The translations under genes and the position numbers were made by a program. A DNA stretch of 64,000 nucleotides from Leucoraja ocellata. Taxonomy: Eukaryota. The notes below the pieces were generated by a model, which worked only from the letters and a program-made list of their open reading frames with translations, was not told the origin of the DNA and did not search any database. The DNA is taken from NCBI GenBank assembly GCA_036785375.1, contig JAWMAR010000622.1, forward strand, positions 744,001 through 808,000, written 5' to 3'. Positions 1 to 64,000 of this stretch are shown here, in pieces (position 1 is the stretch's first letter; each line of letters opens with the position of its first letter).

Positions 1-554
1 AAAGTGTTCACCTGTGAACCGATGTCCGCCTGGAACCCCTGCTGACGCTCACCGAGGTCCCGGAACCCGGCGACGATCGAAGTGAGTTGACCTTCATAAT
101 GCGAGATGCGCTCCTCTTGCTTCTGGAGCGCTGCACGAAAAGGATCAGAGCCCGCTGCGTCCATTGTTGGCCAGTTCGTAATATCAGAACTGAACAAGGA
201 GGAGCACACAAATGCAGGCTCAGACACCGGGCAGATCAGTCTTCAAAGTTTAATCGGTCCAAGTCAGTACATGGGTAAGCAAAACAGAGGCAACAGTACA
301 ATCAAGTATCATACACAACGAACTGGCAATGAGCACTAAAACATCAAGGGCTTAAATACAGACTAGCAGGGGATAACGAGACACAGGTGAAACACATCAG
401 GGCGGGGCCAATAATCACATGAGGGTAAACGACCTGATAGGAAATGGGACCTGAAACAAGAGGAGATGTGAAACACCAAAATAAAACAAGAATGCATACT
501 CTAATACTAAAAAACAATAAGAACCAGAAACTAGATAAAACCCGAGACCTGACA
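1..554 (-). mobile_element. 5' end of a Ty3/Gypsy LTR retrotransposon: LTR ~182-554, then gag start at ATG 164 running off the window
   Basis: Minus strand begins TGTCAGG, contains TATTTAAG and ATTAAA, and ends CTGATA. An open frame MDAAGSDPFRAALQKQEERISHYEGQLTSIVAGFRDLGERQQGFQADIGSQVNT follows, resembling fish Gypsy (sushi-type) gag N-termini. Confidence 0.65.
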
Positions 555-599
555 CCTCTGTTCAACTGTATTCTTCAATTCAATTCAATTCTTCAATTT

Positions 600-1325
600 G
601 CAAGACTGTGAGCAGTTTTGTGTCCCATAACTGGGGAAGGATGTGCAGGATGAGTTACCATTGTAGAGGGTGTAGAGGAGGTTTACTAGAATGATCCCGG
701 GGATGATTGGTTAATGTATGAGGAGCAATTGAAGACTATGGGCCTGTACACACTGGAGTTTAGAAGGATGAGGAGGGATTTCATTGAAACTCCATTTGGT
801 CCCCTAATTTGAGGAAGGCCATTCTTGCTATTGAGGGAGTGCAGCGTAGGTTTACAAGGTTTATTCCTGGGATGGCGGGACTGTCATATGCTGAGAGAAT
901 GGAACCGCTAGGCTTGTTAATTCTGCAGTTGAGAAGGATGAGAGGAGATCTAATTGAAACGCATAAGATTGTTAAGGGCTTGGACACGCTAGAGGCAGGA
1001 AACATGTTCCCGATGTTGGGGGAGTCCGGGACCAGGGGCCACTGTTTAACAATAAGGAGTAAATCATTTAGAACGGAGTCGAGGAAACACAGAGAGTGGT
1101 GAGTCTGTGGAATTCTCTGCCTCAGAGGGCGGTGGAGGCCGGTTCTCTGGATGCTTTCAAGACAGAGCTAAATAGGGTTCTTAAAATAGCGGAGTCAGGG
1201 GATATGGGGAGAAGGCAGGAACGGGGTACTGATTGGGGATGATCACCCATGATCACATTGAATGGCTGTGCTGGCTCGAAAGGCCGAATGGCCTACTCCT
1301 GTACCTATTGTCTATTGTCTATTGT
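600..1325 (+). mobile_element. CR1-type LINE 3' fragment(s)
   Basis: ORF 809-1102 ([21 protein letters not shown]...RGDLIETHKI) is a CR1 ORF2 C-terminus; ends in a (CTATTGT)n tail. Confidence 0.85.
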
Positions 1326-1649
1326 CTGAATATTGAGGCATAGACCATTGCAACAGTCAAGAAACAATTAGACTGGTACATGGATATGAAAGGTTTGGAA
1401 AAATATGTGCCAAATGGAGGAAAGTTGGACGAGTGTAGATGGGGCATGTTCGTCGGGGTGGGCAAGTTGGGCCGAAGGGCCTGTTTCAACGCTGTATGTC
1501 TCTTTGACTCTACCTGCCTATCAAGCTCCCCACTCACCTGTGCCTCACTATTACCTGCCATGCTTTGTTGTGCATCCCCCCCTTCCCCAAGTCCCACCAC
1601 CTCCACCAAATCAGTTTGAAGATGTGTCTCGGCCCAGTATAGTACAGTT

Positions 1650-2125
1650 TGGTTTACAGATTTCTTTATTGTCACGCGCACCGAGGTACAGTGAAAAGCT
1701 GTTGTTGCGTGCTAACCAGTCAGCGGAAAGACAATACATGATTACAATCGAGTGACAAGGAAATAACATTCAGCGCCAGGTAATACCAGCAGAGTCCGAT
1801 CAAGGGTAGACCGAGGGTCACCAATGAGGTAGATAGTAGTTCTGCACTGCTCTCTGGTTGTAGTAGGGTGATTCAGTTGTCTGATAACAGCTGGGAAGAA
1901 ACTGTCCCTGCATCTGGAGGTGGGCGTTTTCACACTTCTGTACCTTTTGCCTAGTTGGTGAGGGGTGAAGAGCGAGTGGACAGGGTGTAACTCGTCTTTG
2001 ATTGTGCTGCTGGCCTTGCCGAGGCAGCGTGAGGTGTAGATGGAATCAATGGAAGGGAGGTTGGTTTGTGTGAGGGTCTGGGCTGCGTCCACAATTCGCA
2101 GCAATTTCTTGCGGTCTTGGATGGA
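1650..2125 (-). mobile_element. Rex1/Babar-type LINE 3' fragment (duplicate at ~11110-11578)
   Basis: Translation LPSIDSIYTSRCLGKASSTIKDELHPVHSLF...RYRSVKTPTSRCRDSFFPAVIRQLN is a typical Rex1/Babar C-terminus. Confidence 0.7.
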
Positions 2126-2565
2126 GCTGTGACTCGAGGCTGTGTCGCCTTTCCGTGCTCTCCAGAGATGCTGCCAGACCCGCTGTGTTTACTCCAGCAC
2201 TTTGTGTCCTTTTCTGATTATGCAGTCACCGCCACGACATTTCCCTTTAGAGAATTACAGACAGAAAAAAGTCAGAATAGTGTTGTCACAGGATGTTACT
2301 GGGGGGGGGGGGGGGGGGGGGGGTGTCAACTTAAATACGATGTGGTTGGTACCTTTCAGCACTGACTGCCCTCGCTGCTGCATTTTGTTCCAGTCCCACC
2401 TGTTTATCTGATCACTCACACGTATTTTTGTTCACGCTAAGTGTGGTCTGGGACCGCAGTGGGCGATCGAATACGACAGCATCTGCAGCCAGTGTCCAAA
2501 CCACACCAGTTAAACTATCTGCAGCTCGCCTCGCTAATGGGACAACGTTTCTTTGGTGTCGTTTA

Positions 2566-2935
2566 CATAGAAACATAGACACATAGAACATGGGTGCAGG
2601 AGTAGGCCATTCGGCCCTTCGAGCCTGCACCGCCATTCAATATGATCATGGCTGATCATCCAACTCAGTATCCTGTACCTGCCTTCTCTCCATACCCCCT
2701 GATCCCACAAGGACCACATCTAACCCCCTCTTAATTATAGCCCATGAACTGGCCTCAACTACCTTCTGTGGCAGAGAATTCCAAAGATTCACCACTCTCT
2801 GTGTGACAAATGTTTTTCTCATCTAGGTCCTAAAGGATTTCCCCCTTATCCTTAAATTGTCACCCTTGTTCTGGACTTCTCCAACATCGGGAACAATCTT
2901 CCTGCATCTAGCCTGTCCAACCCCTTAAGAATTTT
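2566..2935 (-). mobile_element. CR1 (HER1-like) LINE 3' fragment (duplicate ~12005-12390)
   Basis: Matches the other CR1 3' ends; (TTTCTATG)n tail. Confidence 0.85.
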
Positions 2936-3689
2936 AGATTTTAAATCACTTAATGTCCCCTCCCAGTCTAGACCCTGCCTGCCTATTGTTTCAAACAGCC
3001 CTATAATCCCCACAGAAACCGTCATCTTTGGCCTCCCATAAGATCAAAGGTGATAGGAGTAGAATTAGGTAATTTGGCCCATCAAGTCTACTACGCCATT
3101 GAATCATGGCTGATCTATATCTCCGTCTTAATCAAATGCCCCTACCCGCTCCCCTTAACCCCTGACACCCGTAATAATCAAGAATCTAACTCCCTCTGCC
3201 ATAATAATATCAATTGACATCCTCCACAGCCATGTATGGCCATGAATTCCACAGACTCACCACCCTCTGACAAAATATATTCCACCTCATCTCCTTCCTA
3301 AAAGATCGTCCTTTAATTCTGAGGCCATGATCTCTAGTCCTAGACACCCCACTAGTGGAAACATCCTCTCCACGTCCACTCTATCCCAAGCATCTCGCAT
3401 ATCCACAGTTTCACCAATGAATTCTTGGTGCATTCCATCCACGATCAAACCCTTGAAGGATTAGGGGACGGAGTGGGATAGTGGGAGAAATGGGCGCACA
3501 AACTTGTAAGGGAGAGGGAAGAGAGAGGGACGGGGTGGGAGTGTAGGGGGTGGGAGTGGAGGGGGAGGGAGTGGGGAGTGGAGGGGGAGGGAGTGGGGAG
3601 TGGAGGGGGTGGGGGGGGGTGGGGGATGGGTTACAGATTATAGATTATTACCTGGAATTGTACGAAGTAAAATATTCAAATATACTGAC

Positions 3690-3799
3690 CTGTACTGAGC
3701 TTGTCCTCTTGTAATACATGTAGCAAAATATAACTGAGATGAAGATGATTGTGGCGGCTGTAATAAGTACACGGCTTGAGACTCTTAATGGCTTAGAAC
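3690..3799 (-). CDS. SLAM/CD2-like copy A transmembrane exon
   Basis: Acceptor CTCTCTTCAG|; GSKPLRVSSRVLITAATIIFISVIFCYMYYKRTSSVQ; donor CAG|GTCAGT, or read-through VSIFEYFTSYNSR* to stop 3648-3650. Confidence 0.75.
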
Positions 3800-6654
3800 C
3801 TGAAGAGAGATCACTATTTCAGTTGCCAATCTATTGACGTGTTGGTGCATGGGAACAGATTCAGGGAGTTCAGGTCAGGTCAGTTTAGGTTAGTTTATTG
3901 TCACGTGTACCGGGCTACAGTGAAAAGCTTTTTTGTCGCGTGCTATCGAGTCAGCAGAAAGACAATACATCATTACAATCAATGCATTTATAGCATAGAT
4001 TCATGATAAGGGAACAACGTTTAGTGCAAGGTAAATTCCGGTCATGGAAGCCTTGTAACCCTGTCCTACTTAGGAAACCTGAATGGAAACCTCTGGAGAC
4101 TTTGCGCCCCACCTAAGGTTTCCGTGAGGTTCCCGGATGTTTTCGTCAGTCACCCTACCTGCTTCCACTACCTGCAACCTCTGGCAACCACCTGCAACCT
4201 CCAGAAACCGTGGCTGGGGCGCAAAGTCTCCAAAGGTTTCCGTTCAGGCTTCCTAAGTGGGACAGGGGCATTACTCCAGCATGGTGTGCCCGTTTAAATA
4301 CATCGATTACCTGGTTTCTTTCATCGGAAGGATTTGGGGATTTGTATAGGAACGAAAAAAATAGCCCCTATTTTATTTGAGAAATGTGCTTAGTGTGAAA
4401 ATATGAAGCCACAAACCTTCATGGGCAGGACAGAGCTGTGTTAGATCCACGCTCCGTGTCTCCTCACTAACAGGGTTCCTCACGGTGCAGTTGTACACGC
4501 TGTTGTTGTTGGGTAGAGGTATGGAGAGTGCCAGCCTTCTCCCTTCGTCAGTCAGTATGTGCGACCCATCTGCCGTGATCTTGTCATCTCCAGACCACCA
4601 AGTGTAGACTGGCTCGGTGCCGTGCTCCAGTGAACACACCAAGCTAACGTTACACACCCCTTCGGTGAAAGCTTCACTGATATTTATTATAGGTAATGAC
4701 ACGCGTTCTGTTTCAAAGAAAAGCAGATTTTTTTAAAAGCACAGTATTTAAAAAAAGCATCGGTAGACTTGCTGCCTTCCAGCGACAGAGACTCTGATAC
4801 GACCTTGACTACGGGTGCTGTCTGTACGGATTTTATGCCTTCTCCCAGGGACCGCGTAGGGTTTCTCCGGGTGCACCGGTTTTCTCCCACTCTCCAAAAT
4901 CGTACAGTAGGTTATTTAGCTTGGTATAATAGCAAAGTGTCCCTATTGTGTGTAGGGTAGTGTCAGTGCGCGGGGATCGCTGGTCCGTGAGGACTCGGTG
5001 GGCCCAAGGGCCTGTTTCCCGGCTGTATCTCTAAACTAAACTAAGTTGCGGCTTCTCAGCGCCAGAGACCCGGGTTCTGTCCTGACCTGACCACGGCTAC
5101 GGTCTGAACGGATTTTATTCGTTCTTCCCGTGACCGCGTGGGTTTGCCCATAATCCAAAGTTTGTTAGATTCCAGAATGTACAGTTTATTAAAAAAAAAA
5201 AGATTACCATAAATCTTCAGTTCTGTCACTTGTTCATGGAGCCCCTGATTCGTCCTTAAATTCATTTCATATAAACCTTGATCGTGTTCTGTTAGGTTCT
5301 GTATTTCCAGACTACAGTCCTTCAGGTTTAATCTGATTCCCTGTTTTTCATATTGTATTGGATTGTTTTGAGATTTCATACATAATTGAACCTTTCCTGT
5401 TGTTGGTGAACTGCGGTAATCCCAAGCAAGGACTGACATGTTTTCTCCTGAGATACATCCTGGTAACGTGACTGACTGTCCCAGTGTCCCATTCACCAAG
5501 CGACGAGTGCCTGGTTTCCCCGCAGTCTGTCCCAGACCTGAAACACAAGGACAAGATATTAGTGCCATCAGCTCTGGGGTGTTGGTGTTCATAGTTTCCC
5601 AGCCCAGCGGTGAGTTGTCCCAACCCTAATGGACAAGGGCAGCAGGCACATGAGGTCCAACTACGTCGACCATCGATCCAACTAGGTTTGTTGATGCTGT
5701 TACCATCCGCAGCTTTCGCCCTGATGCCCCAGCACACGGCAGCGAAAAAGATGGCGCTGGCTACCACCGGTTGGTAGAACATCTGCAGCATCTGACTGTA
5801 GACGTTGAAGGAGCTGAGCATTCCCAAACAGTACAGGCAGCCCCGTCCCTTCTTGTACATTGTCTCAGCGTTCCTGGACCAGTCCAGTTTACTGTCCAGG
5901 TACACTCCCAGGTATTTGTACCCCTTGGAAAGGTCGATGGATAAATAGTCGGANNNNNNNNNNNNNNNNNNNNNNNNNNNNNNNNNNNNNNNNNNNNNNN
6001 NNNNNNNNNNNNNNNNNNNNNNNNNNNNNNNNNNNNNNNNNNNNNNNNNNNNNNNNNNNNNNNNNNNNNNNNNNNNNNNNNNNNNNNNNNNNNCAGACGG
6101 ACAGACGGACAGAGAGAGTTTGGAATCAGGCTACTCAGCCCACCAACCCCACGCCAATCATCGATCACCTGATCATACATGTTCTATATTGTTCCATATT
6201 CGCATCCACTCCATACGCACTGCGGGCAATTAACCTACAACCCTACACGTCTTGGGGCTATGGGTGGGGGGGGGGGGGGGGGACTAGGGCACCACGTGGT
6301 TTGTTTTACACCGAGAGTAATGGGTGTCTGGAATGCGCTGCTAGAAATGGCGGTGGAGGGCAGATACGATAGTGGGGTTCAAGTGCCTTTTAGAAAAACA
6401 CATGGATATACAAGGAATACATAGATATGGATTGTGTGCGGCAGAGTAGTTTACATTAACTTGGCATCATGTTCGGCATGGACGTTGTGGGCTGAATGGC
6501 CTGTTCATGTGCTGTACTGTTCTATGTAGCCACCTTCTTCCAACCTACCGCCACCCACACCCCGAGCTCAAGGCATGGACTCACCTCCAGAGTCGCTCAA
6601 CAGCAACCAAAGTATCCCGATGAGGGAGTGAATCCCAGGGACTCTCCTGTCCAT
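3690..6654 (-). CDS. CD2/SLAM-family Ig receptor, copy A (leader-IgV-IgC2-TM); exons 6585-6654, 5208-5537, 4417-4707, 3690-3799
   Basis: GT-AG introns, all phase 1. Leader MDRRVPGIHSLIGILWLLLSDSGG; V domain VNGTLGQSVTLP..W..SLEIQNLTEHDQGLYEM lacking the F-strand Cys; C2 domain YERVSLP..CNVSLVCS..YTW..YNCTVRNPVS..C; TM VLITAATIIFISVIFCYMYY-KR. No cytoplasmic exon found. Confidence 0.85.
4056..4270. mobile_element. PIF/Harbinger-like MITE (~225 bp, long TIRs); also 12731-12956 and partial copies ~10655-10813, ~18958-19119
   Basis: Ends CCCTGTCC(C/T)ACTTAGGAAACC...GG(T/C)TTCCTAAGTGGGACAGGGGCA followed by TTA/TAA. Confidence 0.75.
4417..4707 (-). CDS. SLAM/CD2-like copy A IgC2 exon
   Basis: Acceptor TTTGAAACAG|, donor G|GTTTGT, 291 nt, four Cys and the NPVS motif. 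Confidence 0.9.
4758..5045 (+). mobile_element. tRNA-derived V-SINE (HE1-like); many other copies, e.g. 8520-8795(-), 10100-10350(-), 13447-13735(+), 16778-17050(-), 18360-18620(-), 20715-21028(-), 36675-36975(-), 60990-61290(+)
   Basis: tRNA-like head, V-domain-like core GGGTTTCTCCGGGTGC.CCGGTTT.CTCCCAC, (CTAAA)n tail. Confidence 0.8.
5208..5537 (-). CDS. SLAM/CD2-like copy A IgV exon
   Basis: Acceptor TGTGTTTCAG|, donor G|GTAAT, 330 nt open. Confidence 0.9.
5640..5940 (-). mobile_element. Rex1/Babar LINE RT-thumb fragment (duplicate ~14330-14627)
   Basis: YLGVYLDSKLDWSRNAETMYKKGRGCLYCLGMLSSFNV..MLQMFYQPVVASAIFFAAVCWG. Confidence 0.7.
6585..6654 (-). CDS. SLAM/CD2-like copy A leader exon
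   Basis: ATG at 6654, hydrophobic core LIGILWLLL, donor G|GTGAGT, 70 nt, phase 1. Confidence 0.8.
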
Positions 6655-7542
6655 GTCTTCTCTGAAGAGCAGGTTGTTTTTGAGATACAAGAGACTGCAG
6701 ATACTGGAATCTGTAGCAAGAAATACATAACTTGTTGGAGGATCTCAGCAGTTCGAGCAGCGTTTGTGGAGGCAAAGACATGCTGGACAAGACCCGCATC
6801 AGAACTCAGAGGGCAGAGGAAAGATAATTAATGTTCATAAGTCATAGGAGCAGAATTAGGCCATTCAGCCCATCGAGTCTACTCCCCCATTCACTTGGCT
6901 GATATATCTTTCCCTATCAAGCCCGGTCTCCTGCCTTCTCCCTATAACCCCTGAGACCCGCACTCTGATCCTAGACTCTCCCACTCGTGAAAACATCTCC
7001 TCCACATCCACACAATCAAGGTCTTTCACTATCCATTAAGTTTCAGTGAAATACCCCCTCATCCTTCTAAACTGCAGCGAGTACAGGCCCAATGCCATCA
7101 AACGCTATCATATGTCGACCACTCATCCCCGGGATCATTCTATTAAAATATCTTTTAAATGCTGTTATTTCTGATCTCAAATGTATGATTCATTTTCATG
7201 GAATCCAACCATTCATTTCAACCAACCAACGAACAATTCATGTTTCTTGCTCCCTCAGTATCATCTCAAGAGTCAAGAGCCAAGTGCGTTTTACCGTCAT
7301 ATGCCCCAGATGGGACAATGAAATTCTTACTTGCAGCAGCATTAGGCATGTAAATGTAGTANNNNNNNNNNNNNNNNNNNNNNNNNNNNNNNNNNNNNNN
7401 NNNNNNNNNNNNNNNNNNNNNNNNNNNNNNNNNNNNNNNNNNNNNNNNNNNNNNNNNNNNNNNNNNNNNNNNNNNNNNNNNNNNNNNNNNNNNNNNNNNN
7501 NNNNNNNNNNNNNNNNNNNNNNNNNNNNNTTGTTATTGTTAG

Positions 7543-8013
7543 AAACATAGAAACATAGAAATTAGGTGCAGGAGTAGGCCATTCGGCCCTTCGAGCCTGC
7601 ACCGCCATTCAATATGATCATGGCTGATCATCCAACTCAGTATCCCGTACCTGCCTTCTCTCCATACCCCCTGATCCCGTTAGCCACAAGGGCCACATCT
7701 AACTCACTCTTAAATATAGCCAATGAACCGGCCTCAACTACCCTCTGTGGCAGAGAGTTCCAGAGATTCACCACTCTCTGCGTGAAAAAAGTTCTTCTCA
7801 TCTCGGTTTTAAAGGATTTCCCCTTTATCCTTAAGCTGTGACCCCTTGTCCTAGACCTCCCTAACATCGGGAACAATCTTCCTGCATCTAGCCTGTCCAA
7901 CCCCTTAAGAATTTTGTAAGTTTCTATAAGATGCCCTCTCAATCTTCTAAATTCTAGAGAGTATAAACCAAGTCTATCCAGTCTTTCTTCATAAGACTGT
8001 CCTGACATCCCAG
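7543..8013 (-). mobile_element. Young CR1 3' fragment specific to duplication unit A
   Basis: Open 123-aa ORF; GTTAG repeated at both flanks; empty site in unit B at ~16226-16230. Confidence 0.9.
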
Positions 8014-10624
8014 GTTAGTTTTTATGTACATNNNNNNNNNNNNNNNNNNNNNNNNNNNNNNNNNNNNNNNNNNNNNNNNNNNNNNNNNNNNNNNNNNNNN
8101 NNNNNNNNNNNNNNNNNNNNNNNNNNNNNNNNNNNNNNNNNNNNNNNNNNNNNNNNNNNNNNNNNNNNNNNNNNNNNNNNNNNNNNNNNNNNNNNNNNNN
8201 NNNNNNNNNNNNNNNNNNNNNNNNNNNNNNNNNNNNNNNNNNNNNNNNNNNNNNNNNNNNNNNNNNNNNNNNNNNNNNNNNNNNNNNATGCTGGTTTAAA
8301 CCGAATATAGACACAAAATGCTATATTCAGCGGGAGTCTGCAGAAGGGGCTCGACCCGTAACGTCACCCATTCCTTATCTCCAGAGATGCTGCCTGTTCC
8401 GCTCAGTTACTCCAGCATTATGTGTCTATCTTATTTTTTATATTTAGAAATATATTCGCGCACATACGCACTTAATAGGCTTATATGTACATAGAAACAA
8501 ACAATAATAATACCAATAATAGTTTAGTTTAGTTTGGAGATACAGCGCGGAAACAGGTCCTTCGGCCCACCGAGTCCGCGCCGACCAGCGATCCCCGCAC
8601 ACTAACACTATCCTACACACATGATGGGCAATTTACAATTTTACCGAAGCGAATTAACCTACAAATCTGTATGTCTTTGGAATGTGGGAGGGAACCGGGG
8701 CGCCCGGGCAAAGCCCACACAGGGCACGGAGGGAGAACTTACAAACTCCGTAAAGACAGCACCCGTAGTCAGAATCGAACCCGGGTCTCTAGCGTTCCAT
8801 GTCTATGTAGTTCAGAGCTTATTTGGAGGTTGTTGAAGTGTTTCATAGGCTGATGGGAATCTGGGAATGGAGCCGATCAAGTTAATAGTTCAATGACGTG
8901 GCGGCGTAAGTTCAATGCACGCTACAGTGGCTGTAGAATTTAAACTCATATTCAGAACTTGGAGAATCAGCAAATGGTTTTAATATAGCCATAACCACAA
9001 CCGTCGCAGTAGAGACAGGAACTGGGACAACGTATTTGTTTGGTTTAATTTACAGAAAAGAAGTCCTTCGACCCAACGTAACCACGTCTATCATCGATCA
9101 CCCGTTCACGCTAGTCCATACGTCCATACATTCTACAAGCAGAATTATGCCATTAGGCCCATCAAGTCTACCTCGCCATGATAAATATTTCCCTCTCAAC
9201 AGCATTTTCCTGCCTTCGTCCCATAACCAAGAATCAACGAATCTCCAACTTAAAACGGCCTCCACACCCATCTCAGACTAAATAAATCTCTTCTCATCTC
9301 CTTCCTAAATGAACGAACTTGTATTCTGAGGCTGCGACCTCTGGTCCTAGACTCTTCCACCAGTGGAAACATCCTCTCCACATCCACTCTATCCAGGCCT
9401 TTCACTGTTCGGTAAGTCTCAATGAGGTCGCCCCCTCATCCTTCCAAACTCCAGCAAGTACAGGCCCAGTGCCATCAAATGCTAGTTCTGTGTTATCCTA
9501 CTTCCTCACCCACCCCCTACACAGTAGGGACAATTTACTGGGGGGCAATTAACCTACAAAGGTGGAGACCGGAGCACCCGGAGGAAACCTACCCACTAAC
9601 TTGCAAACTCCACAGAGACAGTACCCGAGGTCAGAATCGTTCTCTGATGCCCTGAGGTAGCGGCTCTACCACTGCACCACCCTTAAAGTTAAATAACTTT
9701 GTTCTAGCGATCAGAAAAGCTTGTTTAATACATAAAATGCAAACATTAATCATTGTTTTTTTGTATGTCAGCAATCTGAAACTTAAAAACGAGACTGTTA
9801 CATGTTTCAGACTTTCAATATTACAAAAGAATCATCGTTTAACAAACGCAACATGTTAATTAAATTAGCTGGCTAGACCCTTAAAAGTTTAACAGTTTTC
9901 TAGGATTTGCCGTGTAAAAACCCCCCAATATATTTATGAAAAGTAAAAAAGAAATATATACAAAATATTCTTTATAAGGAATATATATGTATCTCTACGT
10001 TCAATAGCGGCATAACCAGTGGTGTTAGTACCTGTTACGATATTCGCCAACATCAATGTGCATCGAACAAAACAAGCCACTAATCTATAAACTGCCCTGT
10101 TTAGTTTAGGTCAGATATACAGCATTTCGGCCCCAACGAGACCGCACCGTCCCGCATATTGACACTATCCTATACATATTAGGGGCAATTTCCACTTGTA
10201 CAAACCTGTATGTGGGAGTTAACTGAAGAACTCGGATATATCTCACGGGGAAAATGTACAACCTCCATACAGACAGCACCCGTGTTCAGGGATCGAACCT
10301 GGTCTCTGGCGCTGTGAGGCAGCAACTCTACCGCTGCGCCACCGTGCCGTCCTCAGAACTCAGCGTGATCAAGCAGCATCTGTGAAGGTGAACGGCCACG
10401 TTTCGGGACTGCGTTGAGGAATTCATGGAGTGGGGGGGGGGGGGGGGGGGGGTGATAAAGCAGCGGGAAGGAGATTGGTTGAATCAAGCGGGGGGGCAGG
10501 TTTCAGACTGTAGGGACCGGAACATGGACACACAATGCTGGAGTAGGAGCGGCGGTATCTCTGGAGAGAAGGAAGGGGCGACGTTTGGGATCAAGACCCC
10601 TTTTTCATCGCGGAACAGCCCCCC

Positions 10625-10657
<33 letters not shown>

Positions 10658-13102
10658 TGCGGTTCCCGGAGGTTGCAGGTGGTTGCCGTAGGTTGCAGGT
10701 AGTGGAAGCAGTAGTGAGACTGACAAAAGAACCTCCGGGAACAGCACGGAAACCTTGGGTGGGGCGCAAAGTCTCCAGAGGTTTCCGTTCAGGTTTCCTA
10801 AGTGGGACAAGGCATACATCTCCAAACCCGGACATCTTTGGAATGTTGGAGTGCGGGAAACCGGAGCACCCAGAGAAAACCCACGCAATCACAGGGAAAA
10901 CGGGTAACCTCCACACAGACAGCAGCCGAGGTCAGGATCGAACCCATGTCTCTGCCGCTGTGTATCGCTACCCACTCACCTGTGTCTCACTATTATCTGT
11001 CATGCTTTGTTGTGCCTCTCCCCCTTTTCCATCCCTCTTCTCCAACCACCTCCACCAAACCAGTTTGAAGACGTGTCTCGGCCCAGTATAGTACAGTTTG
11101 GTTTACAGATTTGTTTATTGTCACCTGCACCGAGGTACAGTGAAAAGCTGTTGTTGCGTGCTAACCAGTCAGCGGAAAGACAATACATGATTACAATCGA
11201 GTGACAAGGAAATAACATTCTGCGCCAGGTAAAACCAGCAGAGTCCGATCAAGGGTAGACCGAGGGTCAACGATGAGGGAGATAGTAGTTCTGCACTGCT
11301 CACTGGTTGTAGTAGGATGATTCAGTTGTCTGATAACAGCTGGGAAGAAACTGTCCCTGAATCTGGAGGTGTGCGTTTTCACACTTCTGTTACTTTTGCC
11401 TGGTTGGAGTGGGGTGAAGAGAGAGTGGACAGGGTGTAACTCATCTTTGATTGTTCTGCTGGCCTTGCCGAGGCAGCGTGAGGTGTAGATGGAATCAATG
11501 GAAGGGAGGTTGGTTTGTGCGATGGGCTGGGCTGCGTCCACAATTCGCAACAATTTCTTGCGGTCTTGGATGGAGCTGTGACTCGAGGCTGTGTCGCCTT
11601 TCCGTGCTCTCCAGAGATGCTGCCAGACCTGCTGTGTTTACACCAGCATTTTGTGTCCTTTTCTGATTATGCCTTATCAGTCACAGCCACGACATTTCCC
11701 TTTAGAGAATTACAGGCAGAAAAAAGGAAGAATAGTGTTGTCACAGGATGTTACTGGGGGGTTGTCAACTTAAATACGATGTGGTTGGTACCTTTCAGCA
11801 CTGACTGCCCTCTCTGCTGCATCTTGTTCCAGTCCCACCTGTTTATCTGATCACTCACACGTATTTTTGTTCACGCTACGTGTGGTCTGGGACCGCAGTG
11901 GGCGATCGAATACAACAGCATCTGCAGCCAGGGTCCAAACCACACGAGTTAAACTATCTGCAGCTCGCCTCGCTATTGGGACAACGTTTCTTTGGTGTCG
12001 TTTACATAGAAACATAGAAACATAGAAAATGGGTGCAGGTGTAGGCCATTCTGCCGTTCGAGCCTGCACCGCCATTCAATATGATAATGGCTGATCATCC
12101 AACTCGGTATCCTGTACCTACCTTCTCTCCATACCCCCTGATCCCTTTAGCCACAAGGGCCACATCTAACCCCCTCTTAATTATAGCCCATGAACTGGCC
12201 TCAACTACCTTCTGTGGCAGAGAATTCCAAAGATTCACCACTCTCTGTGTGAAAAATATTTTACTCATCTCGGTCCTAAAAGACTTCCCCCTTATCCTTA
12301 AACTGTGTGTGGCCGCTTGTGCTGGACGTCCACAACACCTGGAACAAACTTCCTGTATCTAGCCTGTCCAACCGCTTAAGAATTTTAGTGTTTAATATCA
12401 CTTTAATGTCCCCTCCCAGTCTAGCCCCTGCCTGCCTATTGTTTCAAACAGCCCTATAATCCCCACAGAAACCGTCATCTTTGGCCTCCCATAAGGTCAA
12501 AGGTGTTAGGAGTAGAATTAGGCGATTTGGCCCATCAAGTCTACTCCGGCATTGAATCATGGCTGATCTATATCTCCCTCTTTACCTAATTATCTTACCT
12601 GCTCCCCATAACCATTGACATCCGTAATAATCAAGAATCTAACTCCCTCTGCCATAATAATATCAATTGACGTCCTCCACAGCCATCTATAGCAATGAAT
12701 TCCACAGACTCATCACCCTCTGACTTCTTATAACCCTGTCCCACTTGGGAAACCTGAACGGAAACCCCTGGAGACTTTGCGCTCCACCTAAGGTTTCCGT
12801 GATGTTCAAGGACGTTTTTGTCAGTCTCCCTACCTGCTTCCACTACCTGCAACCTCCGGCAACCAGCTGCAACCTCCGGGAACCGCACGGAAACCTTGGG
12901 TGGGGCGCAAAGTCTCCAGGGGTTTCCGTTCAGGCTTCCTAAGTGGGACAGGGGCATTACTCCAGCATGGTGTGCTCGTTTAAATACATCGATTTCCTGG
13001 TTTCTTTCATCGGAAGGATTTGGGGATCTGTATAGGAACGAAAAAAATAGCCCCTATTTTATTTGAGAAATGTGCTTAGTGTGAAAATATGAAGCCACAA
13101 AC

Positions 13103-13393
13103 CTTCATGGGCAGGACAGAGCTGTGTTAGATCCACGCTCCGCGTCTCCTCACTAACAGGGTTCCCCACGGTGCAGTTGTACACGCAGTTGTTGTTGGGT
13201 AGAGGTATGGAGAGTGCCAGCCTTCTCCCTTCGTCAGTCAGTATGTGCGACCCATCTGCCGTGACCTTGTCATCTCCAGACCACCAAGTGTAGACTGGCT
13301 CGGTGCCGTGCTCCAGTGAACACACCAAGCTAACGTTACACACCCCTTCGGTGAAGGCTTCACTGATATTTATTATAGGTAATGACACGCGTT
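13103..13393 (-). CDS. SLAM/CD2-like copy B IgC2 exon
   Basis: 291 nt open, AG/GT flanks, 3 aa differences from copy A. Confidence 0.88.
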
Positions 13394-15362
13394 CTGTTTC
13401 AAAGAAAAGCAGATTTTTTTAAAAGCACAGTATTTAATAAAAACATCGGTAGACTTGCTGCCTTGCAGCGACAGAGACTCTGATACGACCTTGACTACGG
13501 GTGCTGTCTGTACGGATTTTATGCCTTCTCCCAGTGACCGCGTAGGGTTTCTCCGGGTGCACCGGTTTTCTCCCACTCTCCAAAATCGTACAGGTTTGTA
13601 GGTTATTTAGCTTGGTATAATAGTAAAGTGTCCCTATTGTGTGTAGGGTAGTGTCAGTGCGCGGGGATCGCTGGTCCGTGAGGACTCGGTGGGCCCAAGG
13701 GCCTGTTTCCCGGCTGTATCTCTAAACTAAACTATGTTGCGGCTTCTCAGCGCCAGAGACCCGGGTTCTGTCCTGACCACGGCTACGGTCTGAACGGATT
13801 TTATTCGTTCTTCCCGTGACCGCGTGGGTTTACCCACAATCCAAAGTTTGTTAGATTCAAGAATGTACAGTTTATTTAAAAAAAAAAATAAGATTACCAT
13901 AAATCTTCAGTTCTGTCACTTGTTCGTGGAGAGCCAGATTCGTCCTTAAGTTCATTTCATATAAACCTTGATCGTGTTCTGTTAGGTTCTGTATTTCCAG
14001 ACTACAGTCCTTCAGGTTTAACCTGATTCCCTGTTTGTTATATTGTATTGGACTGTTTTGAGTTTTTGTACATAATTGAACCTTTCCTGTTGTTGGTGAA
14101 CTGCGGTAATCCCAAGCAAGGACTGACATGTTTTCTCCTGGGATACATCCTGGTAACGTGACTGACTGCCCCAGTGTCCCATTCACCAAGCGACGAGTGC
14201 CTGGTTTCCCCGCAGCCTGTCCCAGACCTGAAACACAAGGACAAGATATTAGTGCCATCAGCTCTGGGGTGTTGGTGTTCATAGTTTCCCAGCCCAGCAG
14301 TGAGTTGTCCCAACCCCAATGGACAAGGGCAGCAGGCACATGAGGTCCAACTACGTCGACCATCGATCCAACTAGGTTTGTTGATCCTGTTAACATCCGC
14401 AGCTTTCGCCCTGATGTCCCAGCACACGGCAGCGAAAAAGATGGCGCTGGCTACCACCGGTTGGTAGAACATCTGCAGCATCTGACTGTAGACGTTGAAG
14501 GAGCTGACCATTCTCAAACAGTACAGGCAGCCCCGTCCCTTCTTGTACATTGCCTCAGCGTTCCTGGACCGGTCCAGTTTACTGTCCAGGTACACTCCCA
14601 GGTAGTTGTACCCCTTGGAAAGGTCGANNNNNNNNNNNNNNNNNNNNNNNNNNNNNNNNNNNNNNNNNNNNNNNNNNNNNNNNNNNNNNNNNNNNNNNNN
14701 NNNNNNNNNNNNNNNNNNNNNNNNNNNNNNNNNNNNNNNNNNNNNNNNNNNNNNNNNNNNNNNNNNNNNNNNNNNNNNNNNNNNNNNNNNNNNNNNNNNN
14801 NNNNNNNNNNNNNNNNNNNNNNNNNNNNNNACTCAGCCCACCAAGCCCACGCCAATCATCGATCACCTGATCATACAAGTTCTATATAATTCCATATTCG
14901 CATCCGCTCCATACGCACTGCGGGCAATTAACCTTCAACCCTACACGTCTTGGGGCTATGGGGGTGGGGGTGGGGGGGGGGGGGGGGGGTGGACTAGGGC
15001 ACCACGTGGTTTGTTTTACACCGAGAGTAATGGGTGTCTGGAAAGCGCTGCTAGAAATGACGGTGGAGGGCAGGTACAATAGTGGGGTGTTTGCCTTTTA
15101 GAAAAACACATGTATATACAAGGAATACATAGATATGGATTGTGTGCGGCAGAGTAGTTTACATTAACTTGGCATCATGTTTGACATGGACGTTGTGGGC
15201 TGAATGGCCTGTTCATGTGCTGTACTGTTCTATGTAGCCACCTTCTTCCAACCTACCGCCACACCCACCCCGAGCTCAAGGCATGGACTCACCTCCAGAG
15301 TCGTTCAACAGCAGCCAAAGTATCCCGATGAGGGAGTGAATCCCAGGGACTCTCCTGTCCAT
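13103..15362 (-). CDS. CD2/SLAM-family gene copy B (leader-IgV-IgC2, TM exon deleted); exons 15293-15362, 13898-14227, 13103-13393, possible read-through to stop 13059
   Basis: All three exons open with splice sites matching copy A; no TM exon in unit B. Confidence 0.8.
13898..14227 (-). CDS. SLAM/CD2-like copy B IgV exon
   Basis: 330 nt open, AG/GT flanks, 8 aa differences from copy A. Confidence 0.88.
15293..15362 (-). CDS. SLAM/CD2-like copy B leader exon
   Basis: MDRRVPGIHSLIGILWLLLNDSGG, donor GTGAGT. Confidence 0.8.
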
Positions 15363-18300
15363 GACTTCTCTGAAGAGCAGGTTGTTATTGAGATACAAAA
15401 GACTGCAGATACTGGAATCTGTAGCAAGAAATACATAACTTGTTGGAGGATCTCAGCAGTTCGAGCAGCGTTTGTGGAGGCAAAGACATGCTGGACAAGA
15501 TCCGCATCAGAACTCAGAGGCCAGAGGAAAGATAATTAATGTTCATAAGTCATAGGAGCAGAATTAGGCCATTCAGCCCATCGAGTCTACTCCCCCATTC
15601 ACTTGGCTGATGTATCTTTCCCTCTCAAGACCGGTCTCCTGCCTTCTCCCCATAACCCCTGACACCCGCACTCTGATCCTAGACTCTCCCACTCGTGAAA
15701 ACATCCCCTCCACATCCACACAATCAAGGTCTTTCACTATCCATTAAGTTTCAGTGAAATACCCCCTCATCCTTCTAAACTGCAGCGAGTACAGGCCCAA
15801 TGCCACCAAACGCTATCATATGTCGACCCACTCATCCCCGGGATCATTCTATTAAAATATCTTTTAAATGCTGTTATGTCTGAACTCAAATGTATGAATC
15901 CTTTTCATGGAATCCAACCATTCATTTCAACCAACCAACGAACAATTCATGTTTCTTGCTCCCTCAGTATCATCTCAAGAGTCAAGAGCCAAGTGCGTTT
16001 TACCGTCATATGCCCCAGATGGAACAATGAAAGTCTTACTTGCAGCAGCATTAGGCTTGTAAATATAGTANNNNNNNNNNNNNNNNNNNNNNNNNNNNNN
16101 NNNNNNNNNNNNNNNNNNNNNNNNNNNNNNNNNNNNNNNNNNNNNNNNNNNNNNNNNNNNNNNNNNNNNNNNNNNNNNNNNNNNNNNNNNNNNNNNNNNN
16201 NNNNNNNNNNNNNNNNNTTGTTATTGTTAGTTTTTATGTACATNNNNNNNNNNNNNNNNNNNNNNNNNNNNNNNNNNNNNNNNNNNNNNNNNNNNNNNNN
16301 NNNNNNNNNNNNNNNNNNNNNNNNNNNNNNNNNNNNNNNNNNNNNNNNNNNNNNNNNNNNNNNNNNNNNNNNNNNNNNNNNNNNNNNNNNNNNNNNNNNN
16401 NNNNNNNNNNNNNNNNNNNNNNNNNNNNNNNNNNNNNNNNNNNNNNNNNNNNNNNNNNNNNNNNNNNNNNNNNNNNNNNNNNNNNNNNNNNNNNNNNNNN
16501 NNNNNNNNNNNNNNNNNNNNNNNNNNNNNNNNNNNATGCTGGTTTATACCGAATATAGACACAAAATGCTATATTCAGCGGGAGTCTGCAGAAGGGGCTC
16601 GACCCGTAACGTCACCCATTCCTTATCTCCAGAGATGCTGCCTGTTCCGCTGAGTTACTCCAGCATTATGTGTCTATCTTATTTTTTATATTTAGAAATA
16701 TATTCGCGCACGTACGCACTTAATAGGCTTATATGTACATAGAAACAAACAATAATAATACAATAATAACAATAATAGTTTAGTTTAGTTTGGAGATACA
16801 GCACGGAAACAGGCCCTTCGGCCCACCGAGTCCACGCCGACCAGCGATCCCCACACACTAACACTATCCTACACACACGATGGGCAATTTACAATTTTAC
16901 CGAAGCGAATTAACCTACAAATCTGTATGCCTTTGGAATGTGGGAGGGAACCGGGGCACGCGGGGAAAGCCCACGCAGGGCACGGAGGGAGAACTTACAA
17001 ACTCCGTAAAGACAGCACCCGTAGTCAGAATCGAACCCGGTCTCTAGCGTTCCATGTCTATGTAGTTCAGAGCTTATTTGGAGGTTGTCGAAGTGCTTCA
17101 TGGTCTGATGGGAATCTGGGAATGGAGCCGATCAAGTTAATAGTCCAATGACGTGGCGGTGTAAGTTCAATGCTCGCTACAGTGGCTGTAGAATTTAAAC
17201 TCAAATTCAGAACTTGGAGAATCAGCAAGTGGTTTTAATAATAGCCATAACCACAACCGTCGCAGTAGAGACAGGAACTGGGTCAACGTATTTGTTTGGT
17301 TTAATTTACAGAAAATAAGTCCTTCGACCCAACGTAACCACGTCTATCATCGATCACCCGTTCACGCTAGTCCATAAGTCCATACATTCTACAAGCAGAA
17401 TTATGCCATTAGGCCCATCAAGTCTACCTCGCCATGATAAATATTTCCCTCTCAATAGCATTTTCCTGCCTTCGTCCCATAACCAAGAATCAACGAATCT
17501 CCACCTTAAAACGGCCTCCACAGCCATCTCAGACTAAATACATCTCTTCTCATCTCCTTCCTAAATGAACGAACTTGTATTCTGAGGCGGTGACCTCTGG
17601 TCCTAGACTCTTCCACCAGTGGGAACATCCTCTCCACATCCACTCTATCCAGGCCTTTCACTGTTCGGTAAGTCTCAATGAGGTTCACCCCTCCCTCATC
17701 CTTCCAAACTCGAGCAAGTACAGGCCCAGTGCCTTCAAATGCTAGTTCTGTGTTATCCGACTTCCACCCCACCCCGTACACAGTAGGGGCAATTTACTGA
17801 GGGGCAATTAACCTACAATGGTGTAACCAGAGCACCCGGAGGAAACCTACCCACTAACTTGCAAACTCCACAGAGACAGTACCCGAGGTCAGAATCGAAC
17901 TCCGTTATCTGATGCCCTGAGGTAGCGGCTCTACCACTGCACCACCCTTAAATTTAAATAACTTTGTTCTAGCGATCAGAAAAGCTTGTTTAATATATAA
18001 GATGCAAAAATCAATCATTGTTTTTTTGTATGTCAGCAATCTGAATCTTAAAAACGAGACTGTTACATGTTTCAGACGTTCAATATTACAAAAGAATCAT
18101 CGTTTAACAAATGAAACGTGTTAATTAATTTAGCTGGCTAGACCCTTAAAAAGTTTAAGTTTTCTAGGATCTGCCGTGTAAAAACCCCAATATATTTATG
18201 AAAAGAAAAAAATAAATATATACAAAATATTCTTTATAAGAAATATATATGTATATCTACGTTCAATAGCGGCTTAACCAGTGGTGTTAGTACCTGTCAC

Positions 18301-19387
18301 GATATTCGCCAACATCAATGTGCTTCGAACAAAACAAGCCACTAATATATAAACTGCCCTGTTCAGTTTAGGTCAGATATACAGCGCGGAAACAGGCATT
18401 TCGGCCCAACCGACCAGCGATCCCCGCATATTGACACTATCCTATACATACTAGGGGCAATTTCCACATACAAACCTGTGTGTGGGAGTTAACTGAATAA
18501 CTCGGAGATAACTCACGGGAAAATGTACAAGCTCCATACAGACAGCACCCGTGTTCAGGGATCAAACCCTGGTCTCTGGTGCTGTGAGGCAGCAACTCTA
18601 CCGCTGCACCACCGTGCCTTCCTCAGCACTCAGCGTGATCAAGCAGCATCTGTGAAGGTGAACGGCCACGATTCGGGACTGCGTTGAGGAATTCATGGAG
18701 TGGGGGTGGGTGATAAAGCAGCGGGAAGGAGATTGGTTGAATCAAGCGGGGGAGGGGGCAGGCTTCAGACTGTAGGGACCGGAAGATGGACACACAATGC
18801 TGGAGTAGGAGCGGCGGTATATCTGGAGAGAAGGAAGGGGCGACGTTTCGCATCGAGACAGCCCCCCCCCCCCCCCCCCCCACAAGTCGGCGCCGACCAG
18901 CGTTCACCCCGTACTCCAACACCCCGGACACCTTTACATTTCTTTTTCCAAAATAGGTTCCGTGCGGTTCCCGGAGGTTGCAGGTGGTTGCCGGGGGTTG
19001 CAGGTAGTGGAAGCAGGTAGTGAGACTGACAAAAACCTCCAGGAACCGCACGGAAACCTTGGGTGGAGCGCAAAGTCTCCAGAGGTTTCCGTTCAGCTTT
19101 CCTAAGTGGGACAGGGGCATAAATCTCCAAACGCGGTCGTCTTTGGAATGTTGGAGTGCGGGAAACCGGAGCACCCAGAGAAAACCCACTCAATCACAGG
19201 GAAAACGGGTAAACTCCACACAGACAGCAGCCGAGGTCAGGATCGAACCCGGGTCTCTGCCGCTGTAACACTACCGCTGCACTGGAAAAGGTTAACAGAG
19301 ACATTTGTATGTGTTCCGTCTCTAATTGGAGGTGCGATGTGGGTGGGGAAAGGAGCACGGCCCATTTAAATTCCAATTCACACCCAT

Positions 19388-19420
19388 CCCCGACGTCAAA
19401 ATTATTTATATATTGTATAT
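19388..19420 (+). promoter_or_regulatory. Candidate promoter of the ITIM gene (CRE-like CGACGTCA plus TATA-like TTTATATAT)
   Basis: Motifs ~110-135 nt upstream of ATG 19527 in non-repeat DNA; motif match only. Confidence 0.3.
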
Positions 19421-19526
19421 CTGTCGGCAACTGGACACGAATATCAAGAGAGAGACCCGCCGGATCAACTCATCTTGACGCCGGAGACAGTGAGCCTGAA
19501 TTGGCATTGGGTTTGGACAGCAGAAC

Positions 19527-19554
19527 ATGCTTCCCGTGTGCCTTGTAATACTGA
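19527..19554 (+). CDS. ITIM gene exon 1 (signal peptide start)
   Basis: AACATGC start, MLPVCLVIL, consensus donor A|GTAAGT. Confidence 0.7.
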
Positions 19555-22500
19555 GTAAGTACCATGACGGATGGAGGGGAGGAGTTTTTTTTTTTAATTT
19601 TGGGAGAAGGTGAGATGTAGGTTTACGTTGGGTAGGGGGGGGGGGTGGAGAAGATATTTAATAGGAACCTGAGGGACAACCTTTTAACACAAAGTATGGT
19701 AGGTGTATGGAACGAACTGCCGGGGGAGATAGGTATAATTCCAATGTTTAAAAAACATTTAAATAGATACATGGATAGAAACATATAAACATAGACAATA
19801 GGTGCAGGAGTAGGCCATTCGGCCCTTCGAGCCTGCACCGCCATTCAAAATGATAATGATTGATCATCCAACTCAGTATCCCGTACCTGCCTTCTCTACA
19901 TACCCACTGATCCCTTTAGCCACAAGGGCCACATCCAACTCCCTCTTAAATATAGCCAATGAACTGGCCTCGACTACCTTCTGTGGCAGAGAATTCCACA
20001 GATTCACCACTCTCTGTGTAAAAAATGATTTTCCCATCTCGGTCCTAAAAGATTTCCCCCTTATCCTTAAACTGTGACCTCTTGTTCTGGACTTCCCCAA
20101 CATCGGGAACAATCTTCCTGCATCTAGCCTGTCCAACCCCTTAAGAATTTTGTAAGTTTCTATAAGATCCCCCCTCAATCTTCTAAATTCTAGCGAGTGC
20201 AAGCCGAGTCTATCCAGTCTTTCTTCATGTGAAAGTCCTGACATCCCAGGAATCAGTCTGGTGAACCTTCTCTGTACTCCCTCTATGGCAAGAATGTTTT
20301 TCCTCAGATTAGGAGACCAAAACTGTACGCTATACTCCAGGTGTGGTCTCACCAAGACCCTGTTCAACTGCAGTAGAACCTCCCTGCTCTTATACTCAAA
20401 TCCTTTTGCTATGAATGCTAACATACCATTCGCTTTCTTCACTGCCTGCTGCACCTGCATGCCTACTTTCAATGACGGGTGTACCATGACACCCAGGTCT
20501 CGTTGCATCTCCCCTTTTCCTAATCGGCCACCATTCAGATAATAGGATAGGTTCAGAGGGACATTGGCCAAACGCAAACAGGTGGGACTAATGTAGATGG
20601 GGCAAGTTGGTCGGCGTGGTCAATTAGGGCCTTTTCCACGCTGTGTGATTATATGACTGTGACTTCATGCTGGAATATTTACCGAAAAACAAAGTGCGAG
20701 ATGTTTTGTTCGGTTTAGTTTAGGGGTACAGGAAACAGGCTCTTCGGCCCACTGAGTCCGTACTGACCAGCGATCCCCGCACCATTAACCCAAGCCTGCA
20801 CGCTCAAAGGACAATATGTTTTGTTTACACCAAGTATACAAACTCTAGCCAATTAATCCTCAAACTTGCGCGTCTTTGGAGCGTGCGAAGAAACATAGAA
20901 TTTCGGTGAAAATCCACGCGGTCACTGGTACAACGTAAAACTCCTACAGAGAGCACCAGTAGTGAGGATCAAACCTGGGTCTCTGGCGCTGCGAGGCAAC
21001 AACTCTACCGCTGCGCCACCGTGCTGCCCAGATCGGGCCCCTAGTGCAGACAGTGGCTTAAATTGCATGACTTCCCTGGGCCACGTGTAACACGGTCGAG
21101 AGGCCAACTCTTAAAGGTGCAGGTCATCTCCTACATTGATTACAACGGGTGTCAATGGCTATGGAAAGAAGGCATGAAATTGGATCAGCGGGGAGAGATC
21201 TGCCATGACTAAATGGCGGAGTGGACTCGATGGGCCGAATGGCCTAATTCTACTCCAATAAAGCGTGAACGTGTGACAACCCCACTTAGCCGAAATGCCA
21301 TCGTTCTGTATCACAAGGTAATGGAGAAACCCTCTACTTAACTAAACATAATTTGAAAACAAAATCAAATTGCAGATTCGTCAGCATTTACAGCAGGATT
21401 CCGCGCTGGTGTGATTGACCTGTTGACGTTTCTGCTTAAATAAATTAATTGATTCAAATTATATATATATATTTGTTTCCCCCCCCCCCCTTTTTTTCTT
21501 CTTCTTTTTATACTTTATTTATTTATTTGTTTTTAAGTTTCGCAGCTGCCCCGCTGCATGTATTAGAAACGGTAAATTGCCGTAAAATACGTGCTACCGA
21601 CCGGGGACTATTCCCCACTAGCTTTCACGCGTTTGCAAACTTGTACGGAGAGGTGTCACAACTTCTAATATTTACAACAAAAAAACTAGTGCTAGTTTGA
21701 GGAAGAATCAGCAAGGATGAACGGCCTGTGAGTTTCNNNNNNNNNNNNNNNNNNNNNNNNNNNNNNNNNNNNNNNNNNNNNNNNNNNNNNNNNNNNNNNN
21801 NNNNNNNNNNNNNNNNNNNNNNNNNNNNNNNNNNNNNNNNNNNNNNNNNNNNNNNNNNNNNNNNNNNNNNNNNNNNNNNNNNNNNNNNNNNNNNNNNNNN
21901 NNNNNNNTACGGTGATGCCTTTTTTTCAGGTGCCAAATATATGTTGGCGTGTTACATTCTATGTATAGCTTCATTTTTTTTTAAATATTTATATTTATAA
22001 ATTATATTTTTAAAAGACTTGAAATGCACTTTAATTTCAGTCGGCCGTGTGTCTTGGGAACCACTCCTTTAAAGACTACGAGAGGGAAATTAAACTTCTC
22101 TTAAACTTCAAAAGGATTTGAGTATAGGAGCAGGGAGGTTCTACTGCAGTTGTACAGGGTCTTGGTAAGACCACACCTGGAGTATTGCGTACAGTTTTGG
22201 TCTCCTAATCTGAGGAAAGGCATTCTTGCCCTAGAGGGAGTACAGAGAAGGTTCACCAGACTGATTCCTGGGATGGCAGGACTTTCATATGAAGAAAGAC
22301 TGGATAGACTCGGCTTGTACTTGCTAGAATTTAGAAGATTGAGGGAGAAATTATAGAAACTTACAAAATTCTTAAGGGGTTGGACAGGCTAGATGCATGA
22401 AGATTGTTCCCGATGTTGGGGAAGTCCAGAACAAGGGGTCACAGTTTAAGGATATGGGGAAATCTTTTAGGACCGAGATGAGGAAAATATTTTTCACACA

Positions 22501-25500
22501 TAGAGTGGTGAATCTGTGGAATTCTCTGCCGCAGAAGGTAGTTGAGGCCAGTTCGTTGGCTATATTTAAGAGGGAGTTAGATGTGGCCCTTGTGGCTCAA
22601 GGGATCAGGGGGTATGGAGAGAAGGCAGTTACAGGATACTGAGTTAGATGATCAGCCATGATCATATTGAATGGCGGTGCAGGCTCGAAGGGCCGAATGG
22701 CCTACTCCTGCACCTATTTTCTATGTTCTATGTTTCCCGATTATTGCGCATGTTTGGGAAATTGCTGTTTTATCGGACGTTTAGAAACCACGGTTTTCTT
22801 TACACAGATTCTGCCCGCACATATAACATCGAACACTGAACAATGTAATGTAGGAAGGAACTGTAGATGCTTACACCTTAGAGAGAGAGAGAGAAAAAAA
22901 AATGCTGGAGTAACTCAGCGGGACAGGCAGCGTCTCTGGAGAGAAGGAACGGGTGATGTTTCGGGTCGAGACCCTTCTTGGCTGAGGAAGCAAAAAACAA
23001 ACTGATGGAGAAATGTCCCTCCTCAGATGGTGGCTGACCCGCTGAGTCCCTCTAGTACGTTGTGTTCTTGCTCAAAAATCCGGCATCTGCAGTCATTTGT
23101 GTTTCCATTTTACAGTGGAAACAAAGACAAGGAGGTGCTGGTTAATGCACAAAATGGCCCAAACTGCTGGAGTAACTCAGCGCGGGTCAGGCAGAATCCT
23201 TGGAGAACGTGAATAGGTGATGGTTCGGGTCGAGGCCCCTCTTGAGACCCGACCCGAAACGTCACCTATCCATTTTCTCCCGGGAACATGCCTGACCCCT
23301 GAGTTACTCCAGCACTTTGTGTCCTTCGACGATAGACACATTAATGCTGGAGTAACTCAGCGGGACGGGCAGCATTTCCTGAGAGAAGGGCGAATGGATG
23401 ATGTGTCGGGGGTCGAGACCCTTCTTCAGATCCGAAACGTCGTCCATTCCTTCTCTCCAGAGATGCTGCTGTCCCGCTGAATTGCTCCAGCCTTCTGCGT
23501 CTGCTGAACAATAAAGCATAGGAGCAGCCCTTCGGCCCATACTTTCCATGCCGTACATGATGCCAAGATAAATTAATACCCTCTACATGTTGATGGTCCA
23601 TGCCCAAAGAGCGGTGAAAATATGGAACTGCCTCCTGCGGAAAGGAGCTGAGAATAAGTTACTTTAGTTTAGTTTAGTTTAGTTTAGTTTAGTTTAGTTT
23701 AGTTTAGTTTAGTTTAGTTTAGTTTGGAGATACAGCGCGACCGAGTCCTTACCGACCGGCGACTGGGCGAACCCACACATTGCCACTATCCAACAAACAC
23801 TAAGGACAATTTTACAATTTTACCGAAGCCAATTAAACCTGAGGTACGAAGCCTTTAAACCTGAGGTACACAAAAATGCTGGCGAAACTCAGCGGGTGCA
23901 GCAGCATCTATGGAGCGAAGGAAATAGGCAACGTTTCGGCCCGAAACGTTGTCTATTTCCTTCGCTCCATAGATGCTGCTGCACCCGCTGAGTGTCTCTA
24001 GCATTTTTGTCTACCTTCGATTTTCCAGCATCTGCAGTTCCTTCTTAAACCTTTAAACCTGTACGTTTTGGGTATTCAAAGATGCCTGCACGTTTTTTTT
24101 GGAATGTGGGAGGAAAGCGGAGAACCCGGAGAAAACCCATACAGGTCACGGGGAGAATGTACAAACTCCGTACAGACAGTACCCCGTAGTCAGAATCTAA
24201 CCCGGGTCTCTGGTGCTGTGAGGCAGAAACTGTGCCGTTAATATTCGCTGGTGGTTACTGGATACTGGAAAATAGGGATTAAGCCCTTAACATTTTACTG
24301 TGTTGGTGAGATAATATTAATCTATTTGTAGTCGCTTGAGCTGAACATGGCGTTGAATTTCCCCTCGTATTTTCACCTGACTTTTGTTTAGCATTTGGTG
24401 TCCGGGTGATATCGGCGCCGACGGATGAAATGGTGACAGCTAGCGGAGCGAGAACGGCGACGGAGACCACAGTTATGAATGAGCCCATAACCGATACATC
24501 GTGGAACAGTCTGACCAAATCCACAGGTAGAAACTAGTGGGAGAGTCTAGGACAAGAGGTCATAGTCTCAGAATTAAAGGACGTTCTTGCCATAGAGGGA
24601 GTATAGAGAAGTTTCACCAGACTAATTCCTGGGATGGCAGGACTTTCATATGAAGAAAGACTGGATAGACTCGGCTTGCACACGCTAGAATTCAGAAGAT
24701 TGAGGGGGGATTTTATAGAAACTTACAAAATTCTTAAGGGGTTGGACAGGCTAGATGCAGGAAGATTATTCCCGATGTTGGGGAAGTCCAGAACTATGGG
24801 TCACAGTTTAAGGATAAGAGGGAAGTCTTTTAGGACCGAGATGAGAAAAACATTTTTTACACAGTGAGTGGGAATCTGTGGAATTCTCTGCCACAGAAGG
24901 TAGTTGAGGCCAGTTCATTGGCTATATTTAAGAGGGAGTTAGATGTGGCCCTTGTGGCTAAAGGGATCAGGGGGTATGGAGAGAAGGCATGGATGAGATA
25001 CTGAGTTGGATGATCAGCCATAATCATATCGAATGGCGGTGCAGGCTCGAATGGCCTACTCCTGCACCTATTTTCTATGTTTCCTTTAAGAAGGAGAAAG
25101 AGTTCTATAGCATTGGGTAATACAATGTGGAAACAGGCCCTTCGGCTCAACTTACCAACATCGGCCAACATGCCCCAGCTATACTAGTCCTACCTGCCTG
25201 CGCTTGCTCCATATCCCTCCAAACATGTCCTATCCATGTACCTGTCTAACAGTTTCTGAAACATTAGGATGGTCCCAGCCTCAACTTCCTCCTCTGGCAG
25301 CTTGTTCCATACACCCACCACCCTTTGCGTGAAAATGTTACCCCTCAGATTCCTATTAAATATTTTCCCCTTCACCTTGAACCTATGTCCTCTGTCCTCG
25401 ATTCCCCTACTCTGGGCAAGAGACTCTGTACATCTACCCGATCTATTCCTCTCATGATTTTATACACATCAATAAGATCACCCCTCATCTTCCAGCTCTC

Positions 25501-28500
25501 CAGGGAATGCAGACCCAGATGGGGAGGTATTTCTTTCATCGGGGGGTGGTCAATCTGTGGAATTATTTGCCACAGAAGGCTGTGGAGGCCAAGTCAATTG
25601 ATATTGTTTAAGGCAGAGATTCTCGACTAGTACGGGTGTCTCGATTTATATGGAGATCGCAGGAGAATTATGTTAGGAGGGAGAGATAGATCAGGCATGA
25701 TGGAGTGACGTGGTACACTTGATGGGCCGAATGACCTTATTCTGTTCCTATCACATGACATTATGATCTTGTGAACAGGGATTAAAATCCTGTCCTAACC
25801 CATCCGGACCCGACTGGATCCCATTTTTTAAAACGCAACCTGCGTTCGTAACCCTTGCATTCCCTCTCTCTCCGTCCCTCCCCCACCCTGCCTCTCTTGC
25901 TAATTTCACCTCCTTCGTCATCACGTCGTCCCCAGCCAACAATGGACCATTGTGGGCTCCACCTTTCCCGAGTGATCTATGCCGGCACTGCTTTGTTCTG
26001 TACCTTCCCATACCTCAATATCCTTCTCCCCCGATTCTGAATCTGATGAAGGGTCTCGACCCGAAAGCTCACCAATACCTTTTTCTTCCAGAGATGCTGC
26101 CTGACCCGCTGAGTTACCCATGCATTTTGTGTCTATCCTCTGCGTCCACTCTTGCGGGTTGTCTCATTATGTCTCGGCTTGTACTCGCTAGAATTTAGAA
26201 GATTGAGGGGGGATCTTATAGAAACTTACAAAAGTCTTAAGGGGTTGGACAGGCTAGATGCAGGAAGATTGTTACCGATGTTGGGGAAGTCCAGGACAAG
26301 GGATCACAGCTTAAGGATAAGGGGGATATCCTTTAAGACCGAGATGAGAAAAAACATTTTCACACAGAGAGTGGTGAATCCCTGGAACTCTCTGCCACAG
26401 AAGGTAGTTGAGGCCAGTTCATTGGCTATATTTAAGATGGAGTTAGATGTGGCCCTTGTGGCTAAAGGGATCAGGGGGCACGGAGAGAAGGCAGGTACAG
26501 GATACTGAGTTGGATGGTCATCCATGATCATATTGAATGGCGGTGCAGGCTCGAAGGGCCGAATGGCCTCTACTCCTGCACCTATTTTCTATGTATCAAT
26601 GTATCTATGATCTGAAGAGGGGTCCCGACCCGAACTGCCCCTTTAGACTTCATACATTAGAATTTAGATACAGTGCGGGAACAGGCTCTTCGACCCACAG
26701 AATCCCCACCTACCAGCGATCACCCCGTACACTATCACTATCCTACACACAGGGACAAATTTACAGAAACGAATTACCCGACAAATCCAGCACGTCTTTG
26801 TGCTGTGGGAGGAAAACCGGAAAACCCGGAGAAAACCCGCGCGGTCACAGAGAGAACGTACAAACTCCACACAGGCCGAATCCGCAGTCTCCACCCAGGA
26901 ACCAGATTCTCTGGCGCTGTAAAATGCCCCTGTCCCACTTAGGAAACCTGAGCGGAATCCTCTGGAGACTTTACGCCCCACCCAAGGTTTCCGTGCGGTT
27001 CCCGGAGGTTGCAGGTGGTTGCCGGAGGTTGCGGGTAGTGGAAGCGGGTAGGGAGACTGACAAAAACCTCCGGGAACCGCACGAAACCCTTGGGTGGGGC
27101 ACAAAGTCTCCAGAGGTTTCCGTTCAGGTTTCCTAAGTGGGACAGGGGCATGAGGGAGCAACTCTACGCTGCACCTCAACTATCCATGTTCTCCAGCGAT
27201 GCTGCCTGACCAGTTGAGGTACTCCAGCATTTTGTGTTCTCGTTATCATCTTCTCCTTTCGGGAAACTCCCGCGCCCCATAGATTGGGGGCGCGTAGAGC
27301 GACTAATTGATTTCATCCACCACGGGCCAGCAGCGGCCATGTGGGCCAAATGGCCGCATGCACGGCTGCAGTAAATTTGGGGAGGAAACAACAGATGTCT
27401 CACATTCAGGCCGATGCCGTGTGACACTGGGCTTGGCGTTGTATGGGGGAGGTGCGGGCGCCGGCAGGTCGCCCACTCTCACAGGCATTTCACCTCTGAC
27501 CAAGTCACCAACTTGCATTAAGCTAAGCCCGTGGGCTGCCTGTGGGTAGATGACCTATCTTTGAATATTTAGTTGTGAGTCTTGTTGCTAAGTGTGCAGG
27601 TCTCATGCAGGTGTGCAGGTCTCATGCTCTCGCTGCGGTTTCATGAGGAAAAGCGTAGCCTTCAACCACCGTCCTCGCTACTAAATCGTGCCCATCGCTC
27701 TACATTCGACCAGACCTGATCGAAGTATGCAACATTATGATAGGCATAGAGGGGGTGGACAGTCAGAACCATTTTTCCAGGGTGAAAATGTCAAAGACTC
27801 GAGGGCCCAGCTTTTCATTCAGAGGAGCAAAGTTCAAATGAGATTGTCAAAGAGTTATAGTCACCCAGTGGGGAACAGGCCCTTCGGCCCAACTTGCCCA
27901 TACCGGCCAATATGTGTTCGGCCCATACCCCTTTAAACCTAACCTATGGTATTGGCGGTAGGGTGTTGACATGGATTGAAAATTGGTTGGCTGACCGGAA
28001 GCAAAGAGTAGGAGTGAACGGGTCCTTTTCACAATGGCAGGCAGTGGCGAGTGGAGTGCCGCAAGGCTCGGTGTTGGGGCCGCGACTGTTTACCATATAT
28101 ATTAATGATTTGGAAGAGGAAATTAGGAGCAACACTAGCAAGTTTGCGGATGGCACAAAGGTGGTGGCAGTGTGAACTGTGAAGAGGATGTTAGGAGGTT
28201 GCAGGGTGACCTGGACAGGTTGAGTGAGTGGGCAGATGCGTGGCAGATGCTGTATAATATAGATAAATGTGAGGTTATCCACTTTGGCGGCAAAAACAAG
28301 GGGGCAGATTATTATCTCCATGGGGTTAGGTTAGGTAAGGGGGAGGTGGGCGTCCTTGTACACCGGTCACTGAAAGTTATCGTGCAGGTACAGCAGGCAG
28401 TGAAGAAAGCTAATGGAAATGTTGGCCTTAATAACAAGAGGATTTCAGTATAGGAGTAAAGAGGTTCTTCTGCAGTTGTACAGGGCTCTGGTGAGACCAC

Positions 28501-31500
28501 ATCGGGAGCATTGTGTACAGTTTTGGTCTCCTAATTTGAGCAAGGACATCCTTGTGATTGAGGCAGTGCAGCGTAGGTTCACGAGATTGATCCCTGGGAT
28601 GGCGGGACTGTCATACAGGGAAAGATTGAAAAGACTCGGCTTGTATTCGCTGGAGTTTAGTAGGATGTGGGGGAGGGGAGGGGGTGAGGATCTTATAGAA
28701 ACATATAAAATTATAAAAGGACTGGACAAGCTAGATGCAGGAAAAATGTTCCCAATGTTGGGCGAGTCCAGAACCAGGGGCCACAGTCTTAGAATAAAGG
28801 GGAGGCCATTTAAGACTGAGGTGAGAAAAAAACCTTTTCACCCAGAGAGTTGTGAATTTATGGAATTCCCTGTCACAGAGGCCAGTGGAGGCCAAGTCAC
28901 TGGATGGATTTAAGAAAGAGTTAGATAGAGCTCTAGGGGCTAGTGGAGTCAAGGGATATAGGGAGAAGGCAGGCACGGGTTATTGATAGGGGATGATCAG
29001 CCATGATCACAGTGAATGGGGCTGCTGGCTCGAAGGGCCAAATGGCCTCCTCCTGCACCTATTTTCTTTGTTTCTATCTTTCTATCATGTACCTGTCTAA
29101 ATGTTTCTTAAACGTTGGCGATTGTCCCAGCCTCAACTACCTCCTCCGGCAGCTTGTTCCATACACCCACCACCTTTTGTGTGAAAAAGCTACCCCTCCG
29201 ATTCCCATTGCATCCTTTCCCGTGGTAGAGTCTACACTAGTTCTGGCTCTGTGAGGCAGCAACTCTACCGATACAGTACTGTGACAATTTTACAGTAGCC
29301 CCCTCCCCCAGACCCTCACAATACTCTGGGCATGTTTGATCCATATGAACCCTGGCCAACGGTCAACAGACCAAATGTAGAGGTTTACCGGCGACCCGTG
29401 GTGTAACAACTCTTTCTGACAGACGGTGACAGCGGAGCGACTTGCCCCTTGCTCTCTGGAAGTGACATTTTGATCGCCGCCGCGCTTGGACTTGTGTTCG
29501 GGATCGCCGCGTTGTCCTGCCTGTACCTGGTTAAACATCGGATCGGTGAGTGACTGAGCTCCTTCCAGGGGTGTTCCTTAGATATCGGGCAAGGGGCCGG
29601 TCAAAGGATTACTCGAGGATTGGTAACTGCCCGGGTTTTTCAGATGCCAGCGCACCGTGCGAGTTGAGTTCTCTCAAGAATATTTCCCGGAACATCGGAG
29701 TTTGAAGGGAGACTTGATAGAAGTCACAGAGTTATAGAATCATGGAGTGATACATTGTGGAAACAGGCCGTTCAGCCCAACTTGTCCATACTGACCAACA
29801 TTCCCCATCTACACCCGTCCTACCTGCTCGCGTTTGATCCACATCCCTCCAAACCTGTCCAAATCCATGTACCTGTCTAACTGTTTCTTAAACGTTGATA
29901 TAACCCCTGCCTCAACTACCACCCCTGGCAGTTTTTTTCATAAACCCACCACCCTTTGTGTGAAAACGTTACCTGTCAGGTTTCTATTAAATCCTTTCCC
30001 CTTCTCCTTCAACCTATGTCCCTCTGGTCCACGATTCACCTACTCTTGTTAAGAGACTCTGTGCATCAACCCGATATGTTCCTCTCATGATTTTATACAC
30101 CTCAACAATACCATCACACTTCATCCTTCTGAGCTCCAAGGAATAGAGTCCCAACCCTGAGTTCTAGCCCTGGCAACATCCTTGTAAATCTTCTCTGCAC
30201 CTTTTCTAGTTTGACAGTATATTTTGTATAACATGGTGGCCAGAACTGAACGCGATACTCTAAATGTGGCTTCACCAACGTCTTATACAAATCCCCACCA
30301 CGGGCGCTGTCTGTACGGAGTTTGTACGCTCTCCTCGTGACCGCGTGGGGTTTCTCCGAGATCTTCGGTTTCCTCCGACACTCCGAAAACGCACAGGCTT
30401 GTAGGTTAACTGGCTTGGTATAAATGCAAATTGCCCTGCGTGTGCGGGGGTCGCTGGTCGGTGCAGACTTGGGGGGCCTGTTTTCGCGCTGCATCGCCAA
30501 AGGAAGGATAGCAAAGTTGAACATTTAGACAGGTACATGGATAGGATTGGTTTAGAGGTGCACGAAATATTGGAGTAACTCAGTGAGCAACTCAGCAGGA
30601 CAGGCAGCATCTCTGGATAGAAGGAATGGGTGACGTTTCGGGTCGAGACCCTTCTTCAGACTGAGGATATGGGCAAAAACGCACGCAGTGGGTCCAGTGC
30701 AGATGGGGCATGTTGATCAGTGTGGGCAAGTTGGGCCGAAGGGCCTGTTTCCATGACTCGTGTCCCATATAATATTCTGAATTATCGGGATTTTATCTGT
30801 TTTAATGTAATCTACCACCCTGCCTCGCAAATCTGCTCCCTGCTAAATTACAATACGAAATCATCAATTTCATTCTAATTTCCAATATATGATCTAAAGC
30901 GAATGGGACGTCTAATTGTTATTTAATTACCACTGATTAGAATCTTCTCTGATTACATGCAGACTTGCTTCACCAATGTTCATTTCATTTGAACATCGAA
31001 TCATTAATTTCATTCTAACTTCCTTTAACAGAAAACGGCTGATTTCAATCTAATCTATTTCACTATAATCTGAAATTATTGATCATAATGTGTTCGCAAT
31101 TGAAAGCGTGAATCGTTGTTCTGCGCATTACAATATAAACCAGATGATTTCGATGTAGATTTAGTTTAGAGATACAGCGCGAAAACAGGCCCTTCGGCCC
31201 ACTGAGTCATAGAAATATAGAAACATAGAAAATAGGTGCAGGAGTAGGCCATTGGGCCCTTCGAGCCTGCACCGCCGTTCAATATGATCATGGCTGATCA
31301 TCCAACTCAGTATCCCGTACCTGCCTTCTCTCCATACCCCCTGATCCCTTTAGCCACAAGGGCCACATCTAACTCCCTCTTAAATATAGCCAATGAACTG
31401 TGGCCTCAACTACCTTCTGTGGCAGAGAATTCCACAGATTCACCACTCTCTGTGTAAAACATGATTTTCTCATCTCGGTCCTAAAAGACTTCCCCCTTAT

Positions 31501-34500
31501 CCTTAAACTGTGACCCCTTGTTCTGGACTTCCCCAACATCGGGAATAATCTTCCTCCATCTAGCCTGTCCAACCCCTTAAGAATTTTGTAAGTTTCTATA
31601 AGATCCCCCCTCAATCTTCTGAATTCTAGCGTGTACAAGCCGAATCTATCCAGTCTTTCTTCATATGAAAGCCCTGCCATCCCAGGAGTCCACGCCGACC
31701 AGCGATCCCCGCACTATCCTACATACACTAGGTGTAAGTTATAGTGACACCAAGCCAATAAACCTTTAGTTTATTTGTAGTTGTGGAGGAAACTGGAGCA
31801 CCCGGAGAAAACCCACGCAGCTCACGGGGAGAACCTACGAACTCCATACAAAACAGCACCCATAGTCAGGATCGAACCCGGGTTTCTGGCGCTGTGAGCA
31901 GCAAATCTACCGCTGAGCAACCGTGCCGCCCTGATATATGAATGTCGAGCGTGGTTAATTGTAAAGAGTTCGCTTGTGTTTCAGTTCCATTCCAATCCCA
32001 CACAAGAGATTAATGTGCAATATTAGACCACATGGTATTGGAGCTAAGGCATTGACATGGATAGAGGGCTGGTTGGTAGATAGGATGCAAAGAGTAGGAA
32101 TTAACGGGTCCCTTTTCAGAATGGCAGGCAATGATTAGTAGGGTGCAGCAAGGCTCAGTGCTGGGACCCCAGTTATTTACAAATTATAACCGATTTAGTC
32201 GAAGGACTTAAATATAACATCTCCAAGATGACACAAAGCTGGGTGGCAGGGTGAGCTGCGAGAAAGATGCTTTGAGGCTGCAGTGTGACTTGGATAGGTT
32301 TGGTGAGTGGGCAGAAGATTGGCAGATGCAGGATAATGTAGATAAAAGTGAGGTTATCCACTTTGGTGGCAAGAACAAGAAGGCAGGTTATTATCTGAAT
32401 GGTGTCAGATTGGGGAAAAAGGGAGGTGCAACGAGACTTGTACATCAGTCATTGAAAGTAAGCATGCAGGTACAGCAGGCAGTGAAGAAAGCAAATGCCA
32501 CGTTGGCCTACATAGCGAGATGATTGAAGCATAGGAGCAAGGAGATCCCTCTGCAGTTGCACATGGTCCTAGTGAGACCGCAACAGAGTTTGTGTGCAGT
32601 TTTGGTCTCCTAATTTGAGGAAACACATTCTTGCTGTTGAAGGAGTAGGTTCACCAGATTAATTCCCGGGATGGCGGGAATGACATATGATGAAATAATG
32701 GATCGACTGGGCTAGCATTCACTGGAATTTAGAAGGATGAGAGGATATCTTATAGAAACATGTAACATTCTTAAAGGGTTGGACAGGCGAGATGCAGGAA
32801 AAAATGTTCCCGATGTTGGGGTAGTCCAGAACCAGGGGTCACAGTTTAAGAATAAGGGGTAGACCATTTAGGATCGAGATGAAGATAAACCCAGACAGTT
32901 GGGAATCTGTGGAATTCTCTGCCACATAAGGCAGTGGAGACCAATTCACTGGATGTTTTCAGTGGAGTTAGATATCGCTCTTGAAGCTAATGGAATCAAT
33001 GGATATGGGGAGAAAGCAGGACCGGGGTACTGATTTTGGATGGTCAGCCATGATCATATTGAATGGTCGCTGGCTTAAAGAGCCGAATGGCATAATTCTG
33101 CACCTATTATCTATGTTTCTATTTCCATGTTCAGCCGCCTGTACGGATTCGAGCTGCTTTGATGGGTCCCCTGATTTTGTTCGTCGATCGAACAGCCAGG
33201 TACTTGTCATTTTCACTTCGTTCTTTGATCTCGTTCAGTTTACCCAGCTAGAGTTTTAAGAGATACTGCATGGCCCTTCCACTCACCGAGACCACACCGA
33301 CCAGCGATCACCCATTCACGCTAGTTCTAACTTACACAGTAGGGGCAATCTCAGTTCCGTTCAGTTTAGTTTATTGTCACGTGTACCGAGGCGCAGTGAA
33401 AAGTTTTCTGCTGCGTGCTATCCAGTCAGCAGAAAAACAATACATGATTACAATTAATCCACGGATAGATACGATAGAAACATGGAAATTAGGTGCAGAA
33501 GTAGGGCATTCGGCCCTTCAAGCCAGCTCCGCCATTCAATATGATCATCCAAAATCAGTACCCCATTCCTGCTTTTTTCCCATATCCCTTGATTCCGTTA
33601 GCCCGAAGAGCTAAATCTAATTCTAGCTTGAAAACATCCAGTGAATTTGCCTCCACTGCCCTTTCCGTGGCAGAGAATTCCACACGTGCACAATTCTCTG
33701 GGTGAAAAGATGTTTCCCTCATCTCAGTGCGAAATGACCTACACCCTATTCTTAAACTGGGGGGGGCTGATTCTCGCGGTGTGTCTTTTCACACTTCTCG
33801 ACCTTTTGCCTGATGGAAGAGGGGATAAGAGGGAATGGCTAGGGTTATGCTGCTGAAATCTCTGCAATAACCAACCTGACCTCCCGGTGGCTCAGTACTT
33901 CAACTCCCCCTCCCATTCTGTATCCGACCTCTCTGTCCTGGGCCTCCTCCACGGCCAGAGCGAGCACCACCGGAAATTGGAGGAACAGCACCTCATATTC
34001 CGCTTGGGGTGTCTCCATCCTGAGGGCATGAACATTGAATTCTCCCAATTTTGTTAGCCCTTGCTGTCTCCTCCCCTTCATCAACCCTCAGACTGTCTCC
34101 TCCCACCCCTCAGCCCTCGGGCTCCTCCTCCTCCCTTTTCCTTTCTTCTCCCCGTGATGGTGTTGAGATGTAAATACTGTGCGAAGTTTAAATGAAACCG
34201 TGAAAAAATATTGAGGGTAGAAATATTGTGCTGCATTGTCCTGTTTATCCCAACGTCGACGTTGATAATTCTGCTGCTCGGAGTGCGGTGTGATATATAT
34301 GTAGTGTTGTAAGAATAGTATGTAATGTTAATTCAGGGCTGTTGCGGTGCTGAAATATCCGTCTCTATTCTATTTCTTTCCAGCTGCCCCGGGGACAACA
34401 TATCATCTACTCGAGCCTCAATGTGAAACCAGCGCGGACACAGAGAGAGACTTCGGGAGACGGGGAGGATTCACACGAGGATTCACCGGGAGACTCGGTG

Positions 34501-37130
34501 TCGACGCGCGGGCAGTTCGCGGAAGAGCAGGAGAAGGTACCAATAGTAAACATTTTAACAATTGGCGACCGCAATCCAAGAGTCAAGGGGGTTTTATTGT
34601 CGTATGTTCCAGATAGAATAATACAATTCTTACTTGTAGCAGCACAACAGAATGTGTAAACATGGCACACTGTAAACAATGGAATAAACGAGAAAAAATT
34701 ATTTCAGTGTGTGTATATACATACACAAACTCNNNNNNNNNNNNNNNNNNNNNNNNNNNNNNNNNNNNNNNNNNNNNNNNNNNNNNNNNNNNNNNNNNNN
34801 NNNNNNNNNNNNNNNNNNNNNNNNNNNNNNNNNNNNNNNNNNNNNNNNNNNNNNNNNNNNNNNNNNNNNNNNNNNNNNNNNNNNNNNNNNNNNNNNNNNN
34901 NNNNNNNNNNNNNNNNNNNNNNNNNNNNNNNNNNAACAATAATGGTGGATTAACAACAATATGTAGTTCAGAGATTGAGGGATGTTCTAGTGTATCCTAC
35001 CTAGTACAAGTTTAAATGAGTTTATTGTCATGTGGCCGTGGTAACGATAGCCCGGGAGTGAGTGAAAGAGACTTGTTAACTGATGGGCCTCTTCTAATTC
35101 AGGGCAACTTTTCTAATGCAAAGTGCTGGAGAAACACATCGCTCCTGTAACTCAGTGGGTCAGGCAGCACCTCTGGTGGATGTGGGTGGGCCACGTTCGA
35201 GTCGGCGCACTTGTTCAGATTAATTTATCTGTTTCCTTCAGAAAGAACGGGTGTGGGCGGGGGCGGGGGCGGGGGCGGGGGGGGGGGGGGGGTAGTAGGA
35301 GGATGGGGCATAGGGGGAGGGGAGTGGCGTGGGTGAAGAGCTGGGAGTGAGAGAAGACCGGGACAGAGCAAGACCGGCCATAGATGGCCTCAGGCAGAGT
35401 GGTGCCCTGCTGGGCCCTATTGTTGACATGGGGAAGAGTGATCTGAAGAGTGGGACAACGTGGAGAGCTGAGCAAATGGTTAAAAGACGGGGGGGGGGGG
35501 GGGGGGGGGGGGAGGACAGGGAGAATGGGAGGGGTGATGGAGGGAGGAAGGGAGAGAGGGGGAGGGAATTGGGCATTGGGAGGACGGGGAATAACACATT
35601 GTCCCTGGCGTGAATGTGGAGAATGATGTATGGCGCTATTACAGCGGTTCAATGTGTCCAATGTTGACGCGATACTGGTGCTGCATTTCAATGGCATCAC
35701 GGGGCATCACGGGGCAATGAAACAGGTCCTTAAGCCCATAGAGTCACAGAGTCAGTCAAGGAATCTGACCAACTCGTCCACGCCAATCCACAGGCCCCAT
35801 CTGAGCTGTTGCAACATACCCACGTTTGCCCCATACTCAACGAAACATTTATTTTCCACGCATCTGCCCCAATGCCTATTCAATATTGTTATTGCACCTG
35901 CCTCAACCTCGCCCTCTGGCGGCTCATTTTATTCACGTCTGGGTCAACAATCAAGGGGCCAAATGCTGAAGTAACTCAGCGAGTCAGGCAGCATCTCTGG
36001 AGTGAAGGAATGGGTGATGTTTAGGGTCATAGAAACATAGAAAATAGGTGCAGGAGTAGGCCATTCGGCCCTTCGAGCCTGCACCGCCATTCGATATGAC
36101 CATGGCTGATCATCCAACTCAGTATCCCATCCCTGCCTTCTCTCCATACCCCTTGATCCCTTTAGCCACAAGGGCCACATCTAACTTCCTCTTAAATATA
36201 GCCAATGAATGTGGCCTCAACTACCTTCTGTGGCAGAGAATTCCACAGATTCACCACTCTCTCTGTAAAACATGATTTTCTCATCTCGGTCCTAAAAGAC
36301 TTCCCTCTTATCCTTAAACGGTGACCCGTTGTTCTGGACTTCCCCAACATCGGGAATAATCTTCCTGCATCTAGCCTGTCCAACCCCGTATGAATTTTGT
36401 ACGTTTCTATAAAATCCCCCCTCAATCTTCTGAATTCCAGCGAGTACAAACCGAGTCCATCCAGTCTTTCTTCATATGAAAGTCCTGACATCCCAGGAAT
36501 CAGTCTGGTGAACCTTCTCTGTACTCCCTCTATGGCAAGAATGTCTTTCCTCAGATTAGGAGACCAGGGTCCTAATTAGGGTCGAGGCCCTTCTTCAGAA
36601 TTCTCTTCCTATCTAGGGACTAATCAATACTCGGGATTCCAAGGTGCCACGTGACATTACTGCGAGCGTGAATAGTTCAGTTTAGTTTAGTGATACAGCG
36701 CGGAAACAGGCCCTCCGGCCCACCGAGGCCGCGCCTACTAGCGATCCCCGTACACTCGCTCTATCCTACACACACTAGGGAACATTTAAAATATGTACCA
36801 AAGCGAATACACCTACACACTTGTACGTCTTTTTGAAGTGTGGGCGGTAACCGGAGCACCCGGACAAATGCCAATGCAGGTCACGGGGTGAAACGGACAA
36901 ACTCCGCACAGGCAGCAATTGTTATCCGGATTGAGCCCGGGTCTCCGGCGCTGTGAGAGAGCAACTCCAGCGGGAGCGGAGAATCAGTTGACAACGGAGC
37001 TGTATTTCACCGTCTCAATTGTGTTTGCTTGTAGGTGCTCGGTGGGCAAGAAATCGCTTATGCGTATCTGAATCTGAAGCCGAAACGGAGACAAAGTGAG
37101 TCCCCTGAGGCAGACGGGGAGATTCATTGA
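19527..37130 (+). CDS. Uncharacterised type I membrane protein with a mucin-like short ectodomain and two ITIMs (199 aa); exons 19527-19554, 24392-24526, 29423-29545, 33135-33199, 34384-34536, 37035-37130
   Basis: Six GT-AG-bounded exons with compatible phases (1,1,1,0,0) sum to 600 nt: [199 protein letters not shown]. Confidence 0.8.
19780..20540 (-). mobile_element. CR1 LINE 3' fragment with an uninterrupted ORF2 C-terminus
   Basis: 234-aa ORF: [39 protein letters not shown]. Confidence 0.92.
22110..22735 (+). mobile_element. CR1 LINE 3' fragment
   Basis: [15 protein letters not shown]... with a frameshift; TTTCTATG tail. Confidence 0.9.
23664..23724. repeat. (TTTAG)n microsatellite, expanded SINE tail
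   Basis: ~12 perfect units adjoining a minus-strand V-SINE. Confidence 0.9.
23864..24049. mobile_element. Penelope-derived foldback element inserted in a SINE
   Basis: ~150 bp near-perfect hairpin centred on ACGTTTCGGCCCGAAACGT; 12-bp direct repeat CCTTTAAACCTG at 23852-23863 and 24050-24061. Confidence 0.65.
24392..24526 (+). CDS. ITIM gene exon 2 (end of signal peptide, Ser/Thr-rich stalk)
   Basis: CTGACTTTTGTTTAG| acceptor, 135 nt open, CAG|GTAGA donor. Confidence 0.75.
24585..25083 (+). mobile_element. CR1 LINE 3' fragment
   Basis: [24 protein letters not shown]...; tail present. Confidence 0.9.
26175..26605 (+). mobile_element. CR1 LINE 3' fragment
   Basis: ORF 26152-26508 is a CR1 C-terminus. 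Confidence 0.9.
26925..27150. mobile_element. Full-length Harbinger-like MITE nested in a V-SINE
   Basis: TIRs TGCCCCTGTCCCACTTAGGAAACC / GGTTTCCTAAGTGGGACAGGGGCA, arms ~85 bp. Confidence 0.8.
27940..29075 (+). mobile_element. CR1 LINE fragment including the RT core
   Basis: [27 protein letters not shown]; frameshifted. Confidence 0.92.
29423..29545 (+). CDS. ITIM gene exon 3 (transmembrane)
   Basis: TCTTTCTGACAG| acceptor, 22-aa hydrophobic helix followed by KHR, donor G|GTGAGT. Confidence 0.82.
31209..31685 (-). mobile_element. CR1 3' fragment inserted in a V-SINE (31160-31932)
   Basis: GAGTC duplicated at 31204-31208 and 31686-31690. Confidence 0.88.
32030..33123 (+). mobile_element. 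Older, degenerate CR1 LINE fragment
   Basis: RT-region similarity with stops and frameshifts; tail ends just before ITIM gene exon 4. Confidence 0.85.
33135..33199 (+). CDS. ITIM gene exon 4 (juxtamembrane)
   Basis: 65 nt; its phase 1 to 0 switch is exactly what is needed to join exons 3 and 5; CAG|GTACTT. Confidence 0.68.
33866..34150 (+). mobile_element. Penelope-like element GIY-YIG C-terminal relic (similar relic ~46155-46385)
   Basis: [55 protein letters not shown]. Confidence 0.75.
34384..34536 (+). CDS. ITIM gene exon 5 (ITIM IIYSSL)
   Basis: TTTCTTTCCAG| acceptor, 153 nt open, AAG|GTAC donor. Confidence 0.8.
36028..36566 (-). mobile_element. CR1 3' fragment (mirror copy ~61400-61938 +)
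   Basis: CR1 ORF2 C-terminus; TTAGGGTC direct repeats flank it. Confidence 0.88.
37035..37130 (+). CDS. ITIM gene exon 6 (ITIM IAYAYL, stop)
   Basis: GTTTGCTTGTAG| acceptor, 31 aa then TGA at 37128-37130. Confidence 0.8.
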   Translation: MLGGQEIAYAYLNLKPKRRQSESPEADGEIH

Positions 37131-51322: not shown

Positions 51323-51836
51323 TTCCTCCATTTGGCCTAAAAATTAATGTAAATGAGATTTTAAAATAATGTTTTATTGTGAATTATTTGTGAATATTAT
51401 TTGGACACTTAGGCTATTTAAAAATGTTAATCATTTATTAAGAAATTGATAGATGTTTAGATCTAGTAATTGAAGTTTGAAATTAGCTACAATTGGGTAT
51501 CTAACTAATTATATGCTTTAATTTCAGGTCATCCAAGTAAGATTGTTTTATATTTGTTTCAGAATGCTTCAATCTATGTAACTGAAACTTTCATTCAGTT
51601 CTCTTAATTTTTAAGACAGTTATGGGCTTTTGACTGTCCACGATCACAGCTTTTTTGTTATGTCCATAGAAAATCAATAGGGAACAAGATGCTAATTTCC
51701 TAGTATGAAATGGCCATACCTTTTTATTACTTAAGATATGAAAGTGAATTAGGTGTCAAATTAAACTTCTTGTTATGCTTTATCTGATGGGATAAATTGC
51801 AGACTTGATTTTTAAAATCTCAAAATGTTGTAACAT

Positions 51837-54152
51837 TGCTAATAACAGAAACCACCTGTGGAACATTCATTCAGGCTTTCTCCTCCACGCCCACTCTCCC
51901 TTGGGTCTCAGTAAATGAGCTTGTCGATAATTTCAATGTGAAAATTACAAATATTATTGATGCCATTGCACCCACTAAGGTGAAAGTGGTCCCTGGCAAA
52001 AATAAGTCTCCATGGAGAAACGCCACGTTGGTAAAAATTGAAAAGAGAGAGTGTCGGAAAGCTGAACGTTGGTGGCGGGAAACAAATCTCCAGGTTCACT
52101 GTTACATGTATAAAGAAAGACTTTAAATCTACAACTTGGAACTGAGAAATGCAAGGCAATCCTTCTTCTCTGACATAATTGCCAAAAACAATAATAATGC
52201 ACGGGCCTTGTTTACTACTGTCGACAAGCGAACTAACCCTCCTGTGTCAGTGGCCCCTGAACTGCTTTCCACAAAAATTCAGAAAATGAGGCAAGCAGTC
52301 AGTGCCTCTACATCAGGTGCAGGACATGTGCTGTCCATGTGTCCACTTATAACCAATTCAATACCATGACACAATTTTATGTTATTAACCATAAAACCTT
52401 GGAGGACATCATACAACATTTGAAATCCTCCTCCTGCTGCCTCGATATTCTACCAACAGGCCTTTTCAAAGGTGTATCAAACTGCATGACCTCAGACCTT
52501 CGACAGATTGTAAACACGTCCCTTCTCTCAGGTGTCTTCCCACAGGCCCTGAAAACTGCTGTTATCAAGCCTCTCTTAAAAAAGAAAAACTTAGACACTT
52601 CACTACTGAACAATTACAGACCAATATCAAACCTCCCATTTCTCAGTAAAATCATTGAAAAAGCTGTTTTTAAGCAGCTAAACAATTTCATGTTAATGAA
52701 CAGCTGTTTTGATGTCTTCCAGTCAGGATTTAGACCACACCAACAGCACAGAGACGGCTCTTGTTAAGGTCTCAATGACATTCACTTAACACAGACAATG
52801 GCAAAAATTTCACTTAGTATTACTAGATCTCAGTGCTGCATTCGACACAGTCGATCACAACATATTACTAGACAGTCTGGAAAACTGGGTGGGACTTTCG
52901 GGCACAGCATTAAAATAGTTTGAATCCTACTTGAAGGACCCGGACTTATTTGTGACTATAGGTAATTACACATCTGAGCGTGCAATAATTACATGTGGAG
53001 TTCCCCAGGGCTCCATTCTGGGGCCTCTTCTGTTTAACATCTACATGCTTCCACTGGCTCAGATCATGAAAAACATCAAATATGTTAACCATAGTTACGC
53101 AGACGACACACAAATCTACATAACATATCACCAGGAGACTATAGTCCAATACAAGCACTGAGTAGATGCATTGAGGAAATCAACGATTGGATGAACCAGA
53201 ATTTTCTCCAATTAAACAAAGAAAAAACTGAAATAATTGTTTTAGGAGCCAGGAAGAACGATTAAAAGTTAGCACCCAGTTTCAAATGGTAATGTTAAAA
53301 CAACAAACCAAGCCAGAAACTTAGGAGTAGTCATGGACTCAGACCTGAACTTCAACAGCCACATAAAAACAGTCATAAAGTCAGCCTACTATCACCTAAA
53401 GAATATATCAAGGATTAAAGGACTTATGTCTCAGCAGGATTTGGAAAAACTTGTCCATGCATTTATCTTCAGCAGGCTCGACTACTGTAACAGTGTCTTT
53501 ACAGGTCTCCCCTAAAAAGTCGATCAGACAGCTACAGTTAATTCAGAATGCTGCTGCTCGAGTCCTCACTAAGACCAAAAAAGTAGATCACATTACTCCA
53601 GTTTGGAGGCCTTTACACTGGCTTCCTGTCTGTCAAAGAATTGATTTCAAAATACTACTGTTGGTTTACAAAGCACTGAATGGTTTAGGGCCAAAATATA
53701 TTTCTGATCTTCTGCTTAGACCTCTCAGATCGTCTGGGACAGGTCTGTTCTGTGTCCCCAGACTCAGAACTAAACATGGAGAGGCAGCATTTAGTTTTTA
53801 TGCACCACATATCTGGAACAAACTCCCAGAAAACTGCAGGTCTGCTGCAACTCTCAGCTCTTTTAAAATCTAGACTGAAGACTTTTCTGTTTGCCGCTGC
53901 CTTTCAGTAAACAATACAATTTATTAATTACCTATACTGCACTGTAACTTCTATTCCTGGTTTTATTCAATTTTAAATATTTTATTTGATTGCTTTTAAT
54001 TTAATAAAAATTTCATCTGAATTATCTAATAATCGTTTTACATCTAAATGTCATTTCATATGTGTTTCTTTCCAGTGCTTATAATATTTTATGTAAAGCA
54101 CTTTGAATGACCTTGTTGTTGAAAGGTGTTATACAAATAAACTTGCCTTGCC
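51837..54152 (+). mobile_element. L2-clade LINE, ~2.3 kb, 5'-truncated and frameshifted
   Basis: NNYRPISNLPFLSKIIEK, FQSGFRP, GVPQGSILGPLLF, SYADDTQ, LVHAFIFSRLDYCNS, LQLIQNAAARVLT; ends AATAAACTTGCCTTGCC. Confidence 0.88.
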
Positions 54153-54301
54153 TTTATAAAGGTAATAGATTCTGTCCCCTTAGCCATAATTATATCTCTC
54201 ATGACCACAATACTGTAACATCTCTGTAATCTCCCTGCACCCCAAGACGTAAAGTTATTTGCTGCCAATCTCGCTCTGTAGGTCAGGTCCTCGACTCTGA
54301 G

Positions 54302-55173
54302 CTCTATAGGAGGGTTGCACGTAAGGTCACTGGGTCATAGGGCTTGACGCACGGAGCCGCTCAATCCATCTGGAGGACATCCGTCACTTCCGGTATATGT
54401 TATTAATGCAAGAAACGCGTACTTTCCTACCTGTTAAAAACGCCAAAATGTTGAATTTCTGCGCTGAAAAATATTGTGGGAGTCGGGGTAAGTGTGAGAG
54501 ACACGTACCCAACTTTAGAATTCCAAACGTGAAGCAAAATGAAGGTAAAGAGAAACGAGAACTGAAGGGACAACAGCAGCTAAAGTGCTTGGTAAACATT
54601 GGCCGTGCAGATATCAGAATTGAAAATATTGGGAATTATGCGTTTGCATTTCATCAACAGTAAGGCATTTCTTGATTCCTTTGGTATCTAAAAAGTCTCA
54701 GAAGTGATAAATCTGCCTGTAAATTTTTCTTCAGATGCGTTTTCATTTTATATGTAAAAACCCACGAGAACCATGGGCGATTGAAAAGATGTATCACTTC
54801 TGAAACTTTTTAGATGCCAAAGGAATCAAGAAAAAACACAAATAATGCCTTAGTTGATGAAATGCAGTGAGCAAACGGCCAATGTTCGCCAAGCACTCTG
54901 GCTGTTGTTGTCCCTTCGGCTCTCGCTTCTATCTACCGTCATTTCTCCTCACTTTTGGAATTCTGAAGTAGGATAAATGTCTCACACACTTATCCCGATT
55001 TTCATAATTATTCACAGCGCAAAAATTGACCATTTCCGCGGGTTTTAACGGGCCCGCTACGCTGGAAACAATGTGCCTACCTGCAGTATATCGCGTGTAA
55101 TCCATTTGGAGTAGCGTAGCAACAGTAGGGGTCATGGGTCGTGACCCGACTGTCGTGAAACCTCCCTATAGAG
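54302..55173. mobile_element. Non-autonomous DNA transposon-like foldback element (~870 bp)
   Basis: Termini CTCTATAGGAGGGTTGCACG / CGTGAAACCTCCCTATAGAG; long imperfect internal inverted arms (~54430-54770 vs ~54780-55050). Confidence 0.6.
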
Positions 55174-55416
55174 GGCTGGCCTATTGTCATTCGCATCACA
55201 GGTAATGAATCACAAGAACTGGAAAGCCTCACCCGAACTCCAGATATCTTTAGTTTCTGTTGCTGCTCCATCAACTGGATCTCCGATTCCTTTTTTGCGA
55301 GAGATTCTATGGAAGATTTCACCTGATTCTGGGAAATGGGTTTAGAACCAGAGAATAAAATGTCAGATAATAAATTGAATTGAACGATGAAGTGATCAAA
55401 ATCGGTTTGCTTTTAC

Positions 55417-55824
55417 CTTATAGAGTTCCACAGCTTCTCCTATCACATGAAGCTGTGAGATTTGTGTTCCCGCGTAGCTGCACAAATCACACAGATCAGT
55501 TTCTTGTCAGTTTCACAAAACAGCTTCAGTTCTTCCTGATGTTCCTCGCAGTGAGGTTTACGTTCCTCTTTCCGATACAGGCTGTGATTTCGAGCTTTCT
55601 CAGCCAGTCTCGCCAAGGCCCAACTAACTCTGAGGGTGCGCTGTTCAAACACCGCTCCACATTCCGGGCAGGAGTTTCTCTCCGCCCTGTCCCAAAACCG
55701 TGTGATACAGGAGCGGCAGAAGTTGTGCCCGCACTCCAGCGCCACCGGGTCGGTGAAGAAATCCAGGCAGATGGGACACATTGCCTCCTCGGTCCAACTC
55801 TCCACCTGGTGTTTTCGAAGCCAT
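55417..55824 (-). CDS. TRIM RING + B-box exon
   Basis: ATG GCT TCG AAA start (MASK) then +1 A; ends EAVELYK|GTAAAA after a -1 indel. Confidence 0.85.
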
Positions 55825-55899
55825 TTTAACTCCTCCTCTTCCTGGTTCATAATGTTTTCATTGACGCCCAGCTGCTGAATATGGGCGGTCACGGTGGCG

Positions 55900-56099
55900 N
55901 NNNNNNNNNNNNNNNNNNNNNNNNNNNNNNNNNNNNNNNNNNNNNNNNNNNNNNNNNNNNNNNNNNNNNNNNNNNNNNNNNNNNNNNNNNNNNNNNNNNN
56001 NNNNNNNNNNNNNNNNNNNNNNNNNNNNNNNNNNNNNNNNNNNNNNNNNNNNNNNNNNNNNNNNNNNNNNNNNNNNNNNNNNNNNNNNNNNNNNNNNNN
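55900..56099. other. Probable scaffold gap (exactly 200 N)
   Basis: Round length with non-microsatellite flanks, unlike the other irregular N-runs, most of which adjoin simple repeats. Confidence 0.7.
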
Positions 56100-59000
56100 G
56101 CTGTCGTCAGGCAACTGAATCATCCTTCCACAAACAGAGAACAGCGCTGAACTACTAATCTACCTCATTGGTGGATCTGCATCACACAACAATCTGTCTG
56201 TCTTTTCGTCTTTTTTTTGTTATTTTCAGTGTGTTTTAAAAGTTTGGGGTTATTCTTCTCTGGTGTGTTTTGTGTGGGGAGGGTGTCGGGGGAAACCTTT
56301 TTTCAATATCTCACCTTGCCGGAGAAGCGATTGTTTTCCGGATCATATCTGTGGTCGTTCTGCGGCCCAACATCAGGAGCTGGCGGCCTTGATTATGAAA
56401 CACTGGAATGGTTCGATTGAAATCATGCATTGTCTTTCATAGAAACATAGAAAATAGGAGTAGGCCATTCGGCACTTCGAGCCTGCACCGCCATTCATAT
56501 GATCATGGCTGATCATCCAACTCAGTATCCTGTACCTGCCTTCTCTCCATACTCCCTGATCCCTTTAGCCACAAGGGCCACATCTAACTCCCTCTTAAAT
56601 CTAGCTAATGAACTGCCTCAACTACCTTATGGCAGAGAGTTCAGATATTCACCACTCTCTGTGTGAAAATGTTTTTCTCATCTCGGTCCTAAAGGATTTC
56701 CCCTTTATCCTTAAACTGTGACCCCTGGTCCTGGACTTCCCCAACATCGGGAACAATCTTCGTGCATGTAGCCTGTCCAACCCTTAAGAACTTTGTAAAG
56801 TTTCTATAAGAATCCCCCTCAATCTTTTAAAATCTAGTGAGTAAAGCCGAGTCTATCCAGTCTTTCTTCATATGAAAGTCCTGCCATCCAGGAATCAGTC
56901 TGGTGAACCTTCTCTGTACTCCTCTAAGCAAGAATGTCTTTCCTCAGATTTGGAGACCAAAACTGTACGCAATACTCCAGGTGTGGTCTCACCATCAGAG
57001 ACAGCTTCTACCCCACAGCCATACATGAACTTAACAATGCAAAATAGAAATAACACTCACATTCAACTGAATGGTTATACCTCAGCTGCTATTGTTATTT
57101 ATCTGTATTTTTTTTATATGTATATATTTTTACCTTTTCTTATATATTTAAAATTGCTCTTGTGAATCGCACCGTGGGATTGACTTTTAAATATCGTTGT
57201 ACCATGTGCAATGACAATAAAGTGATATCATTCATTCATTCATTCAGTCATTCATTCACCAAGACCCTGCACAACTTCCCGCTGACTGCAGTGCACGCAA
57301 CAACAGCGTTTCACTGTACCAGATTTTAAAACCAACCTCAAAAGTCATACAGTTTGGGGTTTATTTCATTTTCACACTGAAATGACCAGGGCGCGTTGTT
57401 CGAATAAACACAATATTTCTATTAGGTTCTTGTGCATTTTACTGGTCGTGCGAATTATCCAAATTCAACAAGAGGGGATTAAATGTATCTATTGCATTAA
57501 TCTATGAATGTGTCAATTCGTCATTTTCAGGGTCTTTACCCTCCAAGAGGACGCGCTCATCACTTCCACAAATGCCTCTTGATCGATTTAAGTTCACTCC
57601 TCGCTCCTGCATTGAGGGTCTCTCCGCTATTCCACCTCATGCATGTGCCGCTTCTGCAGACTCTTGTGTCCCAGTGAATAGTGGACATCAACAACGATGA
57701 ACCAAGCATTATAAATTATTACATTTAAAAAATCGCATGCTTGTATAATTTCAAAATAGCAGAATTTTATTTAAAAAATATGCAGCGGGTCAAGAAGGTT
57801 TGGTACAAATTTCATGCACGCAACCTCATGCATGTCAGGAAGTTCACTGCAGTGCCGCTTGCAACCATGAAAGGCCAGGATGGGAGTAAACACATTTTAA
57901 TCCACATCAGGGGATGCCGATGCTGTGTAAATGTTTGCGCGGCGCAGTGTCCCCACCTGCTGGTAACAAGCCGATACTGCGAATCGGGCCGGTATATTAA
58001 CCATTACCCCGTGGGGATGGTGAATCTGGACAGAGAAATGAACATGTTCCGATGCTGGAGGCCGGCATCGCCGTAGGAGCAGAGGCGGTGACTGAAAGAT
58101 AATCCGGCATTCCCGAGAATATTTGATCTTCAAGCACTTTGAATGAGTTGGATCTTAAAGTGTTGCGGTCATCGTTTTTCAGACACTTTATTTCATTTCA
58201 AGCATTTGCGGTAATTAACTATTTAAGGCGGGGAGGGGGCGGGATACTTAATGCTGCTAGGACTAGATCGTCTGAGCTGTAGGCCTTGGACTAAGGTGAA
58301 GGGGAAATATGTAATATGAATGTGAGGGGTAACTTTTTCACACAGCAGTGGTGGGTGTATGGAACAAGCTGCCAGAGGAGGTAGTTGGTGGCTGGGACTA
58401 TCGCAACATTTAAGAAACAGTTAGTGGATAGGACAGGTTTGGAGGTATATGGACCAAACGCGGGCAGGTGGGACCAGTGTAGCTGGGACATGTTGGCCGG
58501 AGTGGGCAAGTGGGCCGAAGGGCCTGTTCTACACTATCACTCGACGCGATAGTGCTATTCAGTTAGCGGAAAAATAATACATAATTACAAACAATTCATT
58601 TACAGTTTACAGATACAGATAATAACGTTTCTTCCCGATGGCAGGAATGAAATGAGAGCGTGGTCAGGGTGGTGAGGGTCTCAGATGATACTGGCTGCCT
58701 TTTTGAGGCAGCTTCTCTTGTAGATCCCTTCGATGCTAGTGAGATCAGAACCTTTAGATAGTCACATAAAATGCTGGAGTAACTCAACGTGACAGGTAGC
58801 ATCCCTGGACATGGGTGGATGTTTCGGGTCGAGACCCTTGTTTACACTCAGTGTCTTCCAGCGAACACCTAGTGGCTCAATTTGGTTCTGTTGCCTGGTC
58901 TGAAGAAGTCTCGACCCAAACGTCACCCATTACTTCTCTCCAGAGATGCTGCCTGCACGTTGAGTTACTCCAGCATTTATGTGGCTATCTAAAGGTTCTG

Positions 59001-59502
59001 ACCTCGCTAGCATCGAAGGGATCTGCAAATGAAGCTGCCTCAAAAGGCAGCCAGCATCATCAGAGACCCTCACCTCCCTGGCCACGTTCTCATTTCACTC
59101 CTGCCATCGGGAAGAAGGTACAGGAGACTGAAAAGGTAACGTCTAGGTTCAGGGACAGCTACTTCCCTACATATGTGTCTCGAAAATCTATCTATCTATC
59201 TGCATATATCTACNNNNNNNNNNNNNNNNNNNNNNNNNNNNNNNNNNNNNNNNNNNNNNNNNNNNNNNNNNNNNNNNNNNNNNNNNNNNNNNNNNNNNNN
59301 NNNNNNNNNNNNNNNNNNNNNNNNNNNNNNNNNNNNNNNNNNNNNGTGTTTATGCGTGTGTGTGTGCGTTTATGTGTGTATATGTGTGTGTTTAATGTAT
59401 GTGTGTGTTTATGTGTGCGCATGCATGTCTGTGTTTGTGCATGTATGTGTATGTGGGTGCGTGCGTGTCATGATGTATCTATATGTGTGTTTGTACAAAT
59501 AG

Positions 59503-59830
59503 ATAACCATATAACCATATAACAATTACAGCACGGAAACAGGCCATCTCAACCCTTCTTGTCCGTGCCGAACACATAATCTCCCCTTAGTCCCATATAC
59601 CTGCTCAGACCATAACCCTCCATTCCCTTCCCATCCATATAACTATCCAATTTTATTTTTAAATGATAAAACGAACCTGCCTCCACCACCTTCACTGGAA
59701 GCTCATTCCACACAGCTACCACTCTCTGAGTAAAGAAGTTCCCCCTCATGTTACCACTAAACTTCAGTCCCTTAATTCTCATGTCATGTCCCTTGTTTGA
59801 ATATTCCCTACTCTCAGTGGGAAAAGCTTT
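59503..59830 (-). mobile_element. Young LINE 3' end with (GGTTATAT)n tail, specific to the right arm
   Basis: Same family as 40811-41108; absent at the mirror site ~37990. Confidence 0.8.
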
Positions 59831-60839
59831 NNNNNNNNNNNNNNNNNNNNNNNNNNNNNNNNNNNNNNNNNNNNNNNNNNNNNNNNNNNNNNNNNNNNNN
59901 NNNNNNNNNNNNNNNNNNNNNNNNNNNNNNNNNNNNNNNNNNNNNNNNNNNNNNNNNNNNNNNNNNNNNNNNNNNNNNNNNNNNNNNNNNNNNNNNNNNN
60001 NNNNNNNNNNNNNNNNNNNNNNNNNNNNNNNNNNNNNNCAGATAAATAGATAGATACACATATAGACATATAATTTGGAACATCTATATATATCTATATT
60101 ACTAAAATTATCCTCATCTTGTTACTTTGTTATGTGCGTGTGGGTGGGTAAGTGAGTGAGATTCCGGAACCACGACAAAAAAAGGCACACGATAGCGCTA
60201 CAAATTCTGGACCACCGTTCTCACAATTGTCTTGTGGTGTGTTTTTAACAAGTTTCTTTCAGATTGATGTTCTATTTTACAAATTATTCACATTTTTAAC
60301 TTTATAAAATCCCACTTTAAGAAACACTTCTTCCATCTGCACGCTGGCAATTACAACTATGACGTCACAATGGGACCCCGCACCAATGTTGCGATCACAG
60401 AACACTGAGTCCTGGCAGCATTTTTTTAAAAGTTTAATAACATTGAGGCTGAACAGGAGGGGGGGTGGGGGTGGGGTGGGTGGAGGGGGAGGGGGGTGGG
60501 GGGGGGGGGTGGAGGGGGAGGCAGGGGAAGTGCAATTGATTTTTTAAAGTCATGCCAGCAAGTCCAATTGGGGGGCTGATGAGGAGGGGGAGGGAGTGCT
60601 GGGGGATAAGGGGAAATCAGCCGCCCAGTGCAGTTGGGGGCTATGGATGAGTGGTAGAATATTGCGGTGGGTGGACAGATTAAGTTGGGGAATGGGTGAG
60701 TGGTGGAATATTGCGTTGGGAGGACCGGTTGCGTTGGGGACCAGGCCTCCGTGTGACAGGGAACTAACGGGCCCCACTTGATCTAGTATGACAATAAAAC
60801 ACTCTAGACTCTTGACGCACCGTGTGTCCGCTCCCGTTC

Positions 60840-63679
60840 TCAATTAATCTCCCCGTCTGCCTCAGGGGACTCACTTTGTCTCCGTTTCGGCTTCAGATTC
60901 AGATACGCATAGGCGATTTCTTGCCCACCGAGCACCTACAAGCAAGCACAATTGAGACGGTGAAATACAGCTCCGTTGTCAACTGATTCTCCCGCTCCCG
61001 CTGGAGTTGCTCCCTCACAGCGCCGGAGACCCGGGCTCAATCCGGATAACAATTGCTGCCTGTGCGGAGTTTGTCCGTTTCACCCCGTGACCTGCATTGG
61101 CTTTCTCCGGGTGCTCCGGTTTCCGCCCACACTCCAAAAGACGTACAAGTCTGTAGGTGTATTCGCTTTGGTACACATTTTAAATTTCCCCTAGTGTGTG
61201 TATGATAGAGCGAGTGTACGGGATCGCTAGTAGGCGCGGCCTCGGTGGGCCGAAGGGCCTGTTTCCGCGCTGTATCACTAAACTAAACTGAACTATTCAC
61301 GCTCGCAGTAATGTCACATGGCACCTTGGAATCCCGAGTATTGATTAGTCCCTAGATAGGAAGAGAATTCTGAAGAAGGGCCTCGATCCTAATTAGGACC
61401 CTGGTCTCCTAATCTGAGGAAAGATATTCCTGCCATAGAGGGAGTACAGAGAAGGTTCACCAGACTGATTCCTGTGATGTCAGGCCATTCATATGAAGAA
61501 AGACTGGATAGACTCGGCTTGTACACGCTGGAATTCAGAAGATTGAGGGGGTTCTTATAGAAACTTACAAAATTATTCAGGGGTTGGACAGGCTAGATGC
61601 AGGAAGATTATTCCCGATGTTGGGGAAGTCCAGAACAACGGGTCATCGTTTAAGGATAAGAGGGAAGTCTTTTAGGACCGAGATGAGAAAATCATGTTTT
61701 ACACAGAGAGTGGGTGAATCTGTGGAATTCTCTGCCACAGAAGGTAGTTGAGGCCAGTCCATTGGCTATATTTAAGAAGGAGTTAGATGTGGCCCTTGCG
61801 GCTAAAGGATCAGGGGGTATGGAGAGAAGGCAGGGATGGGATACTGAGTTGGATGATCAGCCATGATCATATCGAATGGCGGTGCAGGCTCGAAGGGCCG
61901 AATGGCCTACTCCTGCACCTATTTTCTATGTTTCTATGACCCTAAACGTCACCCATTCCTTCACTCCAGAGATGCTGCCTGACTCGCTGAGTTACTCCAG
62001 CATTTGGCCCCTTGATTTGTTGACCCAGACGTGAATAAAATGAGCCGCAGAGGGCGAGGTTGAGGCAGGTGCAATAACAATGTTGAATAGGCATTGGGGC
62101 AGATGCGTGGAAAATAAATGTTTCGTTGAGTATGGGGCAAACGTGGGTATGTTGGAACAGCTCAGATGGGACCTGTGGATTGGCGTGGACGAGTTGGTCA
62201 GATTCCTTGACTGACTCTGTGACTCTATGGGCTTAAGGACCTGTTTCATTGCCCCGTGATGCCATTGAAATGCAGCACCAGTATCGCGTCAACATTGGAA
62301 ACATTGAACCGTTGTAATAGCGCCATACATCATTCTCCACATTCACGCCAGGGACAATGTGTTATTCCCCGTCCTCCCAATGCCCAATTCCCTCCCCTCT
62401 CTTCCCTTCCTCCCTCCATCACCCTCCCATTCTCCCTGTCCTCTCCCCCCCCCCCCCCCGTCTTTTAACCATTTGCTCAGCTCTCCACGTTGTCCCACTC
62501 TTCAGATCACTCTTCCCCATGTCAACAATAGGGCCCAGCAGGGCACGACTCTGCCTGATGCCATCTATTGCCGGTCTTGCTCTGTCCCAGTCTTCTCTCG
62601 CTCCCAGCTCTTCACCCACGCCACTCCCCTCCCCCTATGCCCCATCCTCCCACTACCCCCCCCCCCCTCCCGCCCCGCCCCACACCCGTTCTTTCTGAAG
62701 GAAACAGAAAAATAAATCTGAACAAGTGCGCCGACCGGAACGTGGCCCACCCACATCCACCAGAGATGCTGCCTGACCCACTGAGTTACAGGAGCGATGT
62801 GTTTCTCCAGCACTTTGCATTAGAAAAGTTGCCCTGAATTAGAAGAGGCCCATCAGTTAACAAGTCTCTTTCACTCACTCCCGGGCTATCGTTACCACGG
62901 CCACATGACAATAAACTGACTTGAACTTGTACTAGGTAGGATACACTAGAACATCCAAGCTCTTGAACTACATATTGTTGTTATTCCACCATTATCGCTN
63001 NNNNNNNNNNNNNNNNNNNNNNNNNNNNNNNNNNNNNNNNNNNNNNNNNNNNNNNNNNNNNNNNNNNNNNNNNNNNNNNNNNNNNNNNNNNNNNNNNNNN
63101 NNNNNNNNNNNNNNNNNNNNNNNNNNNNNNNNNNNNNNNNNNNNNNNNNNNNNNNNNNNNNNNNNNNNNNNNNNNNNNNNNNNNNNNNNNNNNNNNNNNN
63201 NNNNNNNNNNNNNNNNNNNNNNNNNNNNNNNNNNNNNNNNNNNNNNNNNNNNNNNNNNNNNNNNNNNNNNNNNNNNNNNNNNNNNNNNNNNNNNNNNNNN
63301 NNNNNNNNNNNNNNNNNNNNNNNNNNNNTGAGTTTGTGTATGTATATACACACACTGAAATAACTTTTTCTCGTTTATTCCATTGTTTACAGTGTGCCAT
63401 GTTTACACATTCTGTTGTGCTGCTACAAGTAAGAATTGTATTATCTATCTGGAACACACGACAATAAAACCCCTTGACTCTTGGATTGCGGTCGCCAATT
63501 GTTAAAATGTTTGCTATTGGTACCTTCACAGCCTCTCTTTCCGAGAACTGCCCCGCGCGTCGACACCGAGTCTCCCGGTGAATCCTCGTGTGAATCCTCC
63601 CGTCTCCCGAAGTCTCTCTCTGTGTCCGCGCTGGTTTCACATTGAGGCTCGAGTAGATGATATGTTGTCCCCGGGGCAG
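60840..63679 (-). CDS. 3' exons of a second copy of the ITIM gene (63524-63679 and 60840-60935); 5' exons would lie beyond the window
   Basis: [52 protein letters not shown] (156 nt) and [31 protein letters not shown]; splice sites conserved. Confidence 0.7.
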
Positions 63680-64000
63680 CTGGAAAGAAATAGAATAGAG
63701 ACGGATATTTCAGCACCACAACAGCCCTGAATTAACATTACATACTATTCTTACAACACTACATATATCACACCGCAGCAGAATTATCAACGTCGACATT
63801 GGGATAAACAGGACAATGCAGCACAATATTTCTACCCTCAATATTTTTTCACGGTTTCATTTAAACTTCGCACAGTATTTACATCTCAACACCATCACGG
63901 GGAGAAGAAAGGAAAAGGGAGGAGGAGGAGCCCGAGGGCTGAGGGATGGGAGGAGACAGTCTGAGGGTTGATGAAGGGGAGGAGACAGCAAGGGCTAACA

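Follow-up and report, generated by a model that had tools for sequence, protein, structure and literature searches.

Tandem copies of a CD2/SLAM-family gene in Leucoraja ocellata

The window, i.e. the whole 64-kb stretch of Leucoraja ocellata DNA that was analysed, contains a real pair of tandem paralogues of a CD2/SLAM-family gene, which bears out the original prediction of a duplicated SLAM/CD2 unit. Self-BLAST aligns the two units in four collinear blocks that are 91-96% identical. It also places unit B upstream of unit A on the coding strand, with the unique 5' flank adjoining B and not A.

1525-10961, minus strand: tandem unit A, the downstream copy; a complete short-tailed SLAM-like gene plus ~4.3 kb of duplicated upstream sequence
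10962-10966: tandem junction, where the end of the upstream sequence meets the 3' flank of the gene; N-free, crossed by a contig of another skate
10967-19266, minus strand: tandem unit B, the upstream copy, lacking a transmembrane (TM) exon; past 19266 it continues into the original 5' flank

Outside exons, A and B differ at 344 of 6825 nt (5.0% substitutions); smaller indels (39 events) and a LINE insertion of 476 bp separate them further. The tandem junction and the deletion junction of B lie inside a single N-free block (8288-14627). The tandem junction is also present in the DNA of another skate, in a 210-nt contig (X4 record 16) that matches 10933-11142 without gaps; its short side extends 29-34 letters past the junction, which is borderline for a 31-letter rule, and its left 29 letters match the upstream flank of B at 27/29 positions versus 12/29 for the flank of A. 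The B ectodomain is identical at 195/206 amino acids (aa) to that of A, and at 195/206 to that of the Leucoraja erinacea orthologue. Because B is equally near to this orthologue and to A, and because the junction occurs in another skate, the single recent duplication proposed originally is doubtful; judging from these sequences, the duplication may be older than L. ocellata. A and B are not resolved as sisters in a protein tree, in which the ectodomains of skate copies cluster more with their own species or genus than with copies of their gene type (mostly with weak support).

Copy A is made of the following exons.

6585-6654, minus strand: leader exon; were a possible acceptor further upstream (6710) used, the exon would be 126 nt long, phase 1-1 and in frame
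5208-5537, minus strand: IgV exon, phase 1-1; would take the IgC2 exon of B in frame
4417-4707, minus strand: IgC2 exon, placed by alignment
3690-3799, minus strand: TM exon, phase 1 to 0, missing from B; 85% to the L. erinacea orthologue by tblastn
1665-2244, minus strand: terminal exon, coding for 8 residues, no ITSM; AATAAA at 1670

The L. erinacea orthologue (XP_055522193.1, P0017) has the same leader, IgV, IgC2, TM and terminal exons, with an ectodomain identical to that of A at 190/206 positions, and its model splices the TM exon to the equivalent of the terminal exon of A and B. For that species one membrane-bound model was retrieved, in contrast to the tandem pair found here, one member of which lacks the TM exon. 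A candidate cytoplasmic exon (2353-2399 in A, 11793-11839 in B) was rejected, having a weak acceptor, no counterpart in the P0017 and P0016 models, and zero RNA depth in its bin. The cytoplasmic ITSM motif (TxYxxV/I), a mark of the signalling SLAM receptors coupled to SAP/EAT-2, is absent from the A tail, whose hydropathy is 2.29, and from B; it is present in a paralogous skate type (e.g. P0004), and this ITSM-bearing paralogue, known from other skates, was not found within the 64-kb window. As predicted from its exons, copy A is a short-tailed, ITSM-less receptor.

Both copies resemble CD2/SLAM-family proteins. IgV and IgC2 are each encoded on their own phase-1 exon, with IgV N-terminal and IgC2 membrane-proximal, which is the CD2/SLAM layout. 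The B IgV is recognised as a V-set by Pfam (32.6 bits, cut-off 26), and IgC2 matches Ig families weakly, that of B falling under the cut-offs. The B and F strands in the model of the B IgV contain no Cys, and IgC2 has four Cys (152, 158, 207 and 226) that are nearly invariant in 36 aligned sequences, a pattern that would provide for two disulfides. An IgV without the canonical B-F disulfide and an IgC2 with two disulfides are described for the CD2/SLAM family (PMC12084948). The best match among solved relatives is SLAMF6 (E 1e-7 for the B IgV), which also heads the family profile (4e-18) before CEA (1.5e-14); Foldseek ranks SLAM first (TM-score 0.80), with nectin-1 a close second. SLAMF8/SLAMF9 and SLAMF6/SLAMF1 share with the skate copies a V plus C2 ectodomain, a V without the canonical disulfide and C2 Cys for two, and SLAMF8/9 are also like A in having a tail without ITSM (PMC12084948). 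As that source presents them, the nine mammalian SLAMF members are type I membrane or GPI-anchored proteins, none of them a secreted gene, whereas B is secreted by prediction.

Copy B has lost its transmembrane exon

The features of copy B, and of the deletion within it, are these.

15293-15362, minus strand: leader exon; signal peptide, 23 codons, phase 1, with the private change S20N
13898-14227, minus strand: IgV exon; SLAM-like fold, V-set lacking the canonical B-F disulfide
13103-13393, minus strand: IgC2 exon; four conserved Cys plus a private Cys (S203C) that deletes one sequon
13058-13063, minus strand: intronic AATAAA, 40 nt past the IgC2 donor; it overlaps the stop codon that would end a read-through of 14 residues, and A has it too
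12734-12953: MITE-like inverted-repeat element beside the breakpoint; A copy at 4059-4267
12724-12727: deletion junction; 778 nt of A absent, 2-3 filler bases
11114-11699, minus strand: terminal exon; strong acceptor at 11699, AATAAA at 11119

Alignment of the two units shows that B lacks 778 nt of A (3273-4050), with a gap that opens after A:3272/B:12724 and closes at A:4052/B:12727; the loss had been put at ~780 bp, including the TM exon, with a junction at ~12724-12730. Microhomology at the junction is at most 1 nt. The missing stretch contains the 110-nt TM exon of A, which is the sole exon removed and of which the 64-kb window holds no further copy. Since the three N runs of B all lie upstream of IgV, they are unable to hide a TM exon. 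The MITE-like element is ~220 nt long, with arms (12734-12816 and 12871-12953) that are 89% complementary, and further copies are found at 10655-10812, 18958-19122 and 26924-27151. The right breakpoint lies 7-10 nt outside an arm, so that it does adjoin a MITE end, as had been noticed. Of the 8660 positions that a random 778-bp deletion could take in the unit, 610 (7%) would cost the gene its TM exon and no other; among the 4285 positions at which an exon is touched, the share is 14%. Clean excision of this exon is therefore not in itself a sign of selection.

The remainder of the gene is intact. Over their 691 nt, the leader, IgV and IgC2 exons are free of stops, frameshifts and splice lesions, their lengths equal those of A and their AG/GT sites are kept, in agreement with the original description. 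By default splicing, B is predicted to encode a 237-aa secreted V-C2 protein. Transcription would start from the original upstream flank, and splicing of IgC2 to the terminal exon would shift the frame by one, adding a 7-residue polar tail with two Cys before a stop. Because this stop falls inside the last exon, whose AATAAA is intact, nonsense-mediated decay would be avoided. Splicing of IgV to IgC2 is seen in a skate contig from a probable RNA run (X15 record 15), and the leader of B has the same hydropathy as that of A. A GPI anchor was rejected by inspection, the tail being short and polar. As far as its exons predict, B thus has the architecture of a decoy, i.e. a signal peptide, an intact candidate binding domain and no membrane anchor. 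The product would be glycosylated, and its three extra Cys might link it into disulfide-bonded oligomers; folding or export might suffer from S20N in the signal peptide or from an unpaired Cys in IgC2. The intronic AATAAA after IgC2 is a possible second route to a soluble form. From the proposal of a membrane-bound and secreted (decoy) pair born of one recent duplication, the TM-less and by default secreted B stands on its exon anatomy, and the single recent origin is doubtful.

Four of the 24 listed sequencing runs were compared over 10850-14620, where contig depths are not copy numbers and were left out of the reasoning. These four runs lack the private letter of B at 13187 where it is covered with listed counts, the RNA run X24 having the other letter in 35/35 reads, and therefore have no bearing on expression of B. 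Further private letters of B lie at plus-strand positions 14141, 14216 and 11685. No transcript of B was seen in these runs, and neither the deletion junction nor a joint of IgC2 with the last exon is among the 15 joints listed out of a larger set (1044 further). A search for runs found none among 20 listed with half of the words of B; none of those listed is RNA, so this search is silent on expression.

Constraint and divergence

Exons of A and B differ at 22/691 nt, fewer than expected from the divergence outside exons given above (Fisher p 0.032), and nonsynonymous sites differ at 2.5% versus 5.0% (p 0.012). B has four private amino-acid changes (A has three) against ~13 expected under neutrality with half of the divergence belonging to B (Poisson p 0.003). 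The dN/dS ratio of the pair, 0.48, is not significantly below 1 (p 0.19), and the exons of B would be frameshift-free by chance in 27% of cases. From these comparisons the coding exons of B look constrained. With a recent deletion, this constraint would predate the loss of the TM exon and would be uninformative on the soluble form. Six of the eight IgV differences between A and B fall in the C'-C'' region and the FG loop, which makes it uncertain that both bind the same ligand, as had been supposed. Among 17 skate sequences, variability of IgV does not significantly exceed that of IgC2 (16/109 versus 10/97, p 0.40), and positive selection is therefore not claimed.

The peptide TQNSPIQYNK, put forward as B-specific, is absent from A but occurs in four proteins of relatives, three of which are isoforms of an ITSM-type gene. 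The peptide across the join of IgC2 to the last exon and the Cys203 peptide are absent from all 118 relatives fetched.

Models of relatives without a transmembrane segment

A hydropathy screen covered 80 chondrichthyan proteins, with 31 further retrieved proteins outside it; three had no anchor motif and were unscored, and 14 of the remaining 77 were flagged. Two of these were dropped, P0016 because it has a TM exon and P0014 because it runs into unrelated sequence. The resulting 12/77 TM-less models, all automatic predictions, include four Hemitrygon genes with one common short tail, three of them with a full leader. The Rhinoraja model P0007 starts with the TM exon of its neighbour read in another frame, for which reason the Rhinoraja models were downgraded as independent support. 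Truncation and fusion of neighbours are reported as a known annotation error in such families (PMC6557307). A scan of metagenomes gave 88 pattern matches and no relative, and a short-protein search with IgC2 gave no match. Among the papers listed by our literature search, in which subscription papers were thinly covered, none deals with SLAM genes of cartilaginous fish that lack the TM part. An expansion of SLAM genes in Xenopus was reportedly described by Guselnikov in 2011, and that work may already include secreted members.

A proposed soluble binder and its alternatives

We tentatively favour, at a little short of even confidence, the reading in which B, a genuine tandem paralogue that has lost the TM exon of a short-tailed skate SLAM-like receptor, acts as a secreted V-domain binder. 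That the secreted protein is made at all we regard as evenly balanced, and that B has been kept by selection for such a role as doubtful. Soluble B would most likely occupy the IgV face of membrane SLAM-like receptors (A or the ITSM paralogue), or a pathogen ligand, and cell-cell signalling would be damped or tuned. CD2/SLAM members typically bind through IgV, to themselves or within the family. Co-folding of A-IgV with B-IgV scored 0.49 against 0.00 for the best of three controls, with at least 76% of contacts shared between runs and a partner pLDDT of at least 82. The mark used was reached by 51/78 solved and 2/108 mismatched pairs; it was reached at scores of 0.60 or below by only 5/78 solved pairs and by all four passing mismatches. 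The model lends weak support to A-IgV/B-IgV pairing, and the score may show likeness only, because similar SLAM V domains are solved.

Soluble forms are described elsewhere in the family. sCD150 is a soluble member without a TM region (PMC4339833), and A43 is a viral CD48 decoy that blocks CD48:2B4 (PMC6448830). Both resemble B as soluble V-C2 ectodomains, but their source is a gene with a TM region, through splicing or shedding, whereas in B the deletion of an exon would make the soluble state a fixed property of the genome. Soluble SLAMF6 is reported to stimulate or inhibit depending on isoform (PMC12191382), and a decoy is therefore not the sole outcome to be considered for B. Secreted paralogues are already known from other receptor families, CEACAM/PSG and LAIR2, in which duplicated Ig receptors became secreted by loss of their membrane part and are proposed as soluble decoys (PMC2832619, PMC5856374); LAIR2 is named as secreted (PMC6557307). 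They differ from the case of B in family, in having cloned transcripts (horse), and in mechanism, which in these sources is by stop codons, splice-site loss or exon skipping.

Somewhat less probable, yet a serious contender, is that birth and death in the array has left B as a young pseudogene or a neutral structural variant, an ex-membrane receptor whose TM exon was lost by repair beside a MITE and any transcript or protein of which is a by-product. The breakpoint fits this, with a MITE arm close by, filler bases at the junction and an absence of long homology, as do the chances computed above for a TM-only deletion (7-14%) and for an open frame (P 0.27). So do the grouping of skate ectodomains by species or genus, as in fast-turnover arrays, although mostly with weak support, and an Amblyraja model (P0016) whose upstream copy is without leader and half of IgV. 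Against it stand the lesion-free 691 nt, the few private changes, the intact terminal exon and poly(A) signal, and the recurrence in stingrays of TM-less models with leaders.

In a quite improbable alternative, which the original proposal did not raise, B and A form one gene. The IgC2 donor of B (phase 1) would skip the B terminal exon and the A leader to join the A IgV (phase 1), giving a 482-aa V-C2-V-C2-TM protein built like Ly9/CD229. If the acceptor at 6710 were used in its place, the product would have 524 aa, again in frame, and the A signal peptide would be internal. Neither join meets a stop or a change of frame, and B lies upstream of A, but two AATAAA (13063 and 11119) and a strong terminal-exon acceptor precede A. 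In Amblyraja radiata XP_032903632.1 IgC2 is joined to IgV in this manner, ahead of the same TM exon and tail, and the protein shows 27% identity to gerbil Ly9 in an alignment of 353 columns; a Mobula model (P0001) is V-V-C2-TM. The Amblyraja protein is, however, an automatic prediction without signal peptide, and fused neighbours are the annotation error cited above (PMC6557307). No IgC2-to-IgV joint was seen among the 15 joints listed (1044 further), in runs without B. Ly9/CD229 (SLAMF3) derives its V-C2-V-C2 order from duplicated IgV-C2 units (PMC9101303, PMC12084948), an order that splicing from B into A would reproduce in frame; Ly9 is an established single gene with a long tail and two ITSMs, whereas the skate fusion is hypothetical and its tail ITSM-less.

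Very unlikely, in our estimate, is that intronic polyadenylation after IgC2, leaving a 14-residue tail, makes the soluble form from either copy, the TM deletion merely dedicating B to it. The AATAAA at +40 and the following T-rich run are identical in A and B, and two Rhinoraja models (P0007 and P0034) end in the same read-through, although possibly as default model ends. In X24, from another organism and at low depth, the bin with the intron start has a depth of 3.1, no more than the share of 15 exon bases, and no reads lie at 13007/13044. Equally unlikely is that the assembly set two haplotypes in tandem as A and B, or that a mis-join produced the deletion: no listed run holds half of the words of B (best 0.49), the deletion junction is unspanned among the pieces listed and N runs lie at matching places in A and B, but the 5% non-exon difference, the indels and LINE insertion, the N-free junctions and the borderline contig of the other skate across the tandem junction argue against an assembly artefact.

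Implications for the SLAM family

If B is expressed, it would be a skate SLAM-family member that is soluble by gene structure, not by splicing or shedding; if it is silent, it is an ordinary broken duplicate. Taken with the stingray models, a secreted B would mean that the SLAM arrays of batoids follow the CEACAM/PSG mode of evolution, in which some paralogues signal, others do not and yet others are secreted, with differences on the binding face. Such a pattern is usually linked to pathogen pressure. A read-through form, if it exists, would show how a SLAM receptor can go from two domains to four in a single step. It is improbable, but conceivable, that a Ly9-type receptor is in the making here and that the locus represents an intermediate stage still in use: after the upstream copy had lost its TM exon, one promoter would serve two products, a secreted two-domain protein and a membrane V-C2-V-C2 receptor of four domains spliced into the downstream copy, according to the poly(A) site used. 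The Amblyraja join would then mark a repeated or shared skate event, independent of mammalian Ly9. Finally, slamf is among the genes drawn on the MHC chromosome in a white-shark figure (PMC10751288), and the array may therefore belong to the ancestral MHC region.

Organization of the two SLAM-family genes

Self-BLAST resolves A (1525-10961) and B (10967-19266) as head-to-tail duplicates sharing four blocks of 91-96% identity. The A gene corresponds exon by exon to Leucoraja erinacea XP_055522193.1, and the nearest proteins, from L. erinacea (IgV at 90-93%), Amblyraja, and Rhinoraja, place the window in a skate.

Exons of the A and B genes
6585-6654, minus, A leader
5208-5537, minus, A IgV
4417-4707, minus, A IgC2
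3690-3799, minus, A transmembrane (TM) exon
from 2244, minus, A terminal exon (AATAAA at 1670)
15293-15362, minus, B leader
13898-14227, minus, B IgV
13103-13393, minus, B IgC2
from 11699, minus, B terminal exon (AATAAA at 11119)

B lacks 778 nt found in A beyond position 3272, whose only coding content is the TM exon, and no second copy of this exon lies elsewhere in the window. The original prediction, that B is joined across ~780 bp without the TM exon and that a breakpoint adjoins a MITE end, is thus borne out, the right breakpoint lying 7-10 nt from an arm of a MITE-like inverted repeat. The junction carries 2-3 filler bases and lacks extended homology; transposon-linked repair is a plausible origin of the deletion.

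The terminal exon of A has lost 6 nt (2222; B equivalent 11672) that B retains, which leaves the A tail two residues shorter than the Leucoraja and Amblyraja tails. The leader exons of both copies have a possible upstream acceptor giving an in-frame, stop-free extension (6585-6710 and 15293-15418, minus), and Rhinoraja models use sequence matching this extended exon.

The best match of B IgV among solved chains is SLAMF6 (E 1e-7), which a family profile also ranks over CEA and CD2, and the top fold match of the predicted model (pLDDT 88) is SLAM (TM-score 0.80). Cys are missing from IgV strands B and F, and four are conserved in IgC2, a layout as described for SLAMF in the available part of PMC12084948. 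An ITSM is missing from the tail of A but present in a second skate gene type; the TM and tail exons of that type have no match in the window. A is therefore similar in layout to SLAMF8/9, and B is an anchorless copy of a receptor already without a signalling motif.

Predicted product of B

Because the phase-1 end of IgC2 meets a terminal exon that usually begins in phase 0, direct splicing of the two shifts the frame, and a stop follows after seven residues, two of them Cys. The predicted product has 237 aa. A stop in the last exon is not expected to trigger nonsense-mediated decay, which the predicted transcript should thus escape. B is the upstream copy on the coding strand and retains the unique 5' flank, whereas the duplicated DNA upstream of A extends for only 4.3 kb, so B would be at least as likely as A to be transcribed. 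We tentatively propose, at a little short of an even chance, that B encodes a secreted modulator of 237 aa.

Selection on the B ectodomain

That B is instead a young pseudogene is a reading we consider doubtful but quite possible: its frameshift-free exons have a 27% chance under neutrality, and a random deletion of this size would take the TM exon alone with a 7% chance per event. Exons of A and B differ at 22/691 nt (3.2%; p 0.032 against non-exon sequence), at 5.3% of synonymous and 2.5% of nonsynonymous sites, a ratio of 0.48 that is not significantly under 1. Compared with 15 skate ectodomains, B has four private amino-acid changes and A three; at the five remaining differing positions, B has the residue of the L. 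erinacea orthologue. Since neutrality predicts ~13 private changes in B (p 0.003, with half of the divergence assigned to B), its ectodomain appears to have been constrained for most of its history, possibly all of it before the deletion.

Six of the eight IgV differences between A and B fall in strands C, C', C'', F, and G or their loops (strand names are our own assignment on the predicted model), which we take to be the binding face. The same holds for 13/16 multi-state IgV positions among skates; IgV variability is not significantly above that of IgC2 (p 0.40). The placement of these differences suggests that A and B may have different ligands, and the shared ligand originally supposed may not hold. 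Joint folding of A IgV and B IgV gave weak support for pairing (score 0.49, best control 0.00).

Reads from other skates and possible alternative transcripts

Four of the 24 listed runs were compared with B. In one contig of a probable RNA run IgV is spliced to IgC2; two further contigs exit IgC2 into 34 letters without a place in B, which are probably TM exons. At 13187, a private site of B, 35/35 RNA reads and both DNA runs carry the other letter, and the sampled animals are therefore without this form of B.

Splicing of B into A, giving a four-domain protein, is improbable. The B donor could be joined in frame to the A IgV acceptor, for a 482-aa product, or to the possible acceptor at 6710 (524 aa), and the Amblyraja radiata model XP_032903632.1 has precisely this IgC2-to-IgV join and aligns along gerbil Ly9. 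Ly9 has four domains according to the part of PMC9101303 available. However, two poly(A) signals and a strong terminal acceptor stand before A, and automatic annotation is, as far as the excerpt of PMC6557307 goes, prone to fusing or truncating such genes. A soluble product from intronic polyadenylation is very improbable: both copies have an AATAAA 40 nt into the intron that follows IgC2, and this signal could yield a second soluble form, but the low-depth RNA of another skate has no read-through past IgC2.

Age and authenticity of the duplication

An assembly artefact, in either the duplication or the deletion, is scarcely credible, since the copies are separated by 344 differences in 6825 non-exon sites (5.0%), 39 smaller indel events, and a LINE 3' fragment found in A only, both junctions lie in an N-free block (8288-14627), and the tandem junction is crossed by a DNA contig of another skate. 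The LINE fragment (7538-8014), ~900 nt upstream of the A start codon, could set the two promoters apart. The crossing contig (210 nt, X4 record 16) spans 10933-11142 gap-free; its initial 29 letters agree with the upstream flank at 27 positions and with the A 3' flank at 12, its short side of 29-34 letters being borderline against our rule of 31. The tandem junction is therefore probably shared by other animals and may have arisen before this species, so that of the single recent duplication first proposed, the tandem pair stands and the recency is doubtful. The deletion junction is absent from the run pieces listed, which repeats crowd.

Relatives and known soluble forms

Of the chondrichthyan proteins scored, 77 in all, 12 have no TM segment following IgC2, and all 12 are automatic models: four Hemitrygon genes with one common short tail, three Hypanus and two Rhinoraja proteins, and three TM-skipping isoforms (Narcine and Mustelus). 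One of the Rhinoraja models opens with the TM exon of its neighbour in another frame, so some of these models are likely splits. Taken together, the 12 render soluble batoid SLAMs plausible. The three-domain V-V-C2-TM model of Mobula hypostoma (XP_062905755.1) likewise points to shuffling at the exon level, or to mis-fusion, among the SLAM arrays of batoids.

In the accessible parts of earlier work, soluble SLAM forms arise through splicing (sCD150, PMC4339833) or shedding (the viral A43 decoy, PMC6448830), soluble SLAMF6 can either boost or inhibit (PMC12191382), and secreted CEACAM paralogues are common after duplication (PMC5856374, PMC2832619). PMC11882424, likewise seen in excerpt, cites a paper on Xenopus SLAM expansion that may already describe secreted members. 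Our literature search, in which subscription papers were thinly covered, found no study of TM-less SLAM genes in cartilaginous fish. B is a real, new case of a kind in which secreted paralogues and soluble SLAM forms are already known.

Other features of the window

A TRIM gene in the same orientation as B, and upstream of it, has a RING/B-box exon (55446-55877, minus) and a PRY-SPRY (B30.2) exon (43953-44582, minus) 11 kb apart. It is flanked by a second large duplication, inverted (34052-41757 and 56100-64000, 93-96% identity), which extends to the right end of the window. Each arm matches the alternative N-terminal exon carried by ITSM-type SLAM isoforms of L. erinacea (P0026), at 34383-34538 (plus, 94%) and 63550-63692 (minus, ~83%, frameshifted); the minus-strand match faces B from 48 kb upstream, and Pfam has no match for this exon. 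Fourteen N runs, each 132-344 nt long (5954-6093 and 14628-14830 among them), occupy corresponding places in the two duplications, often adjoining simple repeats, and could be gaps or masking. Broken reverse-transcriptase (LINE) pieces lie at 51809-53873 (plus), within the TRIM gene region.

What the first reader, a model, noticed from the sequence alone, without database searches (positions are those of the whole stretch)
19527..37130. Hidden 6-exon gene for an Ig-less, mucin-stalk, double-ITIM membrane protein
Seen: six short exons buried in ~17 kb of repeats splice with canonical GT-AG sites and matching phases into a 199-aa ORF. It has a signal peptide (predicted cut VIS/AP), a ~51-aa ectodomain that is ~35% Ser/Thr with one membrane-proximal Cys, and a 22-aa TM with AxxxGxxxG. 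Three Cys lie in or near the TM's cytoplasmic end, followed by two I-x-Y-x-x-L motifs (IIYSSL Y126, IAYAYL Y177). Established: paired ITIMs recruit SHP-1/SHP-2; GxxxG drives TM dimerisation (glycophorin A); short-ectodomain ITIM adaptors such as SIT1 and LST1 exist in mammals. Inference: an inhibitory receptor or adaptor with no folded ligand-binding domain that I cannot assign to a known family, so a candidate undescribed cartilaginous-fish immune regulator.
Basis: partly seen in the sequence, partly recalled or inferred. Interest (0 to 1): 0.88.

Follow-up and report, generated by a model that had tools for sequence, protein, structure and literature searches.

The report
Unconfirmed small ITIM membrane-protein gene, skate
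The six-exon model is really in the sequence and its two tyrosine-motif exons look like true coding exons, but no RNA read and no related protein supports it, so it remains a plausible unannotated inhibitory adaptor-like gene, not a demonstrated one.

Summary
Six exons (28, 135, 123, 65, 153 and 96 nt) have AG/GT sites and compatible phases and sum to 199 codons plus a stop. The leader, the 52-aa Ser/Thr-rich stalk with one Cys, the 22-aa TM and both I-x-Y-x-x-L motifs are as described.

Evidence for real exons:
- Exons 5 and 6 are old duplicates kept at protein level (0 of 20000 shuffles reach their score; synonymous differences).
- The ten splice sites score better than random AG/GT sites.
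- A twin copy lies in an inverted duplication. The scan also noted this twin on adjoining DNA (s1-884854).

Evidence against:
- Four RNA runs gave zero depth on most of exon 2 and near zero in exon 1's bin.
- No RNA run holds exon 6 with its 3' flank.
- phmmer with exon 5 found nothing real among 1.84 billion representatives. Annotated proteins of three skate species are in the related collection.

No Ig exon is visible. The neighbouring SLAM-like genes are separate genes. In layout the model resembles LST1 and SIT but is not related to them by any test run. The joined protein was never searched. Interest is moderate to low until expression is shown.

The parts
19527..19554 (+). Exon 1: ATG plus 9 hydrophobic codons and 1 base, donor GTAAGT. 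Proposed first part of the leader. This is the least supported exon.
   Evidence: Leader-like exons of this kind are rare: 4 in 128 kb over both strands, and this one scores best. RNA depth is 0.03-0.4 in its bin.
24392..24526 (+). Exon 2, phase 1 in and out: end of the leader plus 37 aa of the Ser/Thr-rich stalk.
   Evidence: It is unique in the window. RNA depth is 0 in bin 24308-24493 in all 4 runs. No Pfam match.
29423..29545 (+). Exon 3, phase 1 in and out: 14 aa of stalk with the single ectodomain Cys, a 22-aa TM, then K-H-R-I.
   Evidence: (Kyte-Doolittle 2.6 over 19 aa). It is unique in the window.
33135..33199 (+). Exon 4, phase 1 in and phase 0 out: juxtamembrane piece with two Cys.
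   Evidence: The acceptor lies 12 nt after the end of a repeat copy.
34384..34536 (+). Exon 5, phase 0 in and out: first I-x-Y-x-x-L motif (Tyr 126) and an acidic/Ser-rich stretch.
   Evidence: Its acceptor is the best of the ten sites (top 0.2% of AG sites). phmmer gave no real hit.
37035..37130 (+). Exon 6: second I-x-Y-x-x-L motif (Tyr 177), an overlapping Y-x-N, and the stop codon. It is a paralogue of exon 5.
37530..37535 (+). ATTAAA, a possible poly(A) signal 400 nt after the stop codon.
   Evidence: pattern only.
21737..21907 (.). N run inside intron 1. Not read and not filled.
34733..34934 (.). N run inside intron 5. The twin has an N run at the matching place (63000-63328).
63533..63679 (-). 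Twin copy of exon 5. Its first 27 codons are identical. It has a -1 and a +1 indel 48 nt apart and a 3-nt insertion. Both splice sites are kept.
60840..60935 (-). Twin copy of exon 6: two substitutions (one synonymous, one His to Asn). Acceptor and stop are kept.
34052..41757 (.). Left arm of an inverted duplication. Its partner is 64000-56100 at 93-96% identity and runs off the window end.

Best explanation
A lineage-specific, unannotated gene of a skate, present as a convergent pair in an inverted duplication. It would encode a 199-aa type I membrane protein with no folded ectodomain.

Inferred mechanism, none of it shown: the leader is cleaved and the 52-aa Ser/Thr-rich stalk is O-glycosylated. 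The single stalk Cys and the small-residue TM motif promote dimers. The Cys near the cytoplasmic face are palmitoylated. Src-family kinases phosphorylate Tyr 126 and Tyr 177, and these recruit SH2 phosphatases (SHP-1/SHP-2). The overlapping Y-x-N at Tyr 179 could bind Grb2. The protein would then act as an inhibitory transmembrane adaptor, working like LST1 or SIT.

What is shown: the exon structure, the motifs, the exon 5/6 duplication kept at protein level, and the twin copy.
For: - The six-exon ORF is intact with GT..AG introns and compatible phases.
- E5 and E6 align without a gap from their first codon over the first 20 codons. The local alignment score is 62, and 0 of 20000 shuffles reach it (maximum 47).
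- In those 20 codons, 10 residues are conserved and 6 of them use different synonymous codons. No DNA-level alignment of the two exon starts appears. That pattern fits an old exon duplication under protein-level constraint.
- Crude scores of the 5 donors and 5 acceptors, set against all 3451 GT and 3941 AG in the window, give a Fisher p of 1.4e-5.
- E1-type leader exons are rare: 4 in 128 kb.
- The twin copy keeps the splice sites, the first motif and the stop. Its -1 and +1 indels in E5 restore the frame.
- Phase 1 introns around the leader, stalk and TM exons, followed by phase 0 tail exons, are the usual layout of immune-receptor genes (established knowledge).
- The gene sits among immune genes: SLAM-like V-set and Ig exons, and a PRY-SPRY exon.
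Against: - RNA depth was 0 in bin 24308-24493, which covers the first 102 of E2's 135 nt, and 0.03-0.4 in E1's bin. This held in 4 of 4 RNA runs from 3 studies, with 1.1-1.9 Gb read from each. Every laid read was on repeats. The tissues are unknown, and that the runs are the window's species rests on the tool's label.
- Among the 24 runs listed for E6 plus 290 nt of 3' flank, none on record as RNA holds it.
- phmmer with E5 against 1.84 billion representatives returned one hit, a 1937-aa repetitive protein with no aligned stretch, which is spurious. Yet the related 90%-cluster collection returned NCBI proteins of Leucoraja erinacea, Amblyraja radiata and Rhinoraja longicauda and a Logan-derived ORF of the neighbouring SLAM-like gene.
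- ITIM-type motifs and TM-like open intervals are common enough that a free choice of exons can build such a chain.
- Exon and flank identity between the two arms does not differ clearly, so the twin shows no purifying selection.
Confidence: 0.45

Rival explanations
1. A silent relic. The exons once belonged to a working gene, which explains the E5/E6 protein-level conservation. The present locus and its twin would no longer be expressed, and would be too young as pseudogenes to have acquired stops.
For: No RNA on E1 or E2 in 4 of 4 runs. No RNA holder of E6 plus its flank. No protein containing an E5-like stretch in a collection that does hold three annotated skate proteomes and a transcript-derived ORF of the neighbouring gene. 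The twin's E5 carries two frameshifting indels and a changed 3' end. The arms show no excess conservation of exons.
Against: The left copy has no stop or frameshift in 600 nt and keeps ten good splice sites. The twin's two indels restore the frame. The four RNA runs are of unknown tissue, and only 5-32% of each run was read.
Confidence: 0.3
2. The TM and tail exons (E3-E6) are real, but the 5' end is wrong. The true transcript would carry other leader or Ig exons, either hidden in the N run of intron 1 or lying further upstream, making this an ordinary ITIM-bearing Ig receptor.
For: E1 and E2 have no support beyond their own form. Phase 1 boundaries would accept any Ig exon. The true length of the N run at 21737-21907 is unknown.
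Against: No Ig-type ORF or Ig signature lies on the + strand between 19.0 and 37.6 kb. The only Ig exons in the window are on the other strand. They belong to SLAM-like genes that have their own leader and TM exons, and the SLAM-like proteins show no similarity to E1-E6. A nominal 171-nt run is too short for an Ig exon. The scan's reader described the twin as Ig-less too (s1-884854, not checked here).
Confidence: 0.12
3. A chance assembly of open intervals by a reader who was free to choose among thousands of AG..GT pairs.
For: There are 6790 AG..GT open intervals of 45-250 nt on the + strand of the span. ITIM-type motifs occur at 32 loci and TM-like stretches at 3. There is no expression and no homologue.
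Against: The E5/E6 similarity is not chance (0 of 20000 shuffles). The splice sites give a Fisher p of 1.4e-5. All exons lie in DNA that is unique within the window. Chance could at most explain E1 and E2.
Confidence: 0.08

Closest known systems
LST1 (LST1/A), eutherian transmembrane adaptor
   Same: [quoted passage not shown] The model has one stalk Cys, Cys at and after the cytoplasmic end of the TM, and two ITIM-type motifs.
   Different: LST1 is 97 aa with a very short extracellular segment, whereas the model is 199 aa with a 52-aa stalk and a cleavable leader. No exon gave any Pfam match at E up to 1, so none matched an LST1 family model either. LST1 is reported only in eutherians, in MHC class III (passages of PMC1654159). 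The window holds SLAM-like and PRY-SPRY exons instead. The likeness is one of layout, not ancestry.
SIT (SIT1), SHP2-interacting transmembrane adaptor
   Same: Per passages of PMC2193021, SIT is 196 aa, with a leader, a short glycosylated ectodomain with one Cys that forms the disulfide dimer, a 20-aa TM, and a tail with tyrosine motifs including an ITIM and Grb2-type sites. The model has almost the same size and the same order of parts, and it also has a Y-x-N.
   Different: SIT has an 18-aa ectodomain with one N-glycan next to the Cys. The model has no sequon and a Ser/Thr-rich stalk. SIT has one ITIM among five motifs. No sequence similarity was found with E5.
ITIM-bearing Ig-superfamily inhibitory receptors
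   Same: A tail with paired ITIM-type motifs encoded by duplicated phase 0 exons, and phase 1 leader, stalk and TM exons. That this layout is typical of the class is recalled knowledge.
   Different: No Ig exon is visible on the gene's strand. No similarity to the neighbouring SLAM-like proteins.

Membership tests
LST1 | Sequence match to the LST1 family profile | tested here: not met
   Pfam scan of E2, E3, E5 and E6 separately at E up to 1 gave 0 families. The exons were scanned apart, and the joined protein was not scanned.
LST1 | [quoted passage not shown] | tested here: inconclusive
   One Cys lies 8 residues before the TM, but the ectodomain is 52 aa. Dimerisation cannot be tested here.
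LST1 | Two ITIMs in the tail | tested here: met
   There are two I-x-Y-x-x-L motifs, in E5 and E6. This is a motif-level match only.
LST1 | Location in the MHC class III inflammatory region; eutherian distribution | tested here: not met
   The recognisable genes in the window are SLAM-like and PRY-SPRY. PMC1654159 reports LST1 as a eutherian gain. Only 64 kb was seen.
SIT1 | 18-aa ectodomain with an N-glycosylation site adjoining the dimerising Cys | tested here: not met
   There is no N-x-S/T sequon in the 52-aa ectodomain.
SIT1 | Sequence similarity of the tail | tested here: not met
   phmmer with E5 against 1.84 billion representatives gave no real hit. Only E5 was searched.
Ig-superfamily ITIM receptor | At least one extracellular Ig domain | tested here: not met
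   No Ig-type ORF among the 51 + strand ORFs of 65 aa or more between 19.0 and 37.6 kb, and no Ig signature on the + strand. The N run 21737-21907 cannot be tested.
SLAM/CD2 family | V-set plus C2 ectodomain and similarity to SLAM-like proteins | tested here: not met
   The V-set and C2 exons are on the minus strand with their own leader and TM exons. blastp of E1-E6 against six skate SLAM-like proteins gave only hydrophobic matches at E of 0.006 or higher.
ITIM signalling (functional class) | Tyrosine phosphorylation and SHP-1/SHP-2 binding | not testable with these tools
   This needs expression, pervanadate treatment and co-precipitation.

The most novel reading that the evidence does not exclude
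Skates evolved, independently of eutherian LST1 and of SIT, an Ig-less, mucin-stalked ITIM adaptor. It is kept as a palindromic gene pair head-to-head with SLAM-like receptor genes. The annotated relative of those neighbouring genes has only a 17-residue tail after the TM and no tyrosine motif (P0004). The adaptor could then be the inhibitory signalling partner of such tail-less receptors, an ITIM counterpart of the DAP12-type chains.
Probability: 0.07. Interest if true: 0.7.

Novelty: new variant of a known kind. Interest (0 to 1): 0.36.

Why it matters
If expressed, this would be an inhibitory transmembrane adaptor without a ligand-binding domain in a cartilaginous fish, unrelated in sequence to the mammalian ones by any test run here. 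That would show that this layout arose more than once. It would also offer a candidate signalling partner for the short-tailed SLAM-like receptors next to it. If it is silent, it is one more intact-looking gene relic in a duplicating immune-gene cluster.

Tried and rejected
**Inversion idea.** I considered that the Ig-less gene and the TM-less SLAM-like duplicate might be two halves of one gene split by an inversion or a misjoin. I rejected this. SLAM-like copy 1 has its own TM exon at 3803-3681. Copy 2 lacks it because 3272-4051 has no partner in the tandem duplicate. The SLAM-like proteins do not resemble E1-E6.

**Searches that gave nothing.**
- Pfam on four exons gave nothing.
- The ESM Atlas search with E5 gave no usable hit.
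- phmmer with E5 gave one spurious repetitive protein.

**Orthologous loci.** I tried to fetch the loci around two skate SLAM-like proteins to look for E1-E6 there.

**Exon-sized queries.** The search for homologous proteins was not used with exon-sized queries. Its length window (up to 1.75 times the query) cannot reach a 199-aa protein from any single exon or exon-bearing ORF, the longest of which is 101 aa.

**Literature.** Three searches listed no paper on an Ig-less ITIM adaptor in cartilaginous fish. This covers only the held library. Supplements were not consulted.

Full report
**Observation**

I read 19300-37500 and checked the model exon by exon.

| Exon | Coordinates | Length (nt) |
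|---|---|---|
| E1 | 19527-19554 | 28 |
| E2 | 24392-24526 | 135 |
| E3 | 29423-29545 | 123 |
| E4 | 33135-33199 | 65 |
| E5 | 34384-34536 | 153 |
| E6 | 37035-37130 | 96 |

Every intron starts with GT and ends with AG. The phases fit (1, 1, 1, 0, 0) and the sum is 600 nt, that is 199 codons and a stop. The split codons read ACA, GAC and GCC.

After the proposed cut the ectodomain is 52 aa, with 18 Ser+Thr, one Cys and no N-glycosylation sequon. The TM is 22 aa with a small-residue motif. E5 and E6 each carry an I-x-Y-x-x-L motif, and the tyrosines fall at 126 and 177 by the exon lengths. E6 also has a Y-x-N two residues later.

The signal-peptide call therefore stays a reading by eye.

**The N runs**

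Both N runs (21737-21907 and 34733-34934) lie within introns, so no reading frame runs through them. Whether the DNA on their two sides is contiguous cannot be shown.

In both duplications of the window the N runs lie at matching places in the two copies. For the second run, the order E5, N run, E6 recurs in the twin. I did not fill any run or look one up.

**Is it more than chance?**

The chain alone is not. On the + strand of the span there are 6790 open AG..GT intervals of 45-250 nt. ITIM-type motifs occur at 32 loci and TM-like stretches at 3. Three things go beyond chance.

1. E5 and E6 are homologous.
   - tblastn within the window gave E-values of 2e-4 and 7e-5.
   - The local score is 62 and 0 of 20000 shuffles reach it (maximum 47).
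   - The alignment starts at the first codon of both exons and has no gap for 20 codons, so the acceptor is at the same place in both.
   - Of the 10 residues conserved in those 20 codons, 6 use different synonymous codons. blastn finds no significant DNA alignment of the two exon starts.
   - This is what an old exon duplication under protein-level constraint looks like.
2. Crude scores of the ten splice sites, set against all AG and GT in the window, give a Fisher p of 1.4e-5.
3. Leader-like exons (ATG, hydrophobic run, GTRAG donor in phase 1) number 4 in 128 kb, and E1 is the best of them.

**Surroundings**

- **Inverted duplication.** Region 34052-41757 matches 64000-56100 at 93-96% identity.
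  - It carries a twin of E5 (63679-63533) and of E6 (60935-60843) on the minus strand.
  - The twin's E5 has a -1 and a +1 indel 48 nt apart, a 3-nt insertion and changes near its 3' end. Both splice sites are kept.
  - The twin's E6 has one synonymous change and one His-to-Asn change.
  - Exons are not clearly better conserved than flanks.
  - A first-stage note of the scan (s1-884854) describes the rest of the twin, beyond the window end, as Ig-less too. I could not check that.
- **Spacer.** It holds a lone PRY-SPRY exon at 43956-44582 on the minus strand.
- **SLAM-like genes.** To the left, a tandem duplication (1525-10597 and 10967-18859) holds two SLAM-like genes on the minus strand.
  - Copy 1 has its leader at 6654-6559, V at 5538-5209, C2 at 4708-4415 and TM at 3803-3681.
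  - Copy 2 has leader, V and C2 but no TM exon, because 3272-4051 has no partner in copy 2. This agrees with note s1-885077.
  - The best protein matches are 'signaling lymphocytic activation molecule-like' proteins of Leucoraja erinacea (92% identity), Amblyraja radiata and Rhinoraja longicauda. The window therefore comes from a skate.
  - These proteins show no similarity to E1-E6. That removes the idea that the Ig-less gene is the other half of the TM-less duplicate.
- **No Ig exon on the gene's strand.** None of the 51 + strand ORFs of 65 aa or more between 19.0 and 37.6 kb looks like an Ig domain. The Ig signature search found nothing on that strand.

**Expression**

- The look-up of sequencing runs with E6 plus 290 nt of 3' flank found no holder on record as RNA among the 24 runs listed. 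It offered raw-read RNA runs carrying the species label.
- Four runs from three studies were read to 1.1-1.9 Gb each. Depth was 0 in bin 24308-24493 (the first 102 of E2's 135 nt) and 0.03-0.4 in E1's bin. All laid reads sat on repeats.
- None of the 15 joints listed joins E1 to E2. A further 803 joints were not shown, but with zero depth on that part of E2 no read can cross the junction.
- The tissues are unknown and only 5-32% of each run was read. This is real but limited evidence against expression.

**Relatives**

- Pfam found nothing in E2, E3, E5 or E6.
- phmmer with E5 against 1.84 billion representatives gave one hit, a 1937-aa repetitive protein with no aligned stretch.
- The related collection demonstrably holds annotated proteins of three skate species and a transcript-derived ORF of the neighbouring gene. 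Neither an annotated protein nor an assembled ORF with an E5-like stretch therefore seems to exist there.
- The Atlas gave nothing.

**What it is most likely, and how it would work**

The E5/E6 pattern, the intact frame and the good splice sites make real coding exons the best reading. The lack of RNA and of any annotated relative keeps a working gene at about 0.45. A silent but still intact relic stands at about 0.3, a wrong 5' end at about 0.12, and chance at about 0.08.

If it is made, the protein would be a type I membrane protein with an O-glycosylated stalk, probably dimeric through its stalk Cys and TM motif, and palmitoylated. Its two ITIM-type tyrosines would be phosphorylated and would recruit SH2 phosphatases. 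All of these steps are inferred.

**Comparison with known proteins**

I saw the following papers as passages only.

- **LST1.** It has a very short ectodomain with a dimerising Cys, a TM, a palmitoylation site, and two ITIMs that bind SHP1 and SHP2 (PMC8111073). It is reported as a eutherian gain in MHC class III (PMC1654159).
- **SIT.** It is 196 aa with a leader, an 18-aa ectodomain with one N-glycan beside the dimerising Cys, and five tyrosine motifs including one ITIM (PMC2193021).

The model works like these on paper but fails their sequence, glycan and location tests. It is an analogue, not a member.

The three literature searches listed no description of such a gene in cartilaginous fish. 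This covers the held library only.

**Verdict**

- The novelty, if the gene is real, is a new variant of a known kind.
- Interest is 0.36 until a spliced transcript or a conserved orthologue is shown.

Noticed in passing
window 34052-41757 and 56100-64000: A large inverted duplication at 93-96% identity, with a spacer of about 14 kb. It runs off the window end, so the ITIM gene exists as a convergent pair.
   Followed up: partly
window 1525-10597 and 10967-18859: A tandem duplication at 92-95% identity carrying two SLAM-like genes on the minus strand. The second copy lacks the TM exon because a 780-nt stretch (3272-4051) has no partner. A Rhinoraja longicauda protein (P0008) ends by reading on past the C2 exon in the same way.
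   Followed up: yes
window 3681-3803 (-) and protein P0004: The SLAM-like receptor has only a 17-residue tail after its TM and no tyrosine switch motif, in the annotated Leucoraja erinacea relative.
   Followed up: partly
window 43956-44582 (-): A lone open PRY-SPRY (B30.2) exon in the spacer of the inverted duplication (SPRY E 1.4e-24, PRY E 1.7e-18). No RING, B-box or Ig exons were recognised nearby. It lies 16 kb downstream of the twin's last exon, on the same strand.
   Followed up: no
window N runs 5954-6093/14628-14830, 7362-7529/16071-16217, 8032-8287/16244-16535, 34733-34934/63000-63328, 38019-38314/59214-59345: The N runs sit at matching places in both copies of each duplication, with different lengths. 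Several are flanked by microsatellite-like sequence. They look like the same hard-to-read element in each copy rather than random scaffold gaps. They were not filled.
   Followed up: no
window 19778-20408 and 22109-22736 (intron 1): Two copies of the same retroelement fragment in opposite orientation (93.7% identity). RNA reads show many 'opposite strands' joints between them (20280/22116 and 20283/22113) and depths in the hundreds to thousands, so the element family is heavily transcribed somewhere in the genome.
   Followed up: no
window 37059-37076 (E6): The second ITIM-type tyrosine is followed two residues later by a tyrosine in a Y-x-N context, the usual Grb2 SH2 preference (recalled).
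   Followed up: no
window 54325-54660 (+) and 54932-55165 (-): Two related ORFs with a Cys-rich motif that looks like a THAP-type zinc finger, probably from a DNA transposon. This was judged by eye only and not scanned.
   Followed up: no
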